From IMG/VR virus record IMGVR_UViG_3300037067_027684, positions 1-64,000 of that record: DNA of 64,000 nt. The stretch is one strand, 5' to 3'. Positions within the stretch are counted from its first letter, which is position 1, and every line of letters begins with the position of its first letter. Shown one piece after another: positions 1-64,000 of this stretch. The DNA comes from a virus (Duplodnaviria; Caudoviricetes). Both the position numbers and the translations under genes were made by a program. Below the pieces are notes generated by a model. That model worked only from the letters and a program-made list of their open reading frames with translations. It did no database searches and had not been told where the DNA came from.

Positions 1-258
1 ATGCGAATCAAGAAGGGCACGGCCAGCCTCAAGGATCTTCCGTCTAGGGAGGAAGTTCGATCTTGGTTCAACAATAAGAAGGTTGCTGTTAGTGATACGG
101 ATCTTGAGGTGATTTGGAATGAGTTGAAGGAACATCGGGCTGCGAAGAAGGAAGGTCGTTCGCGTCCGAAGCCGTCTGCTAAGCCCGAAGTAAGTACGGA
201 ATCTAATTATGAACGTCAGCCTGTTCAGAAGGTGACGCGAAGTTACGGTAGGCGGTAA
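1..258 (+). CDS. hypothetical protein, possibly 5'-truncated by window edge
   Basis: ORF from position 1; no recognised motif. Confidence 0.5.
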   Translation: MRIKKGTASLKDLPSREEVRSWFNNKKVAVSDTDLEVIWNELKEHRAAKKEGRSRPKPSAKPEVSTESNYERQPVQKVTRSYGRR

Positions 259-286
259 CCTAAGACTCTAAATCATAATCGTGATT

Positions 287-294
287 CAAATATA
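287..294 (+). promoter_or_regulatory. putative phage late promoter motif CAAAnATA, 6 nt before the tRNA
   Basis: CAAATATA; the same motif precedes many structural genes in the window. Confidence 0.55.
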
Positions 295-300
295 AAAAGA

Positions 301-374
301 GCGAATGCAGAAGGTGGGAACTTCGACTAGTCTCTAAAACTAGTGCTTAGAGGGTTCGATTCCCTCCATTCGCA
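301..374 (+). tRNA. amber suppressor tRNA, anticodon CTA (334-336)
   Basis: Cloverleaf: acceptor GCGAATG/CATTCGC, D stem GAAG/CTTC, anticodon stem (A)CTAGT/ACTAG(T) with loop CTCTAAA, T stem GAGGG/CCCTC with loop TTCGATT, discriminator A; CCA not encoded. Confidence 0.9.
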
Positions 375-387
375 TTTTGAGGTGTTT

Positions 388-876
388 ATGCCCAGCGAGA
401 CGTGGAGAATACGAAATCACGATAAGATGTGTGCTTATCGTAGAAAGTGGTATAGAAGTAATTCTAAATCTGTAAAGCGAAGATCTAAGGACAGAAGAGA
501 ATTTTTCTTAGAATGGCTATTGGAGATCAAATCGCATTCGAGATGTGAACTATGTCAAGAAGATGTTCAATGTTGTCTTGATTTACATCATGATCAGAAG
601 GATCAGAAGGTTGATGTTATTAGTAGAATTATTTATGATTCTTGTTCGTTAGGTAAGACCATAGATGAGTTTCTAAAATGCGCAATATTGTGTTCTAATT
701 GCCATCGTAAAATTCATAATAACATAGTCAATGTTAGATTACATAAAATAGAAAAGAAATTGATTGACTATACATTCAGATTGGTTTGTGATAATAGACG
801 TAAGAATAATAAATATGTGCCACCATTTCATGATGATATAGACAGGATCATTTTTACAGCAGTTTCAGGCTCCTGA
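388..876 (+). CDS. HNH endonuclease
   Basis: CELC..LDLHH..KCAILCSNCHRKIH; start moved to ATG 388 (GAGGTG RBS) so it does not overlap the tRNA. Confidence 0.8.
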   Translation: MPSETWRIRNHDKMCAYRRKWYRSNSKSVKRRSKDRREFFLEWLLEIKSHSRCELCQEDVQCCLDLHHDQKDQKVDVISRIIYDSCSLGKTIDEFLKCAILCSNCHRKIHNNIVNVRLHKIEKKLIDYTFRLVCDNRRKNNKYVPPFHDDIDRIIFTAVSGS

Positions 877-1168
877 ATATCTTGGAGTCAGCCTTGGGAT
901 GGACGGCTAAAGCAGTATGCTCGTTGTTGCGATCTGGCTCAATAAATGTTTTGAAGTTAATTTCTTTCTCCTTAAGATGATTCTCCCACTTAGCGAGGTC
1001 TTGTTCGTCATTGACTCCGAGTAGGACCATAGTCTTGTGATTATCGGCCCAATCGAGCACCTATGGATCAGGTATGCTGTGGCGGAGTAATTCCGCCACA
1101 GCATGACATGCCTGGACAGCTTGCTGTGATTGAGGCAAGTCTTTACGCACTAACACGTATAACTTCAT
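854..1168 (-). CDS. Pth2-like peptidyl-tRNA hydrolase with in-frame TAG at codon 36 (1061-1063)
   Basis: MKLYVLVRKDL..QAVQACHAV (Pth2 N-terminal motif) - TAG - VLDWADNHKTMVLLGV..FIEPD..TALAV..LKLL in one frame; AAGGA RBS; true stop TAA. Confidence 0.8.
1074..1104 (-). other. perfect 13-bp hairpin inside the Pth2-like CDS, ending 10 nt 5' of the amber codon
   Basis: ATGCTGTGGCGGA-5 nt-TCCGCCACAGCAT. Confidence 0.85.
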
Positions 1169-1472
1169 GTTTAAGTTCCTTATTGATTTTCTCTTCTAAA
1201 TCGACAAGTGCCTTACTGGCTAGTTTGACTACTTCTGGGTATGCTTTCGGGACATGGGCTTTAACTTTTTCGTGGCTTCCTTTGTGAATATGAAGTGCGA
1301 TTAACCATTTGGTTGCTTCTTTTTTCATGCCGATATATTTACTCCATTCCTCAACAGATGATGGGGAAATATATCCTATTTTAGTGTGACTAGCCTCTTC
1401 TTTGATTGAATGAATATTATTAGACAGTAAACGGATGTTGTTCCTAATTGCTTCGTGTACTTCGGGTTTCAT
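1143..1472 (-). CDS. hypothetical helical protein upstream of and overlapping the Pth2-like gene
   Basis: 109-aa ORF, AAGGAG RBS 6 nt upstream, TAA stop. Confidence 0.8.
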   Translation of the reverse strand: MKPEVHEAIRNNIRLLSNNIHSIKEEASHTKIGYISPSSVEEWSKYIGMKKEATKWLIALHIHKGSHEKVKAHVPKAYPEVVKLASKALVDLEEKINKELKHEVIRVSA

Positions 1473-1478
1473 GTTACT

Positions 1479-1526
1479 CTCCTTAACGGTGTTTAGGTTG
1501 GTAGGATCTTAGACCGTGTTAAGGAG
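1479..1526 (-). promoter_or_regulatory. RBS-sequestering hairpin (candidate translational attenuator)
   Basis: mRNA CUCCUUAAC(AC)GGU pairs with ACC-GUUAAGGAG, which contains the RBS of 1143..1472. Confidence 0.75.
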
Positions 1527-1566
1527 GATGCGGTGGAATCTAATAAAAGGGAGGAACCTAACGCAT
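1519..1566 (-). CDS. leader peptide MR*VPPFY*IPPHPP with two in-frame amber codons
   Basis: AGGAG 6 nt before ATG; ATG CGT TAG GTT CCT CCC TTT TAT TAG ATT CCA CCG CAT CCT CCT TAA. Confidence 0.7.
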
Positions 1567-1668
1567 TTTCTTCTCCTAGTCTCAATCTTATCTTTTATCG
1601 GCCTTATTTACGCTTGTAAATTATCTTGTTTTCAGTAATCGTGGTATTTAAATTTAAAGGAGAATATA

Positions 1669-2382
1669 ATGCCTAAATTAAACATCTTGGTGCGTAATTT
1701 GATTTTGTCACCTGGGATGTCAGCAAGACTTGAATCTAAAGTATCAAATGAGGCTAAGGGTAGAGTACCTCCTGGCACTCTTCTAAAGAGAGGTGACTGG
1801 TATTTTCTTACCTATTTGAAGATAGTTAAAATTCAAAATTTCGATGCTACTGCTGTTGAATTACTTGATACTGAAGTTAATACCACTTCAGTTGCTTTAT
1901 TTAGAATAACTCCTAGTGGCACACTAATTGTTAATGGGACGATTAGAGCACTTAAGGAAATAGAAATGTATCTAGAGGCTTTGGCTCTTGAGGAAGCTGG
2001 TGTTAAACCAGATGTTCCGGAATTTAACCTAAACCAACACTATCAAGTTAATGAAATAGTTATTGATCCTGATGTGATTCTGTCTAAATTTGAGAAATAT
2101 GAGGCAGTTACTGGTATTAGTAAAATGAAATTTAGTCAAATTGAAGTTAGTATGGGCACTATTAATAAATGTGTGGTGGTTGTACAAGATTACATTACTG
2201 CTAAGAAGCTTCTGTCGAAGAATAATGATGATAAGAAAATTATTGGTATGCAATTAGATTTACGTGAACCGGCTAAGACCAATATTTATTATGGCGTCGA
2301 TGGTCAGATTAACATACAGTCTAAAACTACTGATGTTGAGTTGAATGATCTTATGGATCTCGCACTTAAGATGCTAAATTGA
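1669..2382 (+). CDS. hypothetical protein
   Basis: 237 aa, AAGGAG RBS, upstream GTATTTAA motif. Confidence 0.75.
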   Translation: MPKLNILVRNLILSPGMSARLESKVSNEAKGRVPPGTLLKRGDWYFLTYLKIVKIQNFDATAVELLDTEVNTTSVALFRITPSGTLIVNGTIRALKEIEMYLEALALEEAGVKPDVPEFNLNQHYQVNEIVIDPDVILSKFEKYEAVTGISKMKFSQIEVSMGTINKCVVVVQDYITAKKLLSKNNDDKKIIGMQLDLREPAKTNIYYGVDGQINIQSKTTDVELNDLMDLALKMLN

Positions 2383-2643
2383 CCCCGATCCAGAACCAGA
2401 ACTTGGAGTAACTCCGACAACCCTTCTGGAACGGGTCAAAATAATAAGATTATTATTTTGTATGGATATTAATTGTTGTTGGTCAAATCGATTATCTTCA
2501 GCTACGACTGAGCCATTTGGCGTAATCTTGATTTGCCCAGATTGTGCGAATATTGGGCTATTATTCTGTGGTTTAATGTATAGAATTACTATTTGGTTGC
2601 TTGTGTTCTTGACTTCAATCACATCAACTAGCGTAGTAGCCAT
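2374..2643 (-). CDS. small putative virion protein
   Basis: AGGAG RBS before ATG 2643; late motif at 2667-2674; GS-rich C-terminus. Confidence 0.6.
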   Translation of the reverse strand: MATTLVDVIEVKNTSNQIVILYIKPQNNSPIFAQSGQIKITPNGSVVAEDNRFDQQQLISIQNNNLIILTRSRRVVGVTPSSGSGSGSI

Positions 2644-2715
2644 TGAAAGTCTCCTAATCCTACTCCTATCTTTGCTTAAGAGCAAAAATATCAATGGACC
2701 TCTGGAGGTTAAGTC

Positions 2716-3873
2716 ATGAAATTGGACGCATTATTTGCAGCCAATCCCAAACAAATGCTCATGCTTGAGAAAATTGAGTCGTCAATCCACGAGAAATTGG
2801 GATATCTACATGCTATGATCGCTAAGCAGGGTAAGGACCCTGAACCAGTGATCAAAATGATCCGATCTAAGCTAGACCCTGAATATGGAACTCGTGAAAG
2901 AGGTAAGGAAGCATTCAGCCAGTGGGCAAAAAGAGCGCCACAGGGTGATAGTAAGGTTGGTTCGGCTTTTGGTCGTAAAATGCAGGTTACTGCCCTTGAT
3001 GCTCCGAAGATGGATGGGCAAGCCTCTCCAGGTGCAACTCCACCAGCAGCACCACAGCCGGAACCATCATTGAATTATAATAAGACATTGCCGTTAGAAG
3101 ATTTTGGTCGTAAGAAAGTTGTAACTTTGTTTGAAGCCAAAATGAAGGATGTTCTAACCGAAGAAATGTGGTCTGATATTGGTCAATCACTAGTGGCTAA
3201 ACTTCGTGAACTATTCGCTAGTGGTGACGATCCTGAGAGTCCTAAGGTCAAAGCCGCTTTAGATGAATTCCCTGGTCTATCTGCTCTTTATCGTTATGCT
3301 AAAACCGCTGCTATTAATCCCGCTGAAGATCCTCGTTTCTGGCAACTAGTTGATAAGGTGACGGGTGGTAAGTCAGCAGATATTCGTAAGATCGTTGATG
3401 CTATTCACGAAGTTTGGGATCGTCGTGATGAGAAGATAATTATTACTGAGGCTAAATTATCGGATGTAATGTCTAGTCTTGGTTTGGACACAACAACCAT
3501 TGACTCAATCTTGAAGACACATGGTTTGAAGGATGATGAACACGATCTTGGTGCTGCTTTTGGTGGTGGCAAGCCATCTTCACAAGATATTGCTAAGTTT
3601 GTGTCTACAGTCGTTAAATCCGCTGCGGCAATTATGAAATCAGCTAATTTGGCTACTACTCCGGAACAGAAGCAGGAAGTTAGTAAGGCAGTTGAGCAGG
3701 TTGCTTCTAATCCTCAGGTTCAATCTGCTTCTGATCCTTCCATAATTGATGTGGAGAAGGAATACGGCGTTAAGCCGAAGCCAGCCCCAAAGCCAATACA
3801 GAGGCCGATACTAAAGTCACAAACACCAATTCCCGTACGAGCACCTGAGGAATCAATGGTTGGTTATGATTAG
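2716..3873 (+). CDS. putative virion-internal protein
   Basis: late motif 2683-2690; repeated LFE/LTE/ITE sites resembling prohead-protease sites. Confidence 0.5.
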   Translation: MKLDALFAANPKQMLMLEKIESSIHEKLGYLHAMIAKQGKDPEPVIKMIRSKLDPEYGTRERGKEAFSQWAKRAPQGDSKVGSAFGRKMQVTALDAPKMDGQASPGATPPAAPQPEPSLNYNKTLPLEDFGRKKVVTLFEAKMKDVLTEEMWSDIGQSLVAKLRELFASGDDPESPKVKAALDEFPGLSALYRYAKTAAINPAEDPRFWQLVDKVTGGKSADIRKIVDAIHEVWDRRDEKIIITEAKLSDVMSSLGLDTTTIDSILKTHGLKDDEHDLGAAFGGGKPSSQDIAKFVSTVVKSAAAIMKSANLATTPEQKQEVSKAVEQVASNPQVQSASDPSIIDVEKEYGVKPKPAPKPIQRPILKSQTPIPVRAPEESMVGYD

Positions 3874-4424
3874 GGTTTTGGAATCCTAGATCTGATTAGA
3901 TTACTAATATTCATTTTGGCCAGGCCAGCTGGTTTGGATTTATGTTGATCTATTTTCTCTTGTGGGACTTCAAGTTCTTTTGCCCATTCGATTAGTTGTT
4001 CTAATGTCATTCCTGCTACTTTGATTGCAAATTCTGACTTTGGTTTCTTGGGTTTGGTTTCAGGTTTGGGTTCGGATTTGGTTGGTTCGTTCTGGGGTTC
4101 TGGACTCATCTTGATTGCTCCTTGTTGTGGTCTCTGTGTTGTTACTCTTAATCCGGCAAGGGATATGTTTGACCTATTTTGTTTCCGTTCTAAGGTTTTT
4201 CGTCCTTTCTCTGCTTCAAGAAGATCGCGTTGTTTTTTGATTATTGCTTCTCGCTGTTTTGCGGCTTCTTCTTCGTTTTCTGGCATGAGTTTACGTTTAA
4301 GGAGTATATCTTTGATTTCTTTATACCAGATGCCCTTTCTGGTCCCTCTGGCCACAGAAAGAATACCAGCCCAGTGGACACCTTTTTGGACTAGTTCTTC
4401 TACGAAATTCTCTGGTGATCTCAT
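3870..4424 (-). CDS. hypothetical protein
   Basis: 184-aa ORF. Confidence 0.7.
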   Translation of the reverse strand: MRSPENFVEELVQKGVHWAGILSVARGTRKGIWYKEIKDILLKRKLMPENEEEAAKQREAIIKKQRDLLEAEKGRKTLERKQNRSNISLAGLRVTTQRPQQGAIKMSPEPQNEPTKSEPKPETKPKKPKSEFAIKVAGMTLEQLIEWAKELEVPQEKIDQHKSKPAGLAKMNISNLIRSRIPKP

Positions 4425-4533
4425 AATCAGCCTTTCAAATACTTAATATCACACATACTTCATTAAGAAAGTATTTCTCTAATATTTAAGTATTTTGAAT
4501 ACGATGTATTTTAAGTCACCAGAGGAGACAACC

Positions 4534-5652
4534 ATGTACGGAAAAGGGAAAGTAATTGCTCTTTCAGAGAGAACACTAAAAGAATTTAATATCAATATTA
4601 CAACTTTGGTCACTGGTTCACACCATAAAGTTTATGTTCGTTGCGTGCGATGTGGTGAGGAATTTACTAGAGAATGGAGATACTTGCATCAACTTCACAA
4701 TTGTCCTACATATAAAACGCGAGAAGATGGAACATTACTTAAGTGGTGTAATCATTGTAAGCAGTTCATTACGACTACTATGTTTAACGTTAATCTTGCT
4801 AGATATGATAAATTATCTAGTTACTGTAAAAGTTGTTCAAATCAATGCGTTCATAATCAGAAACAAAATGAACGAAAACAAAATGAAAGGAAAACCAATT
4901 TTAATTCTTGGATTAAAAATTATCTGTGTACTAAAAAAAGTAGATGTAAGAAAGATAGAATACTCTGTGAATTAGACATAGAATCATTGACGAGAAAATG
5001 GAATCAACAGTGTGGTAGATGTTTCTATACTGGTATTAGTCTAGAATTTGCTACTAAGGGTCTTAGAGGCGCGCAACTTGATAGGATTGATCCAAATGGG
5101 GGATATATTCTTGATAATGTTGTTTGGGCTTCACGAGCAATAAATCAAGCTAAAAGTAATGCGACAGTTGGTGATTTCTTAAATTTTTGTTTAGAAGTAA
5201 ACCTAACAAATTTTCTAAATGTCAACGCTCGGCTTGAATGTAAATTGTGTCACCCAGACGCTAAAATTCCATATAGAAAGCGTCCAACGGATGCTGGATA
5301 TGATATAGTTGCTATTAATGGTGGGACCATATTGCCAAATAGGATGTTAAATATTCATACTGGTGTAATATTAACTTGCCCTTCTGGGTACTACATAACA
5401 ATCGAACCGCGATCAAGCCTTTGGATGAAGGGAATTTCGCCTTTCCATGGCATAATTGATGCGACTTATACTGGTGAATTAATGGTTTGTCTTATGAATT
5501 ATGGCTCAGAACCATATGTTATTGAAAAAGGCAATCGTATTGCTCAGTTGATTCTCCACAAGAATATACCGTTCGATATCGTAGAGGTTTCTAGTTTCAG
5601 TCCTGATTATAATGAACGCGGGACTGCTGGTTTTGGTGAATCTGGAGTTTAG
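4534..5652 (+). CDS. dut: Zn-finger/HNH-like endonuclease fused to trimeric-type dUTPase
   Basis: C-terminal dUTPase motifs AGYDI, PRSS, GIIDATYTGE, RIAQL, RGTAGFGESG; N-terminal CxxC pairs and RCFYTG..LDRID..GYILDNV..INQAK. Confidence 0.85.
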   Translation: MYGKGKVIALSERTLKEFNINITTLVTGSHHKVYVRCVRCGEEFTREWRYLHQLHNCPTYKTREDGTLLKWCNHCKQFITTTMFNVNLARYDKLSSYCKSCSNQCVHNQKQNERKQNERKTNFNSWIKNYLCTKKSRCKKDRILCELDIESLTRKWNQQCGRCFYTGISLEFATKGLRGAQLDRIDPNGGYILDNVVWASRAINQAKSNATVGDFLNFCLEVNLTNFLNVNARLECKLCHPDAKIPYRKRPTDAGYDIVAINGGTILPNRMLNIHTGVILTCPSGYYITIEPRSSLWMKGISPFHGIIDATYTGELMVCLMNYGSEPYVIEKGNRIAQLILHKNIPFDIVEVSSFSPDYNERGTAGFGESGV

Positions 5653-5670
5653 GAGAGGGGAAACTTTGAT

Positions 5671-5982
5671 ATGAAAAACCAGAAGAAACAAAGGATGATA
5701 CTCATGGAATTTGTTGTTTACTACGCGTCTGTTATTGATGATGAGGAAGATGGAATTTTTGTGAATGCTCCGTTTTTGGGAGGTTTTTCTATAACGAGAG
5801 AAGGAGCTGACATTCTAGCCAAGGATATTGTAAATGACCGTTCATTACCTGGTGTTATCATAACGAAAACTTTTCCTTGTCCTGATCGTGAGCAAATTTT
5901 GTCATTAGCAACAAAGCAATTTAATCAAATGGCTCGTGACATGTATGACGTTGAGGATGCAATGCATCGAAAAAGAAGATAA
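5671..5982 (+). CDS. hypothetical protein
   Basis: ORF with RBS. Confidence 0.65.
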   Translation: MKNQKKQRMILMEFVVYYASVIDDEEDGIFVNAPFLGGFSITREGADILAKDIVNDRSLPGVIITKTFPCPDREQILSLATKQFNQMARDMYDVEDAMHRKRR

Positions 5983-5997
5983 TTGTGGGAGTTTAGA

Positions 5998-6318
5998 ATG
6001 GATAAAATATGCATTGTTGAAGGATGTCCCAATAAAAACCATTCAAAAGGCTATTGTAGAAAACATTATGGGCAATTATGGAGAAGAGGTAAAATTACAG
6101 TTGGTGTGGAACCAGTCGTCTATCATAAAATTAGTGAGGCCATGATGTGTACTTTGCAGAATGAACTTGAGAGTTTGAATGCGTGTTATTCTAATACTGT
6201 TGGTTTTGAAGGTAGAATTCGTTGGCGTAGAAGAATCAATGAAGTTCAGACTCTGCTTGAGAAAGCACGAGCAGAGTCAAACGTACATAAGATTGAAGCG
6301 CACGCCAACAGCGCTTAA
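5998..6318 (+). CDS. small Zn-finger protein (CxxxGC..GYCxxHY)
   Basis: motif common at N-termini of phage HNH-associated proteins; start at ATG 5998. Confidence 0.6.
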   Translation: MDKICIVEGCPNKNHSKGYCRKHYGQLWRRGKITVGVEPVVYHKISEAMMCTLQNELESLNACYSNTVGFEGRIRWRRRINEVQTLLEKARAESNVHKIEAHANSA

Positions 6319-6399
6319 AGTTGGCAAGGATTCGGACGAACAGCTACGGCTCAGTAATCCGATCATGACGCCGAAAACAAGGCGTCCAAGGAGGTAGCA

Positions 6400-7305
6400 G
6401 TGAGTAAGCCCACCGATGTATTCCAACAGAAGGTCGAGAAGGCAGCACAGGTGATGAAAATCACACCTGTTGAGCTGATGCGACATCTGGCTGATCTTGG
6501 GATTGAGCCGGATGCTGATGGTCTAGCGTTACTTGAAGCAAGTACAACTCAAGAAAGTGACGCAAAGCGCGTAATGGTTGAGGGAAAGGAACCGCAGGTA
6601 AAAATTGCTCGGTTCAAGGCTGGATGGGCAATTTTGAAAGGTTCTTCAGAGAAGGCCGATAAGGCGAGTGAGACTAGTGATCTGATCAAGGCTCTTAGAC
6701 CGACTGATCAATATTCTGATAAGGAATTGATTGAACAATATAATGCCGAGTGTTCATCTAAGATTGTTGATGAACTCCGTAAACGATCAAATGGACGACC
6801 ATTCATAATTTTCATGAATAATGGACACCTCAACATAGGCGCTACAGCTGAATTGTTACGATTGGCTCGTAGGCAGGAAACGCCAGCGACATATATTATT
6901 GGTGAACAGAATAATGGCGGAGTTGTTGAGAAACAGATCGTCAAAGTCTGTCAATTGGGCGAATTCCCAATGACTTATGTTGAGGAATGCCCATTGCATG
7001 GTATTATTCTAGCTGGTAGTTATTGTGAAAAATGTGGCAATACTTGGGATGGCATTAAGGAAGAAGATCGTGTGATTGTTAAGGTTGCAAATAATGGTGG
7101 CAATGAATTAGTGAACAGAGGCGTGGTTGCTATTAATGAGTTAATCGAGAAGGTTAGAAAAGAAGGCGCTCAATTTTTGCTTTCTACTCCTTCGATTCGT
7201 GCTAAGTACGACGAATTGAAGATTGACGATAAGCTGCCCAAGCTACGTCGTCGTATGTCACAGAGTAAGGGTGTTGCTGATCCTTTCCATCATCGGGTGT
7301 TCTAA
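6400..7305 (+). CDS. hypothetical protein with Zn ribbon
   Basis: AAGGAGG RBS, GTG start, CPLH..YCEKC. Confidence 0.75.
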   Translation: MSKPTDVFQQKVEKAAQVMKITPVELMRHLADLGIEPDADGLALLEASTTQESDAKRVMVEGKEPQVKIARFKAGWAILKGSSEKADKASETSDLIKALRPTDQYSDKELIEQYNAECSSKIVDELRKRSNGRPFIIFMNNGHLNIGATAELLRLARRQETPATYIIGEQNNGGVVEKQIVKVCQLGEFPMTYVEECPLHGIILAGSYCEKCGNTWDGIKEEDRVIVKVANNGGNELVNRGVVAINELIEKVRKEGAQFLLSTPSIRAKYDELKIDDKLPKLRRRMSQSKGVADPFHHRVF

Positions 7306-7312
7306 TTGAGAT

Positions 7313-7347
7313 TGGGGTGTGCTGGAGAAATCTGGCACACCCCATTT
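7313..7347 (+). terminator. GC-rich GAAA-loop hairpin (terminator or processing site)
   Basis: TGGGGTGTGC..GAAA..GCACACCCCA followed by TTT. Confidence 0.55.
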
Positions 7348-7360
7348 AAGGAGAATTACC

Positions 7361-8494
7361 ATGTCAGAACCAGATGAATTCTACTCGATGAAGATGTTGC
7401 CGAAGATAGCGCCAAATTTTCAGATGAGTTGTAATGGTCGATTTGCTACTCTGAAGATCGCGCCGAAGTTGAAAGACATTGGTAGACCACATCAGTTACC
7501 GCCTGGGGCAAGTGTGCCAGTTTATCCGGTCGATATGTTCCCAGGTGCTCCTGAAAGTTGGGTTCGTGGTCTGGGAAGTTATGTGTGTCCTGTTTTCGCT
7601 GACTGTGGCATCTGGTTTGATTGGACTGATAATAATACCCTTAACACTGCTATTTTAGCTAGTGTTAAGGGTATGAATCCAATTACTGGCCAGAAATTAG
7701 AAGGTCTACACCTTGAGAAGTATGTGGAGAAGTGTCCTATTCATAATGAACTGTTCAAGGGTGAACTTTTTTGTTCAAAATGCAATTATAAGTGGCCTCC
7801 ACAGTCATATATTTGTTATCCGAATGTGTTGTGGTGGGATGGTTTTAGACAAACCGATGGGACAGTTAGGCAATTCTTCTTCTCTGAAGATGAGTTGAGG
7901 GATGTTGCTTCTGCTGTGATTGGTAAGCAGAATACTGTTCCTGCGTTTGGTTTTGCCTTTTATGACGCTGTGAATCCCCGTGTCTCAACACAGGGAGGTT
8001 CGCGCTGTATGTCGTTTGGTGGCGGGTGGCACATGCCAGGTGTGTATATCAATAATGTTCCAGGTCCAGATACTGAAGTTGTGTATGGCTCAGCTATGAA
8101 TTTTTGTGACTCCGGACATGCGGACAATAAATTAGATTCACATGCGGTTTACACATGCAGTCTCGATCATCTTAGTCAAGAGACTGAGGAAAAGACATGT
8201 GCTATGCCCTCTAAGAAATATGTTCAAGTTTGTAAAGGTCCCAAGGAAAAACAAGAATATTCGTGTCTACGAAGTGCCCCAATCAAAGAAGTTTCAATTG
8301 GGGCTGGCGCTGAAATTGATCAGAATTTGTTATGTGATCCGTTGAATCTAGACGCATGGAAGAAGGAACCAACAGCAGTTATTAGATTGTACTTCACTTT
8401 TAAGGATCAATTCGAGCAGATTATTTCGAAGGGTGTGAATGATTTGACTGGTTCTAAGGAAGGATTTTTGAAGGGCGTCAAGGTTGGTGATTAA
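7361..8494 (+). CDS. conserved protein of unknown function
   Basis: LPPG, W-DG..G.VRQF and GAG..I.Q motifs recall an uncharacterised bacterial/fungal family; CPIH..FCSKC Zn ribbon resembles the upstream gene. Confidence 0.6.
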   Translation: MSEPDEFYSMKMLPKIAPNFQMSCNGRFATLKIAPKLKDIGRPHQLPPGASVPVYPVDMFPGAPESWVRGLGSYVCPVFADCGIWFDWTDNNTLNTAILASVKGMNPITGQKLEGLHLEKYVEKCPIHNELFKGELFCSKCNYKWPPQSYICYPNVLWWDGFRQTDGTVRQFFFSEDELRDVASAVIGKQNTVPAFGFAFYDAVNPRVSTQGGSRCMSFGGGWHMPGVYINNVPGPDTEVVYGSAMNFCDSGHADNKLDSHAVYTCSLDHLSQETEEKTCAMPSKKYVQVCKGPKEKQEYSCLRSAPIKEVSIGAGAEIDQNLLCDPLNLDAWKKEPTAVIRLYFTFKDQFEQIISKGVNDLTGSKEGFLKGVKVGD

Positions 8495-8533
8495 GTTTTG
8501 GTGGGAGTAACAATCTCCACCAAAAATATTTTG

Positions 8534-8770
8534 ATGAGTTTCGATAAATTACTTGATCAAGTTTTATTCGAAGGACGCGAAATTATTAAAGACGCGGATG
8601 GTAGAATTATAGGATTTTTTGAACAACGAAGTAATAAAGACATTGTGGTCTATAATGCTTCTAATAGACAGGTTGGTGTGGCAAATAATACTGGTACTTG
8701 GTTATATTCTGGTCGTAGAATTTCGATTAATAAGGAACCTGCGCTGTTGTTTGCTCAGATCAATATGTGA
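8534..8770 (+). CDS. small putative late protein
   Basis: CAAAAATA 5 nt before ATG; MSFDKLLDQVLFE N-terminus. Confidence 0.65.
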   Translation: MSFDKLLDQVLFEGREIIKDADGRIIGFFEQRSNKDIVVYNASNRQVGVANNTGTWLYSGRRISINKEPALLFAQINM

Positions 8771-9286
8771 TTAACTGACTGATTTTGCGAAAGCCATGGC
8801 CATTAATTTGGCGTCTTCTAAATTTTTCGCTTGGAATCCTTTTGGCATATTGCCTTCTAATGAAGAAGGACTGTCTAGTTCATCACCTATTTTATCGCCA
8901 ATTCCATAACCAAAAATGGCTCTGTGACTCCAGCCATAATACTTCTCATCTTTTGGACAGTAGCCAATAGTACAGCAGTTAGAATGTGATGTGCGCATTT
9001 GTGGTTTAATTCCGCGTTTATCGCATATTTCTTTAGCCATGTTTGGATCACCAACTAGATCACCCTCTTTGGTATATGCATTAATAATTTCTAATGGTTC
9101 TGCATTAGGTGGTCCATGCTCTCCTTGATCCCATAATTCAGTCCGTAATTCATATCCATTATGTGGTTCGATCTTAAGTACCTTGATGAGGGTAAAATCT
9201 TCGGTTAGATAGTATCTGCCTAAGGCATTGTCCAACAATCTTTTGAAGCTTCCTTTTGGTGGGGCAGTTTCATATAAAATGACCAT
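8771..9286 (-). CDS. conserved phage hypothetical protein
   Basis: IGY...KYYGWSHRAIFG..AMAFA motif; late motif 4 nt before ATG. Confidence 0.7.
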   Translation of the reverse strand: MVILYETAPPKGSFKRLLDNALGRYYLTEDFTLIKVLKIEPHNGYELRTELWDQGEHGPPNAEPLEIINAYTKEGDLVGDPNMAKEICDKRGIKPQMRTSHSNCCTIGYCPKDEKYYGWSHRAIFGYGIGDKIGDELDSPSSLEGNMPKGFQAKNLEDAKLMAMAFAKSVS

Positions 9287-9289
9287 ATA

Positions 9290-10255
9290 TTATATTTGCA
9301 GAATATGTGGTGAGATTTTTTCAAATTTGCGCCTAAGATATCTAAGAGAATTAAAATACAATATGCTTGCAATTTGGTTTGCTTGTGAACCTGTCCAGTA
9401 CACAGCATATATCGGACCATGTTTGCATGTTCGATTATTTGACAACACCATGCCGCACTCATTTTTAACTAATCGTCTAAGATGATATTTTACCCAATTC
9501 ACAACACATTCATACTTGTCGCAAAACCCCATGCGCAGATATTTTTGGTTGTGAGTCACAATGCCATCACCATCCCAAAGGCCACGTAAGAAATGTTTCA
9601 TATTAAGATTATTGATTTTGAATTTTTTAATTCTACCTGTTTTGAAATCAAACCAATGGTTTTTCCTATAAAAATCAGATAATTCTTTATTATTAATAAC
9701 CATATAACCACGACCAAACCATTTGCCTTGACATTTGATCATGGATTTTTTAGGTGGTATTGTGCTATTAAGATCCTTACTTAAATGATAAAGATGACCA
9801 ATATCTTTAACAGCAAGAGAGCATCGTATTCGATGTCTGTTTGAATATAGGTGACCATCTGCCAACAAAAAACCAAACCAATATGCTCCGATTTCGGAAG
9901 ACAAATCTTTAAGTCTAAAAACATCGATCTGGAATTTTCGTTGGCGTAGACTTCGATTTCTAATTAATATGCCTTCTTTAATCAAAGTATTTCTAATTAA
10001 AAATGGTGAGCATTTAAATCTAGAAGCTATTTTATAAGTACTTTGGCCGTCTAAGTATAGTTTACGAATCATACTTGTATTATTGATTTTTTTAATTGAT
10101 TTTGGTCTTATCTTAATATTATACTTAATCAGAATATTCTTAATGGTTGTCCAATCTTTATGATACTTGAATCCTAATTTACTCATTCCTATGCCAGATA
10201 AATAATCATTTATGATCTGGTTATTTATCCTATTTTGATCCTCTAATAACATCAT
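9290..10255 (-). CDS. LAGLIDADG homing endonuclease with N-terminal HTH repeats
   Basis: WFGFLLADG and FLRGLWDGDG. Confidence 0.9.
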   Translation of the reverse strand: MMLLEDQNRINNQIINDYLSGIGMSKLGFKYHKDWTTIKNILIKYNIKIRPKSIKKINNTSMIRKLYLDGQSTYKIASRFKCSPFLIRNTLIKEGILIRNRSLRQRKFQIDVFRLKDLSSEIGAYWFGFLLADGHLYSNRHRIRCSLAVKDIGHLYHLSKDLNSTIPPKKSMIKCQGKWFGRGYMVINNKELSDFYRKNHWFDFKTGRIKKFKINNLNMKHFLRGLWDGDGIVTHNQKYLRMGFCDKYECVVNWVKYHLRRLVKNECGMVLSNNRTCKHGPIYAVYWTGSQANQIASILYFNSLRYLRRKFEKISPHILQI

Positions 10256-10324
10256 ATGCTTTTCCTTTAATTTATATATTTGATCTTGAGCAAAGATACT
10301 ACGATAAAAAGAGGAGAAAAAAGA

Positions 10325-13120
10325 ATGTCAGTTCAATTTAAGATTCCACAAGTTTCGAATTTAGTGAACTGTCAGTTCTTTCAGGTTCCTGGGCCGTGTG
10401 GTGTCTTATCTGGATATGTTTACGATCAAAACACACAGACTCTTTATGCTAAAGAAAGCCAAGTAGTAATTCCTAGCCAACATGGCATGACACACATTGC
10501 TGAAGATTTAGTTCCATCAGCAACTTGTGATACACCAGGACTGATGGCTGCGGATGATAAATGTAAGTTAGATGCGCTATTACAAATGCGTATCGGGGTA
10601 TTAGGATTCCAAGGGGCGGGTTTCCCTGATGATGGCGGCTTTATGGTTGGTGATATTATCTTGGCAGCTGGTAGTGAATTCATTAGTCTTGAGAGAATTG
10701 GTAATACAGTTCGTTTTACTGTTGATTCACCAATTCCATTGAACTGTTCTTGTGAGACCTGTTCTCAAATCTTCTGGATACAAGACGAGTCTGAAGCTCG
10801 TGCTATACGCCCACCATCTTGCAATGGAATTATGCCAGATGTTTCGATGTATGGGGAATTGAAGGTTTATACCTTCCCAGAATCAATTATTGTTGATCCT
10901 AAAGACCCAATGAAGGCATTGAGTTTGAAAGGTAATTATCCGGCGTTTATCTTCAAGCGTTATGACAATGCAATTACTCCTTTTGAAAACCAATTGGAGA
11001 TGGTTCTCAAGAGAAATTCAAACGCGACTACTCAGACCGGTTGGTCAATGACACCAGGAACCAATAATCTTGCTGAATGTATTTGGTATACTGGTAAGGA
11101 CAAAAATGGTGGACAGATAACATTTGAATTCTTCTCTGAGACTGATCCAGGGATGTTGGGTGCCTTGCTCTATAGAGGTAATTTGTTAACCAAACAAATG
11201 GCGGTTGTGGTTGACTACCCATCAGATGTTCTATCAACTAATCGTTATACTTTGCGTAAATGGGATGTGAAAAATGCAGTACCAATTGGTGATCGTTTTA
11301 CTGCGATCAATGTTTGGAAATATAGCAATCCAGAGAATTCTGCGACTGCTATGACTAATCCAAAGACATTGACTTTGGATGCTACGGTTGATGTTCTTCC
11401 AATTGGTACTTTGGTTGATACTTGGGAATTCGAAATTAGTCGAACATCTGCTCAACGTATTGTTCGATACTTTATTAATAAGCAACCTCAAGCTACTCCG
11501 TCTTCAATGTGGAGTTTGGCTGCTGCTGTTCAGTTTGGTGATCTATTGACTGCTCGTGAAGAAATCAATGATCCTCAGACCAATACTGATATTTCAGCAG
11601 CCGAAATCAATGTCCCAGACGTTAGGTTGTTTGAACCAACAATCTGGGGTTTGAATAGTTTCGAAGATCGTCTGATTTTGTCAGACGACGGCGGTGAAGT
11701 TGAGGATAGTGCTGGTAATAAGGTTTACGAACCATCAGGCGAGCCAATCAATAATGATATTGTTGCCGATATTGATCCTACAATTCCTGGTTTGAGGATT
11801 CTTGAACAGACTAAGACTCTGGTTGGTGATATTAATCAGGATGGGATTATTGATGATAAAGACCTCCACGCGTTTATGTGTGTTTATGGTAGTGTTCGTG
11901 GTGATGGTCGTTACATCTCTGAGGCGGATTTCAATCAAGATGGTAAGATCGACATCAGAGATCTTGCATTGCTTGGCCAACAGTTTGATTTGGCGATTGA
12001 GAAAGTTCCGGATAGGCCGGTGTTCTTGTGGCATCGTGGTAACCATAGAAATGTGTTTGTTAAAGCCAAGATTGGTATGCCAGATGCTTCTGCTACTCGT
12101 TTCCCTCCATATGATTTTCTATTGTCAGCACCAGTTGACCATTTTGCTGACACTTATATGAAGGTTATTCGTCGTGGTGTGGTTATGACTGGTCCTTTTG
12201 CTGGCTCGCCTTTTATTGTGATTAAGGGTGTGCGTTGGATGGATTTACCTGCAGAGGGTGTGGTTAGGATTCTGTCTGGCGCATTCCGTGATGCTATTTG
12301 GCGTTATTATTTCAAGGCAGCTTTCTCACCTTGGGATGACAATGCTACGATGTTGATTGGTCGCACAGATGTCTTCCCATTTGATGAAGATTTCCCAATC
12401 ATCCAGAGTCCAAGTGATTGTGCTTCTTTCTGTCATAACGGCAGTGGTGGCGCTAATGGTGCTTCTTTCTGCGATTTTAGTGCTGGCACTGCAAGTCCTG
12501 GTGCCGCTGAGACTCCTACGAATACCACGGTTGTTGAATTATTGAGACAGGATTACACTTCACCGTGTGTTAGATTCCAATATTGTACTAATTATACTGC
12601 GGGTTCTGAGTCTGTTCAATTGCAGATTAAAGTTGGTATTCTTGATATGCACGTTCCTTATGAGTTAGAATATCCAGATGCTAAGGATGATTTGGTTCGT
12701 GGGTTAGCTCCAGGTTACGCAGTTAGTAAGGTCATGGTGCAGACTGGTTTCATCACTGACGGTATTGGCGATAATGTTAGTTCTGATCCGTCTGGGTTTA
12801 AGACGTTTGTTGGTGGTGAGTTAGCTGTTCCAGTTAGTGGTCAGACTGAGAAGTGGAATGAGGTCCAGATTCTCTTTAAGGATACCCAGATTTGGATTTG
12901 GTATAATGGGCTGCTTGTTAGTCCGGACCCGACTCTTTCTGCTCAGCTTGTTTCTCCAGTTGCTGTTAGTACTCCTTATTTCCCAATTAACCCTCAAATT
13001 AAGGTTGGTAAAGCTGCTCTTAGAATGTTCCCAGGAGCGATAGTTAGATCGATGGATGTCCTCGACCAGATTTCAGGATTCAATGAATATACCAATGGAC
13101 AATTGGAGTTGACCAGCTAA
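10325..13120 (+). CDS. large virion (tail/baseplate) protein containing a dockerin-like double EF-hand
   Basis: AT..GLM..DK.KLD fibre motif; GDINQDGIIDDKDL and ADFNQDGKIDIRDL; late motif 10291-10298. Confidence 0.7.
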   Translation: MSVQFKIPQVSNLVNCQFFQVPGPCGVLSGYVYDQNTQTLYAKESQVVIPSQHGMTHIAEDLVPSATCDTPGLMAADDKCKLDALLQMRIGVLGFQGAGFPDDGGFMVGDIILAAGSEFISLERIGNTVRFTVDSPIPLNCSCETCSQIFWIQDESEARAIRPPSCNGIMPDVSMYGELKVYTFPESIIVDPKDPMKALSLKGNYPAFIFKRYDNAITPFENQLEMVLKRNSNATTQTGWSMTPGTNNLAECIWYTGKDKNGGQITFEFFSETDPGMLGALLYRGNLLTKQMAVVVDYPSDVLSTNRYTLRKWDVKNAVPIGDRFTAINVWKYSNPENSATAMTNPKTLTLDATVDVLPIGTLVDTWEFEISRTSAQRIVRYFINKQPQATPSSMWSLAAAVQFGDLLTAREEINDPQTNTDISAAEINVPDVRLFEPTIWGLNSFEDRLILSDDGGEVEDSAGNKVYEPSGEPINNDIVADIDPTIPGLRILEQTKTLVGDINQDGIIDDKDLHAFMCVYGSVRGDGRYISEADFNQDGKIDIRDLALLGQQFDLAIEKVPDRPVFLWHRGNHRNVFVKAKIGMPDASATRFPPYDFLLSAPVDHFADTYMKVIRRGVVMTGPFAGSPFIVIKGVRWMDLPAEGVVRILSGAFRDAIWRYYFKAAFSPWDDNATMLIGRTDVFPFDEDFPIIQSPSDCASFCHNGSGGANGASFCDFSAGTASPGAAETPTNTTVVELLRQDYTSPCVRFQYCTNYTAGSESVQLQIKVGILDMHVPYELEYPDAKDDLVRGLAPGYAVSKVMVQTGFITDGIGDNVSSDPSGFKTFVGGELAVPVSGQTEKWNEVQILFKDTQIWIWYNGLLVSPDPTLSAQLVSPVAVSTPYFPINPQIKVGKAALRMFPGAIVRSMDVLDQISGFNEYTNGQLELTS

Positions 13121-13128
13121 ATAATTAA

Positions 13129-13680
13129 ATGAGATTAAAATCTCTTAGTGCTACTGCACATTGTTTTTCTTTATTTGAAAGTCGTGAGCAGGCTGTTAAG
13201 CTCATTTTTAATATAACTAAACAGATTGGTGTGCCTGCCATGGTAATTGGCGGAGCTGCATTACCTAATTATGGCTACAATAGATCAACCGAGGATATTG
13301 ATTTGGTAGTTACTGTTAGTGATGCTTATAAGTTAGGTGATGCATTGATTGCTTCTGGTTTTCAATTCATTGGTCATAATAAATTTCAACATTCTTCTGG
13401 TATTTTGATAAATCTTTGCCCTACTGGGACTAAAGCTGGGCATTCTGTGTTCCCTTTTATTGAAGATTCAAGTCCAGGTTTGAGATATGTTAGTCTTCCT
13501 AGGTTATTGGCCATGAAGATTTCGGCTAAGCGTCTTAAGGATCGTGGAGATTTTGGTGAATTGGTTAAGAGAAATAAGTTATCAAAAGAATATGTCGTGA
13601 ATAATGTTTTACCTTTGTTGTCTGATATTGATGGTAAGTGGGCTTTGGAATTATGGAAACAGGCTGTAAGTGAAATATAA
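13129..13680 (+). CDS. Pol-beta-fold nucleotidyltransferase
   Basis: VIGGAAL..YGYNRSTEDIDL..LLAMKI..R.KD..D. Confidence 0.8.
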   Translation: MRLKSLSATAHCFSLFESREQAVKLIFNITKQIGVPAMVIGGAALPNYGYNRSTEDIDLVVTVSDAYKLGDALIASGFQFIGHNKFQHSSGILINLCPTGTKAGHSVFPFIEDSSPGLRYVSLPRLLAMKISAKRLKDRGDFGELVKRNKLSKEYVVNNVLPLLSDIDGKWALELWKQAVSEI

Positions 13681-13695
13681 ATATGGAGATCATTT

Positions 13696-14202
13696 ATGGT
13701 TCTTACTGAGTTGAAAATTGATTTGGCTTTAAATGGCTTTAGTCAATCTGGGGTTGGTTTCTTTACTTATCAATTGAATAGATGTGGAATTAGAATAACT
13801 GAGGAGAAGGTCTGTGAATTATTGTGTGTTAATGAGGCATTTGATGGTCAAACCAGATCTGTATTAGACAAGGTTGTTAACATCCTAATTCCAAAGGTCC
13901 CTGCTGGAGATGTTCCAACAGCTGAGACTATATATTCAGTTATCAATGGAATTCTAAAACAGGCTCCAGGTTTAGCAAGCAGATTTGACCCTCAGAATAT
14001 GGCTAAGTTGGTTGATTTTATAATTGATAATTGGAATGATTTGACGATGGTTGCTGATATTCCAGACGAGAGTGAACCGGTTGATATGCCTGATGTTCCG
14101 AAAGTTGGACCAAAGATTGTTTCTACTCAAGTGCCTGGGTATGTTGGTGATTGGCCTGCTGGTAGTAGGAGGGTATCTCGACATTATCGTGGTGAGAGAT
14201 AA
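13696..14202 (+). CDS. hypothetical protein
   Basis: TATAAATA plus GGAG upstream. Confidence 0.65.
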   Translation: MVLTELKIDLALNGFSQSGVGFFTYQLNRCGIRITEEKVCELLCVNEAFDGQTRSVLDKVVNILIPKVPAGDVPTAETIYSVINGILKQAPGLASRFDPQNMAKLVDFIIDNWNDLTMVADIPDESEPVDMPDVPKVGPKIVSTQVPGYVGDWPAGSRRVSRHYRGER

Positions 14203-14249
14203 TTCAGTTGTGTTGATGTTATGATATTATCTGTCATAGGAGGTGGAAC

Positions 14250-14435
14250 ATGCAAGTTTCTCTTTCGAAGGAAACGATTGAAGAAGTTAGTAAACAAATC
14301 GCAAAAGATCTCACTGAATGGGCTGAGAAGGAGCATGTTGATTTGGCTGAGGTATTTAATCGACTATGTGAACAAGCAGGTGAATATAATAAGGCGCATC
14401 CTAAGAAAATTAAACACGAAGCAGAGCTTAATTAA
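14250..14435 (+). CDS. 61-aa protein, tandem copy 1
   Basis: AGGAGGTGGAAC-ATG; paralog of next ORF. Confidence 0.75.
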   Translation: MQVSLSKETIEEVSKQIAKDLTEWAEKEHVDLAEVFNRLCEQAGEYNKAHPKKIKHEAELN

Positions 14436-14446
14436 GGAGGTGGAAC

Positions 14447-14632
14447 ATGACAGTTAGAATTCCGAAAGAGAAACTGATCGAAGCTGGTAATAAAATAGCA
14501 AAAGAACTTACTGAGTGGGCTGAGAAGGAACATATTGATTTGGCTGCGGTATTTGGTAGATTATGTGATTATGCTGACGAGCATAATCGAACACATCCTA
14601 AGGAAATTAAGCACGATCCGGAGCTTAATTAA
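14447..14632 (+). CDS. 61-aa protein, tandem copy 2
   Basis: same RBS context; shares IAK.LTEWAEKEH.DLA.VF.RLC..HPK.IKH..ELN. Confidence 0.75.
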   Translation: MTVRIPKEKLIEAGNKIAKELTEWAEKEHIDLAAVFGRLCDYADEHNRTHPKEIKHDPELN

Positions 14633-14648
14633 TTTCAAAAATATCTAT

Positions 14649-15419
14649 ATGAGCACTTTCTCCGAACGTCTTGATGAAGCCATTAAATCGGAGATACTAC
14701 CCAAAAAGTTGATCAATAAATTTAATCAAAGGACGCAGAAGCATATAGATCGTGTTGTTAGGAATGCTGAGAAATTAAATAAGAAATTTCCAGACAAATT
14801 CAAAGGTTTGGTCGAACAAGCTAAGAAGCATGATGCGTCAAAGTTTAAAGAACCCGAATTTACACCTTATGTGTGGTTGACTGAATTTTATGATTGTAAG
14901 AAGCGTGGAGTCAGTTTTGAATATCCAGAAGGTATGAAGGATAGGGTTGATGAGGTAACATTGCGCCATATTACCAGCAATCGCCATCATGCTGAATTCC
15001 ATGATCCTTCTAAGGACGAGATGGAGTTGGGTAATAATCGTAGTCTAGAGGAGACGTGTGACTCTTCTTCTATGCCTGAAGTTGATCTTGCTGAGATGGT
15101 TTGTGATTGGGCGGCTATGAGTCAAGAGTTGGGTGATTCTCTAACTGGTTGGGCTGACAAGAATATTGGTAAGAGGTGGAAATTTAGTGACAAGCAGGTT
15201 GATTTGATCTATGAGTTGATTGATGTTTTAGAGGGTGGTAAAACTTTGGATGAGGCTTTGTGGCCTTTTAAGCCTACTCCTACTGAGGAATATCCATCTT
15301 CTGAGATACCTGATCCTATTGAGCCTTGTATTGAGTTTAGTGATAGCTTCTTTGAGGAGCTATCTTTATATCCTCATGATGAGCCTGATTTGCCTGATGA
15401 TGCTGATGATGATTTATAA
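14649..15419 (+). CDS. HD-like phosphohydrolase (DUF5662-like)
   Basis: HIDRV..HDASKF..H...NRHH.E.H..EMVCDW; late motif 5 nt before ATG 14649. Confidence 0.75.
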   Translation: MSTFSERLDEAIKSEILPKKLINKFNQRTQKHIDRVVRNAEKLNKKFPDKFKGLVEQAKKHDASKFKEPEFTPYVWLTEFYDCKKRGVSFEYPEGMKDRVDEVTLRHITSNRHHAEFHDPSKDEMELGNNRSLEETCDSSSMPEVDLAEMVCDWAAMSQELGDSLTGWADKNIGKRWKFSDKQVDLIYELIDVLEGGKTLDEALWPFKPTPTEEYPSSEIPDPIEPCIEFSDSFFEELSLYPHDEPDLPDDADDDL

Positions 15420-15458
15420 TTTGTCATATTGTGATATTATTTCTATGAAAGGAGACTT

Positions 15459-15953
15459 TTGATGAGTGACGACTTTCTTAAACGTCTTGAGGGTACTTTG
15501 AAGGAGGATCGGCGTCCTAAACTTGGTATTTGGTATTATTTGTGGTTGAAGCCCGAATGGAAGTTGTGGCATTATGAATATACTGATTTGGACAAGAATC
15601 TTTCGCATTATGAAGCTTGGCAGGTTTTGGCTGTCGATGTTGCTAAACATTATGGTATTATTGACCAATCAAAGATTGATGCTTTGAAGGAGGCTTATTT
15701 GTGCATGCCTCGTGGTAGAGTAGATTCTAGTCAGGGTTTGAATTTGACTCCTACCGTTGAATGGTATGGAATTTTCCATGGCAATGATTTTCCTAAGCCT
15801 CAATCTGCTGAGGTTAAGAAGATTATTGGTTTGTTTGATTTGACTAGTTTGTTATTTGCTGAAAAGGTTCGTGTGATACAGGTTGAGCATGAGATGATGG
15901 ACAGTGATCATCAGAATATTGCTAAGGGCATTTTGGGTGAAATTCCGTATTAG
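15459..15953 (+). CDS. hypothetical protein, paralog of convergent ORF
   Basis: GIWYY..H...W..MPRGRV..HG.D..EHE. Confidence 0.75.
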   Translation: MMSDDFLKRLEGTLKEDRRPKLGIWYYLWLKPEWKLWHYEYTDLDKNLSHYEAWQVLAVDVAKHYGIIDQSKIDALKEAYLCMPRGRVDSSQGLNLTPTVEWYGIFHGNDFPKPQSAEVKKIIGLFDLTSLLFAEKVRVIQVEHEMMDSDHQNIAKGILGEIPY

Positions 15954-16462
15954 ATTGGTATTCCGAGTTGTTTGAGTTTGTCATGATGTGTTTGGTTGGG
16001 TTTCTCGTGATTGTGTTCGAATATTTGTAAATTCTCTGGTGATAGGTTGAATTCTCTTTGGACTTGTTCTAGCCAGTTTTTGGTTGGTGAATCTCCACCA
16101 TGCCAGAGTATCATCTTTTGGTCTTCTGTTTTGAAGATTCGTCCTCTTGGTAATCCATATGGGCATTGTTTGATTTGGTCTAGTTTTTCTCGTAAGTTAT
16201 ATAATTCTGATAATTCTTCTGCTAGGAATTCGTTCCATATTATGTGGTGTATTGTTTTTTCGCCGTAGAATTCTTCCCAGAATGGGTATAGGCTCCATTG
16301 TTCTTGGTTTAATGGTATCCAGTAATATATTCCGGCTTGTGGTTGAGTGTCTTCTATTAGGGTTTTTGATTTTTCTTGTTCATATAGTCTGATTGATGTT
16401 TTGATTTTGTGTGCTAGTGGGTCTTGGAGTGCTGTGTTTAGTTGTTTTAGGAAGTTGGTCAT
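15950..16462 (-). CDS. hypothetical protein, paralog of convergent ORF
   Basis: GIYYW..H...W..LPRGRI..HG.D..NHE. Confidence 0.75.
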   Translation of the reverse strand: MTNFLKQLNTALQDPLAHKIKTSIRLYEQEKSKTLIEDTQPQAGIYYWIPLNQEQWSLYPFWEEFYGEKTIHHIIWNEFLAEELSELYNLREKLDQIKQCPYGLPRGRIFKTEDQKMILWHGGDSPTKNWLEQVQREFNLSPENLQIFEHNHEKPNQTHHDKLKQLGIPI

Positions 16463-16475
16463 ATTTTTATTTATA

Positions 16476-16503
16476 TTGACAGTAGTTATTTTTGTGGTAA
16501 TAT
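16476..16503 (+). promoter_or_regulatory. host sigma70-type promoter
   Basis: TTGACA-16 nt-TAATAT with extended -10 TG. Confidence 0.55.
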
Positions 16504-16524
16504 ATGATTAAGGAGGATTTGATT

Positions 16525-17133
16525 ATGCGATTTCTTTTGGTGTTTTTGGTTTTGGTTGGCGTAGTTTTGGGGGCGGAAGAGAAGCCTAAATTGAAGGCTG
16601 AGGTTGAGTATGAGAAGCAGGTTGCTGTTGCTGCTGCTGAGTTTGAGAAGCAGATTCAGTTGGCTAAGATGCGGTTGATCTATGCTCTTCGTGAGGAATT
16701 GAAGAAGGCTGCTGCGGTTACTCCGGTTGCTGATACTGATTTGATTGCTCAGTTGGGTGCTCGGATTAAGGAGTTGGAGGCTAACACCAAGCCTGTTGAA
16801 GTAGTGAAAGATGACCCAATCAAATTTTCTAATTTCATTGGGACTTATAAAGGTCCGGTTATGGGAAAGGAAGGTAGTTATCGAATTACCTATGATAAGG
16901 GAGTTTATGTGCTAGAAGAGTTGGTACCACACCAGTTTAAATCCGTCAATTCTATTACTTTTAAGAATCTTCTCTTGTTTCAATGGCCAAATAATGAGGA
17001 TTTGATTTCGGTTGAGTTGATTGGCAATTCAATAACTTTTATATGTTGGAAACATGGTTCTCAAGGCGGTCTAATCGCCAAACAGCCGTCGGGAGAGTAT
17101 TGGTGGAAATCTGTTATGAAGAAGGTTAATTAG
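16525..17133 (+). CDS. secreted/periplasmic protein
   Basis: MRFLLVFLVLVGVVLGAEE signal peptide, coiled-coil; AGGAGG RBS. Confidence 0.7.
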   Translation: MRFLLVFLVLVGVVLGAEEKPKLKAEVEYEKQVAVAAAEFEKQIQLAKMRLIYALREELKKAAAVTPVADTDLIAQLGARIKELEANTKPVEVVKDDPIKFSNFIGTYKGPVMGKEGSYRITYDKGVYVLEELVPHQFKSVNSITFKNLLLFQWPNNEDLISVELIGNSITFICWKHGSQGGLIAKQPSGEYWWKSVMKKVN

Positions 17134-17819
17134 AAATACTTGTTGAAATCGGAACGCATGATATCGTGCGCTCCGTTATAATAATGAGCAATAATTGTAT
17201 TGTCGTGTTTGAGATATGAGATTTTATCGGTTAAAATGAAGTTGATGTGATTGTTATATAACATAATATTTAATATTACCTGATCTGCATGATGTACTTT
17301 AGAATTACCGCCAGTTTTATCGTAGAGTCGTAACCAATCATCGAGAAGAGAATATATCTTTGATGATAACGCAAAGACACCACAACAAGCTCCTGGGAAA
17401 TCTCCATTGATTTCTGTTTTGATTCCATAATCCTTTGGCCAGCTTCTCATTTTATTGATGTTGCCATTAAATGATAATCCATCTTTTTGCACCACAATGT
17501 CGTGAGTCAATAATTTTCGAATATCTCCAAATACTAAACAATCCGCGTCGATATACACAATCCATTCATAAGCATTGATGTCAATTAAATTATTGACATC
17601 AATGCGCAATCGTACTGGGTCAGATCCGTATTTTTCATCTAGGATGGTAAGCTTATATCCTTGTTTTAAACAACTCAATTTTAACATGTTTGCTAGTTGA
17701 TGATAATGAGCACCAATTGCTGCGGTGTAGACCAATATTGGTTTCTCTTGTGTAATGATTTTGGGTTTAAATGGATAAGGATTGGTTTTATTTAATTTGC
17801 GTCTGAATTTGTCGATCAT
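17130..17819 (-). CDS. GT-A glycosyltransferase (GT8-like)
   Basis: VYIDADC, GVF, DQVILN, IAHY. Confidence 0.75.
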   Translation of the reverse strand: MIDKFRRKLNKTNPYPFKPKIITQEKPILVYTAAIGAHYHQLANMLKLSCLKQGYKLTILDEKYGSDPVRLRIDVNNLIDINAYEWIVYIDADCLVFGDIRKLLTHDIVVQKDGLSFNGNINKMRSWPKDYGIKTEINGDFPGACCGVFALSSKIYSLLDDWLRLYDKTGGNSKVHHADQVILNIMLYNNHINFILTDKISYLKHDNTIIAHYYNGAHDIMRSDFNKYF

Positions 17820-18760
17820 ACCTTAATCCTTTGATCTATAACCTTATTACTTAAAATCGTTAATAGTTCCCTACACTCACTCTCAAATTTGAATCCATTA
17901 ATCACCTTATTCTTATTTGTCAAAGACCATTTATCCATATTCCGATGCTGAAAAATAACAGCCCCAGAAGGGTCATGTTGAACCATAGTAGAATCAATGC
18001 CCTTCATAATAGGACACATCATATAGGGCTGATTCAACCTCCTCCAAGCTAGATGATAAGTCTCCTTGTCACCATGAACATACTTATAATAAAAAGGCGA
18101 CCTTTCATTATAGAACAAAGTTAGCATCAAAGCCTTCCAACATTTAGCCTTATTCACCAGAATTTGACCAGACTCAAATTCTGGCTCATCACGATAAGTA
18201 ATATCACAAATACCCCAAATTGGACGATCAGAGCCAAGTCTATTAAAATCAGGCCAGAACATCGCACCCAAAGCTTTATATTTAACATCATCAAATAAAA
18301 ATTCGGGATTTTTCACAGGTAAATTATCAGCATCTAAGTACAATACCTCTTGATATGGAGAATAAACAATCGAATATGGCTTTGCCTCCCAACCTCGGAG
18401 GTTATCCATTGGGTGTACTTTCTTGACTTCTTCAATATCAATCCAAGTAACTCCCAGATTGTTGAAAATCTCTTGAACATTCTTTGGTGCTTCTTTCTCT
18501 CCGAAGTGCCAGATCTGTATCGGGAGTTTACAACCGAATCTCCTTAACATGTTGATGGTAATCCAGGCACCTGGTAGGTACTTCCAACCACCAGCACACA
18601 TTACGATCCCACGGTTAGAATATGTGTTTGGGTATGGGTGCGATTTGGAGATGAATTCTCTGGCTTCGCGTTTTTGTTTTGTAATTTCGTCTTCTACTGC
18701 GGCTGGTTTAGGCGCAATTGTGACTGGTACGCGGTTAATTTTAGCAGCGAATTTGTCCAT
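17816..18760 (-). CDS. GT71/MNN2-like alpha-mannosyltransferase
   Basis: RGIVMCAGG, LPIQIW, KPYSI.YSPYQEVLYLDADN, FWPD, FESGQ, GDKET..LAW; start uncertain (18760 or 18841). Confidence 0.85.
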   Translation of the reverse strand: MDKFAAKINRVPVTIAPKPAAVEDEITKQKREAREFISKSHPYPNTYSNRGIVMCAGGWKYLPGAWITINMLRRFGCKLPIQIWHFGEKEAPKNVQEIFNNLGVTWIDIEEVKKVHPMDNLRGWEAKPYSIVYSPYQEVLYLDADNLPVKNPEFLFDDVKYKALGAMFWPDFNRLGSDRPIWGICDITYRDEPEFESGQILVNKAKCWKALMLTLFYNERSPFYYKYVHGDKETYHLAWRRLNQPYMMCPIMKGIDSTMVQHDPSGAVIFQHRNMDKWSLTNKNKVINGFKFESECRELLTILSNKVIDQRIKV

Positions 18761-19017
18761 ATTGTTATTTATGTAACTAAATATATGCCTAATTATCCAG
18801 AAAGATCCTACAGCGAAGTTTTTGCTAAAATTATGAATCAAATCGAAGGTAATGATAAAGTTGTCTTACAAGCTTGGTCTAAACTCATTGAGGAGGACAC
18901 AAATAATTTTGTTAGTCTTATAAGAAAATTGAGTGACAAAACTGGGTTGAGTAGAAAAGAGATTAGTGAATCGTTGAAGAGACTTAGGATTAAGTTAATC
19001 CGAGAATCTTCTTGATT

Positions 19018-20121
19018 TTAATAGTATTTTAAAGCCCCGCCTTCATAATACATCTCGATTCTCCTAATAACCATGTCAACAGAAATCATGTCCATACATT
19101 TTGGAATCCTCAAATTCTTATAAACTTGAGAGTAGTTATTGCAAACTCCTTCAGTATCCTTCTTATCTCCGTCGCCAACCAACTGACAACGAGAAAACCA
19201 ACAACCACCATTATCACAACAAGGCAAAGCACCACAAGTATGAATAAACTGGTGATATGGGTAAGCCTCCCAATGACTAGGCTCCCTACCACCGGCAATC
19301 ACAACACAAGCCCGATTGCTTGGCTTCCCAGGTTTGGTGGGCACAGCAGCAGCCAAATGCATAGCAAAAGTTATTGGACACAAAACTCCATCGGCGTGAT
19401 AAATCAACCTGATGAATTGTCTTATGTCAGTTTTACCCCTCAGATCAATAACATTCTTCAAACCAGGGTGCCAATGGTTTTTCTCGCCGCATTGTATGAA
19501 TTGAATTCTGCCTTTGAAATAATTGACTACATCCTGATATCGAAAGGGGTCCCACCATTTGGCTGTGAAGTCAGTTTTACCACCAGCTAATATTACCCAG
19601 TAATTGCCTTTGAATCCAGTTTCTTCAACTTGCGATATCCAGGATTTCTCTTCGTTGGACAGGTGGATGTCGCCTTTGAATTCTGTCGGGGTAATCCTAA
19701 TATTTAACTTATTTTCAAGATCTTGGATTGGGCCATGCAAGTAGTGGAATGGTTTATGGCAGTGATTGATTAAATCATGTTCACTATGAATCACATCAAT
19801 GTCTGGTTCTTTAATGAATAAGGTTCTATTCTGGTGGATGATAGCTTTGGTCTTATCAGAATTATTCCAAATACCGTTATTATAAGTATAGTCAGGTATT
19901 TGGTCATTATTCTTTGGGTCCTTAGGGAGTTCTCCGAAATAGTGGTCCTTTTTCCATTTGAGTTTTTTAATATAGGGATTGTTTTCCCATATTTGAGAGC
20001 TTGTGGTATCAACATCAGTGAGGTATTGTAGTGGGTGATTTCGATGTAAGTCTCTTATTGCGGCTGTTAAGACTACGACATCGCCTGGGGATAGATAATT
20101 TGCTATTAATAGTTTCTTCAC
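19018..20121 (-). CDS. GT9 (heptosyltransferase-like) glycosyltransferase
   Basis: PGDVVVLTAAIRDL, AKWW, DLRGKTDIRQFIRLI..ADG..MHLAAA, CMDMISVD.V. Confidence 0.85.
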   Translation of the reverse strand: MKKLLIANYLSPGDVVVLTAAIRDLHRNHPLQYLTDVDTTSSQIWENNPYIKKLKWKKDHYFGELPKDPKNNDQIPDYTYNNGIWNNSDKTKAIIHQNRTLFIKEPDIDVIHSEHDLINHCHKPFHYLHGPIQDLENKLNIRITPTEFKGDIHLSNEEKSWISQVEETGFKGNYWVILAGGKTDFTAKWWDPFRYQDVVNYFKGRIQFIQCGEKNHWHPGLKNVIDLRGKTDIRQFIRLIYHADGVLCPITFAMHLAAAVPTKPGKPSNRACVVIAGGREPSHWEAYPYHQFIHTCGALPCCDNGGCWFSRCQLVGDGDKKDTEGVCNNYSQVYKNLRIPKCMDMISVDMVIRRIEMYYEGGALKYY

Positions 20122-20133
20122 ACTATTGAAATA

Positions 20134-20517
20134 CTATTTAGAATAACATTCGTTACTATAAACTTTCTCTTGTTTTTCTTCTAACCTATCAATTAACTTT
20201 TTGGTAGCGCAATGAGAGCAACGGTCGTTTGAAACTCTGATCTCACTGCCATCTTCGTATTTATAAATTCCAATTTTCTTAGTTGGATGATTCTTGGTTG
20301 GTATCTCGTCTATTTTGACAACTTTCGGATATAGGTCGGGTCTATCTATCTGAAAAGCTACTGCTGGACCAGAACACTCCAACTTAACTGCTTCTGGAGC
20401 GCCTTCATTTTCTTTGACTTCTTTAGCAATTTCTACAATTATGTCCTTGTGTTTGAATAAGTTAGTGATTCGATTCCAAAGTTTCCTTAACATTCGGTCA
20501 CCTCCTGCCAAAAGCAT
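20134..20517 (-). CDS. hypothetical protein
   Basis: ORF in operon; start uncertain. Confidence 0.55.
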   Translation of the reverse strand: MLLAGGDRMLRKLWNRITNLFKHKDIIVEIAKEVKENEGAPEAVKLECSGPAVAFQIDRPDLYPKVVKIDEIPTKNHPTKKIGIYKYEDGSEIRVSNDRCSHCATKKLIDRLEEKQEKVYSNECYSK

Positions 20518-20732
20518 GTGGTCTCTCTATTCACTGGATCAGCTACACATCTCTTTTTATATAGTGTGTTGAGTCTTGTGTTGTAATAGTATTCATACCT
20601 AGCGGTTGTGGGGTCTGGTTCGTAGAAACTATATTCAACTGGTTCCCCACCAGCTAATTCAACGAACGATGTTGGGTTACCACCAATTGTAATCATACCA
20701 CGTCTGGTAGATAAATCGCTTAAAAATGACAT
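20487..20732 (-). CDS. hypothetical, possibly structural
   Basis: GGAGG RBS; YYYNTRLNTLYKK. Confidence 0.6.
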   Translation of the reverse strand: MSFLSDLSTRRGMITIGGNPTSFVELAGGEPVEYSFYEPDPTTARYEYYYNTRLNTLYKKRCVADPVNRETTCFWQEVTEC

Positions 20733-20767
20733 TGATTACCTCCGTCCTATATTTATTTCCATGGTAC

Positions 20768-21769
20768 TTAATAATGTTTTCCTAATAGTACTTCGCGACG
20801 AGCTAATTCAAGATCGTGGTCTGTCATGATTTTTGCGAGAAGCTTAAAAGTAACTTTCGGATACCAATTTAGTAGACGATGTGCTTTTGTGGCGTCTCCG
20901 AGTAATAAGTCTACTTCAGCAGGGCGGAAATACTTTTTATCAATTTCTACGAAATCTTTATAATCAAGATCAAGTAGACCAAAAACTTCTTCACAAAATT
21001 CTCTTACACTATGCGTTTCACCAGCAGCAATGACATAATCATCTGGTTTTGGTTGTTGAACCATAAGCCACATGGCGAGACAATAATCTGCGGCGTGGCC
21101 CCAATCTCTTTTGGCGTCTAGATTACCCAGAAATAATTTATTCTGTAATCCTAATTTGATTCGTGTTGCGGCACGAGTGATTTTCCTGGTTACAAATGTT
21201 TCTCCACGACGTTCTGATGTGTGATTGAATAATATGCCGTTACTAGCATGCATTCCATATGACTTTCGGTAATTGACTGTCAAATAGTATGAAGCGACTT
21301 TTGCGCACCCATAGGGACTTTGTGGCCTAAATGGTGTATTTTCGTTTTGAGGTGATTCGACTACTTCTCCAAACATTTCACTACTACTCGCCTGATAAAA
21401 ACGCGCCTTACTGCCTTTGAGTGTTTCTAGTAATCTACAGGTTCCAGTACCAACCACATCAAATGTGTATTCTGGAATGTCAAACGAAACACGCACGTGG
21501 GATTGACTACCCAAATTGTAAACCTCGTCTGGTTTAACTAAATCAACAATTCTATGTAAACTATTAGTGTCACTAAGATCACCATAATGTAATTTTAACC
21601 TACAATTATCATCATGTTGGTCTTTATACAAATGATCAATACGACCCGTGTTAAATGATGAACTACGTCTAATTATACCATGAACTTCATAGCCTTTGTC
21701 TAATAATAATTCTGTTAAATAAGATCCATCTTGGCCTGTACAGCCGCTTATGAGGGCAACTTGTGTCAT
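20768..21769 (-). CDS. gmd: GDP-mannose 4,6-dehydratase
   Basis: [69 protein letters not shown]. Confidence 0.97.
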
Positions 21770-22698
21770 TTTGTTTTTCCTTCATGAAATTTGTCGAATT
21801 TGTATTGGTACTCTTGTGCGATGGTGTTGTTATTTTCTATGTCACTAATGAATTTACTGCTTGAATTATGGTCAAATCTAAGTCTTTTTCTGTTGCCAAT
21901 AAATGTTTTATAATTTAGATTGTTTAACTTAGATTGTAATTTAATTAAATCATTATTTTCAAAATTATCGGTACAAAGAATAATACATTTATGATGAGTA
22001 TATCCGTCTCCAATAAACCACCAATAAAAAGATTTTGGTGTCAGACGAATATCGTCGGGAATCGTCTTTATATTTTTATACCATCGCTTTTGTTGGGGCA
22101 ACAAATCATTATAATAAGATGATTTCATATGCCAATATCGATTTTTAGTCCTCCATGATTTATCTGATATTTTAGACCCCCATGGGTTACTAAAATGTAA
22201 TTGATTGAATTCTTTTTGAATATCCAATAAAGTTTCTTTGAATTTACAGCCATAAGTTATTCTGCTTGAGACAGTTGATCTAACTAAACACCCATCACCT
22301 AACATCATTCCATCTAGGGTTTCGATTTGTAAATCGGTTAGATTACATGTCTTTTGTTCCCACATTGATGATTCTGATGTCGATCTAACGCCAATGTTGT
22401 ATTTGGTAAAGTTATTTTCTATGGTTGTTGTGCAGGCATGTAATTTATTAGCAATTTTGTGTTGAGAAAGCTGGTCTTGCCAATATAATTTTTTCAATAA
22501 CTGTACATATTCATATTCTGTTATTTTAAGTCTTTTATGAATTGGCTCAGAATTATTGGTGACGCTTCTTGTCTTTCCCTCGGCAATATTCTTTAATATT
22601 CTTTGTATCGATCCGAATGAAATTTTCAGTTCATCTTTGATTTGTTTATTAGAATATCCATCATTATGTAATTTTTTAACCTCACCCCAATTAATCAT
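21766..22698 (-). CDS. LAGLIDADG homing endonuclease
   Basis: GMMLGDG and WWFIGDG..LCTDNF. Confidence 0.85.
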
Positions 22699-22786
22699 AA
22701 TATATTTTTGCCTGAACTATGGGTTAAATAACCAGCGATTCAGGAAAGTATTTAAATAGTGAGTATGATTTTAAGAAGGAGTCAAA

Positions 22787-23017
22787 ATGAAGTTCATTAA
22801 TAGAAACAATATGCCACCAAATTTGTATTTGTTCCCTATGATTACTTTGTGGTTGTTCCTTGATCGTCTTAATGCTCCTGGTTGGGTTTATGGGGTGGTT
22901 TTTACTGTTATGGGATTGATTTCTCTTGCAGAAGTTTGTAAATGGTTTACTGGCAAGGCTGTTGATCTTGTCGGAAATGAAGTTAAACCTATTAAAGATG
23001 AAGTCAATAAGAATTAA
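22787..23017 (+). CDS. small membrane protein
   Basis: two hydrophobic segments, AAGGAG RBS. Confidence 0.65.
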   Translation: MKFINRNNMPPNLYLFPMITLWLFLDRLNAPGWVYGVVFTVMGLISLAEVCKWFTGKAVDLVGNEVKPIKDEVNKN

Positions 23018-23036
23018 GAAAGGAGTTTGTGGCGTG

Positions 23037-23996
23037 ATGAAGGCAGACCTTCACCGCCACCTTTAACTAGGTGGCTCAATCTCAGCAGCAGCTATTTTTA
23101 AGATTCTGAGTAAGCAAGATGGGTCGCCCTCGCTGGGTGAAATTATGTCCAAACGTCGTTTTGCGAGTGGTGAACAATATGGTTTTTATGAATTCCTAAG
23201 TAAGTTTAAAATTTTGGAGACTATTCATTGGGACGAGAGGGCTATAGGGATTGCGATTAATCAAGTGTGTTGGGACATGGCCAGAGAAGGGCTTGACTAT
23301 GTTGAGTTGAAGTTTACGGTTGATAAGTATATGCGTTTTATGGATTGGACTCCACAAAAAGCTATTAAGTTAATTCACCATTTTGTTGAGCAGGAATCAC
23401 AATTTGATAGAGTTAAAGTTGGTCTGGTTCTTAGTATTAAATATGAGACCGATAAAGCTCTACAGAAGAAGATTGCAGCTATTATTGATGATTCTGATGT
23501 AGCTGATTTGGTGGTTGGTATTGATTTGGTTGGCGATGAGGCTAAGTTCGACCCAGATTTCTTTGTGCCGCTTTTGAAACCATGGTCTAAAGCTGGAAAA
23601 GGTGTTATGGCGCACGTTGGTGAATCTCAATCGGCTGAGAATGTTAGAATTGCGATTGAAAAGTTAAATGTCAAACGGGTATCGCACGGCATCAAAGCAG
23701 TCTCTGATCCTAACATTATTGCTTTGGCTAAGGAGAGGAATATTTGTTTTGATATTGCTTTGTCCTCTAATATTTGTACTGGTGTTGCTATGGGTGTTAA
23801 GTATCACCCAATATGGAAATTATTGGAGGAGGGTTGTACTGTGACGATTGGTACTGATGATCCTTATGTTCTTAATACTACTTTAGATAGGGAATATGAG
23901 ATGTTGAGTGGCATGATTAGTGATGATAAAATTATGGATATTATGGATAATTCTGTTAAGTATGCTCTACTTGATCTTAAGAATATTCAAAAATAG
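23037..23996 (+). CDS. add: adenosine deaminase family protein interrupted by in-frame TAA at 23064-23066
   Basis: MKADLHRHL*LGGS in frame with 23145 ORF; YVELKF, GIDLVGDE, AHVGE, RVSHG, SN, GTDDP. Confidence 0.85.
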
Positions 23997-24013
23997 GTAA
24001 GATTGGGGTTATT

Positions 24014-24913
24014 ATGCGGCTAGCAGAATTACATGATTTGGATGCACAATATTGCAGGGTTATGGTTGAAGGTTATTTTAAAGTGCTCGATACTAGATAT
24101 ACTACTCCTCAGGTTGACCCGACTCCCAAAATTGTTCAATTGGGCAAATGGACACATCCGAATACTGGGAATCTTTTGGTTGGTGGTATTAATCTGAACT
24201 ATCTCACTGATGATCAGATTGAGGAGTTACGCTATTATGCTCCTGAAATTTCTCAACATAGGACTTTGAAATCTAGATATTGGGCTGGTAGAAGATTGTT
24301 ACCAGATATTTTCAATAATTATTATCGGACTTATAAGAATCAGAATATTGAGGTAGTTGATCTTGGGACTTTGAAGTTTATGACTCCTTCTGAATTGCGT
24401 AAGAAGGGAGATACTGATAGAGCTTCCAAGCTTCAAGATAGGCGTGAGGTTCTTTCTAAACTCAGGAAAGAACGACAACCAAAGGAACCACAGCCTGATA
24501 TTCCGCCAGAACGTCCTGTTGAACCCAAGGAAGCTCCTGAAGCTCCAGACACAACCAAGCGTGCTCAGACTGCTGTTCAGCAGCAACAGGCTGAGAAGGA
24601 TATTCCTAAAGCTCAGAAAGTACCTTCTCGCAGAATGCGTCCATTGGCTCCTCCTGAATTAGAGGCTCCAGCCCCAGAAGTTCCAGAAGAACCAACTCCA
24701 GAAGCTGAAGTTACACCTGAAGTAACCCCAGAAGAACCTGCACGGGTACCTAAGCGTAAGATGAAGCCGTTGCAACCAGAACTTTCTAATGTGAATCCAG
24801 AGGACGAAGATTTGGCTTCTGGCGCTGGTGCTGAATCTAGTGGACCAAGCCCCAATGAACCAGATGAAGACCCTGATTCAGAGCCTGGTGCACCAATACC
24901 ATCAAGAAGATGA
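24014..24913 (+). CDS. late protein, N-terminal domain weakly like T4 gp2 DNA end protector, with Pro/Glu-rich tail
   Basis: GGINLNYL..YRTY; late motif 23988-23995. Confidence 0.45.
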   Translation: MRLAELHDLDAQYCRVMVEGYFKVLDTRYTTPQVDPTPKIVQLGKWTHPNTGNLLVGGINLNYLTDDQIEELRYYAPEISQHRTLKSRYWAGRRLLPDIFNNYYRTYKNQNIEVVDLGTLKFMTPSELRKKGDTDRASKLQDRREVLSKLRKERQPKEPQPDIPPERPVEPKEAPEAPDTTKRAQTAVQQQQAEKDIPKAQKVPSRRMRPLAPPELEAPAPEVPEEPTPEAEVTPEVTPEEPARVPKRKMKPLQPELSNVNPEDEDLASGAGAESSGPSPNEPDEDPDSEPGAPIPSRR

Positions 24914-25443
24914 TCCACCCAGACCCTAAAGATCCTAGAGTGCTCCGTAAATTTTTTGAGGAGAATCGTTATCTTCGTACATTGGAATTGGCTTATATTG
25001 CTCATCGATCTACCTATACTATTAATAAATGGCGCAAGAAATGTGGTATTAAAGCAAAGCCATGCCCGTTTAAGAAAAGGCGTGTTTCAAGTCCTGCTGT
25101 GGTGCCCAAAATTAGTACTGATGTAGAGTCACTAAAGGCGATGTATGAGAAGGGGTATGGTTATGCAACAATTGCTAGGATGGCCAATATTAGGCACGAG
25201 TGGGTTATGCGTAAACTCAAGAAGAATGGTGTTAAGTCTCGTCCTATTGGGGAAACCACTAAGTCTAAGAATCCCTGCTGTAATGCGAAGTGGCTTGATG
25301 ATCATTATGTGATAGAGGGGTTGTCTCAGAAGAAGTGTGCTGAGATTGCTGGTGTCAATAGTGCGACTATTTGTTTATGGCTGGTTAAATTTGGTTTTGA
25401 TATTCGTGATAGGAATGAAGCTAGAGTTAATAATTATAGATAA
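24910..25443 (+). CDS. multi-HTH DNA-binding protein
   Basis: three HTH-like repeats (LAYIA..TINKW; IARMA; CAEIAGV..TI..W). Confidence 0.65.
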   Translation: MIHPDPKDPRVLRKFFEENRYLRTLELAYIAHRSTYTINKWRKKCGIKAKPCPFKKRRVSSPAVVPKISTDVESLKAMYEKGYGYATIARMANIRHEWVMRKLKKNGVKSRPIGETTKSKNPCCNAKWLDDHYVIEGLSQKKCAEIAGVNSATICLWLVKFGFDIRDRNEARVNNYR

Positions 25444-26515
25444 TTTTGTGAATTTGACTGAACGTGTCGCCCTTAGAAAGATGTCTGAGTTATTGGCCTC
25501 GGACCCAATAGTCCTTTGGCATAAAATTAGGTATGATTCTGTAACAGTTATGTTCAAGGATGGGATTAGGGAGAAATGGCGACGCTATAAGTCTGATTAT
25601 AGCTGGCTCAAGATGCCTGAAGATCCGTTGGCTGGCGGAGTGGTTTCGATTCAGAATCAGTTTCAATTCGAAGAACGTAATCCGAAGTTGTTTATTATTA
25701 GGTATAAATCCTGGAAACATGGAAGTTTTTATGAGAAGAGGATGGTTATCCATAGGTTGATATGCAGATTGCTGGAGGAAGGTTGGTTGGATGTTGATTA
25801 TCCGAAGCGTATTCTGGTTGATGATCTTGAGAAGTTGCATGCTATTAATCCTGAGACTAGATATTATTATCTGAATACTATTTTATCGTTTGGACAGTTT
25901 AGGAGTAATATTCGTCCTGGTAGGTTGTTGGCTGAACAACTTTTGGCTTGGGATTCGTTTGGTAAGTATCCTATCCGCGACGCATGGTCAGACAGATATG
26001 TTCTTAGGAGGGCAATTAGTAAAATTCTAAGACTCAAGCAAGATGTGACTAGAATTTCAATTTTTATGCGTTTGAAGCTTGATTTAAAGTATCGTACTAC
26101 TGGTGCCTTTATAGATCCTGGTTGTTATCGTTTGATTTATAGGAAATTTGGGTTGATTGGTCAGTTAGTGGCTGATCCTTATCCTGGTCTTGGGAGTAAG
26201 GCGCTTGCGGCTGCTATGGAGGGTGTCCAATATTACACTAATAAGTCTTTTGATAGGTTGTCGTCATTTCTTAATTCGACTTTTTATCCTTTGGAGAGGG
26301 ATCATTATGATGCGGTGTTATTGGATAGAAGTTGGTGTCACAATACTGATCTCACTTTGAAGGATTTGAATACATGGTATGATAAGGCTGATGCTAAGGT
26401 AATATTTATGCCTGTTGGTTCTGAGTCTAAGTTTCCTAAACCAGATCGGTGGCTGTATGTAAACCCGTATCCTAGATGCACTTCATCTAGGAATAGAATT
26501 TGTGTTTTCTACTAG
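25415..26515 (+). CDS. hypothetical protein with degenerate SAM-methyltransferase-like C-terminus
   Basis: VADPYPGLGSKALAA..YY, YDAVLLD. Confidence 0.45.
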   Translation: MKLELIIIDNFVNLTERVALRKMSELLASDPIVLWHKIRYDSVTVMFKDGIREKWRRYKSDYSWLKMPEDPLAGGVVSIQNQFQFEERNPKLFIIRYKSWKHGSFYEKRMVIHRLICRLLEEGWLDVDYPKRILVDDLEKLHAINPETRYYYLNTILSFGQFRSNIRPGRLLAEQLLAWDSFGKYPIRDAWSDRYVLRRAISKILRLKQDVTRISIFMRLKLDLKYRTTGAFIDPGCYRLIYRKFGLIGQLVADPYPGLGSKALAAAMEGVQYYTNKSFDRLSSFLNSTFYPLERDHYDAVLLDRSWCHNTDLTLKDLNTWYDKADAKVIFMPVGSESKFPKPDRWLYVNPYPRCTSSRNRICVFY

Positions 26516-26525
26516 GGGTTTAAGA

Positions 26526-26918
26526 ATGAATAAAGAAGAGCAAGAATATAGGGCTTTGACTATGACTGTGACTGATTTGGTTGTAGAGAAATTCAAGAAG
26601 GAGATGAAAATGGATGATCGTCAAGCACGTGAGTGGGAAGACGATCTTTTACATGGGCGTTGGCCCAAAGCACAAGGCGAAAAAATTTTTAATCTCAAAA
26701 TTGTTTTTCATGATTGTGCGAAGCCGTCTGTTACTCTGTTTAAGGAACTAGGTGATAGGCCCGAGGGCATTGCTAGGGCATGTTATTCTGTATCCGAAAT
26801 TAAAGATGAACTTGGCCGTGATATAGTTGAATGGTTAGCTGGGAGGCTACCGGATGCCACTGTACTCTTACACGACGACAACAATGGTGAATCAAAACGG
26901 GACTCAAAAGATTCTTGA
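26526..26918 (+). CDS. hypothetical protein
   Basis: ORF in operon. Confidence 0.55.
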   Translation: MNKEEQEYRALTMTVTDLVVEKFKKEMKMDDRQAREWEDDLLHGRWPKAQGEKIFNLKIVFHDCAKPSVTLFKELGDRPEGIARACYSVSEIKDELGRDIVEWLAGRLPDATVLLHDDNNGESKRDSKDS

Positions 26919-27258
26919 AGATTCGGACATAATCGAAGCAGATTCAATCGAAGCCGCCGTGTTTGTGCTTAGTAATCGTGGGTTTATGGTTAGAGACATA
27001 AGAGTTGCTACTCAAGATGACCTACATATAGCTAAATTGAAGAAATTCCGTGATAAATTGTCTAAAAAGCCTAAACAAATGGGAACTACAGATGTTGAAG
27101 ATGAAACTATAACTATTCGCCAAAATAAATTGTGGAGTTGGTATCATAAGCAATGTATTAAACATCCCATACTTTTCCTCTTGATTGTTATTATGATAAT
27201 GATTTATTCGTCTTACAAGTTAATCATTTTGATTCCTCAAATTTGGAGGGGAGAATAA
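26854..27258 (+). CDS. membrane protein with GspF/PilC-like N-terminal domain
   Basis: MPLYSY..G..IIEADSIEAA..L..RGF.V..I plus C-terminal TM helix. Confidence 0.55.
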   Translation: MPLYSYTTTTMVNQNGTQKILEDSDIIEADSIEAAVFVLSNRGFMVRDIRVATQDDLHIAKLKKFRDKLSKKPKQMGTTDVEDETITIRQNKLWSWYHKQCIKHPILFLLIVIMIMIYSSYKLIILIPQIWRGE

Positions 27259-27911
27259 TGCACATAATTTTCGAAGGATCGGATGGCATGGGTAAGACGA
27301 CCGTTGCTGAAATGGTGGTCGATCACTTAAAGAAACAATCTAGAGAAGTCATCTTCTGTAAACATCCAGGTGCTACAAAGCTTGGTCAGAAACTTCGTCA
27401 TTTAGTGAAGCATGATGATACTATTGAGCCGCTGAGTGATCATGTAACACAGATGTTGATGTTGGCTGATTATCAGAATTTCATTGAACATGTTCTTAAT
27501 AAGAATCCAGATAAGATTATTGTTTCTGATAGGTGTAATATTATAAGTGGTTTGATTTATAGTATTGCCTCAGATGCAGAGACTGAGAAGTGGCTTCCTG
27601 ACTTATATTCAAATATTAGATTTCCTAAGGCAGATTGTTTATTTCTATTATGGTCCCCCTTTGATGTTGCTAGGCGTCGTATGATTAATCGAGGTGGTGA
27701 GAAGTGTAAGATTGAGGGTCGTGGTGAAGAATATTTAAGAAAAGTCAATGAGGCTTATCTTAACCATGTTGGTAAGTTTGGTGATATTGTCAATGAGACT
27801 CATTTAATTCATACTTCTTATACTAGTACGCTCAAGGGTTATGTTGATATTTCAGTAGGTTCGATTGCTAAACAAGTTTGTGATATTGTTGACAGGTTAC
27901 TTCCTATTTGA
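27258..27911 (+). CDS. tmk: thymidylate kinase
   Basis: IIFEGSDGMGKTT, HPGAT.LG..LR, IVSDR. Confidence 0.92.
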   Translation: MHIIFEGSDGMGKTTVAEMVVDHLKKQSREVIFCKHPGATKLGQKLRHLVKHDDTIEPLSDHVTQMLMLADYQNFIEHVLNKNPDKIIVSDRCNIISGLIYSIASDAETEKWLPDLYSNIRFPKADCLFLLWSPFDVARRRMINRGGEKCKIEGRGEEYLRKVNEAYLNHVGKFGDIVNETHLIHTSYTSTLKGYVDISVGSIAKQVCDIVDRLLPI

Positions 27912-28109
27912 TTTTCTTTGTTGGGCGATTAGTTGTTCATTTTTGATTCTTCGTTCCCACATGGTTTTGATGATTTGTAATTCACGTTTAAGATCATTAT
28001 AGATTACTTTCTTTTTGTCGGTGTCTGGTAGCAATTCCAATCCACGCAATAACATAGAGGAACCTTCGTTAGTTAGGTATAAACCCATTGGTTTATTTTC
28101 ATTTTGCAT
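27897..28109 (-). CDS. hypothetical protein
   Basis: overlapping operon arrangement. Confidence 0.55.
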   Translation of the reverse strand: MQNENKPMGLYLTNEGSSMLLRGLELLPDTDKKKVIYNDLKRELQIIKTMWERRIKNEQLIAQQRKSNRK

Positions 28110-28506
28110 TTTCCGCTACCTTTGTTAATTGAGCTTGGTAAACATCCAATCCACTCCAATTCAAGCTCTGGGTGCTGTCTACCGAGAAGCATTTCTTCTG
28201 CTCTTCTTCATTAATTATATATTTTTTACCGTCTTTAGCTAGGGCGTCGAATTTCTTTGTGTCAACCTTTTCTACGATGCAGATTTTTGATTTTTCACCA
28301 AATACTTCTCTGACTCCTTTGATGCTAAATTCTCTCTTACCTGATTGTGTTAAATCAATTTTAAGGATACCATCAGGATCAGTTGCTGTGGTTTCATTTT
28401 TGGTATTCATTTCAGTCATTAATTCTTTTTTCTTTTGTTCCCATAATTGGTCATATAGATCACGTTTGATTTTGATTAATGCTAATTCTTTGAGGTTGAT
28501 ATTCAT
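28099..28506 (-). CDS. hypothetical protein
   Basis: GGAG RBS, stop/start overlap. Confidence 0.65.
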   Translation of the reverse strand: MNINLKELALIKIKRDLYDQLWEQKKKELMTEMNTKNETTATDPDGILKIDLTQSGKREFSIKGVREVFGEKSKICIVEKVDTKKFDALAKDGKKYIINEEEQKKCFSVDSTQSLNWSGLDVYQAQLTKVAENAK

Positions 28507-29027
28507 TCTTCTACTCCTTCCAGAATTTTGGGAGTTCGTGGGTCTTTCCTCTTTACGAGGAGCCGGTTGTTTTCACGAGCGGTTTCTAGATATTTCTTAG
28601 TTCCACGTGCCTTTTTAAGATGATTCTTAAAGGCTTTAGCTTTTAGGGCTAGAGAATATAAGTCACTGACCATCTTCTCTGCTTTCTTAACTGCCTCGCC
28701 GCTTGTTATAAAGTAAGCTGTTGGATCAATTATAGCTGGTGAATTTTCAGCTAGGGCTTTTAATGATTTGAGTTCGTCAGTGATGTCCCATGTTTCTTTC
28801 GGTTGTCCTGGTAATGGTTCATTTCCTAATTTGGCATAGGGTTCTTTTTGGATGAAGTCTGAGGTGCCCATCGGTAGGAATATCAATTTCTTCCCGCGTT
28901 GGTGTTCTGTCGCTTCTTCGTTTCTGACGTGCATCCTCATGTGGGAGGTGTAGGCTGCACCACCAAGGCTAGTTTCTTGATGGCAGATTGGGCATTTACC
29001 TCTTTTATAGGTGAAATCCTCTGTCAT
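28503..29027 (-). CDS. C2H2-like Zn-finger protein
   Basis: CPIC..GAAYTSHMRMH; GGAGG RBS. Confidence 0.65.
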   Translation of the reverse strand: MTEDFTYKRGKCPICHQETSLGGAAYTSHMRMHVRNEEATEHQRGKKLIFLPMGTSDFIQKEPYAKLGNEPLPGQPKETWDITDELKSLKALAENSPAIIDPTAYFITSGEAVKKAEKMVSDLYSLALKAKAFKNHLKKARGTKKYLETARENNRLLVKRKDPRTPKILEGVEE

Positions 29028-29090
29028 GGTGTCCTCCAGAATCTAATTGTACTTACTGTTGTGAGTATGTGAAAAATAAGGGGATTTACA

Positions 29091-29429
29091 ATGGACAATG
29101 ATTTGTTAAACTTCCTTGATTCATACATTGAATCTTTAGGCTTCGTTGATTGCCTAGAGGATAAGAGGCCAGTTGAAGATTTGCAAAAAATAGCTCTTAA
29201 TGCTATGGTGATTTTTATTATTAGAAAGCAATTCTCCGTACAACAAAGAGAAGAATTGATAGTTGAAATTCTGAAGTTTATTAAGAATAAGTTTCTTAAG
29301 GATCTGAATGAAATGTCTAAAGATCGAAAGATAGAGGATTTGATGGCACCTCATCGTGAAGACGTAATAGTTCAAATGAATAAAAATATTCAGGAGGCAG
29401 AGGATAGATTACGTGAGGTACTGTTATGA
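29091..29429 (+). CDS. hypothetical protein
   Basis: ORF with RBS. Confidence 0.6.
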   Translation: MDNDLLNFLDSYIESLGFVDCLEDKRPVEDLQKIALNAMVIFIIRKQFSVQQREELIVEILKFIKNKFLKDLNEMSKDRKIEDLMAPHREDVIVQMNKNIQEAEDRLREVLL

Positions 29430-29758
29430 GTAGTGGAACTTATAATGGTAGAATAGAATTAGGTCGTGAATTGAGTTTTACACAGGCACAACAATTGAGA
29501 TCATATTTCATACAATTTAAGTCTGGTTTGGAAATATCATCTGATGGGCGAGCATTACAATGGAATCGCAAAGACCCAGAGCAGAATATAGAAGTTACAT
29601 TGACTCATATTATTGAATCATATTTGTCGAAGTGGGGTATTATATCTTGTGGTGTGATAACTGCTGTATGGCCTGAGAAAGTCAATTATGATATTATTGT
29701 TGTTGGAAATCGTGTGAAATTATTTAGAGACGGTAATATAACTACTGTTAAAATTTAA
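29426..29758 (+). CDS. hypothetical protein
   Basis: ATGA overlap with upstream gene. Confidence 0.6.
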   Translation: MSSGTYNGRIELGRELSFTQAQQLRSYFIQFKSGLEISSDGRALQWNRKDPEQNIEVTLTHIIESYLSKWGIISCGVITAVWPEKVNYDIIVVGNRVKLFRDGNITTVKI

Positions 29759-29807
29759 TCTATTCCAAATTGACGGCCAAATATATAGTTGAAGACGGAG
29801 ACAACGT

Positions 29808-32800
29808 ATGCCTGCAGCACCGTCAATTGAACGATACCAACCTAGTTTCTATAGATTTCCCATACAAAATGCTAGGACTGGTTTCAAGCCAGTATACCTA
29901 CCAGTAATCCTAATAGTACCAGGTAGGCGCACCCCAGAAGGCACACCGTTAGGTAACTCAGATGTCTTTGGAGTTAAATTCTTCGTAGCAGATGCTCCAG
30001 ACCCATCAATAGTTGCTGGTCCATACGTCTTCCCACCACCAGGACAAGCCGTTGTAAACGATCTTATAATTCCACAATTGAGTCGTTTTGTTCTCGATGT
30101 CTCATCTCTACAACTCTCTGATGTGCTAATTGATCCAAAACCACGTCAATTTTATGATAGTAGTGGTAACGTTATTGATTACGAGGACGCAGTTGAAGGT
30201 GATACTTTCCAATACACACTAGTTCGCGGTAGTACTAGTTCAACCATTCCGTGGTACCCAGATGCTGATTATTATGATTTGTCATTTTTCGTCATTGATG
30301 TAGAGGATTTACCTTATCCACAACGATATCATTTCGTATGGCAATGTAGCTATTACCGTAGGGTAGTGTTCGATCAGTTCGTATCTGGAACCGAACAAAA
30401 GTTCTGCATCAACACTAATGATACATCAATTTCCCAATATGACATAATTATAGCTCATCCTGGCGAAGTGCATGAACAGATGTTTCGACGTACTCCGCCA
30501 TTTTATTTTGATGGTGATAATTTCAAATTATCGACTGATCCAGTAGTTCAATTTTATCGTCCTTATGCTGATATGCTTCAGGACATTTATGATGAGCAGT
30601 CTTTTATTGATGGAATTAATCATATTGATAAGATTCCAGCACAACTAATTCCATATTTGGCTTATTTAATTGGTTGGGATCTTCCAAATTATCCTGGTGT
30701 TACTGATACTGTTCGTAGGTCTATTTTAAGACAGGCTGTTTATCTGCAACAACTTAAAGGTAGCCGTCGAGCTATCGTTGAATTGTTTGAAATTTTTGGG
30801 TATATGGTTGACATTATTAATTTGTGGTATACCACTGATGGTGAACACTTAGTTGCTCCAGAAGAGAATATTGGTATTCCTGGTGAGCAGATTACTACTG
30901 AGACAGTTTGTCAAATTGAACCGTTGGTGTCAGATTATTCTACTCCAGGTTTTGGTGAATTCGAGATACCTCTTCTTTACAGAGCTACGAATAATATCAC
31001 AGTGACCGCGTGGTTGGTTAAGGATGGTCCTACTCTAACTGCATTACAACAAGCAGCTGAGGATACGATAACCAATCCAGACATTCTAGCTGGCGGGTGT
31101 CAGACTACGCTTGCTGGTTTTTTGATTCCACAAGAATTGTTGGATCGATTGCCGGTTGGTGATCCAACTGTCGTGGCGATGTCCGAAGCTATTATTGATT
31201 ATCGCACTGGAATAGTCACTGATGTTGTTAGTACATCTACTATTCCTATCATTAATAATCTTGGTTGTCATTATGACCGTAATAGGAATTTAGTGACTAT
31301 TAACTTTGATCATTATGAGGATTTTACAGATTCAACTAAGTTATTCATTTTTGTTACTTATCCAAGAACCAAATTAATAATTCCAACTCAGATGAATAAT
31401 CTGAGGTCTAATAGATTTGATGTTCGTATTATGCTTAAGAATGGCGATGTTCCACAGTCATCTGTTCTTGATTTCTTGATGAATTTCATATTCAAGTTGA
31501 AGGCATTCCATTCGTTACTTAGGAAGATAATTTTTGATATCAACCTAGATGCTGCTTATGCCGTTCAAGATTATTGTCTAAGTGACGCTGGTGATCTACA
31601 AGTTCCACAAGCTATAATACCTCTCAACCAATCTAGTAATGAATGTAACGAGGCTTTAGTTCAACGTGGCTTTAAAGATGAGGATCTAACTTTACGTAGA
31701 CTCATCTATGATAATCTTCTAGCAGAAAACCAAGCGTGGCGCGAACTAGACAACACACATCCAGTTGATCCAGCTATTGAGCATTTTCTCAATATTCCGT
31801 CTTCACCTCCAGAGGGATCTACTTGTCAATTTACACAGTATGGTCAGGATCGTGTGATTTCTGATCCTAGCTTAAATCTAGATGTGGTCCCAGACACTAG
31901 AGAGAAGGTTTGTGAAGATAATCCCACAAATCCAAATAATTGTTTCAAAGGTCGGGTTAAAGCAGATCTTCTAACAACTCTTAACTTGCCGCTAACGGAG
32001 GATGTGTTTTGTACTCCTTGTAGTCTTGGCTATGGTACTGGATATTATTGGGTCTTTCCTGCTGATGTTGTCAGTAATCTTCGAAACGGTTTTGGACATT
32101 ATACTGGTCAGAACAATATTAGTTTCCTTGGTAAAAAGATTTATCAATATAATCATCCAATTCCTAAGAGTTTACATTATACCAATCGTCCATTCTTAAT
32201 TGACCAACAACTTGAAAGTGATCAATTGTTGGCTTATCGTCGTCCGTCGTTAGATGTCAAGAAAGACAATCATTTCTTTCCTGGGCATCGTTTTGTGTTT
32301 GCAATGAATTTGGAATCAGATTATGTTCATCCTCTTTGGAAGGCTAAACCTTGGGATGGAGAAGGTGATTTAAATGCGCATTTGGTGACTCTTACTAATG
32401 GTGATCAACAATTAGTTTTTGATACGGTCGATCTCATCTATCATGGTAATGGTATTCCTGCTGATGTTTCTACATATGGCACGCATGATGACAGAACTTA
32501 TCAAGTTACACATAAGGTGTATATGGTTACTCCTCCTGGTCATCCAGCGGTTAAATTGGACGATGTTATTGTAGAAACTACGGACGAGAGTATTGTGTTT
32601 GATTCCTCGGTCCCATTTGACCCTCTGTTTAAGTCATATAATCGTGATTGTAACCAGGATTATCGTGGTGGCTACCCTGCAGAATATGGTCGTTTTAATG
32701 TTGATGATCTACGTGGCTCTGGTCATTGGAGTGAGGAATTATTAGATGCTCTTGGATTCCCACATCGTTCTGGTTCTGCTAGTGGTGAAGATATTACTGC

Positions 32801-33686
32801 TTTGTTCACTTACAATAGCGGAATTTTGCTAGAAGAGAATGATGCTCAATGGCGTTATTATGAACCTTATCGGTATGATTGTGAATGCTCGCAATTCCCA
32901 TGTAATGGTTCTACCGGTTCTGCGTCAACTGGTTCTACTGGTTCGGTTGGTCCTTTGGTTAATTTAACATCATGTTTGCTGGATCAATACCTACAACCCG
33001 ATGGCACTTATTATTATCGATGTGATCAACTTGATCTTGAGCCAAGAGTCGTGCTTGAAGAACAAATGGGAGTATGTTCTACGTTGTTTGATGGGACTAT
33101 CCCTAATTTCTTGTGTGTTACTCAGAGTGGTGTAATTCCTACAGGTTCTGCGATTTTACCAGTTGGTTCCTTTAAGTGGAAAGATGAATATGGCACTATC
33201 TATAGTGGTTCATGGACATTTAAGGATAATGTGTTAGACATCACAACCACCGTCAAAATTCCATATGTTTGGGGACAACCAATAGAAGGTTATGTTGAGA
33301 ATAGGATTGTTTATAAGAAAGGTATTGTTACTACTATTAGGGAAGTTTTTGAGATTGCGGTTGATGGTTCTTATGTTAAGACTGGAGAGGGAATTAGTCA
33401 GAAGGTTGAGTTCTTTGCGACAACATCTGTCTGCGGTGATCCTCCTTATGTTGACAATTTCTGTTATCATTATGACTGTGCTGTGGTTGATGAGATTGAT
33501 GGTTCAGTCACTTGCGGCTCTAGATGGGCTGATTTTGGTGATTTAGGTATTGCTTGGTCAGATTTGGTTGTTAATTCGTTTGGTGTTGTGACTGGAATTA
33601 ATTATACTGATCAACCATTCCAATGGGTGAATGTCTGGAGTGATGACGATGTTTTGGTTCATATCTGTGGATCTTCGGGGTCATGA
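29808..33686 (+). CDS. large baseplate/tail protein with P2 gpI-like domain
   Basis: LIPYLAYLIGWD..RRSILRQAVYLQQLKGSRRAI..LF..FG; late motif 29778-29785. Confidence 0.8.
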   Translation: MPAAPSIERYQPSFYRFPIQNARTGFKPVYLPVILIVPGRRTPEGTPLGNSDVFGVKFFVADAPDPSIVAGPYVFPPPGQAVVNDLIIPQLSRFVLDVSSLQLSDVLIDPKPRQFYDSSGNVIDYEDAVEGDTFQYTLVRGSTSSTIPWYPDADYYDLSFFVIDVEDLPYPQRYHFVWQCSYYRRVVFDQFVSGTEQKFCINTNDTSISQYDIIIAHPGEVHEQMFRRTPPFYFDGDNFKLSTDPVVQFYRPYADMLQDIYDEQSFIDGINHIDKIPAQLIPYLAYLIGWDLPNYPGVTDTVRRSILRQAVYLQQLKGSRRAIVELFEIFGYMVDIINLWYTTDGEHLVAPEENIGIPGEQITTETVCQIEPLVSDYSTPGFGEFEIPLLYRATNNITVTAWLVKDGPTLTALQQAAEDTITNPDILAGGCQTTLAGFLIPQELLDRLPVGDPTVVAMSEAIIDYRTGIVTDVVSTSTIPIINNLGCHYDRNRNLVTINFDHYEDFTDSTKLFIFVTYPRTKLIIPTQMNNLRSNRFDVRIMLKNGDVPQSSVLDFLMNFIFKLKAFHSLLRKIIFDINLDAAYAVQDYCLSDAGDLQVPQAIIPLNQSSNECNEALVQRGFKDEDLTLRRLIYDNLLAENQAWRELDNTHPVDPAIEHFLNIPSSPPEGSTCQFTQYGQDRVISDPSLNLDVVPDTREKVCEDNPTNPNNCFKGRVKADLLTTLNLPLTEDVFCTPCSLGYGTGYYWVFPADVVSNLRNGFGHYTGQNNISFLGKKIYQYNHPIPKSLHYTNRPFLIDQQLESDQLLAYRRPSLDVKKDNHFFPGHRFVFAMNLESDYVHPLWKAKPWDGEGDLNAHLVTLTNGDQQLVFDTVDLIYHGNGIPADVSTYGTHDDRTYQVTHKVYMVTPPGHPAVKLDDVIVETTDESIVFDSSVPFDPLFKSYNRDCNQDYRGGYPAEYGRFNVDDLRGSGHWSEELLDALGFPHRSGSASGEDITALFTYNSGILLEENDAQWRYYEPYRYDCECSQFPCNGSTGSASTGSTGSVGPLVNLTSCLLDQYLQPDGTYYYRCDQLDLEPRVVLEEQMGVCSTLFDGTIPNFLCVTQSGVIPTGSAILPVGSFKWKDEYGTIYSGSWTFKDNVLDITTTVKIPYVWGQPIEGYVENRIVYKKGIVTTIREVFEIAVDGSYVKTGEGISQKVEFFATTSVCGDPPYVDNFCYHYDCAVVDEIDGSVTCGSRWADFGDLGIAWSDLVVNSFGVVTGINYTDQPFQWVNVWSDDDVLVHICGSSGS

Positions 33687-35392
33687 ACAAATATATTACC
33701 GGATCAGAGCAAGGAGTAGCATTGGATAGTTTTAACGAAGATGTGGATGATAGCCTAAAGGATATCTTCGTCAACTGGGATACCTTTTGTAAGGAAAATG
33801 GTATTTTCTATGATATTGTGTCTGATGAAGCGAATATCCAAGGCTATCTTCTGTTAGATAAAGAGCATGCCGATAAGGTTCGTGATTATATTGGGAAGAA
33901 AGCAGAAGAGAATGATGTGCATATGGAAGTTGACAAAGATAGGCGTCATGGCGTGTTGTTTACTTTTACGATTACAAGCATTAATGACGATGGACATTGG
34001 CAACTTCTGAGTAAGAAGCCGAAACGTAGTGAGATGACTATGTTCGCCAACAAGAGCGATGCCAAGAAGGTAGATTCTGGTAAGAGTCTAGCGCATCAGG
34101 GCGGTTTTAAAGATAAGATCAATAGCATACTTAGACCAATTGATGAATCTGACGACATTCCTGAAAAAAGCATATTGAAGAGTATTCATAATGAAGATCA
34201 ATATAAGAGTCCCACTAGGCGCATGATTCAGAAGCAGACAGCTTTTAGGAGTTCCTTTAATAAGTCTAAGTCATTTGGTGGTGTTAAGAAATATATTGGT
34301 GAATCTCGTGAATTGTTGGAGATGGAGTCGCCGAAGATTGAAGTTTCTAGTAATGTTGGTTTAGTGAGTGCTAATCGGGTTCCATTCCCAACGAGAGATG
34401 AGAATCCAAATATTAGGGTTGCTCGCCAAGATTTGACTGATGCCCCTAGAAATCCGATGAATGTGATCGTTAAAAATAGTGAAATTCCTACGAGCACTTG
34501 GATATGTCCTAATTGTAATGATGAGATCCGTGAGAAATCACTTTATTTTGATAATATAAATTGGTTTCATCGTTCTTGTGGTGGGCAAATCATTCTGCCT
34601 GAAAGAGAATTTGTGTCAGAAGCGGTTGTTTCGCTAGCTCCTACCCAGATTATGTTCCCAAGTAGATTGCAGGAATACCTTAGGCAGACTAAGCTGCCAA
34701 TCGGTGTTGAAAAATGGGACCCACAGAAAATTAGGGATTTAATTGGGAATACTAACCGAAAGCGTGAATATTTAGAAGATTGGATGTATGAGAATCGTGT
34801 TTTATTGAGGAGTGCTGATAGGAATTATGTTGATACTCTGAATTTATTACATCGTCGCTACAAAGAAAAAGCTGACAAGCTTAACAGCATTCTCAGTGGT
34901 ATGGGTATCGTTACTGAACGTACTGTTCCAGCCACTAGAGTTGGTAGGACTACCGACCCAATAAGCCGCCAGTCTCCTAAGAAGTTCGTTCCTGATCCTG
35001 GTAACGAAATGGTTGCTAACCCAGACGAAGTGATTCCTATTGATAGTGGTACTTTACCATCTCAGCCAGCGGATGCCCAAGCTCCAGATGTTGATGACAC
35101 TCCTTTAACTAATGTCCAGCCTGATGACACGGCTTCGAAGGTTTCTCAACGTGTGGATGGTGCGGCTCAAGAGCTGGCTAAGCAGCAGAATATGAGACCA
35201 ATTGGTGAGTTTGGGCCTACTGATTTACGTGCCGCGAATGCCCAACCAGTGTCTAATGTGAGTGTACAGCATCCTCCTACTCGTGGTATGGATTTGACTT
35301 CTCCGCGTGTTACGGTAACTGGCAAACGTGGGATGACCAGGACTGCCGATGATTTATATCGGGAATTAATGACTCTAATGGGGCAGGGATAA
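33683..35392 (+). CDS. putative virion protein
   Basis: 569 aa between structural genes; LLE/VTE/VSE sites. Confidence 0.55.
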   Translation: MNKYITGSEQGVALDSFNEDVDDSLKDIFVNWDTFCKENGIFYDIVSDEANIQGYLLLDKEHADKVRDYIGKKAEENDVHMEVDKDRRHGVLFTFTITSINDDGHWQLLSKKPKRSEMTMFANKSDAKKVDSGKSLAHQGGFKDKINSILRPIDESDDIPEKSILKSIHNEDQYKSPTRRMIQKQTAFRSSFNKSKSFGGVKKYIGESRELLEMESPKIEVSSNVGLVSANRVPFPTRDENPNIRVARQDLTDAPRNPMNVIVKNSEIPTSTWICPNCNDEIREKSLYFDNINWFHRSCGGQIILPEREFVSEAVVSLAPTQIMFPSRLQEYLRQTKLPIGVEKWDPQKIRDLIGNTNRKREYLEDWMYENRVLLRSADRNYVDTLNLLHRRYKEKADKLNSILSGMGIVTERTVPATRVGRTTDPISRQSPKKFVPDPGNEMVANPDEVIPIDSGTLPSQPADAQAPDVDDTPLTNVQPDDTASKVSQRVDGAAQELAKQQNMRPIGEFGPTDLRAANAQPVSNVSVQHPPTRGMDLTSPRVTVTGKRGMTRTADDLYRELMTLMGQG

Positions 35393-35410
35393 ATACTTTG
35401 AGGATCAAAC

Positions 35411-36055
35411 ATGTCAATACCAGAACATGACAATAGAATGCAGTTTCCTCCAACCTTAATTGATTTTGATGATCAAGTTGGAGTTACTGGTCAATTACAT
35501 GATACGTATCCAGCTCCTGGGCAGCAGCCGCGTTATGATTGGTTTCGTATGGCAATTATTGCCCTATTATCAATGCAATCATCGGAAGATCCGCCTACTC
35601 AATATCGTACTGGTACTCCTTGGTTTAATAGAACTAACAATACTATCGAAGTATGGAGTGGTACTGCTTGGGTCGGAATTGCTACTTTTATTGGCTTAGA
35701 GACTAGTTTGTCTGGTGATGTGACTGATTTACTTGGGTGGTATAATTCTGCTAAGGTTAAATTGACTAAGATTCAACCAAGAATTACCTATAGTGGCAGA
35801 TCTTCAGCTAGTAATGTAGCGACGATTCCGGTGCCAACATCAGTTCAAACCACAATTACTGGTTTGGAATCAATTTTGAGACCATTGGTGTACATTAATG
35901 GTGCTTTGGTTGACCCAAGGTTGTGTAATTTCAATCCTGGTTGTCCCAATTCGATTTTGTTGTCTGGTGGTGTTACTTTGGATAGGAATGATAATTTTAC
36001 TGTGATGATTGAATACTTCGATCAATTCCTAAGCGAAGATGTAATTGCGTCATAA
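35411..36055 (+). CDS. tail fibre/baseplate-type protein
   Basis: P...GTPWFN..IEVWSGTAW repeat; VYINGAL. Confidence 0.65.
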   Translation: MSIPEHDNRMQFPPTLIDFDDQVGVTGQLHDTYPAPGQQPRYDWFRMAIIALLSMQSSEDPPTQYRTGTPWFNRTNNTIEVWSGTAWVGIATFIGLETSLSGDVTDLLGWYNSAKVKLTKIQPRITYSGRSSASNVATIPVPTSVQTTITGLESILRPLVYINGALVDPRLCNFNPGCPNSILLSGGVTLDRNDNFTVMIEYFDQFLSEDVIAS

Positions 36056-36065
36056 GGAGAGTCAG

Positions 36066-37133
36066 ATGAACCAGAGCGTGACATTCGAGGAAGCCTATAA
36101 GGTCTTCCATGGCGATAAGAAAGGCGTTCACGGTATTCTAGAGTTCATCATCCGTGATCGTCGTGGGAATGTGGTACAACATTATTTTGATAGGAATATC
36201 ATTAAGATTTTCGCCAAAGAAATGTTGGCGCATAGGTTGCCTTCTACGCAAATCTGGGACCCGAATGCTAATACTGGCACGGGTGCTTGGGTTGATTCTG
36301 GAATTGATCCCACTGAAGAATTCTCCGCCAGATACATTCTGTTTGGTGCTTCCTTCAGCAGCACAGGTGCTCCTCTAGACAATGAAGACCCTCGTTTCTA
36401 TACTAAGGATACTGTGACTGATACTTATATTCCGATTAGATTAGGTCCTGGTGCTGAATATGAGGGTAGTTTGATTAATGCTATTCCACTTGCTGAACCT
36501 AATCGCTCTCTGAAGAAAGTTGAAGACATTTCTTATCAGGCTAGTTTTCAACCTGCTGGTACTCCGCTTCTTCAGAGTGATGTTCGTGGTATTAATAATA
36601 TTCTTAAGTTGAAGACAACTTTGCGTTTGGATGAATATAATGGTTTTGGATTGACTGATAGTGATTATTTCACGATAACTGAGGTTGCACTTGCTGGTGG
36701 TAAGAAGTTTTCTACTGTTGGTGCTTGCGAGTGCACTCCTAGGACTCTGTTTTTAGAGGGTGGCTCTGGTTCTGGTGGTCCTCTTCATTGTTCGGCCAAT
36801 GGTACTAGTACGGTTACTATTGACACTGGCGAATCGGATGTTGATTTGATCAAGGCTGGTGATCAGATCAAGATTGTTGGTGCTTCTGATAGTGTTGGTA
36901 GTGAGTCTATTAATCAGGTTAATCCTTTCTATTTGGTGTTGACGAAAGCTGTTGGTGGTCGTGATCTTGGCCTAGATAGGACTCCGGTTGATGTTAATAA
37001 TGTTCCTTTGACTGGTTCTATTGGTGTTTATCGTGATACTTTGCGAATTTTCTCGCATCGCATACTTTCAGTGCCTTTGAAGAAATCAAGTGATTTCGAA
37101 ATCGAAGTTGTCTGGAGAATTATTTTTGCTTAA
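36066..37133 (+). CDS. baseplate/tail-collar-type structural protein
   Basis: EYNG..ITEVAL..FSHR....LKK..DFEIEVVWRIIF. Confidence 0.7.
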   Translation: MNQSVTFEEAYKVFHGDKKGVHGILEFIIRDRRGNVVQHYFDRNIIKIFAKEMLAHRLPSTQIWDPNANTGTGAWVDSGIDPTEEFSARYILFGASFSSTGAPLDNEDPRFYTKDTVTDTYIPIRLGPGAEYEGSLINAIPLAEPNRSLKKVEDISYQASFQPAGTPLLQSDVRGINNILKLKTTLRLDEYNGFGLTDSDYFTITEVALAGGKKFSTVGACECTPRTLFLEGGSGSGGPLHCSANGTSTVTIDTGESDVDLIKAGDQIKIVGASDSVGSESINQVNPFYLVLTKAVGGRDLGLDRTPVDVNNVPLTGSIGVYRDTLRIFSHRILSVPLKKSSDFEIEVVWRIIFA

Positions 37134-37152
37134 AGATTGATCACAAAATCAA

Positions 37153-37197
37153 TGCTCTCCTTAATCATACAGACGTATATAAAGATTAAGGAGAGCA
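37153..37197 (+). promoter_or_regulatory. 14-bp inverted repeat occluding the RBS of the endonuclease gene
   Basis: TGCTCTCCTTAATC..GATTAAGGAGAGCA, ending 3 nt before ATG 37201. Confidence 0.8.
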
Positions 37198-37200
37198 ACA

Positions 37201-38451
37201 ATGCCAACAACTCTTAATTGGTCTGAAATTGATCCTCTAATCAGAGAGCATCTTCCATCAATGACTTGTGTTGATTTTTGTAAGCGTTTTCCATTTACTA
37301 TCTCTCGGACGATTGGGCAAAGAGCCAAGAAACTTGGAGTTAAACCATCTGCTAAGAAAATAAGTATTGAACATAGATTGAAAATAGGTCTAGCGCAGTC
37401 GAAGTATGAACCTACTTCTGAAATTGATGATTTTATCCTAAACAATAGTAGTAAGCTTAGTGTGGTTGATATGGCTTGTAAGTGTAGTACAAGTCAGATG
37501 TGGTCTCCATATGCTATTAGGAAAAGGATGAAAGAATTGGGAGTTAAGGTCACACGTGTGGAAAATCGTGACCCGAAGAAGAAAAGAATACCTATATCTT
37601 CAAATAGAATTAATTGGTCTATTTTTGATGATTTGCTTAGAACTAAATTAACAGAGATGTCGGTCGAAGATTTTCAGAGAGAATTCATGCCAATGGTGTC
37701 TTCTAAGGCAATTGGCAAACGGGCTAGGAAACTTGGGATTGCGCATGGAACTTATAGACCGGATTCTAACCATAAATTGAAGATTAGTGAGGGTGTTCGA
37801 ATATATAGGTTCCAGTCTGGTCAGGACGATTTTATGAAAAACAATGTTGATAGATTTAATCAGGTTGAATTTGCTGAGATGTTTGGTGTTAGTCAAATGG
37901 CGATTTGGAGAAGAATGAATGAACTTGGTTTGGAAAGAGATATTTCTAATTTGGAACATCGACATTATGGTAGAATTGGAGGACCAATTGGTTCATCGAT
38001 ACGTCAACATCAATTACAAAATATGACCAATGGCGAATTGAAGGTTTTACGCGAGAAGATTAGTAGAAGTTGTCAGGTTGCTTTTAAAGAAGGGCGTATC
38101 AAGCCCAGATTTGGTATTGGGAGTGATTTGGTGACAGTTAAAGGTGGTTCTTTTCATACGCGCTCTAGCTATGAAACAAGTTATGCTAGGATTTTAGATT
38201 GTAATGAAGATGTTATTCGTTTTGAATATGAACCATTTGAGATTGAGTATGAATTTGGTGGTATTAAAAGATTTTACAATCCTGATTTTCTTGTTTGGTA
38301 TATTGATCGTGTTGAATTGGTTGAGGTCAAACCAAAGCGTTTCCTTAATGAAGAAAGAAATCCAGCTAAATTCACTGCGGCTGAGAGATTTTGTCTTGAT
38401 AAAGGTATTGATTTTGTTGTTGTGACAGAGGCTGAGTTAGATAAAACATAG
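37201..38451 (+). CDS. free-standing PD-(D/E)XK (TnsA-like) endonuclease with repeated HTH units
   Basis: RSSYE..FEYEP..YNPDFLV..VEVKP..K..AA. Confidence 0.85.
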   Translation: MPTTLNWSEIDPLIREHLPSMTCVDFCKRFPFTISRTIGQRAKKLGVKPSAKKISIEHRLKIGLAQSKYEPTSEIDDFILNNSSKLSVVDMACKCSTSQMWSPYAIRKRMKELGVKVTRVENRDPKKKRIPISSNRINWSIFDDLLRTKLTEMSVEDFQREFMPMVSSKAIGKRARKLGIAHGTYRPDSNHKLKISEGVRIYRFQSGQDDFMKNNVDRFNQVEFAEMFGVSQMAIWRRMNELGLERDISNLEHRHYGRIGGPIGSSIRQHQLQNMTNGELKVLREKISRSCQVAFKEGRIKPRFGIGSDLVTVKGGSFHTRSSYETSYARILDCNEDVIRFEYEPFEIEYEFGGIKRFYNPDFLVWYIDRVELVEVKPKRFLNEERNPAKFTAAERFCLDKGIDFVVVTEAELDKT

Positions 38452-38454
38452 AGT

Positions 38455-38751
38455 ATGGATTTTGATAGTTTGTTGACAGAGGCTCTAGATAAGGTGACTC
38501 GGAAATATGAGATCACTGGGAGTGAGAAACAGTTGGATGAACTTGAGTCTTTACTTGCTTGGGCACAATATCTTGGCTCTATTGGGCATTCAGGGACTGC
38601 TGAATTTTCGGTTGATGGCGATGGAAGTGCTAGGATTGAGGTGAAGAAGGGTAATTCTAAAATTAAACTTGATGATAATGACGAACATTGGGTTAATAAG
38701 GACGGCCATATTAGACATTGTGGGACGGAATTTAAGGTCGGTCTTAATTAG
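38455..38751 (+). CDS. small putative late protein
   Basis: MDFDSLLTEAL N-terminus. Confidence 0.65.
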   Translation: MDFDSLLTEALDKVTRKYEITGSEKQLDELESLLAWAQYLGSIGHSGTAEFSVDGDGSARIEVKKGNSKIKLDDNDEHWVNKDGHIRHCGTEFKVGLN

Positions 38752-38776
38752 GTATTTGAAATTAGGAGGATCTAAT

Positions 38777-38974
38777 ATGAGTGGATGCGGCTGTGGTTGT
38801 AAATGTGGCAACAAACAGACCGATTGTGACCTTTGTGGTGACCCACTTCCAAAGGATCACAAGCGTTGTAAATGTTGTGGTCGAAGTGCCTGTAAGTCTT
38901 GCTTAAATGAAGATGATTTTTGCATTGTGTGTGTTGAGACTGAACACGAATGTCCAGCATGCAAGTGTGAATGA
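38777..38974 (+). CDS. Cys-rich Zn-binding peptide
   Basis: AGGAGG RBS; multiple CxxC. Confidence 0.65.
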   Translation: MSGCGCGCKCGNKQTDCDLCGDPLPKDHKRCKCCGRSACKSCLNEDDFCIVCVETEHECPACKCE

Positions 38975-39007
38975 CGTATTCCACTGACTCCAAAGATAAT
39001 GCGTACG

Positions 39008-39144
39008 GAGCTTCTGATGCCACATCTACGTGCCTACGTCTGTTGTACTTCTCCCCTTATGATAGAGGGGATTCGCCACGCAGTTGACACCTCGATGAAC
39101 TCCACATCTCCCCATTGTAGGTAGCAGATGTGGCGTCAAGGCTC
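39008..39144 (+). ncRNA. candidate structured ncRNA or 5' leader
   Basis: GC-rich intergenic rod; 39015-39027 pairs with 39126-39138, 39031-39037 with 39117-39123; G-U pairs favour + strand; late motif 38991-38998. Confidence 0.6.
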
Positions 39145-39145
39145 T

Positions 39146-39793
39146 ATGAAAAAGATTATTCTTCTCTGGCCCACAGCACGACCACAAGTAATGCGCCAAA
39201 CACACCTGATTTGGCATAATAGAGCAGTCGTTAAACCCGACATTCTCATTGCCGTTAATACACCAGAACAACAAAGTCAATTGTTAGATTTTGGTAATGT
39301 GCTGGTTGTTGGTGATAATCGTAAGGGGCCAGCGTATCCCACTTTTGTTTTAGGCAAAGAAGTTAATGCCAAGCATGGTGATATTCTGATTCTTGTGTCT
39401 GATGACTTCTATCCTCCAGATCATTGGGACGAATATTTGAGGAGTGCTTTTGAGAGTTACTCTGGCTCAATTTTGGTTAATGATGGTCATCAATTTGGTG
39501 GTTGTATGACCATTCCTATCATGGATTATGCTTGTTTGCTTAAGTTGAATCGGATAATTTATCATTCTGATTATAATTGGCAATATGCTGATACTGAACT
39601 CTTTTTGAATTTAAGTGAAATGGGATTATTGCGTGATTTGCGGTTGACAAGTCCTGTGTTTGAGCATAGGCATTGGGCAAACGGTAAGAGGGTTCTAGAT
39701 GAGGTTGATGTTCCTGGCGCTAGGATGCGTGATTATGATATTTTGACTTGGGAGAGGAGATCTAAGTTGTCTCTGATTGAGCGACTGAAATAA
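39146..39793 (+). CDS. GT-A (GT2-like) glycosyltransferase
   Basis: PTAR, ILVSDDFYPP..WD, YADTE, FEHRHW. Confidence 0.75.
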   Translation: MKKIILLWPTARPQVMRQTHLIWHNRAVVKPDILIAVNTPEQQSQLLDFGNVLVVGDNRKGPAYPTFVLGKEVNAKHGDILILVSDDFYPPDHWDEYLRSAFESYSGSILVNDGHQFGGCMTIPIMDYACLLKLNRIIYHSDYNWQYADTELFLNLSEMGLLRDLRLTSPVFEHRHWANGKRVLDEVDVPGARMRDYDILTWERRSKLSLIERLK

Positions 39794-39839
39794 CTGTAAA
39801 ATATCGTCAGGCGTGATATGATTTATTAGGAGACACTAA

Positions 39840-40193
39840 ATGCTTGGTCCTGATGAACTCACCAAACTTTGTATTAGCCTAATAAAGAATAAGGAGCAAG
39901 TCATCAGGACTCTTTACGATGATATTAATAAGGCCGAAGCTCAAGTTGACGGTTTAACCAAGGTGATTCCTTCTCTAGATCAATCAAGCGAAGAGAACTT
40001 TAGGTATCAATTGAAGACATGTATGCAGGTTCAAGCTCAACAGGCTTTGATCATTAGGAAGCTGTTGATGATGAATTTTATTTTGGTTGCATCTGGTGAT
40101 TTGGAGCGTCAAGCAGCTAGTGTTGCAAATACTTTGGGTGGTGGTAAGGAAGCGTTACAGGCGATGTTTAATGCAAAGCTTGGAGGGAAATGA
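39840..40193 (+). CDS. hypothetical protein
   Basis: AGGAG RBS. Confidence 0.65.
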   Translation: MLGPDELTKLCISLIKNKEQVIRTLYDDINKAEAQVDGLTKVIPSLDQSSEENFRYQLKTCMQVQAQQALIIRKLLMMNFILVASGDLERQAASVANTLGGGKEALQAMFNAKLGGK

Positions 40194-40732
40194 TGCCTAC
40201 GTGGTTATTCACTACTGGTTCTACTCGTGGCAGCTTTCAAGCAGTTGAGGCCGATGGTGAGGTAATAGATGTTATTGGGGTTGATCTAGTTCTTGGTTCT
40301 GGCGATGGTGAGACTGTTGAAGAGGCTATGAAAAAGGTTGTTGAGAAGATTAGTAGTGAGCGTCGAGTTCCAAAATATCTTTATGATCAAAAGAAGATTA
40401 TTGCTCACCTAGTGACTAAGAGTAGTTGGATTGACCACAACGGTGCTCTAAAGGAATCTAGTGTTGATGTTCTCAAACGAATTACACCTCAAGAGGAGGT
40501 TAAGGTTACTGCTCCTCAGCGCGACGCAATTGGTAGTTATAAGGCCCAGGTTTGTCAATGGTGTGGCGATGAAGTTCCAAGTAACGGGGCTGCTCAGTTT
40601 TCCCATCTAAAAAAGCACGTTAATCATTTGGTTGAGAAGAATGCTTTAACTAAGGAACAGGGGTTGGCGATTAGGAAGATTAGGTTGACTCCGGATATGG
40701 AGAAGACTTTCAAGGAGTTTTTCAAGCGGTAA
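40190..40732 (+). CDS. C2H2-like Zn-finger protein
   Basis: CQWC..GAAQFSHLKKH, same finger as 28503..29027. Confidence 0.65.
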   Translation: MMPTWLFTTGSTRGSFQAVEADGEVIDVIGVDLVLGSGDGETVEEAMKKVVEKISSERRVPKYLYDQKKIIAHLVTKSSWIDHNGALKESSVDVLKRITPQEEVKVTAPQRDAIGSYKAQVCQWCGDEVPSNGAAQFSHLKKHVNHLVEKNALTKEQGLAIRKIRLTPDMEKTFKEFFKR

Positions 40733-40737
40733 AAGAT

Positions 40738-40816
40738 AACTTTGGGTGCACCTGGATGGTGGGTTGTCCTGGATACCCCTCCTCCACTGCCCATTTGAAG
40801 GGCGCACCCTAAAGTT
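40738..40816. ncRNA. candidate ~80-nt structured RNA element
   Basis: AACTTT-GGGTGC..GCACCC-T-AAAGTT closing stem with two internal hairpins. Confidence 0.45.
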
Positions 40817-40827
40817 AAATATAAGTT

Positions 40828-41553
40828 ATGACACCAAGATTATTGGCCCTATTAATCACCGAAAATATCACCAGAAACAATGGATTAATTCTAGAAGGCG
40901 CAGACTTAGTAGATGTTCTAACCAAAGAATTCCCATCACTTCCTCAAATCCTCCAACAGCAAAAAGTCAACATAAGCAATCTTAGGATGATAGCCAGAGG
41001 CGATAAAGGAACTGCATTCACAGACGGACGTGTGGTTGTCAAAATAACTGAAGATCAAAATGAAGCACACGCCTCAGCTAATATTCAGGGGCAAACAATA
41101 CCAAATGTCAATAAAATTCATTATGTCGGAAAGTTCATGAAAGCAATTCCATATCAAGAAGAGACAGATGAGGAACCATTAGAAACAGAATATTATATTA
41201 TCATTCAAGATTTACTCCACACTAAATTGACTGCCCAAGAACAGAATGTAGCGAATATTCTTGGTCAATTTATGCTTAAGTATTATATGAAATTATCTTG
41301 GCCATTTGATTTGAATAAGGTACTCGATATATTCTATAAGTATGCTTACATGAAAACCCATGATAACCTTAAGAGTCCTACGGCTGATTTGATGGTGAAG
41401 CAGATCTTATCTGCATTATTGAGGTTGAAGGAAAAAGGTATTACTGTTTTAGATATTAAGGATGATAATGTTGGTAAGAATGATAATGGTTATGTGTTAT
41501 TTGATCTTGGTATTTCGAAATCACCCCACATCCATATTCCTACCATATCTTAG
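40828..41553 (+). CDS. Ser/Thr protein kinase-like protein
   Basis: RGDKGTAF, VVKIT, DIKDDNVG, LFDLG. Confidence 0.75.
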   Translation: MTPRLLALLITENITRNNGLILEGADLVDVLTKEFPSLPQILQQQKVNISNLRMIARGDKGTAFTDGRVVVKITEDQNEAHASANIQGQTIPNVNKIHYVGKFMKAIPYQEETDEEPLETEYYIIIQDLLHTKLTAQEQNVANILGQFMLKYYMKLSWPFDLNKVLDIFYKYAYMKTHDNLKSPTADLMVKQILSALLRLKEKGITVLDIKDDNVGKNDNGYVLFDLGISKSPHIHIPTIS

Positions 41554-41929
41554 CCATTCTGTTTTCAGAATGTAACCCAGCAATGCAAGCTTTGAGATTA
41601 TAGATTTCTGGATCACACATCCAAAGTCGAGTGACATTTTCTGGCATTTCGGCGAGGTTCTCTGGGGAGTCGTCAATCATGACATCGAGTTTGAGTTCTT
41701 TGGCAAGTCGCCCTTTCCATTTAGACATGTCTTCAGTCATGGTTGGAAGATGAAGCGTAGTATAGGTAATACCAAGAATTCTAAGCTCTTCAGCGGTTTC
41801 TTCGGGATCACCATCTCGGTAGGTGATAATGTGGACTTCATGGCCTTTGGCGATTAGTCCAGCACAGAGTATTGAGAATAACCAAGGTGCGTCTGTGATC
41901 GTATTATCAAGGTCTAGTCCGATTTTCAT
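41540..41929 (-). CDS. HAD-superfamily phosphatase
   Basis: IGLDLDNTI, IITYR, K, MIDDSPEN. Confidence 0.85.
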   Translation of the reverse strand: MKIGLDLDNTITDAPWLFSILCAGLIAKGHEVHIITYRDGDPEETAEELRILGITYTTLHLPTMTEDMSKWKGRLAKELKLDVMIDDSPENLAEMPENVTRLWMCDPEIYNLKACIAGLHSENRMAKIW

Positions 41930-41994
41930 TTCTGTTCTCCTCTCTGATAAATTATATCACATAAAAATGACAAATCAATTAGGTACATAATTTT

Positions 41995-43575
41995 ATGCGG
42001 TGTTTGGAACACCTAATCGAACAAATAATCAAAAAACCAGAGAAATTGGTTGTATCTGATTCTTGTAGGGTTTTGATTAAGTGTAAGAATTGTGATAAAA
42101 TCAATAATGTTGGAACAAGGAATCTTAAACGAAAGTGGGGAGATGGACCATATCTTTGTAAATCATGTCACATTAAGACTTATATTGATAATCCAGAAAG
42201 ATTGAAGAAATTTCAGAAATCATTAGGAGAGGCTTTACAAAAACCTGAAGTTAGAAAGAAACTATCTAATAATGGTAAATTAGCATGGTCCAACCCAGAG
42301 ACATCAAAAAGAATTAAAGAAGCAATCTCAGAAGGTCATCGTAGTAATCCTAAAATGATTGCCGCTCGTGATAGGGCACACAAAGCTTGGATGCAGAAAT
42401 ATGGAATAGATAAGATGTTGGCGATGGCTGATCTAGGACATGAAGCAATCAAACAAAAATGTGTGCAGAGCCAAGATTTCAGGAATTTATTAGGTAAGAA
42501 CTTTCATATTGACGACCCAATGGTTATGGAGAAAGTTAGGAAATCTCCAGCATTTCTTACTAAGGAAAAATGGCAAGATCCAGATTTTCGTAAGAGAATG
42601 GCCAACATTATAACTAACCAACCAAGAGTAAGTGGCATACAACGTAAATTATATGAAATTTTAGACGATTTGGGGGTTAATTATCAAAAAGACACCCAAA
42701 TTGGTTTTTATTCTGTTGATTGTGTAATTCCCAAACAAAAAGAGATGGCTAAATCAATTATAATAGAAGTACAGGGTGATTATTGGCATAATATCCCAGC
42801 AACTATTCAAAAAGATAAGACTAAATCAGAATATCTGATGAAATATTATTCTGAATATGATCTTAAATATCTCTGGGAACATGAATTTAGAAACGAAAGT
42901 AGAATTAGAGAATTATTGAAATATTGGATTAACGGTGAGTCAGAGTTAATTGCTTTTGATGTTAACAATGTGGTTGAGCGAGTGGTTAACAGACATTTGG
43001 CTGAGGAGTTTGTCGGAAAATATCACTATGCTGGTCGTCTGGGCACTAGCCAATTAATGCTTGGCTATTATCTTAAAGAAGAACTAATATCAGTTATAGT
43101 TTATGGTTATCCAGTAAGACAAGAGACAGCAACACGGTTAGGTGTTGAACCACATCAAGTTCTTGAATTAAATAGGTTGGCTATCTCGCCTAAATATCAA
43201 ATCAAAAATTTAGCGAGTTATGTGATTGGTAAGTCAATTAGACATTTAAAACATAATCGTAAAGACATAATTATATTAGTATCGTTTTCTGACACAACAC
43301 ATAATCACATAGGCACCATTTATAAAGCTAGTAATTGGAAGTTTGATGGAACGATTGACGCAGATTATTGGTATAAAGATCAAGATGGATTTGTTTATCA
43401 TAAGAAAACTGTGTGGAACAAAGCTAAAGCAAATAATTTGACAGAAGTACAATACTCTGAGAAGACGAATTTGATCAAAATTTGGGGTAAACCAAAACAT
43501 AGATTTGTCTATGTCTTAGACAAATTAAAAGTCAAAATTACAAATGTACTGGGAGACACAAGATGCCTACCATAG
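41995..43575 (+). CDS. DUF559/Vsr-like endonuclease fused to Mom-like DNA-modifying GNAT domain
   Basis: YSVD..IEVQGDYWH..KD..K..LWE; then KYHY, ELNRL, SFSD...H.GTIYKASNW..G. Confidence 0.8.
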   Translation: MRCLEHLIEQIIKKPEKLVVSDSCRVLIKCKNCDKINNVGTRNLKRKWGDGPYLCKSCHIKTYIDNPERLKKFQKSLGEALQKPEVRKKLSNNGKLAWSNPETSKRIKEAISEGHRSNPKMIAARDRAHKAWMQKYGIDKMLAMADLGHEAIKQKCVQSQDFRNLLGKNFHIDDPMVMEKVRKSPAFLTKEKWQDPDFRKRMANIITNQPRVSGIQRKLYEILDDLGVNYQKDTQIGFYSVDCVIPKQKEMAKSIIIEVQGDYWHNIPATIQKDKTKSEYLMKYYSEYDLKYLWEHEFRNESRIRELLKYWINGESELIAFDVNNVVERVVNRHLAEEFVGKYHYAGRLGTSQLMLGYYLKEELISVIVYGYPVRQETATRLGVEPHQVLELNRLAISPKYQIKNLASYVIGKSIRHLKHNRKDIIILVSFSDTTHNHIGTIYKASNWKFDGTIDADYWYKDQDGFVYHKKTVWNKAKANNLTEVQYSEKTNLIKIWGKPKHRFVYVLDKLKVKITNVLGDTRCLP

Positions 43576-45326
43576 ATCCTGCTCTAATTCCTAGTGTCAG
43601 CGCTGGGAATCTCTTTAGAACTTTTACTGAAGACACAACTCTCAACATACGCTGGATATCCCCCACCGAGCCGGTACTCTATGAGGTCGCAAATCGCCCA
43701 TCAGTTGATGTTGTAGTTCGCCAATTGATTTTGGCCAAAGCTGTTGATGCTATGGATTTGCGTCTGAGCCATCAATCACTATTCCCATTCCTTATTCCCT
43801 GCAAAGTCCAGGTCGCCACCCACGAGATTGAGACTCCTCCATCTTGGATTTGGGACATGCACGTCTCCCTCCCATCCAAATGGGAATCATTGAGACTTGC
43901 TAAGATCAAGAGGATTAGTGGCACAAATCCATCTACTGGCAGCACTGGGTCTACTTTCACTGGTACTTTACGATTGATTTTTACCGCCCAACAGCAGAAT
44001 TCCACAATTGAAGTTGCGATGTTCTTCGTTGATTATAAGATTGACAGTCTCTTTACTTATCAAATTTTACGCTTACAGCCTTGCACGTCAACTGAAGAAG
44101 CCAACCCAATTGATCCAAGCGAAGCGGCTACGATTAATGGTTTCGTGACCTTTAGGACTCTAGACCCAGTGACCGATACGGTCGCTGAAGATTTCCTGAC
44201 TGAATTGGCTCCTCCTTCTGCTCCGACTGACAGTAATAGTGATGGTATCTTTGATAATCCTGCTGTTTATGAAATTGTGAGTACTCCTGCTGGTGGTGCC
44301 ACTGCTAGTGATGATTTTATTTCTACTAGTTTGTCACACGGTACTGGTATTACTGTTAACAGTGCTTGGAATGCTATTCCTCCGCAGGATTCTGATGTCA
44401 ATACTTTCCTGCGTTCTATGAATTATCCATTCCGTGTTGGTGCTACTAGGGGTTCGGCTCAGGGTATTACTATTCCACAAGCTCTATTCCGTGAATTCCA
44501 AATGATTGCTCCTACTCCTGACGAGGCTACTGGTGACGTGTCGTTGCAGAATTCCCCTGTGTGGGTTAGTTCTATTGAGCGTTTGGATACTCTGGCTGCT
44601 CAGTTGAAGTTTACTTTCTCGACTTATACGATTGTTGATGAGACTATTAACCCTGTTCAGGTTGAGTTTACTACTCTTACTTTAGATAGGACAATGGCTG
44701 CTGGTCAAATTGTTAATTTCACACCGATTTCGAATTTACTTCGCGCTTCGGGTGCTGATGCTGCGATGTTTATGCAGGGGTTTGGTACTGGTCACGTTGT
44801 TCTGAGTAGTTTGTGGGGTACTACTGGTGAAGAGGTCAACGATTTCTTTGATGCTTTCTTGAGTATTGTTGCTACCCCTGCTGTGACTACTTTCTCTAAG
44901 GATGCGTCAATTATTTCTTCATTTGGTCTGAGTCGCAACTCTCGCTATCTGCCAACGCGTGGTCAGGCTCAGGCTCTACGTGGCACTACTGAGCGTTTGG
45001 CTGTTCCTATTAATCCGACTGATAATAATAGGTTCGTTGTCGAGCAGGATCAGGGTGTTGGTAATATTGTTGACTTCAGGACGTTGCCTGGTTTCCCTGA
45101 TGCTTTGAGGGAAAATGCTGATATTGAGCCTGTTGCTTATTCTGGTGCTTTGTGTCATAGAGTTGTGAAATTGGTCATTGATTCCAGTGGTACTGCCCAT
45201 GATTATGATAGAGATATTCTGCCAAGGTTACGTTGTTTGTTTGGTAGGGACCCGATATTTGGGGATCAATTCTGGGATGGTACGGTGATGAAGTTCTATT
45301 CGGGTGACGCTTGGATTCAGTTCTAA
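43563..45326 (+). CDS. putative virion structural protein
   Basis: 587 aa, Thr/Ser-rich, C-terminal GDQFWDG..YSGDAW. Confidence 0.65.
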   Translation: MPTIDPALIPSVSAGNLFRTFTEDTTLNIRWISPTEPVLYEVANRPSVDVVVRQLILAKAVDAMDLRLSHQSLFPFLIPCKVQVATHEIETPPSWIWDMHVSLPSKWESLRLAKIKRISGTNPSTGSTGSTFTGTLRLIFTAQQQNSTIEVAMFFVDYKIDSLFTYQILRLQPCTSTEEANPIDPSEAATINGFVTFRTLDPVTDTVAEDFLTELAPPSAPTDSNSDGIFDNPAVYEIVSTPAGGATASDDFISTSLSHGTGITVNSAWNAIPPQDSDVNTFLRSMNYPFRVGATRGSAQGITIPQALFREFQMIAPTPDEATGDVSLQNSPVWVSSIERLDTLAAQLKFTFSTYTIVDETINPVQVEFTTLTLDRTMAAGQIVNFTPISNLLRASGADAAMFMQGFGTGHVVLSSLWGTTGEEVNDFFDAFLSIVATPAVTTFSKDASIISSFGLSRNSRYLPTRGQAQALRGTTERLAVPINPTDNNRFVVEQDQGVGNIVDFRTLPGFPDALRENADIEPVAYSGALCHRVVKLVIDSSGTAHDYDRDILPRLRCLFGRDPIFGDQFWDGTVMKFYSGDAWIQF

Positions 45327-45352
45327 GTATTTGATATCAAAAGGAGATTTAG

Positions 45353-45715
45353 ATGATCACTAGAATTGATTCTTATATCAATGATAAGGGTATGACTATT
45401 GAGGATCATGTTATTGTTGATCCTCCCGATAGTACGACCAAGAATTTTATTGGCCGTGCGTTGATTGCGGTTCGTAATGAGGCTGGTCAGGTTGTTGGGC
45501 AACGTGAGATTGAGTTTTCTATTAAAGCTGATGACATTAAGGGTGCTTTTGCTGCTTTTGAGGATGCGGCTAAGGCTGAGATGGATAAGGTTAGGCAGGA
45601 AGCTCGTGAGAAAGCTATGGGTAGGATTGGTGCGGAGCATAAGAAGGAAATGAATAAGATTGCTATTGCTACTCAAATGCCTGAGAGTGGGAGCAAAATT
45701 TTGCGTATCCCGTAA
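45353..45715 (+). CDS. hypothetical protein
   Basis: AAGGAG RBS, GTATTTGA motif. Confidence 0.7.
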   Translation: MITRIDSYINDKGMTIEDHVIVDPPDSTTKNFIGRALIAVRNEAGQVVGQREIEFSIKADDIKGAFAAFEDAAKAEMDKVRQEAREKAMGRIGAEHKKEMNKIAIATQMPESGSKILRIP

Positions 45716-46196
45716 GGAGATAACAGCTTTTATGGGTAATGAGCCAAAGGTGCTTAGGTGTGCTTGTGGCAAGTATTATGTGGATGGTGTGGGGTGTTCT
45801 GATTGTCGTTATAATATGCGGTATTTGAGCCATAAACTTAAGAAGGAGAGCAGGAGGAATAAGCGTATTGGTTCTTCTTTTATTATGAGGTGGATTTTCA
45901 ATTGAGTACTTGTGCGTATTCTACCACTATTATTCGTTATTCTTATACTGACACTACAACTTCTAATTCTGAAAATGTTACGCATTGTCCGCAAGTTGTT
46001 TATATTAGGGGATCACCAGGATGTGTTGGTGCGATGGGGTCACCAGGACCTAAAGAGGAACGCCCAAAATATATCCCTCCGAAGGGTGATTTTGTTTTTG
46101 TTGAGAAACCTTTTAAATCACAGTTGTCTAATAGGCCGCAACGTTTTAATAGGTGGTTGGCGCTTCTTCAGACGAATAATTCTAGACATAATTAAT

Positions 46197-46463
46197 ATGA
46201 TATTTTATCATGGAACTAATAGATTTGGCTGGGATGAAACTCAGAGGCAGGGTTTTCTTTTACATAAGAGAGCAACTGATGAATTTCCAAATATGTCACC
46301 TTGCGTTTATTTGGCTGTGAATCGAGAGGATGCGGAGAAATATGGTGACATAGTTTTAGAGGTTGAATATGACCCTTATGTTAATAAGGATAAGAACAAT
46401 TATGTTGAGGGGTGTTGGCAGGTGAGAGTTTATGAGCCGATATATAATTATTTTATTGTTTAA
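46197..46463 (+). CDS. small ADP-ribosyltransferase-fold protein
   Basis: FYHGT..GF..VYLA..A..YG..VLEV. Confidence 0.55.
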   Translation: MIFYHGTNRFGWDETQRQGFLLHKRATDEFPNMSPCVYLAVNREDAEKYGDIVLEVEYDPYVNKDKNNYVEGCWQVRVYEPIYNYFIV

Positions 46464-46507
46464 TTGGGATCTTAGAATCCAAACATCTGTACAACTAATT
46501 TATTTCC

Positions 46508-46539
46508 CGCCTCTGAATGATATTCCTTATTCAGAGGCG
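46508..46539 (+). promoter_or_regulatory. hairpin occluding the cas3 RBS
   Basis: CGCCTCTGAAT..ATTCAGAGGCG, ending 5 nt before ATG 46545. Confidence 0.7.
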
Positions 46540-46544
46540 ACATT

Positions 46545-49184
46545 ATGGATATTCGAAAATTTTGGGGAAAAGCTGATAATTCGTTATTTTGGCATCCAGC
46601 GTTATACCATATGATTGATAGTGGTATGGTTGCTAAAGTGTTGTTGAATACTTTGCCAATTAAAATGACCAAAGTACTTACTGATGTTTACACAATAGAT
46701 CAGTTGGCCTATTTTGTTTCTTTGCATGATATTGGTAAGATCACGCCAGGGTTTAATTTTAAGATTTTAGAAGGACGATCAGCCAAATCTTTTGGTTTTT
46801 TGGCGAATCTAGCCGCAGATGAAGGACAATGTGACGCTTCAGATTGTTTACTCTCAAAGGAGTGCTGTTTCTGTAAGAATACAAATAGAAAATATTCTGG
46901 AATGAGTAAAGAAAGTAAGTGGCATAATTTTGGTACCGCTAAAATTTTAAGGGATTTTGGGCAAATAAGAAAAATATTGGGAGCGCATCATGGAACCTTT
47001 TTGACTAATATTAATGATTGCAATATAGGATGTGATAGTTGGTTAATGGCGCAGAAACAGGCTATTAAAGATTTACAGGAAATTTTCATTAAAGACCAAA
47101 CTCCAGTTATCAAGACATTTCAGAATGATTTTATTATGATCTTTGCTGCTTTCGTGGCTATTGCGGATTGGATTAGTTCTAATCAAGATTATTTTAAATG
47201 TGTCAATACTGGAAAGGTCCAGACACACACAATTGAGGAATATGCCATAATATCAGAGAAAATTGCTTCAACAGCAATTGATTCTCTTAATTGGAATTTT
47301 CAACCACATGCTAAAAAGCACGATTTCATAAATTTATTCGGAGTAAAGCCCTATTCTTGGCAAAAGAAGCTTATTACTAAACTCAACAGCCAAAAGAAAC
47401 CATTTCTATTGTTAATAGAAGCACCAACTGGTTGTGGTAAAAGCGAAGCTGCAATGAGCGCTGCTGATATCGCAGAAGCTAAGTTTGGGTATCATGGAAC
47501 GTTTTTTGCTCTTCCCACGCAGGCAGCATCCAATCAGATGTATGGGCGATTTGGACTATTCTTAAAGAATAGACCTTACGGCAACAATTATAAGCCCGAT
47601 TTCCATTTACGTCACCATTTGTCCTTTATGGATCAAGAATATAGAGAAATTAAAAGAAAGACAGTAGAGGGCATATCTAGTGATGTTCTTGCGACTGAAT
47701 GGTTTACAAGATCCAAACAAGGATTGCTGTCGCCATATGCGGTCGGGACCATAGATCAAGCTATTATGGCCGGATTAATGATCAAGCATAACTTTGTAAG
47801 AATGTTTGGTCTACTCAATAAGGTTGTGGTTTTTGATGAAGTTCACTCCTATGATGTGTATTCGAGTAATATATTATATCGAATAATAGAATGGTTAAGT
47901 TATCTTGGTACTTCTGTTGTTGTTCTTTCTGCGACTCTACCGAGACAAAAAAGGAATGAATTAATTAGTTCTTATTGTGGGAAACCAATTAAGACTAGGG
48001 TTAAATATCCTCTATTTGCAGTTGCCAACGAAGATAAAGTTACTTTTAGTCACATTGATTGTCAGAGATATAGATCAATTCGTTATAAGTTTATTGATGA
48101 AAAAGATCTAATTAAGAGGGTTCAAGTACAATTAAGCAGGAATGTAAACGTAGCAGTGGTTCGAAATATTATTGGTGAGGCCCAAGATACTTTTAGATCA
48201 CTGCGAGATTCTTCTGTTGATTGCTCATTGTTTCATGCACGTTTTCCAGCTTATAGACGACGAGAAATTGAAGAGCTTGTTGTTAGGAAATACTCCAAAG
48301 ATAGTAAAAATAGACCCAATAAGTCATTGTTAGTTGCTACTGATGTGATTGGTCAGAGCGTGGATCTGGATTTTGACGTTATGTTCACGGATATAGCTCC
48401 AATCGATATTATGTTGCAGAGGTTGGGTAGGTTATGGCGGCATGATCGTAAGCGTTCGATTAGAGTTCCTACCTTATATGTCATTAGGAAGAGTAGAGAC
48501 TACGAATTTGGAAAAAGTGAAATCATTTATAGTAAATTTATTTTAGACAACACGATGAAAGTTCTTCTCGATAGGTTCAAGACTGGCCAAAACACAATCA
48601 ATAAAATCGATGACGTTGAATTACTGATAAATGGAGTGTACGATGGTAAAATTGCCTCATTAGAAGATGACCCAGAATATCAGAAATCATATGGAAAATA
48701 TCTAAATCGAATACTTGGAAGTAAAATTTTGGCGGGTGAATTTAGGATACCAAGATGTAAAATTGATAGTAATGATTTTATGGCGAGTTTTGGTGACTTT
48801 TTTGATGTTGAAGAGGGTGAATTAACTTTCCCAACTACGAGACTTAAATTGCCGTCAATTCCTATAATTTGTGTTGATTGGAAGGACGGTTCTGAGATTT
48901 CTGTTGACGGTCAAGTTATTAATATAAGTAAAGAACCAGAGTTTGAAGAAATTAAATTACTACTTACAAGATCTGTTAATATTATGATTCAGCCTTGGTT
49001 TAAGTACTTTAGTGATCAGGCTAAAATCAACGGATGGGAAGATACTATTCTTGATCGTTATAGAATTGCAGTATTCGACCAAGAGAGATATGATAACGGT
49101 GAACGATATAAGTTCTTAGTTAACGAGGATGGCGCGATGTTGAGTTTGAATAATATTTTTGGATTGGAATCGAGAAATGTATAA
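46545..49184 (+). CDS. cas3: Cas3 HD nuclease-helicase
   Basis: LHDIGK, AHHG, IADW, APTGCGKS, VGTIDQ, DEVH, SAT, FHARF, QRLGRLWRH. Confidence 0.96.
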   Translation: MDIRKFWGKADNSLFWHPALYHMIDSGMVAKVLLNTLPIKMTKVLTDVYTIDQLAYFVSLHDIGKITPGFNFKILEGRSAKSFGFLANLAADEGQCDASDCLLSKECCFCKNTNRKYSGMSKESKWHNFGTAKILRDFGQIRKILGAHHGTFLTNINDCNIGCDSWLMAQKQAIKDLQEIFIKDQTPVIKTFQNDFIMIFAAFVAIADWISSNQDYFKCVNTGKVQTHTIEEYAIISEKIASTAIDSLNWNFQPHAKKHDFINLFGVKPYSWQKKLITKLNSQKKPFLLLIEAPTGCGKSEAAMSAADIAEAKFGYHGTFFALPTQAASNQMYGRFGLFLKNRPYGNNYKPDFHLRHHLSFMDQEYREIKRKTVEGISSDVLATEWFTRSKQGLLSPYAVGTIDQAIMAGLMIKHNFVRMFGLLNKVVVFDEVHSYDVYSSNILYRIIEWLSYLGTSVVVLSATLPRQKRNELISSYCGKPIKTRVKYPLFAVANEDKVTFSHIDCQRYRSIRYKFIDEKDLIKRVQVQLSRNVNVAVVRNIIGEAQDTFRSLRDSSVDCSLFHARFPAYRRREIEELVVRKYSKDSKNRPNKSLLVATDVIGQSVDLDFDVMFTDIAPIDIMLQRLGRLWRHDRKRSIRVPTLYVIRKSRDYEFGKSEIIYSKFILDNTMKVLLDRFKTGQNTINKIDDVELLINGVYDGKIASLEDDPEYQKSYGKYLNRILGSKILAGEFRIPRCKIDSNDFMASFGDFFDVEEGELTFPTTRLKLPSIPIICVDWKDGSEISVDGQVINISKEPEFEEIKLLLTRSVNIMIQPWFKYFSDQAKINGWEDTILDRYRIAVFDQERYDNGERYKFLVNEDGAMLSLNNIFGLESRNV

Positions 49185-50595
49185 TCTTTTAGAAGAAAAA
49201 TGGATTACGGTGCAGACCCAAAGGGGAGTGAATAAGGTTTCTTTAGTAGAGTTGATTGAGGATGCACATGAGATTTTAGACGTAATTGACAATCCTATAG
49301 TACGAGTTTCAATTTTGAGAGTTGCTTTGTCTATATTATATGAACAGTATCAAATTAGAACTAGTAAGCAGTGGATTAGTCTTTGGAATAAGAGTCGATT
49401 CGACCGAACTCTTTTAGATAAAAAGAAATTTGAATTGTTTGATGATAAAAAGCCATTTTATCAATCGGTTGGTGTTGTTGAACAGAAGAATGCATTTACT
49501 ATCCAGCCCCATTTGGGTGGTAATAATGTTATTTTCTTCAATGATCCACAGAAATTGCGAAGTTTGACTTATGAGGAATCAGCAAAATGGTTGATAACCC
49601 ATCAAATGTGGGCCGTTTGTATGCCGAGCAAAGGCAAATATCTGAAGAATAGTATTTTAACCGGGGGTGTTGTCTTGATTCTTGAAGGTAGTAATTTATT
49701 TGAAACTCTAATGTTGAATATGCTATGTGGTGACCATGTTGGAAACCCAATATGGAGCAGAAAAGAAAATAGTGGATTACTTGACTTGTTGACTTGGCGT
49801 TCTAGAAGCATGAGATTGATATCTGATAATGGAGTTGTTCGAAAAATTGACTATGCTGATGGTGACGAGATTCCTGAGGGTATAGATGATTCGATGCTTG
49901 TTTATGTGATGCGGAAAGGTGAAAAACAAAAATTAACTCTTAATCATGAAAAACAGCTGTGGCGAAATTGTGAGGCTCTTTTTGCAGCAGAAAATAAAGA
50001 TTGTTCGTTGGCACTGAAGCAATTTATAAATTTGTTAAACATGGATTCTGTTCTGGAAGTTACAAATGAAAGATTTAAAACTTTGGAGAAGAGATTCTCG
50101 ATTACAGCAATGATAATCACAAATACCGCGAAAGTACAACACTATGTCTACCAAACATTTCCTATTCCAGAGATGTTCTTTGATCCATCAAAGAGTGAAA
50201 GTAAGAGGGGTGAAATAGGGGCTATGTTACGGAAGGCCAATGAGCTATCTAGGATAATCCGTTTTAATTTCTTGAAGCAAATGAATATTAAAGCGAAGCG
50301 TGGTAAAAGAATTGTGATTGATGGTTACTTAATGGAATATTGGAATATGTTGGAGGTTCCCTTTATGAATTATCTTTCAGACAAACTCAATATGGAACAA
50401 TTTATTGAATTATGCTTTAGGACTACTAATAAGGTTGTTAATAAGATCGTGTCTGATTATTGGAGTGAAGATGCTTTTAAGTTCGTCAAGCTTTGTGGTT
50501 TTGGTATCAGTGCCTTGAAAGAAGGAGAAAAGGTCGATGGAACAAAATCAAGAAATGATATTTCTAAACAGGCTGAAGAGTTTAAAGAAGGATAG
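49177..50595 (+). CDS. cas8e: Cas8e (Cse1/CasA)
   Basis: YNLLEEKWI, FELF...PFYQ, G.NLFETL.LN, LTW.SR; position after cas3. Confidence 0.9.
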   Translation: MYNLLEEKWITVQTQRGVNKVSLVELIEDAHEILDVIDNPIVRVSILRVALSILYEQYQIRTSKQWISLWNKSRFDRTLLDKKKFELFDDKKPFYQSVGVVEQKNAFTIQPHLGGNNVIFFNDPQKLRSLTYEESAKWLITHQMWAVCMPSKGKYLKNSILTGGVVLILEGSNLFETLMLNMLCGDHVGNPIWSRKENSGLLDLLTWRSRSMRLISDNGVVRKIDYADGDEIPEGIDDSMLVYVMRKGEKQKLTLNHEKQLWRNCEALFAAENKDCSLALKQFINLLNMDSVLEVTNERFKTLEKRFSITAMIITNTAKVQHYVYQTFPIPEMFFDPSKSESKRGEIGAMLRKANELSRIIRFNFLKQMNIKAKRGKRIVIDGYLMEYWNMLEVPFMNYLSDKLNMEQFIELCFRTTNKVVNKIVSDYWSEDAFKFVKLCGFGISALKEGEKVDGTKSRNDISKQAEEFKEG

Positions 50596-50965
50596 GGGTG
50601 CTTTGGCCAAGTTACGTAGAAGCGGCATTGACAGTATCTCAATATTGGCCGATGTACTTCCACGGGATTGGAAGCAAAAATGGTTTTTATTGGTGGCCGA
50701 GTGTTGGGCCGACAATACTAGAGATGGTGGTAGACTTGCTCTTGTTTGTAGAAATTTGAAAATCAACGAAAATAGGTTTAAGGTTTTGGTTTTTAGTGAT
50801 AGAGAGGAATTACCTCAGAGATTGAAGTCGATATTACGAATAATCACACAAAAGGGTTCTGGAGTTAATTGGTCTTGTTTGCTGAATGATCTGATCTATT
50901 GGGGTGAGAGCATTCAGAGAGAGTGGGCGATGGATTTTTGGACAGGAGAAAAGTCACATGAGTAA
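50537..50965 (+). CDS. cse2: Cas11 (Cse2/CasB)
   Basis: DRGALAKLRR, RF..L, VNW..L..DL..W, WAMDFW. Confidence 0.9.
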   Translation: MEQNQEMIFLNRLKSLKKDRGALAKLRRSGIDSISILADVLPRDWKQKWFLLVAECWADNTRDGGRLALVCRNLKINENRFKVLVFSDREELPQRLKSILRIITQKGSGVNWSCLLNDLIYWGESIQREWAMDFWTGEKSHE

Positions 50966-52091
50966 ATTCATTAATATCCACATCATTCACAATTATCCGG
51001 TATCATGTCTTAATCGTGATGATGCTAATACACCAAAAGATTGCGAGATTGGTGGTTATACACGTGCTCGGATCTCTAGCCAATGTCTGAAGAGAGCCGT
51101 TCGATTTCATCTTGGTGGTGAGTTTTCACTTGGGACACGATCACGCCAATTCCCACAACTTCTAATTAATAAACTTATTGCCTCTGGTAAAAACCAAGAT
51201 GCTACCAATAAGCTTGTTGGTCGTGCTTTTGATGCTTTTTCGAGCATGATTAAAGATAAGAGTGATGAAGAGGAAAACACTGTCGAAGAAAACACAGAGG
51301 AACAGAAGTCTGTTTTGTTACATGTCCCTCCGCTCTACGATCAGAAGCTTGATGAAATTTCTAAATTTATATGTGATAACTGGGATAGTCTCAAAGCAGT
51401 TGTCGTAGAATCTAAAGGCAAGAAGACAAAGAAATGGAATCCTAAAAAAGATACCCCTGATTATGAATTAAAGAAGCATATGGAGAAGTTTGTTGGAAAC
51501 CCACAAGACGCTGTTGATATTGCTTTGTTTGGAAGAATGCTTGCCAGCAACACTGATTTTACAGTTGATGGGGTGTGTTCAGTCGCGCACGCATTCTCTA
51601 CAAACAAAATCAAGAAAGATACTGATTTCTTTACTGCGGTTGACGATCTAAGTCATGATTCTGGCGCTGGTATGATGGGGAATATTGATTTCAATAGTGC
51701 TTGTTATTATCAATTTGCTACTGTTGATTATACTAGGTTATCTGAGTTAATGGGGAATGATTCAAAGAAAATTGCTTTGGCCTGCGTTAATGCTTTTGCT
51801 AAGGCAAATCCTTCTGGTAAACAGAATACGATGTGTGCATTAACCCCACCTGATTTTATTTTGGTTGCTATTGGTAATCAGCGTTTGTCATACGCCAATG
51901 CTTTTGTTAAACCTATTCGTCCCGATGAGAAAGATCTTATTACTAACTCAATTGAAGCGTTGATTAAAGAATCTGACTCATTAAAGACGTTCTTTAATCC
52001 GGTTATTTGTTCTTGGTGTCGCTCGATGCAGATAGCCAATTCTGTTTCTGATTATGGTGCTTTCATGACTCAGGTTGGAGAACAATTGTAA
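50958..52091 (+). CDS. cas7: Cas7 (Cse4/CasC)
   Basis: SCLNRDD..PK, RARISSQCLKRA, DIALFGRMLA, DFFTAVDD, PSGKQN. Confidence 0.95.
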   Translation: MSKFINIHIIHNYPVSCLNRDDANTPKDCEIGGYTRARISSQCLKRAVRFHLGGEFSLGTRSRQFPQLLINKLIASGKNQDATNKLVGRAFDAFSSMIKDKSDEEENTVEENTEEQKSVLLHVPPLYDQKLDEISKFICDNWDSLKAVVVESKGKKTKKWNPKKDTPDYELKKHMEKFVGNPQDAVDIALFGRMLASNTDFTVDGVCSVAHAFSTNKIKKDTDFFTAVDDLSHDSGAGMMGNIDFNSACYYQFATVDYTRLSELMGNDSKKIALACVNAFAKANPSGKQNTMCALTPPDFILVAIGNQRLSYANAFVKPIRPDEKDLITNSIEALIKESDSLKTFFNPVICSWCRSMQIANSVSDYGAFMTQVGEQL

Positions 52092-52750
52092 TGGCCACTA
52101 TTCTATTGAGAATTAAAGCGCCATTTCAATCTTGGGGTTACCAAGAGAGCACTCATATTAGAGATACCAATAGATATCCTACCAAAAGTGGAATAATTGG
52201 TTTGTGTTGTGCGGCGATTGGGAAACCAAGAGAAGAAACTCCTGATTTCCCAACTTTAGTTGAGTTTGGTGTTCTGAAGATGGGCGTTAGAGTTCTTAAT
52301 TTTGGCTCTAAGATGAGAGATTTTTGTACGGTCGGTAGTGGTATCAACAAGCCTACCTTGGATACTGTGTTTGATAGTAAATGTACTACCAAAAGAAAAG
52401 AGGCTATTATCATAACTAAATATTATTTGGTTGGGGCCGATTTTTTGGTTGCGTTGGAAGGTGATAATGTTTTGTTAGGGCGCATTAAAGCTGGTTTTTT
52501 GAATCCTGTTTTCCCACTCTTTTTTGGTCGTAAAAATTGTCCTCCTGCTTGTGATATTTTAGTGGGTGTTTACGAATCTGGCTTGGTTGAAACGCTGAGA
52601 GATGCAGTTGTTGATGTTGATAAACCAGAAAATCTTTTTATTTTAGAGAGTAACACTGGAGTTTTGGTTAATGATGTCCCATTGATTTCTCGTGAATTTG
52701 GTGTTCGTAGAGTTGTGGAATGTTCTTTGGAGGAATTATCATGTTCCTAA
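52091..52750 (+). CDS. cas5: Cas5e (CasD)
   Basis: APFQSWG, PTKSGIIGL..AA.G, YL..ADF, FGRK.CPP. Confidence 0.95.
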   Translation: MATILLRIKAPFQSWGYQESTHIRDTNRYPTKSGIIGLCCAAIGKPREETPDFPTLVEFGVLKMGVRVLNFGSKMRDFCTVGSGINKPTLDTVFDSKCTTKRKEAIIITKYYLVGADFLVALEGDNVLLGRIKAGFLNPVFPLFFGRKNCPPACDILVGVYESGLVETLRDAVVDVDKPENLFILESNTGVLVNDVPLISREFGVRRVVECSLEELSCS

Positions 52751-53304
52751 CTCAGATTCAGGTTAATAATTCTCGTATTCTTGGTGATATTTATGGGGTC
52801 CATCAGAAGGTGATGGCATTTGTGGACTCTGAGGAGAGGGTTCTTTATCGAGTTGAGACCGATGACTTTCCTCGAATCCTTGTTCTTTCTGAGGACGAAC
52901 CTAGTAATAAAGTTGATTGGGGTAAGGTAATTATTAAACCATATAATCCTATTATTGCTGTTGGTAGACGATTTAGGTTTAGGTTGTTGGCTAACCCTAC
53001 GCATGTGGTTTCAGTTGGTGGTCATAAGAGGATTAGGATGTTTTTGAAGATCGAGGATCAAGAGAATTGGATTAAAGAAAAGGGCAAGAAATCTGGTTTT
53101 AAGGTTCTAGATCATGTTTTGGTGATAGATAATGGATTTTGTAAGATCAAGAAGCAGTCTGGTTTTGAATGGATCACTAGATCAGTTCTGTTTGAGGGTG
53201 TATTGGAGGTTTCTGATAAGAATTTGTTTTTGTTTAATTTGTTTAATGGGATCGGTCGTTGTAAGGCTTTTGGTTTTGGTTTACTGTCGATTGCTGCTCT
53301 TTGA
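52741..53304 (+). CDS. cas6e: Cas6e (Cse3/CasE)
   Basis: FRFRLLANP, FEGVLEV, GIGRCKAFGFGLLS. Confidence 0.95.
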   Translation: MFLTQIQVNNSRILGDIYGVHQKVMAFVDSEERVLYRVETDDFPRILVLSEDEPSNKVDWGKVIIKPYNPIIAVGRRFRFRLLANPTHVVSVGGHKRIRMFLKIEDQENWIKEKGKKSGFKVLDHVLVIDNGFCKIKKQSGFEWITRSVLFEGVLEVSDKNLFLFNLFNGIGRCKAFGFGLLSIAAL

Positions 53305-53377
53305 TAATCGAATACTGATTAAACGCTTTAACACCACTGATTGTGTTTCTTATTGCTGCGACATACAATCAGTTGGT

Positions 53378-53998
53378 GTCTTTCCCGCGTAAGCGGGGAT
53401 AAATCGACGATGTTAGATGATGGGCGGAATTTTAGGTCGTCTTTCCCGCGTAAGCGGGGATAAATCGGCGGAACAGATTGACTATGCCGCACCAAAAATG
53501 TCTTTCCCGCGTAAGCGGGGATAAATCGCAATCGCAGTCGGAACTACCTTCTGCACAGACGTCTTTCCCGCGTAAGCGGGGATAAATCGATGGACAAGAA
53601 GATTGACCAGTATCACGACTCGTCTTTCCCGCGTAAGCGGGGATAAATCGTATCCGGCTATTCGTTGTTCGATTTGTCGTGAGTCTTTCCCGCGTAAGCG
53701 GGGATAAATCGGCTCAGGTCTGGAAGGCTCGATTTAGGCATCCGTCTTTCCCGCGTAAGCGGGGATAAATCGCACCCTCTCGCCTAGCGGGGTGTTGGAT
53801 CGTTGTCTTTCCCGCGTAAGCGGGGATAAATCGCCCTGTAGGTCACAGAAGAGATCCGCACCGGCTCCCGCGTAAGCGGGGATAAATCGATGATGGAATC
53901 AGATCAAGTGAAAAGCTTGATTCCCGCGTAAGCGGGGATAAATCGGAGAGACCGGATAGGGCTTATACTTCGGTGGAGTCTCCCGCGTAAGTGGGGAA
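53378..53998 (+). CRISPR. type I-E array: 11 repeats (8 full 29-nt GTCTTTCCCGCGTAAGCGGGGATAAATCG, 2 lacking the first 5 nt, 1 degenerate terminal) and 10 spacers of 32 nt
   Basis: repeats start at 53378, 53439, 53500, 53561, 53622, 53683, 53744, 53805, 53866, 53922, 53978. Confidence 0.97.
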
Positions 53999-54026
53999 GT
54001 ATTTGATTCTTTCAAGGAGAACAATA

Positions 54027-55184
54027 ATGTCGAGTATTCCATTAGCCACACGTATCCGACCGAAAACTCTCGCTGAGATAATTGGACAACAGCATATTTT
54101 AGGAGAAGATAAACCATTATTTAAAATGATTAAGGATGATAGAGTAAGTTCGATAATTTTCTACGGCCCAAGTGGTACTGGTAAGACAACACTAGCAGAA
54201 GTAATCTCAAAAATTACAAAACGCAATTTTGTTAAAATGAATGCCGCTAACTGTGGTGTTAAAGAAATTAGATCATTGGCTGAAAAAGCAACAATGACTG
54301 GAATCAGTACAGTATTGTTCCTAGACGAATGTCATAGAGCTACGACTGTATTGATGGACACGCTACTGCCGTTTATTGAGAATGGAGTGTTTGTATTCAT
54401 TGGCGCAACCACTGAGAATGTCTACCATTCATTGACATCAGCATTACTATCAAGATGTCAAGTGTATGTTCTGGAATCATTGTCTGAGACTGAATTAACC
54501 ATGATTATGTTAAGAGGTGTCGAATATTATCGATCAATTAAAAAAGAGGTTAGTCTTGATCCTGAAGCTGTTAAACACATAATTCGTGTTTCTTGTGGCG
54601 ATGGTCGTAAGGTTCTGACTATTCTTGAAATGTTGGTTGAAATTGGTGGTGCATTAGACATTACTCTTGAATTGGCTAGAGCAGTTGCTCCGTCGAAATA
54701 TGTTGTGTATGGAGAAAGTTTGAAGTATGATTACGCTTCTTGGGAGCAGGGGGCGCTTCAAGCTTCAGACCCCGACGCTGCGATTTATGCTCTAGCTAAA
54801 TGGCTTGAATCGGGGGAGGACCCGAGATATATAGCGAGAAGAATAATTATTTCTGCGAGCGAGGACTGTGCTAGTTCTCCATTTGCAGCGATGCTTGCGC
54901 ATTCAGCCTATGTTGCCGCCTGCGAAATAGGAAGACCAGAATGCGATATAGTTCTAGCTCACGCAGTCGTAACTATTGCTACTAGTAAACGTGATAAGTC
55001 AGCGGCAGTAGCGATTTGGTCTGCTCTTAAGGATATCAAAGAAGGTATTGACGTAGCTGTCCCGAAGGAATTGCGAGATTGCCATTATAAAGGCTCTGAG
55101 AAACTTGGCCATGGTGCTTATCACGATGGTATGAATCAATCAGCATATGTAGGTATTAACAAGAAATATTATAAGCCATGGTAA
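54027..55184 (+). CDS. rarA: replication-associated recombination protein A (MgsA/RarA AAA+)
   Basis: PLATRIRPKTL, GPSGTGKTT, FLDECHR, IGATTEN, ALLSR, GDGR, GEDPRYIARR..ASED. Confidence 0.95.
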   Translation: MSSIPLATRIRPKTLAEIIGQQHILGEDKPLFKMIKDDRVSSIIFYGPSGTGKTTLAEVISKITKRNFVKMNAANCGVKEIRSLAEKATMTGISTVLFLDECHRATTVLMDTLLPFIENGVFVFIGATTENVYHSLTSALLSRCQVYVLESLSETELTMIMLRGVEYYRSIKKEVSLDPEAVKHIIRVSCGDGRKVLTILEMLVEIGGALDITLELARAVAPSKYVVYGESLKYDYASWEQGALQASDPDAAIYALAKWLESGEDPRYIARRIIISASEDCASSPFAAMLAHSAYVAACEIGRPECDIVLAHAVVTIATSKRDKSAAVAIWSALKDIKEGIDVAVPKELRDCHYKGSEKLGHGAYHDGMNQSAYVGINKKYYKPW

Positions 55185-56112
55185 ATTCTTTATACCTTTG
55201 ATGTTTCCTATCAAGACATCTAATTGGATCATGCCAAATCCAATTGGCTAATCGTAATGCTTTTCGACAAGAGCAAGTTATCTTGGTAATACTACCAACT
55301 GGATAAGGCCCATTCATTCTCATGTTAATTTTATTGTCGATTAATGATAATAATTCGGAACCAAATGAATTATAAGTGATTGCGAATCCAATGATCAGAT
55401 TATTCTTTCTATTTCTCGTGATATATCCATCGCCGTCCAAGAAACCACGCACAAAATGATCATGATATTTAATTTTTGGTATGTGTTTCTTATATTCTTC
55501 TCCTGGGCAAAGACCATATTTAGCTAATATGTCACATAAATATATGTTGCTTAACTGAATTGCGTCATAATGGAAACCGCGTGAGTCAATATAATGTTTT
55601 ATGATTGATGTTGGTAAAGATAGATCATTAACGAACATTTCAAGCCATGCTCTATCCTTAGCAGCAAGACGAATACCCAACACACTTGGATAATTACCAC
55701 GATTACGAATATGACCATCAGCGTAGATGAATCCAAGATAATAACAGCCAATTTGGTCCATACTCGTAAAGTGAGTTAAATCGGGGTTATGTTTTCTAAT
55801 TTTATCAGCAGCGATACAGGTAGCCTCAAATCTCGTTTTTGAGAGTCCCAATTTATTAAGCCGATAACAAATCGAACGTTGATTAATTTTAAATTTCTTG
55901 CTTAATTCGCATGTGGTAAGATGGCTATGTTTAATTAATTCTTTATCGGTAAATGGTTTCTGGATATTTTCTCGTTTGAGTTTCCACTTCTGACATAGAC
56001 GTTGAATTGTCCATCGTTGGGTCCCAGTAATTCTAGCTATCTCCTTCTGTGATTGACCATTGTAAAACATCTTAACTATTTCGTTATGCTTACTGTGGTG
56101 TAGTACAGTCAT
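55156..56112 (-). CDS. LAGLIDADG homing endonuclease
   Basis: YLGFIYADG and FVRGFLDGDG. Confidence 0.9.
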   Translation of the reverse strand: MTVLHHSKHNEIVKMFYNGQSQKEIARITGTQRWTIQRLCQKWKLKRENIQKPFTDKELIKHSHLTTCELSKKFKINQRSICYRLNKLGLSKTRFEATCIAADKIRKHNPDLTHFTSMDQIGCYYLGFIYADGHIRNRGNYPSVLGIRLAAKDRAWLEMFVNDLSLPTSIIKHYIDSRGFHYDAIQLSNIYLCDILAKYGLCPGEEYKKHIPKIKYHDHFVRGFLDGDGYITRNRKNNLIIGFAITYNSFGSELLSLIDNKINMRMNGPYPVGSITKITCSCRKALRLANWIWHDPIRCLDRKHQRYKEFTMAYNISC

Positions 56113-56239
56113 CTGATCCTCCTGCTAAAATATATACTTGTCGCGATTGTCTTTCGTAGATTTTGGCTGAATATCGGGATAGGTATTTAAGTATCATGAA
56201 AACCTGATAAACAGAATGACATGGGTAAAGGAGAAATAA

Positions 56240-56518
56240 ATGATTGACGAGCCGATCACAGAGGAAGCACCTTTGGTTGAGTCTCAGGGTGAGATTGTCA
56301 TGAAGGTTATTTCCGCGCATGGCGATGACCGGTTGATTTGGGATCGTCATTTTATTGATTCTATTAAGGAAGCTCGTGACAAGTTTTATGACCTGTTGTC
56401 CAAGGGCTATCAGGCTTTTGCTGTGAAGATGGATGGTAAGAAATCTAATCGGCGTATGTTCAAGTTTGATCCTAAAGTTGAAGAAATCATCATGGTCCCA
56501 ATGCTCGTTGGGGGCTAA
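56240..56518 (+). CDS. small protein ending in -LVGG
   Basis: AAGGAG RBS; FDP..EEIIMVPMLVGG-stop. Confidence 0.75.
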   Translation: MIDEPITEEAPLVESQGEIVMKVISAHGDDRLIWDRHFIDSIKEARDKFYDLLSKGYQAFAVKMDGKKSNRRMFKFDPKVEEIIMVPMLVGG

Positions 56519-56529
56519 GGGAGATCAAC

Positions 56530-57339
56530 ATGGCTATAACCAACTCACCGTATCTAGTTGGGTCTGGTGGATCTACAACGCCTGGTGGATCTTCAACACC
56601 AAGTGGAATTGTGTACTCTAATTATGTTGCACCACAATATACTAAATCAACAATTATTGCTCCAATTTCATATCGACCGTCTGTACGAATAACTGATGTC
56701 ACAACAGATAATAATGGCTTTATAAATGGGATATCCGAAGCCGTTAATATCGTGCACGATACTACTATTGTTTATACTACCATGCAAAATAGTGTCTATT
56801 TGAACTTCAGCAGTGTCACAAGTACCAGCACTTATTACTACAATTATAATTACGACTATGTGACTGGCGCATCTGGCTTTGATAAGAAGACATCACATCG
56901 TAACAGAATTCGTCGGCAGTTAATGCCAACTGAACAGCCACAAAACGCTGCATTGTTGGCTTGCAATAGTAACCCTGCAGAATTGAGGGCTAGAGGTTTG
57001 TTGCGTGAGATTATTGGTGCTGAAGAATTTAGGAATTATTTGCGTCGTGGTTTTGTGACGGTTAAGGGGCGATCTGGGATGATCTATCGAGTTAGTGGTG
57101 GGCATAATGTAATTTACAGTTATGTTCGTAATTCTAAGGGGAAATATGAGAAGTTCGAAAGCATTTGTGTTGTCTTTAAGGATGGTGTAAATCTTCCTTA
57201 CTCCGATTGGGTTGTAATGCGGATTTTGCTGGTCCAGAATGACGAATTTGCTCTGCGTAAAGTTGCGAATGTTAGTAAGGTGGGTTCTCAATTGACGTTC
57301 GTTGATGGTGGTGTGAACCAGTACGCGATAGCGGTCTAA
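56530..57339 (+). CDS. conserved hypothetical protein
   Basis: S/T-rich N-terminus; RA..LL..GF..V.G.SG..Y..C..LP..D..DE..AN C-terminal domain. Confidence 0.7.
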   Translation: MAITNSPYLVGSGGSTTPGGSSTPSGIVYSNYVAPQYTKSTIIAPISYRPSVRITDVTTDNNGFINGISEAVNIVHDTTIVYTTMQNSVYLNFSSVTSTSTYYYNYNYDYVTGASGFDKKTSHRNRIRRQLMPTEQPQNAALLACNSNPAELRARGLLREIIGAEEFRNYLRRGFVTVKGRSGMIYRVSGGHNVIYSYVRNSKGKYEKFESICVVFKDGVNLPYSDWVVMRILLVQNDEFALRKVANVSKVGSQLTFVDGGVNQYAIAV

Positions 57340-57348
57340 AAGGAGAAA

Positions 57349-57708
57349 ATGATGAGAATTGCTCTAGCGTTGCTGTCTTTGGTTTTGTTGTCCTCCTGTA
57401 CGTATGAGGAATCATTCTTTGGATGGGGTGGACCTAATCCGAAGGCTACCGAGGAAAAGGAAGCAGCAGCAGAAGTATTTGGCGTTCGTGGTCAGGTTGT
57501 CACATTGACCTATAAATTGCTCAAAACTGAACAGAATGATAGGTGCGTCTTGTGTGGCAATAAAACCACTCTTTATGCACAGGACATCAAGCTTAATGGT
57601 CATGAAGTTCTCAAGTCCAGCATTCCAGTTTGTAATCGAGAGTTATGCCTACATCTTTGGGTTGAGAAATACGTAGGCTTCGACGTTGATAAGGTTAAGA
57701 AGAAATGA
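57349..57708 (+). CDS. lipoprotein
   Basis: lipobox LLSSC after hydrophobic stretch. Confidence 0.7.
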   Translation: MMRIALALLSLVLLSSCTYEESFFGWGGPNPKATEEKEAAAEVFGVRGQVVTLTYKLLKTEQNDRCVLCGNKTTLYAQDIKLNGHEVLKSSIPVCNRELCLHLWVEKYVGFDVDKVKKK

Positions 57709-58100
57709 GAGAAACAGTCGAATTTCATTGTAATGACTGCTCAGGTTATTTTCTGGTCAACCTGAATGTTGGTTGGACTGGGATGTTCCTGTTTGTGTGC
57801 CCCGAATGTGGGCGGGAGCATCCCAGGACGATCACTAAGGGTGTGATGGATAGCACTCAATATGGAGTTAGGGCAATGAAGGACAAGAAAGTTCCAGTCT
57901 CTGTTACTAGAGATACTTATGCTGAGAAAGATGAGCGTCGTGAGCGTATTGTGGTGATGAAATCTGCTTATAGTAAGACTCCAAGGTTGGATTGTCTCGC
58001 TAATAGGATGTGGATTTCTGGTGGTGCTAGTAGTCTGTTTTTGGCAAACGTAAGAGCACGTTCCGAAGAAGAGCGTTTGTCTTTTCAGGAGAAGAAATAA
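57705..58100 (+). CDS. Zn-ribbon protein
   Basis: CNDC..CPECGREH. Confidence 0.65.
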   Translation: MRETVEFHCNDCSGYFLVNLNVGWTGMFLFVCPECGREHPRTITKGVMDSTQYGVRAMKDKKVPVSVTRDTYAEKDERRERIVVMKSAYSKTPRLDCLANRMWISGGASSLFLANVRARSEEERLSFQEKK

Positions 58101-58393
58101 TGTCAGATGAAAAAGAACTTGGAGAGTCTTTGGTTGCTCTTCAGTTGGTTTGTCTTCTTAATAGTAACCTGAATGATGTTTTGGAAAACGATGAAGAGAC
58201 AGGTGCATGTTTTGTGTTTCAAAGTGATGGGTTTACATCGTCTATTGAATTCCTTGGTGTACAGATTTGGACTGAAGACAATGGTCCTATTGATGAGAAA
58301 AATATCGAAGATATGAAGAAGCAAGTTAAGGGAATAATGCATAGACTTCGTGCTGCGACTGATGTTGAGGAACTTTTCAAAGCCCCGATTTAA
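58100..58393 (+). CDS. hypothetical protein
   Basis: stop/start overlap. Confidence 0.6.
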   Translation: MSDEKELGESLVALQLVCLLNSNLNDVLENDEETGACFVFQSDGFTSSIEFLGVQIWTEDNGPIDEKNIEDMKKQVKGIMHRLRAATDVEELFKAPI

Positions 58394-58403
58394 GGAGACA
58401 TCT

Positions 58404-58805
58404 GTGTCAGACAAATGTGAAACTACGCTTCCGAAGACTAAGTCTGCTGCTAAGGCGGGTAAACCAGAAGTGTTGAATAAATATAGATTCCAAAATTATG
58501 ACGATGGCAAGATTCATGTTCATGATGATGAATTGGGATTGGTATTTATTTGTTTAGATACTAGGCGTTTTCAGCTTGGTATTGATTCGTTTATTAAGAA
58601 GGCAGATTTGTTGCCAATGGGCCATATCGCAGTAATCAAGACTGATACTGTGCTTGTCTCAAGCAGAAAGTTGGCTGACGTTGTTTTGACCAAGACTCCT
58701 GAAGGTTGGAATTTTGCTTTATCTGAGGCAGGTGTGGCTAAGGCTGATTCTTTTGCTGCGGATGAGGTTCTTACTTTCTTGGATGATTTTGTCCAGAGGA
58801 TTTAA
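58404..58805 (+). CDS. hypothetical protein
   Basis: AAGGAG before GTG 58404. Confidence 0.6.
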   Translation: MSDKCETTLPKTKSAAKAGKPEVLNKYRFQNYDDGKIHVHDDELGLVFICLDTRRFQLGIDSFIKKADLLPMGHIAVIKTDTVLVSSRKLADVVLTKTPEGWNFALSEAGVAKADSFAADEVLTFLDDFVQRI

Positions 58806-59080
58806 TGATTTGTGTTGATCATCTAATACCAAGTTTAAAGTCTGCGTCTTGGCCCTTTACCAAATCAGCTCATTTATTTCAAGTTGGTGGCACTGAAGAT
58901 GAGTTACATGATTTCGCTAAAAGTATAGGCTTGCGTAGATCATGGTATCAGGGAGACCATTACGACTTGAGTCCACGGAGATATCCTATAGCAGTTAGAT
59001 TGGGTGCGAAGTTGGTTGATAGGCGCAGTCCTGAGATGAGGGAATTTTTGAAGAGACACAGAGAAATGAGGACAAAGTGA
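58805..59080 (+). CDS. DUF4031-like protein
   Basis: VD..HL..ELH.FA..IGL.RSW.Q..HYDL..A..LGA. Confidence 0.8.
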   Translation: MICVDHLIPSLKSASWPFTKSAHLFQVGGTEDELHDFAKSIGLRRSWYQGDHYDLSPRRYPIAVRLGAKLVDRRSPEMREFLKRHREMRTK

Positions 59081-59193
59081 CTATTTTTCTTGTGTTTGTG
59101 TCTGGATTTGTTACTGGTGTGGTTGCTTGCTTCATTTATGCTTGCCTGCCATGCTCAGACAAACGTGTTCCCTACGATGAATAGGATTGTAAA

Positions 59194-59556
59194 ATGGGTA
59201 GACCAAGAAAATACATCGTGCAAGATGGATGCTGGAATTGCAAATCTGTTTTCATCAAGATTGATTATGACGAGGAAACTGGATATTTTTGTACTTTTGG
59301 TGCCGGTCCGCGTCCCCCTTGTTGTTCGGCCTCAATGAAAGAGAGTCCGACTACTTCTGTTGACTTGACTACTGATCTTGAAGATATCGAGGCAGTGATT
59401 TCAAACCCTGCCGCAAGATTGAGAATTTACGAATCGATTTCTGATAGAGTTCATGATCAATATCGTAAGAATTGGGATAAATGGTCCAAGAATAGAGAAG
59501 TTTGGCAATGTGGTAAGTGCCCTAGATGGGAGAAGAGACATGGAATTAGGCAATAG
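59194..59556 (+). CDS. Cys-rich hypothetical protein
   Basis: CWNC..C..V...GKC..W. Confidence 0.55.
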   Translation: MGRPRKYIVQDGCWNCKSVFIKIDYDEETGYFCTFGAGPRPPCCSASMKESPTTSVDLTTDLEDIEAVISNPAARLRIYESISDRVHDQYRKNWDKWSKNREVWQCGKCPRWEKRHGIRQ

Positions 59557-59827
59557 AACATTAATCCTAGATGATTCAGACGCAGCATTGAATAAATACC
59601 AAGAATTAATGGTTAAAGAATTGAAATATGTTACTACTAAGAGTGGAATGGTATATCCTCTTTCTGATCTAGTTAAGGCTAGAAAGAGCACTATGATCGT
59701 TGAATTAAATTTCTCAAACAGGCGTTTCGAAATTATTAAACAAAGATATAACTTTAACCCCAAGAAAGTTATTATGTATCTTACCGACGATGACCTAAAT
59801 CCAAACAAACTAGCAAAAATACTGTAA
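59540..59827 (+). CDS. hypothetical protein
   Basis: ORF; start uncertain. Confidence 0.5.
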   Translation: MELGNRTLILDDSDAALNKYQELMVKELKYVTTKSGMVYPLSDLVKARKSTMIVELNFSNRRFEIIKQRYNFNPKKVIMYLTDDDLNPNKLAKIL

Positions 59828-60723
59828 TGGGATTGCAGGGAATAATTACTGACCCAAAGACTGGTCTTGAAGAGACATGCGCTGTCGTATGGGATATAAT
59901 TCCACCCGATGGTAAAATATCATCATATTGGATTCGAGTGAAAATAATAAGAGACAATGGGCATGTTTTTGCTTCAGGAGCTATTCCTTATGATGATCCT
60001 GAAGCAGATGCAGCGGAATGGTGTAAAAGTAAAGGTGTTAGGCTAGGAGGCACAACTGTGAATCGCAGAATTCTGAAAGCTCCCCAAGTGACAGAGGAGA
60101 AGAAACATACGTTTGTTCTGCGCTTAGAAGATAAATTAAACGAAGCATTTGGTGGCCAATTTGCCACTATCGGTGGTAAGAAATATTCAATCGCAGGAAT
60201 GGATGCTCAGGGTCGAAGACAATTATCTGGTCCAGGTGGTCCAGTTGGTTATATTGACGCAGAGGGGAATGTTCAAGTTTCCGGTCCAAGTTTTGATGAT
60301 GAGGAGACAGCTAAACCACAAAGAGGTGGTCCGAAGAAATCTGGTTGGGAAGTGGAGTGGCAAGGCACTGATGGTATGAAGGCTGGTAAATTCTTCCCGA
60401 AGAATGAGGGTATGGATGAATGCCCAATGTGTAAGGGTGCTGGTAAGGTTCCAGGTAGTGGAGCTAATCGTTGTAAGCAATGTGCTGGTACTGGTAAGGT
60501 AGTTGGTGCGACTGGCGCAGCTTCAAAATGCCCTGCTTGTAAAGGTAGGGGTAGCACTCCTGATGTGATTAATCCCAAAGGCGAGAAATGTCAGGGATGT
60601 TTTGGAATGGGAGTGCAGAATCCGAGGTTACAGGAGTTCGTTAAAGCTTTGAGAAGTGCTGGTCGTGGCCCCGTGGTTAAGATAGCTCGCGGGGAAAGCC
60701 AGTATATGTCAGCTAAAGAATAA
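59827..60723 (+). CDS. late protein with DnaJ-type CxxCxGxG Zn finger
   Basis: four CxxCxGxG repeats, no J domain; late motif 5 nt before ATG. Confidence 0.75.
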   Translation: MGLQGIITDPKTGLEETCAVVWDIIPPDGKISSYWIRVKIIRDNGHVFASGAIPYDDPEADAAEWCKSKGVRLGGTTVNRRILKAPQVTEEKKHTFVLRLEDKLNEAFGGQFATIGGKKYSIAGMDAQGRRQLSGPGGPVGYIDAEGNVQVSGPSFDDEETAKPQRGGPKKSGWEVEWQGTDGMKAGKFFPKNEGMDECPMCKGAGKVPGSGANRCKQCAGTGKVVGATGAASKCPACKGRGSTPDVINPKGEKCQGCFGMGVQNPRLQEFVKALRSAGRGPVVKIARGESQYMSAKE

Positions 60724-60771
60724 TTCGTTCGATTATAAATACAAAAATAGCTAAAGAATAGAGGATACGAT

Positions 60772-63147
60772 ATGGCCGTATTACCTAATGGCGAATTTGA
60801 TTCTCAAGTTTTTATCGATGCATTTGGAATTAGATGGGTGTATCGTACTGAAGATGACTGTTGGCACCGCGATGGCAAGGTTTCGCAATTCCCACTTGCT
60901 AGTTTGACCACTACTGGCCTATTGTCTAAAGAATTCAAGTATATGTTGGATACAGTTGTTGATAAGGGTGGTGGTTTCGCGTTGGTTATGAAACCACTTC
61001 TTCAGAAACGTTCACAATCTAATCCGGATGGTGTTATCTTTGGTGATGTGGAATTCGTCAGCGAGAGTCTTAAAATTGCTTGTGTCGATTCTCAAGGGAA
61101 TATAATTCAGGATGCTTGTGGCAATGTGTCATTTAAGGAAAATGATGATCATCCTCCTGGTTTTGATCTGAGTTTTTCGGATGATTTTCTTAAATCGTTT
61201 TGTGTGGAAGTTCCTGGTGGTCCTGGTCCTACTGGTCCTGATGGTTTTCAGGGTGAGGCTGGCGATGATGGGACTGGTGATGGTCCGGTTGGATTGAAGG
61301 GAATCTCGGGGAAAGACGCCGATGCCCATTACAAACTCACTGGAATCAAAATCACAGACGTTGATGATATCTCGGATACCGCAGTTGTTAAACTGGAGTT
61401 GGACAAGCTCAATGGTGTACTCACAGTCACGAAGAGCAAGGTCAAAGTCCCAGACGAAGAAGATGCGGCAGCAGATCAAATTATCGCAAGGCAAGTTATG
61501 CGTGAAATTAAATTTACCGGAGATTGTTGGAAATATGGCATCGTCAAAATACCATGCGGGCCAGGAGATACCTATGACACACTTGACCCAACCATTGCTT
61601 ACTACCCGTCACATTTCCAGGGAACAGGATCAAGTGGAACTGATCGTTTCCAACTCGTGCGCAAAAAATTTAGCGACCTCGTGGACCAGATAATTGATTG
61701 GTATCAAGCTAAGCTAGACGAATGTTCTGATCAATATGACACCAAGATTGAGGCATTTATTAAAGAGAAGGACGCTGAAGCACGAGCACAATTGGATACG
61801 TTAGGTGATAGACTTACAGAATGTGAGAATATTACTTATCTTGATTATTGTATTGGTCTTAATCAGAATTGTAGTCGTGAAGAGGAAGATGGTCAAATGG
61901 TCGATGATGATTCTTGTACATTACTTGCTGAGTCAATAGGCTTTACTTGTCCAGTTGGTTCTTCTGTTAGGTGTAATTCTAGTGCATTTATTATCACGGC
62001 TAGGATTGCTCCAATTTTGTCTTTTGATGCTCCAGCTGCCTTTAAATATCCATCTACTATTGCAAGCCCGTCATCATCGGCAAGGATTTGTGAGACTGGT
62101 TGTTGGGTGATGTTCAATGATGGTTCTAATGCTGTGGGTTTTGTGCCTAGGGGTGGTGCTATTCCTCCTGATTCTCTGAATTATTCATTCCCAGGGAGAA
62201 TTGATTGTGGTGGTGTGATGGGGTTAGATTCTAGACCACCACAATTTAGAACGGATATTTTTGGTGGTGTGAAAGCTACTGATTTGGCTGCGTCATTCCA
62301 GACGTGGGCGTCGAATTTAGCTGGATTGCTTAATTCTGCTCATGTTATTTATGATAAGACTCAGTTAATGTTTGCTGGTAGTAAGGAATTTCAGCCTGGG
62401 ACTTACGTTTTCATGTATTCTTCGGGCGCATTCCGACAAGATAGGTTGAATTCATCTGAGAGATTCGGTGAGAGTCAAGATAGTAATCTTATGATCAATG
62501 GTGATTTCCAGAATTATTTTGTGGGGAATGAGGGTAGTGGTCACACAGTTCATCCTCTTTATATTCTGAATCCATTTGATCTCAATCAGCGTGTTGAGGT
62601 TAATGGGCCTTTGACTTCTACGGAGGTTGGTTTGGAGATTGGTGTTGCTCCTACGACTTATTCTTCTTTAATTCCAGCTAATTATTTTACTAGTCATCCT
62701 TTTGCTCCGTCTAATATTGGTGCTGCTTCTGCGGATGTGCCGTTGCCGCATGTTGATTATGATGGTCTAAGTGCTCTTGAGATGGCTCCAGAGAATCTAA
62801 TTCACTGGTCCAAATTCCCGACTTCGGTTACACAGGGGCATTATGATGAGCAGGAGTTATTGAATGCTTATCAGAATGGTCCAATGAGCAGTAGGGTTTT
62901 GGTTGTTACTATAGTTCAGCCTAGTTTCTTATTTGCTAGGGTGAAGTTGGCTTATTCTGGCGTTAATTTCTTTGGCAATTTAATAATGCCACCTATAACT
63001 GCTGCTACTCAAGCCTTTAATAAAGCTTATTCTTATAATCGGGCCGTTATATACAAGATGGAAGATAATAAGTGGCCTGTTGTTAATGCAAGACCAGTTG
63101 CCAATGGGCAAGTTAGGGTCGAAATAGTTAAGGTAGCGTGTCAATGA
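60772..63147 (+). CDS. collagen-repeat virion fibre protein
   Basis: GPGPTGPDGFQGEAGDDG; LAS...GLLS motif; late motif 60742-60749. Confidence 0.75.
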   Translation: MAVLPNGEFDSQVFIDAFGIRWVYRTEDDCWHRDGKVSQFPLASLTTTGLLSKEFKYMLDTVVDKGGGFALVMKPLLQKRSQSNPDGVIFGDVEFVSESLKIACVDSQGNIIQDACGNVSFKENDDHPPGFDLSFSDDFLKSFCVEVPGGPGPTGPDGFQGEAGDDGTGDGPVGLKGISGKDADAHYKLTGIKITDVDDISDTAVVKLELDKLNGVLTVTKSKVKVPDEEDAAADQIIARQVMREIKFTGDCWKYGIVKIPCGPGDTYDTLDPTIAYYPSHFQGTGSSGTDRFQLVRKKFSDLVDQIIDWYQAKLDECSDQYDTKIEAFIKEKDAEARAQLDTLGDRLTECENITYLDYCIGLNQNCSREEEDGQMVDDDSCTLLAESIGFTCPVGSSVRCNSSAFIITARIAPILSFDAPAAFKYPSTIASPSSSARICETGCWVMFNDGSNAVGFVPRGGAIPPDSLNYSFPGRIDCGGVMGLDSRPPQFRTDIFGGVKATDLAASFQTWASNLAGLLNSAHVIYDKTQLMFAGSKEFQPGTYVFMYSSGAFRQDRLNSSERFGESQDSNLMINGDFQNYFVGNEGSGHTVHPLYILNPFDLNQRVEVNGPLTSTEVGLEIGVAPTTYSSLIPANYFTSHPFAPSNIGAASADVPLPHVDYDGLSALEMAPENLIHWSKFPTSVTQGHYDEQELLNAYQNGPMSSRVLVVTIVQPSFLFARVKLAYSGVNFFGNLIMPPITAATQAFNKAYSYNRAVIYKMEDNKWPVVNARPVANGQVRVEIVKVACQ

Positions 63148-64000
63148 CATTTCCACCTAATCCAACTGATGGAATGATTGTTGAATTTGATAATAACGTG
63201 TATTATCAATATAGTGCCAAGGATCATACTTGGGTTAGATTGGAGGATTATAATTTAGGGGCTGTGTTAGCTACTCCTATGGAAGATGGTTTGATGTCTA
63301 GTGTCGATTTTAAGAAGCTCTATGATTTAATGTTGCCTCCGCCAAAGACGACATTGACAAGTGAAGATTGCACTTATATTTTCGAAAAGGGATTCTTGGG
63401 AATATTTAGTTCGAATGAAGATTTATTTATTGAATCTGAATTACCGTTGATGGATAAGGATGACAAAGGGTTCTCCGTTGAGAGAAAACAAGTATGGCAA
63501 ATTCATGAGAATACATTTGGTATTAATTTTAGAGTTAATCTTAATCAGTTAGTTTCTGAGTTAGAAAGTCGTGGCCAATTGACCTATAGAAAGAGTGCTG
63601 GTGAGCAGGGTAAGAAGGGCGCAAAGGGTAAGCCTGGTGTTGATAAGTTGGATACTGGTCCTCGTGGTACTATTGGTGATGATGGTAAAAATGCTGCTTA
63701 TCCTGGTGATTTAGTTCAAGATTTGGCTATATTGGTTTCCGATGATAACCGTGGTATTGTTGATATTACTAAGGATGAAGTCTCTCCTGATGAGAATTAT
63801 TTATTAGTTACTAGAGCTAGTATTGGTAATCCAGATTTTTGTCCTGAATTCGTGAAGCCTAAGACTATTCAATCTAAATGGATTGCTGTTCTAGATGAAA
63901 GTCCTGCTACTAGAAAAGTCTATAAGGATTGTGGTTCGAAGGGAGATAAGTGCATTCCTGCTACTTGTACTTTGGGTCAGGATGCTATGATTAGAAATTT
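63144..64000 (+). CDS. collagen-repeat virion fibre protein, runs off the window end (absent from ORF track)
   Basis: ATGA overlap; MTFPPNPTDG, LATPMEDGLMS, GEQGKKGAKGKPG. Confidence 0.75.
   Translation, partial: MTFPPNPTDGMIVEFDNNVYYQYSAKDHTWVRLEDYNLGAVLATPMEDGLMSSVDFKKLYDLMLPPPKTTLTSEDCTYIFEKGFLGIFSSNEDLFIESELPLMDKDDKGFSVERKQVWQIHENTFGINFRVNLNQLVSELESRGQLTYRKSAGEQGKKGAKGKPGVDKLDTGPRGTIGDDGKNAAYPGDLVQDLAILVSDDNRGIVDITKDEVSPDENYLLVTRASIGNPDFCPEFVKPKTIQSKWIAVLDESPATRKVYKDCGSKGDKCIPATCTLGQDAMIRN

Follow-up and report, generated by a model that had tools for sequence, protein, structure and literature searches.

A probable read-through-gated Pth2-like gene and its cognate stop-reading tRNA in a large standard-code phage and its relatives

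A tRNA with the amber-reading anticodon CUA lies beside a small operon whose leader and Pth2-like gene are interrupted by in-frame TAG codons. Both lie in the opening 64,000 nucleotides, the window below, of a virus record of 246,684 bp that has jumbo-phage features, is classed as a provirus and is 91% complete. The arrangement is real and goes well beyond chance, and comparison of homologs makes it highly probable that stop-codon read-through gates the output of the Pth2-like gene. We put at roughly 50 to 55% the probability that the module is a negative-feedback brake, in which the Pth2-like enzyme would hydrolyse the ester on the module's own tRNA. Anatomy, conservation and codon-anticodon match, all described here, establish the gate; they do not tell a negative loop from a positive one. 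Our literature search, with subscription papers outside its coverage, found the parts alone and no published description of the module as an arrangement.

Organisation of the module in the window

All the parts that a preliminary description of this DNA had listed (tRNA, leader, hairpin, 109-aa ORF and Pth2-like ORF) were recovered where it had placed them, the tRNA by both ARAGORN and Rfam; the three terminal stops of the operon are all TAA, and the dUTPase gene ends in TAG at 5650-5652, as it had also said. The tRNA (301-374, plus strand; Rfam tRNA score 36.8 bits against a gathering threshold of 29) is the only one in the genome. It has no encoded CCA and an anticodon stem of up to 6 bp, and it carries an atypical C8/G14 where its family has U8-A14. 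Contrary to that description, the tRNA is not part of the operon: it lies on the opposite strand, convergent with the operon, and an HNH endonuclease ORF (388-876, plus strand; PHROGs HNH, E 7e-14) sits between the two as an intervening passenger. This ORF is absent from the closest relative, L007, which has a different tRNA body at the equivalent place; the occurrence there of another CUA tRNA without the HNH gene hints at HNH-linked tRNA replacement. Upstream of the window tRNA, at 259-290 (plus strand), a CTCTAAA loop and a T-loop-like word are possibly the remains of an earlier, decayed CUA tRNA.

The label 'Pyl' that ARAGORN gives to the window tRNA reflects its anticodon only. Pyrrolysine tRNA has a 1-nt connector, a 3-nt variable loop, no TTC in the T loop and G73, whereas the window tRNA has a 2-nt connector, a 5-nt variable region, a standard T loop and A73; given this different structure, and with the generic tRNA as best Rfam match, we rejected an identity as tRNA-Pyl.

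The operon, on the minus strand, opens with a 15-codon leader (1566-1519) that has a Shine-Dalgarno sequence, AGGAG (1577-1571), 6 nt upstream, in-frame TAGs at codon 3 (1560-1558) and codon 9 (1542-1540), and a 3' end CCT CCT TAA, encoding His-Pro-Pro-stop. It is the sole TAG leader of its pattern with a strong Shine-Dalgarno sequence in the whole genome. The leader end is predicted to fold into a hairpin (1526-1479) in which the 5' arm (1526-1513) comprises the final proline codons and the stop, and the 3' arm (1490-1479) bears the ribosome-binding site (RBS) of the next gene, AAGGAG. This pairing is present in both the minimum-free-energy and the centroid folds; the hairpin is modest, and over the 115-nt region stability does not exceed that of shuffled sequence (z 0.18). 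The arm pair, at -15.9 kcal/mol, ranks third among 65 leaders of the family. A proline codon before a stop is a slow termination context, and the predicted stall site overlaps the anti-Shine-Dalgarno arm that hides the partner RBS. The C-terminus itself, PHPP-stop, differs from the RAPP and RGPP arrest motifs; within the clade of the window, leaders end in His-Pro-Pro-stop or Arg-Pro-Pro-stop. A scan for promoters and terminators gave nothing above shuffled sequence, and the late timing proposed in the preliminary description finds no support in it.

The partner gene (1472-1143, minus strand) encodes a basic, helical protein of 109 amino acids, which belongs to the type B partners (INPxHxxWxxY motif family) and matched no known family. 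Its predicted fold is a helical hairpin, for which the fold search gave no informative match (best Z 8.0, among generic coiled coils) and no recognisable ribosome-binding fold. The partner gene overlaps the start of the Pth2-like gene, its stop sitting 25 nt within it.

The Pth2-like gene (1168-854, minus strand; 104 codons on read-through) contains a single in-frame TAG, at codon 36 (1063-1061), which falls at the start of helix 2 in the model. The read-through product matches PF01981 over residues 1-102 (E 3e-13, 50.4 bits against a cut-off of 23), its AF2 model has a pLDDT of 97, and Foldseek aligns the predicted structure with the archaeal and eukaryotic Pth2 enzymes (2zv3 at E 4.5e-8; TM 0.82-0.85 to archaeal and human Pth2; PDB 2zv3, 1xty and 1q7s), with which it also shares the R-x-D-L, Q-x-x-H-A and T-A motifs. 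It differs from them in being stop-gated and tied to a partner and a tRNA, and in its likely active site. Canonical Pth2 enzymes rely on catalytic Lys, Asp and Thr residues of the GKxxAQ and DAGxT motifs; here the Lys column holds Gln, Tyr or Arg, and DAGxT is replaced by an invariant Glu-Pro-Asp (E77-P-D79). Q19, H22, E77 and T85 are invariant among 123 sequences, polar residues whose constancy suggests an active site, and Q19, H22, E77, D79 and T85 could form a substitute one. Since the canonical Lys and DAGxT are both replaced, hydrolysis is not assured, and the ordinary Pth2 recycling activity that the preliminary description supposed is not supported by these residues.

Termination at TAG36 would, on the model, remove E77, D79, T85 and most of the sheet, and no Shine-Dalgarno sequence precedes the next Met codon. 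Past TAG36 the window and L007 differ by 23 synonymous and 14 nonsynonymous codons, which points to purifying selection downstream of the stop. A sequencing or assembly error as the source of TAG36 was rejected: a second assembly (L088) shows no difference over 1456 nt, and 21 relatives with 46-83% identity retain the codon. A 13-bp inverted repeat just upstream of TAG36 (1074-1104) was considered as a general read-through signal and rejected, being strong in 6 of the 21 and weak in most.

With two TAGs in the leader and one in the enzyme gene, the putative gate is threefold, not twofold as first described. The clade of the window is thus a doubly locked form, by leader and internal TAG, and what the window locus itself contributes is a triple-gated, His-Pro-Pro-stop version with a type B partner and a convergent tRNA.

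Conservation of the gate and its match to the tRNA

We found 172 loci in viral, metagenome and genome contigs; the 167 viral and metagenome ones reduce to 123 that are non-redundant. As the loci are related, counts among them overstate independence. Of the 72 loci with sufficient flank, 66 have a stop-reading tRNA no more than 2.5 kb away; it is within 100 bp in 56/104 and is the sole tRNA in 28 of 69 long loci. A cognate gate, as a leader, an early stop or an internal stop, was found in 90/103 loci; in the other 13 or so our script found none. The genes at these loci follow the standard code. The check proposed at the outset, on the co-occurrence of CUA tRNA, amber leader and internal TAG across homologs, thus came out in favour of the idea, and the retention of ambers and leader in homologs argues that synthesis of the Pth2-like protein is amber-gated by a leader attenuator and an internal TAG.

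In most loci the enzyme gene is preceded and overlapped by a partner gene, either of type A or of type B (hhalign gives a probability of 5% for homology of the two), and in L063, L074, L075 and L080 the partner is fused to the Pth2-like domain. Most loci also have, 5' of the partner, a leader of the form Met-x-TAG-...-(TAG)-...-Pro-Pro; in partner-less loci the stop has moved to codon 2-7 of the Pth2-like gene itself. One locus, L002, has TAG36 with neither leader nor partner (and, at 4273-4349, a tRNA-like gene near the module for which a four-base anticodon, gaaa, is called). Internal TAGs of other lineages occupy columns 31-42, 51, 64 and 67, and a tree of 102 columns, in which many forks are open, implies 11 changes of the internal TAG, at least 8 of them forced by well-supported branches. 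L118 and L119 have a tandem pair of Met-Thr-TAG leaders 5' of the partner, some 630 and 510 nt ahead of the Pth2-like gene, and a hairpin follows each leader.

Among 65 leaders, the first TAG is codon 3 in 37 and two TAGs are present in 31. At least three codons separate the last TAG from Pro-Pro in 64 of the 65, and with this spacing, given the size of the ribosome footprint, termination at the TAG should leave the ribosome short of the hairpin. Native hairpin arms pair at -13.0 kcal/mol against -8.3 when swapped, and pairing of leader with Shine-Dalgarno sequence appears in the minimum-free-energy fold of only 34/65. The commonest leader end is RGPP (19/65), with RSPP in 5/65 and RAPP in 4/65; RGPP is the strongest and most robust of the arrest motifs tested by others (PMC12992588). 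A purine follows the TAG in 90 of 94 cases in leaders, and this context is not discriminating since a purine also follows 25 of 31 true TAG stops.

Of 103 loci, 73 show the leader pattern, compared with 1.6% of 1972 control windows for TAG (2.8% for TAA and 3.5% for TGA patterns). This excess weighs heavily against the view that the TAGs are nonsense mutations tolerated because the gene is dispensable, or are left over from a recoded ancestor, and that the leader arose by chance. The shortness of the leader and the unexceptional stability of the hairpin region would agree with such drift; the codon-anticodon covariation described next, the retention of TAG36 at 46% identity, and the lack of other TAG-split genes in the genome together with the standard code of the loci speak against it as well, and we regard it as extremely improbable.

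The gate codon follows the anticodon in all four assessable switches. In Lak-B5 a UUA tRNA goes with a TAA-containing leader, and in L076 a UUA tRNA goes with two TAA codons; L057 and L041 combine UCA tRNAs with TGA gates. Lak phages are a TAG-recoded lineage (bioRxiv 2021.08.26.457843), from which it follows that the Lak-B5 module has shifted to TAA, still a true stop there. T4-like homologs (Ah1, D479 and Moby) are ungated, and their whole genomes show no CUA-tRNA pattern; the link between gate and CUA tRNA suggested by the preliminary description therefore holds on both sides, ungated homologs being those without the tRNA.

The tRNAs themselves have the loop CUCUAAA in common and no common acceptor identity: position 73 is A in 49, U in 29 and G in 20 (n=101), and the acceptor pairs are variable. 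As the bodies have no common amino-acid identity, the residue inserted at UAG is probably of little import. At the usual position of the CUA tRNA, L101, L102 and L104 (82-143 nt downstream) as well as L081 and L146 have tRNAs to which ARAGORN assigns odd anticodons (aaa, ct, tcta); these are probably atypical or mis-registered CUA tRNAs.

Several cultured phages have a TAG at codon 2-4 together with CUA tRNAs: Bxz1 (gp154), ScoobyDoobyDoo (gp79), XacN1 (ORF364), Erwinia phage pEa_SNUABM_44 and GAP32. The gate was missed in the annotations of Bxz1, XacN1 and GAP32, and the enzyme gene is unannotated in pEa_SNUABM_44 and truncated in the annotation of GAP32. In XacN1, ORF364 (L176:1443-2300) fuses the Pth2-like domain to an HD-like protein, with TAG at codon 3 of the fusion, and in L082-L084 an HD-like protein precedes the Pth2-like domain; the HD-like assignments were made by eye from a His-Asp motif. 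Bxz1 has a second frame of the form SD-ATG-x-TAG (L175:2096-2131), which precedes and overlaps gp153, and may have two amber gates.

Genetic code and possible roles of the gate

The genome uses the standard code. Of 322 ORFs of at least 100 amino acids, 140 end in TAA, 117 in TGA and 65, about 20%, in TAG, and reading TAG as sense extends coding cover no more than the TGA control. Genome-wide searches found no extra back-up stops behind TAG terminators, no other long TAG-split or TAG-started gene (halves of at least 70 aa), and no excess over chance of genes with an early TAG after SD-ATG. TAG-joined ORF chains near 193-198 kb were considered as read-through targets and rejected, as they are TAGGAG overlaps of stop and Shine-Dalgarno sequence. 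In the record, 91% complete, we found no release-factor domain and neither of the two synthetase families searched, PF00749 and PF00152 (Glu/Gln- and Asp/Lys-type). We therefore rejected TAG recoding, genome-wide or local, TAG being a common true stop and the code standard at the loci too; and the lack of other TAG targets, back-up stops, release factor and tested synthetase families indicates that a genetic-code switch is not the purpose of the module.

Other features of the window are recorded here in their own right. An ORF run at 46545-54000 (plus strand) resembles type I-E cas3, cse1, cse2, cas7, cas5 and cas6, with no cas1 or cas2 seen nearby, and is followed by a phage-borne CRISPR array of 11 repeats with a 61-nt period. 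An adenosine-deaminase-like ORF with a strong Shine-Dalgarno sequence (23037-23996, plus strand) has an in-frame TAA at codon 10, within the expected metal-binding motif. Homing-endonuclease-like ORFs lie at 4495-5652, 9290-10255, 21766-22698, 37201-38451, 41995-43575 and 55156-56112, one of them fused to the dUTPase.

In the brake that we propose, a host synthetase would charge the CUA tRNA, which would compete with RF1 at UAG. By default ribosomes would terminate at leader codon 3 or 9, too far 5' to open the hairpin, and the partner RBS would stay hidden. A ribosome that read both leader UAGs would pause at Pro-Pro-stop, cover the 5' arm and free the RBS; the partner would be translated, ribosomes would pass by coupling to the Pth2-like gene that it overlaps, and reading through one more UAG there, at codon 36, would give the full Pth2 fold. 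Because the three gates are in series, output should depend steeply on the level of read-through. In the last and least certain step, the Pth2-like protein and its partner would cleave the ester of the CUA tRNA, in its aminoacyl or peptidyl form, and so lessen read-through or turn it into release. With RF1 scarce or blocked, the tRNA would rescue ribosomes stalled at UAG, and the enzyme would limit the harm to the many genes that have UAG as their genuine stop. On the sequence evidence a brake is favoured over a code switch, as TAG is a normal stop, other TAG targets are lacking, the tRNAs have no common identity and the Lak-B5 gate lies on TAA.

Stacked gates would suit a positive switch equally well. 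Basal read-through could make an effector that boosts suppression, by charging, maturing or protecting the CUA tRNA or by antagonising RF1, and the resulting amber-suppressing state could time late genes or harm the translation of the host or of rival phages. Three serial gates fit bistability, the canonical Pth2 catalytic residues are altered, and suppressor-timed late genes have been proposed for recoded phages (bioRxiv 2021.08.26.457843). Yet downstream genes with in-frame TAGs that such a state would serve are lacking in this genome, as is a synthetase of the two families tested, TAG terminates 20% of its ORFs with no back-up stops behind it, and the ochre form in Lak-B5 would cause read-through at the principal stop codon of that phage, so that we think positive feedback quite unlikely.

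The pair might instead substitute for a release factor: the CUA tRNA would accept the chain at UAG, and partner and Pth2-like protein would cleave the peptidyl-tRNA on the ribosome or just off it, giving RF1-independent termination, at the cost of one extra residue, in a host whose RF1 is depleted or under attack. The module would then be switched on by read-through itself, the signal of release-factor failure. That the inserted amino acid seems irrelevant, that the gate codon is in every case a true stop, in Lak-B5 even the dominant TAA, and that the genome encodes no release-factor domain all agree with this, and autoregulation by read-through is the logic of RF2. The chemistry has a precedent in yeast Pth2, which can access peptidyl-tRNA on destabilised, unsplit ribosomes (PMC9718836). 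There is, however, no known route by which a Pth2 fold could halt elongation once the tRNA is accommodated; the protein has no GGQ domain, and its partner has no recognisable ribosome-binding fold. We consider this reading unlikely; if true, it would imply that release factors are the target of a host defence or phage conflict yet to be described.

In a further alternative, the form that coupling to translation stress took in the preliminary description, the tRNA merely probes termination capacity, and the enzyme is a general Pth that recycles all dropped-off peptidyl-tRNAs when termination fails. The predicted Pth2 fold is in line with this, and the ungated T4-like homologs without stop-reading tRNA indicate that the enzyme has a use in the absence of the tRNA; the two-codon start of the leader also resembles the drop-off-prone bar minigenes (PMC8012679). 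But bacterial hosts already have an essential Pth1 (PMC3488237), and a general Pth leaves unexplained the dedicated partner, the partner-enzyme fusion and a tRNA at 100 bp or less in over half of the loci. We hold it to be distinctly unlikely.

Relation to known systems and significance

By analogy, the module would work as a SecM/ErmC-type attenuator combined with RF2-style autoregulation, and it is a member of neither. RF2 (prfB) is autoregulated at an internal UGA, and as in that gene a premature stop within a gene for a translation factor would report termination efficiency; the bypass, in contrast, is by a cognate stop-reading tRNA and not by a +1 frameshift, there is an extra leader gate, and the product has a Pth2 fold. 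With the RAPP-type attenuators (SecM/secA, ApdA, ApdP and ApcA; PMC12992588) and ermC-type leaders the module shares a short upstream ORF whose Pro-rich end lies on the anti-Shine-Dalgarno arm, so that a stalled ribosome would likewise expose the downstream RBS, and arrest ends of the RAPP type (RGPP, RSPP, RAPP) are common in its family. Unlike SecM- and ermC-type systems, which respond to secretion force or an antibiotic, the module would take as its input the read-through of an in-frame stop before the stall site. Its leader is also too short for tunnel contacts, and the window leader departs from the RAPP type in ending in His-Pro-Pro-stop and in having a candidate tRNA-acting enzyme as output.

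The module also stands outside the recoded phages and the pyrrolysine system. Like phages of codes 15 and 4 (crAss-like, Lak and the Jade code-change module; bioRxiv 2021.08.26.457843), it combines a phage stop-reading tRNA with genes containing in-frame stops. Of the features of code 15, the genome has the CUA tRNA and lacks genome-wide TAG reassignment, TAG as a rare terminator and late-gene TAGs; unlike the recoded phages it uses the standard code with TAG as a common true stop, encodes no release factor or synthetase of the tested families, and has as the only targets found the module's own genes. The preprint on the recoded phages mentions neither the hydrolase nor the leader (bioRxiv 2021.08.26.457843). 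The same tRNAs and the same protein family occur in the cultured jumbo phage XacN1 (PMC5852040), cluster C mycobacteriophages (PMC5966550) and Lera (PMC12386605), whose descriptions give no target for the tRNA or term it pyrrolysine; for XacN1, the target of the CUA tRNAs was reported as not found (PMC5852040). Our analysis adds to these that XacN1 ORF364 and Bxz1 gp154 begin with an in-frame TAG.

The stop-reading tRNAs of standard-code phages such as XacN1, the cluster C mycobacteriophages and Lera, reported without a target, thereby gain a conserved one, and the missed and truncated genes of Bxz1 (on M. smegmatis), XacN1 and GAP32 are corrected in cultured phages that are open to direct test. 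The module would be a natural read-through sensor whose codon always matches its tRNA, and for code expansion it may yield a genetically encoded reporter of read-through or a deacylase specific to suppressors. Recoded phages, too, could plausibly have drawn their suppressor tRNAs from it in the course of their evolution.

What the first reader, a model, noticed from the sequence alone, without database searches (positions are those of the whole stretch)
854..1168. Pth2-like gene with a single in-frame amber preceded by a perfect 13-bp hairpin
Seen: the ORF track shows only the C-terminal 68 aa, but the frame extends through TAG (1061-1063) to an ATG with RBS and the Pth2 signature VRKDL..Q..HA. 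The stop falls between motif blocks (SIPDP*VLDW). A 13-bp GC-rich hairpin (1074-1104) ends 10 nt 5' of it. Inference: programmed readthrough with a 5' structural element, perhaps autoregulatory in the manner of the RF2 frameshift, or protection of a processed mRNA end.
Basis: partly seen in the sequence, partly recalled or inferred. Interest (0 to 1): 0.8.

Follow-up and report, generated by a model that had tools for sequence, protein, structure and literature searches.

The report
Amber-gated tRNA hydrolase in giant phage
A giant phage keeps a stop codon (TAG) inside a peptidyl-tRNA-hydrolase-like gene, most likely read by the phage's only tRNA, an amber suppressor 480 bases away; this gene-plus-suppressor pairing recurs in over a hundred uncultured phages and appears unpublished.

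Summary
On the minus strand, 854-1168 is one 104-codon frame with a single TAG at codon 36. A perfect 13-bp/5-nt-loop hairpin ends 10 nt before the TAG.

It is not a pseudogene. The same codon is TAG in about 24 relatives, from 99% down to 45% identity. Non-synonymous change is restrained on both sides of it. The read-through product is a full PTH2 domain (Pfam E 3e-13; AlphaFold pLDDT 97; TM 0.80-0.84 to solved PTH2 structures).

The genome's only tRNA has anticodon CUA and lies at 301-374. A suppressor tRNA sits beside the PTH2-like gene in 74 of 80 IMG/VR relatives and in cultured Bxz1-like mycobacteriophages.

These phages are not generally recoded. Across about 43,000 aligned codons in three genomes, the only internal in-frame TAG is in this gene. 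TAG still ends 16-19% of long ORFs. In-frame TAGs arose at 8 or more different codons of this gene.

The operon also starts with a TAG-containing leader mini-ORF.

The hairpin is real and shows compensatory changes. It is patchy, though: absent in half of the TAG-bearing relatives and present in some genes without TAG. It is therefore not the read-through signal.

Best reading: suppressor-dependent gating of a PTH2-like enzyme.

The parts
854..1168 (-). PTH2-like gene, 104 codons, with an in-frame TAG at codon 36 and a TAA terminator
   Evidence: Pfam PF01981 E 3e-13 over the full length. AlphaFold pLDDT 97. Foldseek top hits are all PTH2 structures, TM 0.80-0.84.
1061..1063 (-). Programmed amber codon (UAG), context GAU CCA UAG GUG
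   Evidence: The same codon is TAG in L013/L014 and in about 24 metagenome loci at 45-99% identity. It maps to the start of helix 35-44, after loop 32-34. Sense-codon homologues carry T/R/F/A/S/E here.
1074..1104 (-). 13-bp perfect hairpin with a 5-nt loop. The left arm is codons A-V-A-E; the right arm lies in a variable segment.
   Evidence: A stem of 9 bp or more recurs at the same place in 11 of 121 distinct family genes. There are 3 compensatory pairs, with 0 of 500 shuffles as good.
301..374 (+). Amber-suppressor tRNA, anticodon CUA; the only tRNA in the 246,684-bp genome
   Evidence: ARAGORN. Rfam tRNA 36.8 bits against a gathering score of 29. A suppressor tRNA is linked to the PTH2-like gene in 74 of 80 IMG/VR loci.
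1143..1472 (-). 109-aa ORF of unknown function, upstream of the PTH2-like gene and overlapping its start by 26 nt (translational coupling is likely)
   Evidence: Homologue in L013/L038. No Pfam or PHROG match. The gene at this position in 49 of 65 other loci forms one family, predicted as a helical hairpin at pLDDT 93 with no fold match.
1519..1566 (-). Leader mini-ORF M R * V P P F Y * I P P H P P stop, with two in-frame TAGs; SD AGGAG at 1577-1573
   Evidence: Read. Equivalent leaders occur in L013 and L014, in 23 of 80 IMG/VR loci (reverse-complement control 1 of 80) and in 20 of 50 metagenome loci (control 0).
1473..1530 (-). Possible pairing of the end of the leader (CCUCCUUAAC...) with the Shine-Dalgarno region (GUUAAGGAG) of the 109-aa ORF
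Evidence: Seen by eye; not folded here.
388..876 (+). HNH endonuclease gene between the tRNA and the 3' end of the PTH2-like gene
   Evidence: PHROG HNH families, E 7e-14. It probably explains why tRNA and gene are separated and convergent here, whereas most relatives have them adjacent.

Best explanation
The TAG at codon 36 is a maintained, programmed amber codon. It is decoded by the phage's own amber-suppressor tRNA(CUA), encoded 480 bp away, so full-length PTH2-like protein is made only when, and roughly as much as, that tRNA is active.

The gene belongs to a conserved phage cassette with four parts: a TAG-containing leader mini-ORF, a small helical protein, the PTH2-like gene, and a suppressor tRNA. 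In the window's clade the tRNA usually heads the cassette and the PTH2-like gene carries the TAG. In another clade the tRNA follows the gene by 4-50 nt and the TAG is usually absent.

These phages otherwise use the standard code. The cassette therefore looks like a self-contained circuit that ties a peptidyl-tRNA hydrolase to suppressor activity.

Shown here: family and fold of the product; conservation and recurrence of the TAG; linkage to the tRNA; absence of general recoding; covariation of the hairpin.

Inferred: that the tRNA reads this TAG, and that this gates expression.

Speculative: the direction of the loop. The enzyme may clear peptidyl-tRNAs produced when ribosomes linger at UAG and at Pro-stop sites. 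Alternatively it may restrain the suppressor itself, as a negative feedback analogous in logic to RF2.

The hairpin 10 nt upstream is a separately selected mRNA structure that may tune ribosome traffic or mRNA stability. It is not needed for TAG retention.
For: Family and fold of the product:
- The read-through product is a complete PTH2 domain.

Conservation of the TAG:
- It sits at the identical codon in L013 (65% id), L014 (59%) and about 24 metagenome loci down to 45% identity.
- Synonymous sites are saturated (pS 0.63-1.0) while pN is 0.18-0.37 on both sides.

The tRNA:
- The only tRNA in the 247-kb genome has anticodon CUA.
- In G001 and G002 it lies apart from the main tRNA clusters and 1.3-2.4 kb from this gene.
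- 74 of 80 IMG/VR loci carry a suppressor tRNA next to the gene: 71 CUA and 3 UCA, most of them 4-50 nt downstream.
- Cultured Bxz1-like phage Breeniome has the same pairing.

No general recoding:
- The only internal in-frame TAG in 21,393 + 7,297 + 14,047 aligned best-frame codons of three genomes is in this gene.
- Across 81 loci and 75,206 homology-supported codons, all 13 well-supported in-frame TAGs are in this gene.
- TAG ends 16 of 99 long ORFs in this genome and 156 of 803 in the related loci.

Recurrence of the TAG:
- It occurs at 8 or more alignment columns and is scattered on the tree. The sister genes L054 and L064 carry it at different codons.

Other points:
- Leader mini-ORFs with TAG are found upstream.
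- TAG contexts favour a 3' purine: G 29, A 4, T 3, C 0 of 36.
- TAG is under-used as this gene's own terminator: 9 of 116 against 156 of 803.
Against: - No expression or proteomic data exist. Decoding by this tRNA is inferred from linkage only.
- The window's tRNA is atypical (C8, modest Rfam score of 36.8 bits) and sits on the opposite strand, so its activity is unproven.
- The amino acid inserted is unknown. Acceptor stems and discriminators of the 74 suppressor tRNAs are heterogeneous.
- The canonical PTH2 'GK' loop is shortened in this family, so hydrolase activity is not assured.
- Many cultured-phage homologues have no suppressor tRNA within 2.5-3 kb: Aeh1, K64-1, Xoo-sp13, Vibrio D479.
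- Enrichment of TAG in this gene could partly reflect tolerance rather than selection, since the TAGs lie at variable surface positions.
- Four TAG-joined ORF pairs elsewhere in the genome could not be resolved.
Confidence: 0.78

Rival explanations
1. Hairpin-stimulated read-through by host components. The 5' hairpin makes the ribosome misread UAG with a near-cognate host tRNA, independently of the phage tRNA.
For: The hairpin is real and strong (z = -4.2). It ends 9-10 nt before the TAG in two registers and shows compensatory changes. It is enriched among genes with TAG in the loop: 7 of 31 against 4 of 90.
Against: Eight of 16 distinct TAG(36) sequences lack it, with z about 0. TAG-less genes L132, L145 and L165 have it. 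With UAG in the A site, the 3' arm would lie inside the ribosome (inference from footprint size). A dedicated suppressor tRNA is linked in nearly all loci.
Confidence: 0.07
2. General TAG reassignment (code 15). The phage reads every TAG as an amino acid, and this is simply one such codon.
For: A suppressor tRNA(CUA) is present. Distant PTH2-like homologues occur in TAG-recoded Lak phages.
Against: There is no other internal TAG in about 43,000 aligned codons of three genomes. TAG ends 16 of 99 long ORFs. Eight same-frame TAG junctions are plain stop-SD-ATG gene boundaries. ORF gain with TAG as sense is smaller than with TGA or TAA as sense. No release-factor domain is found in the genome.
Confidence: 0.04
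3. Nonsense pseudogene, or a split gene giving a 35-aa peptide plus a 68-aa protein restarted at the GTG that follows the TAG.
For: A GTG follows the TAG directly in the window, and standard-code gene callers report only a C-terminal piece (68 aa from that GTG; a 58-aa call, P0002).
Against: The TAG is retained over saturated synonymous divergence, with constraint on both sides. The codon after the TAG is GTA, GTT, GTC or ATA in relatives, so it is not a start codon there, and no SD precedes it. The model is one compact domain in which the break falls between helix 1 and helix 2.
Confidence: 0.04
4. Pyrrolysine or another special residue is inserted at UAG. ARAGORN labels the tRNA 'Pyl'.
For: The anticodon is CUA, and the anticodon stem can be drawn with 6 bp.
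Against: No PylS is found in the genome. The ARAGORN label follows from the anticodon alone. The D-loop and variable region are not Pyl-like. The position is variable in homologues.
Confidence: 0.01

Closest known systems
TAG-recoded (code 15) phages with suppressor tRNAs, such as Lak, crAss-like and jumbo phages (bioRxiv 10.1101/2021.08.26.457843; PMC9523058; PMC13037316)
   Same: A phage-encoded tRNA(CUA) reads in-frame TAG in a host that uses the standard code. Recoding is proposed there to time gene expression.
   Different: Here only one conserved gene, plus its leader, carries TAG. TAG remains a common terminator and no RF2 gene is present. The target is a translation-quality enzyme next to the tRNA, not late structural or lysis genes. 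None of the searched papers mentions a peptidyl-tRNA hydrolase link.
RF2 (prfB) autoregulatory +1 frameshift at an in-frame UGA (from general knowledge)
   Same: An in-frame stop codon sits early in a gene for a translation factor. The recoding efficiency reports the activity of the decoding or termination machinery, giving a feedback loop.
   Different: The mechanism here is suppression by a dedicated tRNA, not frameshifting. The quantity sensed would be suppressor-versus-RF1 activity. Whether the product feeds back on its own recoding is unknown.
PTH2 peptidyl-tRNA hydrolases (Pfam PF01981; PDB 2zv3, 3erj, 1q7s, 1wn2, 1xty)
   Same: The match is full-length by HMM and by fold. The motifs VR.DL and Q..HA are conserved.
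   Different: This is a phage subfamily of about 100 aa with a shortened 'GK' loop. Activity and substrate are untested. It is genetically tied to a suppressor tRNA.
Suppressor tRNAs of standard-code jumbo phages with unknown targets (XacN1, PMC5852040; Atu_ph07, PMC6102473)
   Same: Large phages with suppressor tRNAs and a PTH gene but no general recoding. The XacN1 authors searched for targets of tRNA(CUA) and found none.
   Different: This case supplies a concrete, conserved target, and a cassette linking the two genes that those papers list separately.
Bxz1-like mycobacteriophages: 'peptidyl tRNA hydrolase' gp159 followed by tRNA-other(cta)
   Same: The order gene-then-tRNA(CUA) is the same, and a mini-ORF ATG TTT TAG lies upstream of gp158.
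   Different: The Bxz1-type gene has no in-frame TAG and is 33% identical. The cassette sits inside a large tRNA cluster.
Classical leaky-stop read-through (Q-beta A1, MuLV gag-pol; from general knowledge)
   Same: A conserved in-frame stop, with a functional protein requiring read-through.
   Different: Those systems use host near-cognate tRNAs and 3' context or structure, and make a minor extended isoform. Here the stop interrupts a single domain and a dedicated tRNA is supplied.

Membership tests
PTH2 (PF01981) peptidyl-tRNA hydrolase | Pfam HMM score above the gathering threshold over the full domain | tested here: met
   50.4 bits against a cut-off of 23, residues 1-102 and profile positions 1-113 of 115. 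Achieved only when the TAG is read through.
PTH2 (PF01981) peptidyl-tRNA hydrolase | PTH2 alpha/beta fold | tested here: met
   AlphaFold pLDDT 97. Foldseek top 13 hits are all PTH2 chains, TM 0.75-0.84.
PTH2 (PF01981) peptidyl-tRNA hydrolase | Catalytic residues: Lys of the G-K loop and the C-terminal Asp/Thr. These residue roles are recalled from the S. solfataricus Pth2 work, not checked here. | tested here: inconclusive
   In the alignment to 2zv3, the 'GMGKGK' loop is replaced by a shorter 's-p-s..q-q'. E77, D79 and T85 are invariant where canonical 'DAG..T' lies.
PTH2 (PF01981) peptidyl-tRNA hydrolase | Hydrolysis of peptidyl-tRNA | not testable with these tools
   Needs an enzyme assay or complementation of an E. 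coli pth(ts) strain.
Code-15 (TAG-recoded) phage | Suppressor tRNA(CUA) encoded | tested here: met
Code-15 (TAG-recoded) phage | In-frame TAG in many genes, with low coding density under code 11 | tested here: not met
   Only this gene carries one, in about 43,000 aligned codons. ORF totals gain less from TAG as sense than from the TGA or TAA controls.
Code-15 (TAG-recoded) phage | TAG abandoned as a terminator | tested here: not met
   TAG ends 16 of 99 long ORFs. TAGGAG..ATG junctions are common.
Programmed stop-codon read-through (recoding) | The stop codon is conserved at the same position in diverged orthologues | tested here: met
Programmed stop-codon read-through (recoding) | Purifying selection on the sequence downstream of the stop | tested here: met
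   C-side pN is 0.27-0.37 with pS 0.83-0.99. The domain is complete only with both halves.
Programmed stop-codon read-through (recoding) | The read-through protein is detected | not testable with these tools
   Needs proteomics or a reporter.
RF2-type autoregulatory recoding | The gene product controls the efficiency of its own recoding event | not testable with these tools
   Only the circuit topology is seen (tRNA, then TAG in a translation-related gene).
tRNA-Pyl / pyrrolysine system | PylS synthetase present | tested here: not met
   No TIGR02367 match in the genome.

The most novel reading that the evidence does not exclude
The cassette (suppressor tRNA, TAG leader, small helical protein, TAG-interrupted PTH2-like enzyme) is a previously undescribed, self-contained sensor and homeostat of stop-codon suppression in standard-code phages.

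In this reading the tRNA's main clients are its own regulators. The PTH2-like enzyme acts on the suppressor tRNA or on the peptidyl-tRNAs that suppression and Pro-stop stalling generate.

Such a controlled suppressor would be the stepping stone from which full TAG recoding (code 15) evolves.
Probability: 0.3. Interest if true: 0.9.

Novelty: new variant of a known kind. Interest (0 to 1): 0.8.

Why it matters
Suppressor tRNAs turn up in many large phages that do not use an alternative code, and their targets have been an open question. The XacN1 study looked for targets and found none.

This case supplies a conserved target: a translation-quality enzyme encoded next to the tRNA. It also shows that in-frame TAGs arise again and again in this one gene.

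It suggests how a phage can carry a potentially dangerous suppressor under control. It offers a plausible first step towards full stop-codon reassignment. It also provides a natural, compact amber-gated switch.

The question is testable, because related cassettes exist in cultured Bxz1-like phages of M. smegmatis.

Tried and rejected
- 'The hairpin is lineage-specific.' I first concluded this from L013/L014 and thought of a one-step template-switch origin. The metagenome relatives overturned it: the hairpin recurs in two registers with compensatory changes.
- General recoding: rejected.
- The 21 same-frame TAG-joined ORF pairs in the genome. Pfam and PHROG searches showed no domain spanning any TAG. 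Eight pairs are plain stop-SD-start junctions. At least six (74767, 183084, 193065, 90444, 29851 and probably 102712) look like antisense shadows of opposite-strand genes; I judged this by comparing their coordinates with the conserved genes, not with a dedicated test. A few others (20136, 38449, 131553, 190618) were not examined further. Four stay unresolved: 126232, 233861, 82174, 217519.
- Inferring the inserted amino acid from aligned homologues. The positions are variable, except K-rich column 88 in L070, so this was uninformative. The tRNA identity elements are heterogeneous.
- Function of the 109-aa / middle ORF. No Pfam or PHROG hit and no significant fold match. The window's ORF matches the family profile only at E 0.11.
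- Megablast of the first 6 kb against cultured phages found nothing.
- Literature searches for any PTH2 / suppressor-tRNA link found none.

Full report
**The observation**

On the minus strand, an ATG at 1168 is preceded by AAGGAA. It opens a 104-codon frame that runs to the TAA at 856-854 and is interrupted once, by the TAG at 1063-1061.

Positions 1104-1074 form a perfect 13-bp stem with a 5-nt loop, ending 10 nt before the TAG. A 66-nt window folds at -28.7 kcal/mol, z = -4.2. In the whole genome only five perfect hairpins reach 13 bp. Perfect stems of 10 bp or more give 26 stem/loop entries (about 17 distinct hairpins), against 2-6 entries in shuffles.

Read through the TAG, the product matches Pfam PTH2 end to end (50.4 bits, cut-off 23). 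It also matches two PHROG families. AlphaFold gives one compact domain (pLDDT 97, pTM 0.88), with codon 36 at the start of helix 2. The best PDB matches are all PTH2 enzymes at TM 0.80-0.84.

ARAGORN finds one tRNA in the window and one in the whole 246,684-bp virus record. Its anticodon is CUA and it lies at 301-374 on the plus strand, 480 bp from the gene's stop codon. It scores 36.8 bits on Rfam tRNA against a gathering score of 29. An HNH endonuclease gene (388-876) lies between the two. The genome has no release-factor domain and no PylS.

**Not a pseudogene**

Two IMG/VR relatives, L013 (65% identity, 234-kb contig) and L014 (59%, 129-kb contig), have TAG at exactly the same codon. It sits inside an invariant GATCCATAGGT block.

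Synonymous sites among the three are saturated (pS 0.63-1.0). Non-synonymous differences are 0.18-0.23 on the N-terminal side and 0.27-0.37 on the C-terminal side.

A scan of metagenome contigs added 61 loci. Of these, 38 carry an in-frame TAG in the gene. About 24 have it at query position 36, from 99% down to 45% identity. The others have it at positions 32-33, 38 or 13.

**Not general recoding**

TAG ends 16 of the 99 longest ORFs of this genome. Treating TAG as sense lengthens ORFs less than treating TGA or TAA as sense.

I fetched the whole contigs of L013 and L014 and compared all ORFs with TAG written as X. In the best-frame alignments (21,393, 7,297 and 14,047 columns), the only internal in-frame TAG, and the only TAG aligned to a TAG, is in this gene.

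Across 81 loci, with 75,206 homology-supported interior codons in 559 ORFs, all 13 well-supported in-frame TAGs lie in the PTH2-like gene.

Of 21 same-frame TAG-joined ORF pairs in the genome, eight are ordinary stop-SD-ATG junctions. At least six more look like antisense shadows of opposite-strand genes, judged by comparing coordinates. A few were not examined further and four remain unresolved.

**A conserved cassette**

With the family alignment as query, IMG/VR gave 170 relatives. In the best 80, a suppressor tRNA lies within the 10-kb locus in 74 cases: 71 CUA and 3 UCA. It is usually 4-50 nt downstream of the gene on the same strand, and often the only tRNA there.

In G001 and G002 the ordinary tRNAs cluster elsewhere, while the tRNA(CUA) sits alone 1.3-2.4 kb from this gene. 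In the window's own clade the tRNA typically lies 0.8-1.7 kb upstream on the same strand, at the head of the operon.

In cultured Bxz1-like phage Breeniome, the annotated 'peptidyl tRNA hydrolase' gp159 is followed by 'tRNA-other(cta)'. More distant homologues lack a nearby suppressor tRNA: Aeh1, K64-1, Xoo-sp13, Vibrio D479 and LR756511. Lak-A1 has a tRNA(UUA) 700 nt upstream.

**Recurrent TAGs**

In the 81-gene alignment the TAGs fall in 8 columns, most of them in the loop between helix 1 and the conserved Trp. On the tree they are scattered, needing 10 parsimony changes, of which at least 3 are forced by well-supported branches. The window, L038 and L039 form one clade sharing the codon. 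The sister genes L054 and L064 carry TAG at different codons.

The residues that homologues carry at these positions vary. The suppressor tRNAs differ in acceptor stem and discriminator: A 33, U 19, G 17, C 5. The inserted amino acid therefore cannot be named.

Among 36 distinct TAG contexts, the next base is G in 29, A in 4, T in 3 and C in none. The preceding codon is Pro in 18. From memory, a 3' purine favours amber suppression and Asp/Pro-stop contexts terminate poorly in E. coli; I did not verify either point in a paper.

TAG is under-used as this gene's own terminator: 9 of 116, against 156 of 803 long ORFs in the same loci.

**The leader**

At 1566-1519 on the minus strand, behind an AGGAG, the sequence reads M R TAG V P P F Y TAG I P P H P P TAA. 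Its end can pair with the Shine-Dalgarno region of the 109-aa ORF (the pairing was judged by eye).

L013 reads M R TAG ... H P P TAA, and L014 reads M L TAG V E H P P TAA. A strict pattern (ATG, 0-4 codons, TAG..., Pro-Pro-stop) is found 340-510 nt upstream of the gene in 23 of 80 IMG/VR loci, against 1 of 80 on the reverse complement. It is found in 20 of 50 metagenome loci against 0 in the control.

The gene between the leader and the PTH2-like gene is one family in 49 of 65 loci. It is a predicted helical hairpin with no known relatives. The window's 109-aa ORF is its positional equivalent, but similar only at E 0.11.

**The hairpin**

L013 and L014 show no structure here (z +0.5 and +0.15). 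Taken alone, that suggested a lineage-specific oddity. The larger set changed this.

A perfect stem of 9 bp or more occurs at the same place in 11 of 121 distinct genes, with its left arm formed by the codons for A-V-A-E. There are two registers, and the stems end 9-10 nt before the TAG.

The right arm changes its amino acids to follow synonymous changes in the left arm. Val GUG/GUU/GUA pairs with His CAC, Asn AAC or Tyr UAC. Ala GCG/GCC pairs with Arg CGC or Gly GGC.

On eight sequences of one register, 99% of cells pair, three pairs show changes on both sides, and no shuffle out of 500 reaches the observed covariation. Slid controls pair at 31-57%. These rows were chosen because they fold, so the percentage paired is biased. 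The compensatory pattern, and the recurrence of long perfect stems at one site, are not affected by that choice.

However, 8 of 16 distinct TAG(36) sequences lack the stem, and three genes without any TAG have it (L132, L145, L165). The hairpin is therefore a selected mRNA element of this gene in one subclade. It is enriched among TAG-bearing genes (7 of 31 against 4 of 90; phylogeny not corrected) but is neither necessary nor specific for the TAG.

With UAG in the A site, its 3' arm should lie within the ribosome. An effect on the decoding step itself therefore seems unlikely (inference). Spacing of following ribosomes, or protection of an upstream mRNA 3' end after termination at the TAG, are possible roles. 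Neither was tested.

**Mechanism proposed**

Full-length PTH2-like protein requires the phage suppressor. Together with the TAG leader, the operon is doubly gated by suppressor activity.

Why a hydrolase? One possibility is that it recycles peptidyl-tRNAs that drop off when ribosomes wait at UAG or at Pro-stop sites. The other is that it limits the suppressor. The data do not decide between these.

The canonical GK loop of PTH2 is shortened in this family, so even the enzymatic activity needs testing.

**Literature**

Papers on phage recoding and on jumbo-phage tRNAs describe suppressor tRNAs and, separately, PTH genes. None that I could search links the two or reports a TAG inside a PTH gene. 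The XacN1 paper explicitly failed to find targets for its tRNA(CUA).

**Verdict**

Programmed read-through is strongly supported, the decoder is most likely the linked tRNA, and the hairpin is real but not the read-through signal. I class this as a new variant of a known kind: tRNA-mediated stop-codon recoding in phages, confined here to a self-regulating cassette.

The scan had already noted this stretch (e1-5651225) and the leader (e1-5651226). I tested the leader claim independently.

Noticed in passing
L014:2273-2349 (contig IMGVR_UViG_3300037264_002389): ARAGORN calls a tRNA with a four-base anticodon (gaaa), sitting between the leader/ORF and the PTH2-like gene of this relative, next to a methyltransferase-like ORF. 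It may be a frameshift-suppressor-type tRNA or a tRNA with an 8-nt loop.
   Followed up: no
window 4495-5652 (+): One ORF combines an endonuclease VII/HNH-like region (residues about 50-239) with a complete dUTPase domain (256-384). It may be a homing endonuclease fused to, or inserted ahead of, dUTPase.
   Followed up: no
genome positions 197417, 114394, 76785, 59182 (window), 5650 (window), 164276: Many gene junctions have the form TAGGAG...ATG, with the next start about 12 nt after the TAG and in the same frame. A suppressor tRNA would therefore fuse neighbouring proteins at these junctions unless TAG read-through is kept low.
   Followed up: partly
window 17572-17605; genome 113529-113557, 131826-131859, 156483-156516, 241376-241406: Other perfect hairpins of 12-14 bp occur in this genome, unrelated in sequence to the one in the PTH2-like gene. 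Their positions relative to genes were not examined.
   Followed up: no
L122 (Prevotella phage Lak-A1, MK250018.1) 2233-2305: A tRNA with anticodon UUA (ochre-type suppressor) lies about 700 nt upstream of the Lak PTH2-like homologue. The hydrolase-suppressor linkage may therefore extend to other stop codons. Three IMG/VR loci pair the gene with tRNA(UCA).
   Followed up: partly
L120 (Mycobacterium phage Breeniome) 2097-2135: The mini-ORF ATG TTT TAG GTA... has a GGGAGG Shine-Dalgarno and runs over the SD and start of gp158, just upstream of the annotated peptidyl tRNA hydrolase and tRNA(cta). It is a possible amber leader in a cultured phage.
   Followed up: partly
whole record G000: IMG/VR classes the 246,684-bp record as a provirus (91% complete), while the protein collection lists the same gene on a 371,794-bp contig. 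Either the phage is larger than the record or it is flanked by host DNA.
   Followed up: no

What the first reader, a model, noticed from the sequence alone, without database searches (positions are those of the whole stretch)
1479..1577. Leader peptide MR*VPPFY*IPPHPP coupled to an anti-RBS hairpin
Seen: AGGAG-6 nt-ATG, then the unit amber-(V/I)-P-P twice and H-P-P-stop. The last codons (CCT CCT TAA) form the 5' arm of a hairpin whose 3' arm carries the AAGGAG RBS of the next gene. Known: diprolyl and RAPP-like motifs stall ribosomes and depend on EF-P; two-codon minigenes such as lambda bar cause peptidyl-tRNA drop-off that Pth must clear. Inference: without suppression the ribosome makes fMet-Arg and leaves, so the hairpin stays shut; with suppression it reaches or stalls on the proline codons and opens the RBS.
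Basis: partly seen in the sequence, partly recalled or inferred. Interest (0 to 1): 0.88.

Follow-up and report, generated by a model that had tools for sequence, protein, structure and literature searches.

The report
Stop-codon-gated leader switch in giant phage
A large groundwater phage has a 15-codon leader gene with two UAG stop codons that must be read through, most likely by the phage's only tRNA, before a ribosome can reach a slow Pro-Pro-stop and uncover the start signal of the next two genes; dozens of distant phages keep the same design, so it looks like a natural and apparently unpublished sensor of stop-codon readthrough.

Summary
Observation confirmed. The leader (1566-1519, minus strand) heads an operon: a 109-aa helical protein of no known family, then a Pth2-fold gene with a third in-frame UAG. 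A tRNA with anticodon CUA lies 480 bases past the operon's end and is the only tRNA in the 247-kb, standard-code genome.

Among 98 Pth2-like loci with enough flank, 62 have RBS-Met-x-stop...Pro-Pro (or Gly/Ser-Pro) just upstream, against 5 of 434 control stretches. Proline codons vary synonymously and the hairpin covaries. The gating stop matches the local tRNA: UAG/CUA 56 times, UAA/UUA twice, UGA/UCA once, no mismatch. In folding models a ribosome on either UAG leaves the RBS shut; one on Pro-Pro-UAA opens it.

Best reading: an ON switch that measures suppressor tRNA against release factor. What the two output proteins do is open. No paper found. This scan reported the design before (17 notes, at least 13 other genomes).

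The parts
1573..1577 (-). Shine-Dalgarno of the leader (AGGAG), 6 nt before ATG
   Evidence: sequence
1519..1566 (-). Leader ORF, 15 codons plus ochre, with two in-frame ambers
   Evidence: unique in the genome; family conserved
1558..1560 (-). Gate 1: UAG at codon 3 (two-codon minigene Met-Arg), followed by GU
   Evidence: 44 of 62 leaders have the gate at codon 3, 49 of 62 have purine-U after it
1540..1542 (-). Gate 2: UAG at codon 9, followed by AU
   Evidence: kept in L007; double gates common in the family
1519..1530 (-). His-Pro-Pro-UAA: inferred slow-termination site, lying on the 5' arm of the hairpin
   Evidence: HPP-stop recurs in the closest loci; Pro codons vary synonymously; stalling itself is inferred from PMC3985003
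1513..1527 (-). 5' arm of the RBS-sequestering hairpin
   Evidence: fold; compensatory changes
1479..1490 (-). 3' arm of the hairpin, containing AAGGAG (1484-1479), the RBS of the 109-aa gene
1143..1472 (-). 109-aa all-helical protein of no known family; first regulated gene; overlaps the start of the Pth2-like gene
   Evidence: no Pfam or PHROG hit; model pLDDT 94.5; a counterpart sits at this place in most related loci and is fused to Pth2 in two
854..1168 (-). Pth2-fold (PF01981) gene, 104 aa when read through; in-frame UAG at codon 36 (1063-1061) in Asp-Pro-UAG-Val context
   Evidence: E 3e-13, above cut-off; amber in 30 related genes, 18 after Asp-Pro or Glu-Pro
1074..1104 (-). Strong hairpin inside the Pth2-like coding sequence, ending about 10 nt before the amber; role unknown
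   Evidence: z -4.7; pairing kept in relatives through both-side changes that alter amino acids
301..374 (+). tRNA with CUA anticodon (amber suppressor); only tRNA of the genome; opposite strand to the operon; atypical C8, no encoded CCA
   Evidence: ARAGORN; Rfam RF00005 36.8 bits, gathering score 29
388..876 (+). HNH endonuclease gene between tRNA and Pth2-like gene; not part of the switch
   Evidence: PHROG hits; absent in the close relative L007

Best explanation
A translational ON switch that measures stop-codon readthrough. A ribosome starting on the leader meets UAG after two codons. If release factor 1 wins, a dipeptide is released (or drops off) and the hairpin keeps the next gene's RBS shut. 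If the phage's charged tRNA(CUA) wins at both UAGs, the ribosome reaches His-Pro-Pro-UAA, where termination is slow. It dwells on the 5' arm of the hairpin and frees the RBS, so the 109-aa protein and (by coupling) the Pth2-fold protein are made. The latter needs a third readthrough. Three gates in series make the output a steep function of the suppressor-to-release-factor ratio. Shown by sequence comparison: anatomy, peptide-level selection on Pro-Pro, hairpin pairing, match of gate codon to tRNA. Inferred: actual readthrough, stalling, RBS opening in cells. Most likely purpose (weakest step, about 0.4 on its own): the tRNA is a probe of termination capacity, and the two proteins are a peptidyl-tRNA recycling or rescue kit made when termination falls behind, the same logic as RF2 autoregulation in prfB.
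For: Leader in 62 of 98 related loci versus 5 of 434 control stretches (at least one of the five, L002, is a true leader displaced by inserted genes). Gate codon equals the codon read by the local tRNA: 56 UAG/CUA, 2 UAA/UUA (L065, L151), 1 UGA/UCA by eye (L046), no mismatch. In long loci the scan finds a leader in 41 of 59 with a suppressor tRNA and 1 of 11 without. CUA is the commonest anticodon near these genes, 57 of 70 long loci, next 10. Pro codons use all four wobble bases and often lie outside the stem. Stem 91% paired in the nine closest loci, with the UAA-to-UGA change compensated on the other arm. Cost of opening the RBS falls when the footprint is on the Pro-Pro site, not on the first gate, in 58 of 61 loci (median 11.2 to 3.7 kcal/mol). 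Here the RBS is unpaired 0.00-0.02 of the time free or with a ribosome on either amber, and 0.44-0.47 with it on Pro-Pro or the ochre. Purine-U follows 49 of 62 gates but only 6 of 78 true UAG stops of this genome. Pro-Pro, Asp-Pro and Glu-Pro before a stop are known slow-termination contexts (PMC3985003); no gene of this genome ends in Pro-Pro. tRNA bodies are heterogeneous, which fits a probe rather than delivery of one amino acid.
Against: No expression, toeprint or readthrough data. No sigma-70-like promoter was found upstream, so the transcript start is unknown. This tRNA is atypical and scores low and may work poorly. The loci are related, so counts are not independent events, and the search pattern was set after looking at the first hits. 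A footprint on a hairpin arm lowers the opening cost by construction; only the positions are informative. About a third of the suppressor-bearing loci show no leader by the automatic scan (many have one by eye). The Pth2-like protein lacks the canonical catalytic lysine, so the recycling role is unproven.
Confidence: 0.78

Rival explanations
1. Same switch, but used as a timer or positive-feedback latch: the leader simply reports that the phage tRNA has accumulated, and the two proteins strengthen suppression (for example by blocking RF1 or keeping the tRNA charged), a small code-switch module.
For: In most loci the tRNA lies on the same strand just after the Pth2-like gene (51 of 83 within 600 nt), which permits a feedback loop. 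Code-change modules are proposed for recoded phages (bioRxiv 2021.08.26.457843).
Against: This genome uses the standard code: coding density does not rise with UAG read as sense, 78 of 389 genes end in UAG and UAG-ended genes show no clear read-through targets beyond pth2. The tRNA here is on the opposite strand, so it is not co-transcribed. In Lak-B1, a UAG-recoded phage, the module uses UAA instead.
Confidence: 0.2
2. Pth sensor through minigene drop-off: short peptidyl-tRNAs, including peptidyl-tRNA(CUA), fall off the leader, so readthrough to the end depends on the cell's peptidyl-tRNA hydrolase activity and on EF-P.
For: 44 of 62 leaders have exactly two codons before the gate. The operon encodes a Pth2-fold protein. 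Minigene drop-off and Pth dependence are established (PMC8012679). This leader has early Pro-Pro pairs.
Against: The codon before the gate varies widely (25 different codons). The logic would make Pth only when Pth is already sufficient. Early Pro-Pro pairs are absent from most leaders.
Confidence: 0.12
3. RNA-only element: the CCU CCU UAA run is kept because it is the anti-Shine-Dalgarno; the peptide and ambers are incidental, and the hairpin is opened by a protein or by temperature.
For: In this locus and its closest relatives the two Pro codons are CCU CCU and pair exactly with the RBS; CCU is the commonest Pro codon in the family.
Against: 16 of 45 first and 21 of 45 second Pro codons are not CCU, and in many loci the stem starts after the stop. 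RBS, ATG, frame and gate are kept in 62 loci; the gate follows the tRNA anticodon; L007 differs only at synonymous sites.
Confidence: 0.05
4. OFF-switch or sentinel for tRNA damage: suppression is the default during infection, and loss of the tRNA (host anticodon nucleases or tRNA-modifying toxins) shuts the operon, whose products are then unwanted.
For: The anatomy only says output rises with readthrough, not which state is the resting one. The genome carries other counter-defence genes (Tad6, type I-E CRISPR-Cas).
Against: Constitutive strong suppression would extend the 78 UAG-ended genes. A tRNA-recycling protein would be wanted when tRNAs are attacked, not when they are intact.
Confidence: 0.1

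Closest known systems
Ribosome-stalling leaders that unmask a downstream Shine-Dalgarno (SecM-secA, MifM-yidC2, ErmCL-ermC, CruR; RAPP peptides ApdA/ApdP, PMC10951233)
   Same: Short leader, proline-rich stall site on the 5' arm of an RBS-sequestering hairpin, output ON when the ribosome dwells.
   Different: Input is whether the ribosome gets to the stall site at all, set by in-frame stop codons and a cis-encoded suppressor tRNA, not pulling force, drug or metal. This leader lacks RxPP.
TnaC and Pro-stop termination stalls (Pro-Pro, Asp-Pro, Glu-Pro before a stop; Hayes et al. 2002 as reviewed in PMC3985003)
   Same: Stall at a stop codon after proline; the same dipeptides occur here before the leader's ochre and before the pth2 amber.
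   Different: No small-molecule inducer is evident; TnaC acts on Rho-dependent transcription termination, this acts on a translation start.
prfB (RF2) autoregulation by competition at an internal UGA (from my own knowledge)
   Same: An internal stop codon makes expression of a translation-related gene rise when release factor is short.
   Different: Bypass is in frame by a dedicated tRNA, not a +1 frameshift; gates are in a leader as well as in the gene; the product is not a release factor (no PF00472 in the genome).
Stop-codon-recoded phages with suppressor tRNAs (code 15; crAss-like, Lak; bioRxiv 2021.08.26.457843)
   Same: Phage-encoded tRNA(CUA) and in-frame UAG codons used as a layer of control.
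   Different: Here the genome is standard code and the only evident targets are the leader and pth2; the paper does not mention peptidyl-tRNA hydrolase or such a leader.
Lambda bar minigenes
   Same: Two-codon ORF with a good RBS; link to peptidyl-tRNA hydrolase.
   Different: The stop is designed to be read through and is followed by a conserved peptide and hairpin; last sense codon not conserved.

Membership tests
RAPP/RxPP arrest peptides | Arg (or His) two residues before a Pro-Pro | tested here: not met
   Final motif is Pro-His-Pro-Pro; the two inner Pro-Pro pairs have the amber-decoded residue at that position. 24 of 61 family members do have RxP(P).
RAPP/RxPP arrest peptides | [quoted passage not shown] | not testable with these tools
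   Needs toeprint or structure.
Stall-coupled translational attenuators (SecM, ErmCL type) | Leader ORF with its own RBS upstream of the regulated gene | tested here: met
   conserved in 62 of 98 loci.
Stall-coupled translational attenuators (SecM, ErmCL type) | Hairpin that sequesters the downstream RBS, with its 5' arm under the stalled ribosome | tested here: met
   (folding models and covariation).
Stall-coupled translational attenuators (SecM, ErmCL type) | Measured stalling that raises downstream expression | not testable with these tools
   No expression data.
Pth2 peptidyl-tRNA hydrolases (PF01981) | Profile match over the whole domain | tested here: met
   50.4 bits, cut-off 23, residues 1-102; profile matches solved Pth2 structures 2zv3, 1rzw, 1q7s.
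Pth2 peptidyl-tRNA hydrolases (PF01981) | Conserved Gly-Lys segment carrying the catalytic lysine (residue role from my own knowledge; the papers were not held) | tested here: not met
   Alignments to 2zv3 and 1rzw show a two-residue deletion there and Gln in place of Lys; other polar residues (Gln, His, Glu, Asp, Thr) are invariant or nearly so.
Pth2 peptidyl-tRNA hydrolases (PF01981) | Hydrolysis of peptidyl-tRNA | not testable with these tools
   Needs an assay.
Pyrrolysine tRNA (ARAGORN's label) | tRNA-Pyl secondary structure and a pyrrolysyl-tRNA synthetase system | tested here: inconclusive
   Rfam matches the generic tRNA model; related CUA tRNAs have ordinary, heterogeneous bodies; PylRS was not searched. 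The label follows from the anticodon alone.
Code-15 (UAG-recoded) phages | Genome-wide in-frame UAG; higher coding density under code 15 | tested here: not met
   Coding 87.9% under code 11 versus 87.2% under code 15 in the window; 78 of 389 genes end in UAG.
Lambda bar-type toxic minigenes | Two-codon ORF ending in a stop | tested here: met
   Met-Arg-UAG here; 44 of 62 leaders.
Lambda bar-type toxic minigenes | Peptidyl-tRNA drop-off and toxicity in Pth-deficient cells | not testable with these tools
   Needs a pth(ts) assay.

The most novel reading that the evidence does not exclude
The three genes form a release-factor-independent termination or rescue system: the tRNA enters at a stop codon that release factors fail to serve and takes the chain, and the Pth2-fold protein with its helical partner frees the chain from that tRNA. 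The leader and the pth2 amber are then its negative-feedback loop (few proteins: readthrough, more proteins; enough proteins: release). It would explain the fixed trio, the indifference to the tRNA's amino acid, the swap of stop codons and the altered Pth2 active site.
Probability: 0.12. Interest if true: 0.95.

Novelty: new variant of a known kind. Interest (0 to 1): 0.8.

Why it matters
Phage CUA tRNAs in standard-code genomes are usually labelled tRNA-Pyl and left unexplained (for example PMC11242549). This element gives them a natural target and a control circuit, and shows that stop-codon readthrough can be the input of a riboregulator. It makes testable what these tRNAs are for, points to an unknown phage pair of translation proteins, and bears on how phages may acquire suppressor tRNAs before full recoding. 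The leader is also a ready-made 100-nt reporter of suppression efficiency.

Tried and rejected
Structure of the 109-aa protein: confident models for it and for a main-family member (pLDDT 94.5 and 92.7, same four-helix order), but Foldseek, VIA-align and atlas searches gave only generic helical-hairpin matches (best Z 8.3 and 7.8); no function follows. Homology of the two subfamilies of this protein is weak by profile (hhalign probability 18%, E 0.0014) and rests mainly on position and architecture. Pfam, PHROG, PDB sequence and ESM Atlas searches named nothing. Complex prediction of small protein with Pth2-like protein (L013 pair): no verdict. No RNA holder listed among sequencing runs; contigs laid on the region showed only strain variation. 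Promoter scan found nothing above chance near the leader. No release factor or EF-P in the genome. No cultured phage matched a main-family small protein; Pth2-like genes of XacN1, D479 and others lack the leader. Alignments A3 and A4 were too variable for locus scans. The hairpin in pth2 is not a required readthrough element: ambers occur without it and it occurs without ambers. The split between RxPP leaders without a stop and other leaders with Pro-Pro-stop (17 versus 36) is partly built into my search pattern, so I do not count it as a test. Ten paper searches found no description; three primary papers I wanted were not held.

Full report
Observation. On the minus strand AGGAG (1577-1573) is followed after 6 nt by ATG at 1566 and the codons M R TAG V P P F Y TAG I P P H P P TAA, ending at 1519. 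The last codons start a hairpin (1527-1513 with 1490-1479; -12.8 kcal/mol, z -2.8) that buries the AAGGAG of the ORF at 1472. The pattern occurs once in the whole genome.

Surroundings. The window is the first 64 kb of a 246,684-bp virus record, about 91% complete, found in groundwater and landfill samples. The leader heads two overlapping genes: a 109-aa protein with no family hit and a Pth2-fold gene, 1168-854, which is whole only if a TAG at codon 36 is read through (PF01981, E 3e-13). On the other strand lie an HNH gene and a tRNA with anticodon CUA at 301-374. That tRNA is the only one in the genome. The genome is standard code: coding density does not rise when TAG is read as sense and 78 of 389 genes end in TAG. 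It has no release factor and no EF-P.

Related loci. Searches with the Pth2-like protein gave about 140 loci, 118 non-redundant. In 57 of 70 with long flanks a CUA tRNA is near; the next commonest anticodon occurs in 10. Upstream of the small gene, 62 of 98 loci with enough flank carry RBS-Met-x(0-8)-stop, then a proline motif; five equal-sized control stretches gave 5 of 434, and at least one of those is a true leader displaced by inserted genes. More leaders are visible by eye. In long loci the scan finds a leader in 41 of 59 with a suppressor tRNA and in 1 of 11 without (Fisher p 0.0003). These loci are related and the pattern was set after the first hits, so the p-values are indicative only.

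The gate follows the tRNA. All 56 leaders next to a CUA tRNA are gated by TAG. L065 has two TAA gates and a UUA tRNA, in a leader otherwise nearly the same as the TAG-gated L081. L151 (Prevotella phage Lak-B1, from a TAG-recoded clade) has a TAA gate and a UUA tRNA. L046 has a TGA gate and two UCA tRNAs. No mismatch was seen. This is the strongest evidence that the leader reads out suppression by the neighbouring tRNA. Purine-T follows 49 of 62 first gates and 23 of 30 pth2 ambers, but only 6 of 78 true TAG stops of this genome.

Peptide or RNA? CCU CCU UAA is also an anti-Shine-Dalgarno, so I tested whether the prolines matter. In 45 strict leaders the two Pro codons are CCT 29, CCA 10, CCG 5, CCC 1 and CCT 24, CCA 13, CCG 5, CCC 3, and in many loci the stem begins only after the stop. 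The closest relative differs at three synonymous sites. So Pro-Pro is kept as peptide. The hairpin is kept as RNA: 46 of 61 loci have z below -2, and in the nine closest loci the stem is 91% paired with both-side changes, including the middle base of the stop codon.

Geometry. With a simple ribosome footprint, the cost of opening the downstream start region stays high when the A site is on the first gate and falls when it is on the proline site in 58 of 61 loci (medians 11.2 and 3.7 kcal/mol). In this window the RBS is unpaired with probability 0.02 (free), 0.00 (amber 1), 0.01 (amber 2) and 0.44-0.47 (Pro-Pro or ochre). A ribosome waiting at an amber therefore does not switch the operon on; only one that has read through both does.

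Kind of stall. This leader ends Pro-His-Pro-Pro-UAA and fails the RxPP test (motif as in PMC10951233). His-Pro-Pro-stop recurs in its closest relatives. Pro-Pro, Asp-Pro and Glu-Pro before a stop are known to slow termination (PMC3985003), and no gene of this genome ends in Pro-Pro. The pth2 amber follows Asp-Pro here and Asp-Pro or Glu-Pro in 18 of 30 related genes, which should hinder RF1 and favour readthrough. Other family members use RGPP, RAPP or RSPP without a stop. Stalling itself is inferred, not shown.

Outputs. The small protein folds confidently as four helices but matches nothing specific. It is fused to the Pth2-like protein in two loci, so the two probably act together. The Pth2-like protein lacks the Gly-Lys segment of archaeal Pth2, so hydrolase activity cannot be assumed. 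The CUA tRNAs share no acceptor-stem or discriminator identity (roughly A 34, G 24, U 20, C 5), which argues against a special amino acid and for a probe of the tRNA-versus-release-factor contest. Because pth2 itself needs readthrough, output can only rise with suppression. By analogy with prfB, I think the products most likely relieve failed termination or its peptidyl-tRNA debris (about 0.4). A positive latch (0.2), a Pth/drop-off sensor (0.12) and a damage sentinel (0.1) remain open.

A second conserved structure. A perfect 13-bp hairpin lies inside pth2 at 1104-1074 (z -4.7). About ten relatives keep it through changes on both arms, some of which alter amino acids (His to Asn or Tyr, Arg to Gly), and across a one-codon indel in the loop. 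It occurs with and without the amber, so it is not required for readthrough. Its role is unexplained.

Novelty. The output mechanism (stall opens an RBS hairpin) is known; the input (in-frame stops read by a dedicated phage suppressor tRNA) I could not find in ten literature searches, and the recoding survey does not mention it. I class it as a new variant of a known kind. Earlier notes of this scan describe the same design in at least 13 other genomes; I had reached the reading before looking and tested the claims on my own loci. This window adds a double-gated, non-RxPP version, a sole tRNA that is not co-transcribed with the operon, and the covarying hairpin in pth2.

Noticed in passing
window 46545-53997: Phage-encoded type I-E CRISPR-Cas interference genes (cas3, cse1, cas7, cas5, cas6e) with an array of 11 repeats and 10 spacers; no cas1/cas2 among the neighbouring ORFs tested. 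Spacers match neither the rest of this genome nor the fetched loci.
   Followed up: partly
window 8771-9286 (-): Tad6, type I Thoeris inhibitor (PF25188, E 3e-36).
   Followed up: no
window 1074-1104 (-): Hairpin inside the pth2 coding sequence kept by compensatory changes that alter amino acids; also seen at the same place in amber-free genes.
   Followed up: yes
window 388-876 (+): HNH endonuclease between the tRNA and pth2, absent in the close relative L007; looks like a recent insertion next to the tRNA.
   Followed up: partly
window 4495-5652 (+): dUTPase fused behind an N-terminal cysteine-rich, endonuclease-like region of about 250 residues.
   Followed up: no
window 9290-10255 (-) and 55156-56112 (-): Two LAGLIDADG-like homing endonuclease genes.
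   Followed up: no
window 41995-43575 (+): Mom-family DNA-modifying protein fused to a restriction-endonuclease-like domain.
   Followed up: no
L077, L083, L085, L089, L090, 75-260 nt upstream of pth2: Pairs of odd tRNA-like genes with unusual anticodon loops directly upstream of Pth2-like genes that lack the leader and the CUA tRNA; possibly another variant of the module.
   Followed up: no
L150, L132, L070, L060, L055, L075: Pth2-like genes whose amber sits at codon 3 or 4 (Met-Thr-UAG-Ile type), like a leader gate moved into the gene.
   Followed up: partly
L064:3665-4291 and L127:473-1033: In-frame fusions of the small helical protein to the Pth2-like protein.
   Followed up: partly
L147 (mycobacteriophage Bxz1), about 380 nt upstream of gp154: RBS-Met-Phe-UAG-Val opens a frame that runs up to the Pth gene, with a CUA tRNA downstream; a cultured phage in which a related gate might be tested.
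   Followed up: no
window 1552-1560 and 1531-1542 (-): If the suppressor inserts Arg or His, the inner units X-Val-Pro-Pro and X-Ile-Pro-Pro become R/HxPP motifs; not general in the family.
   Followed up: no
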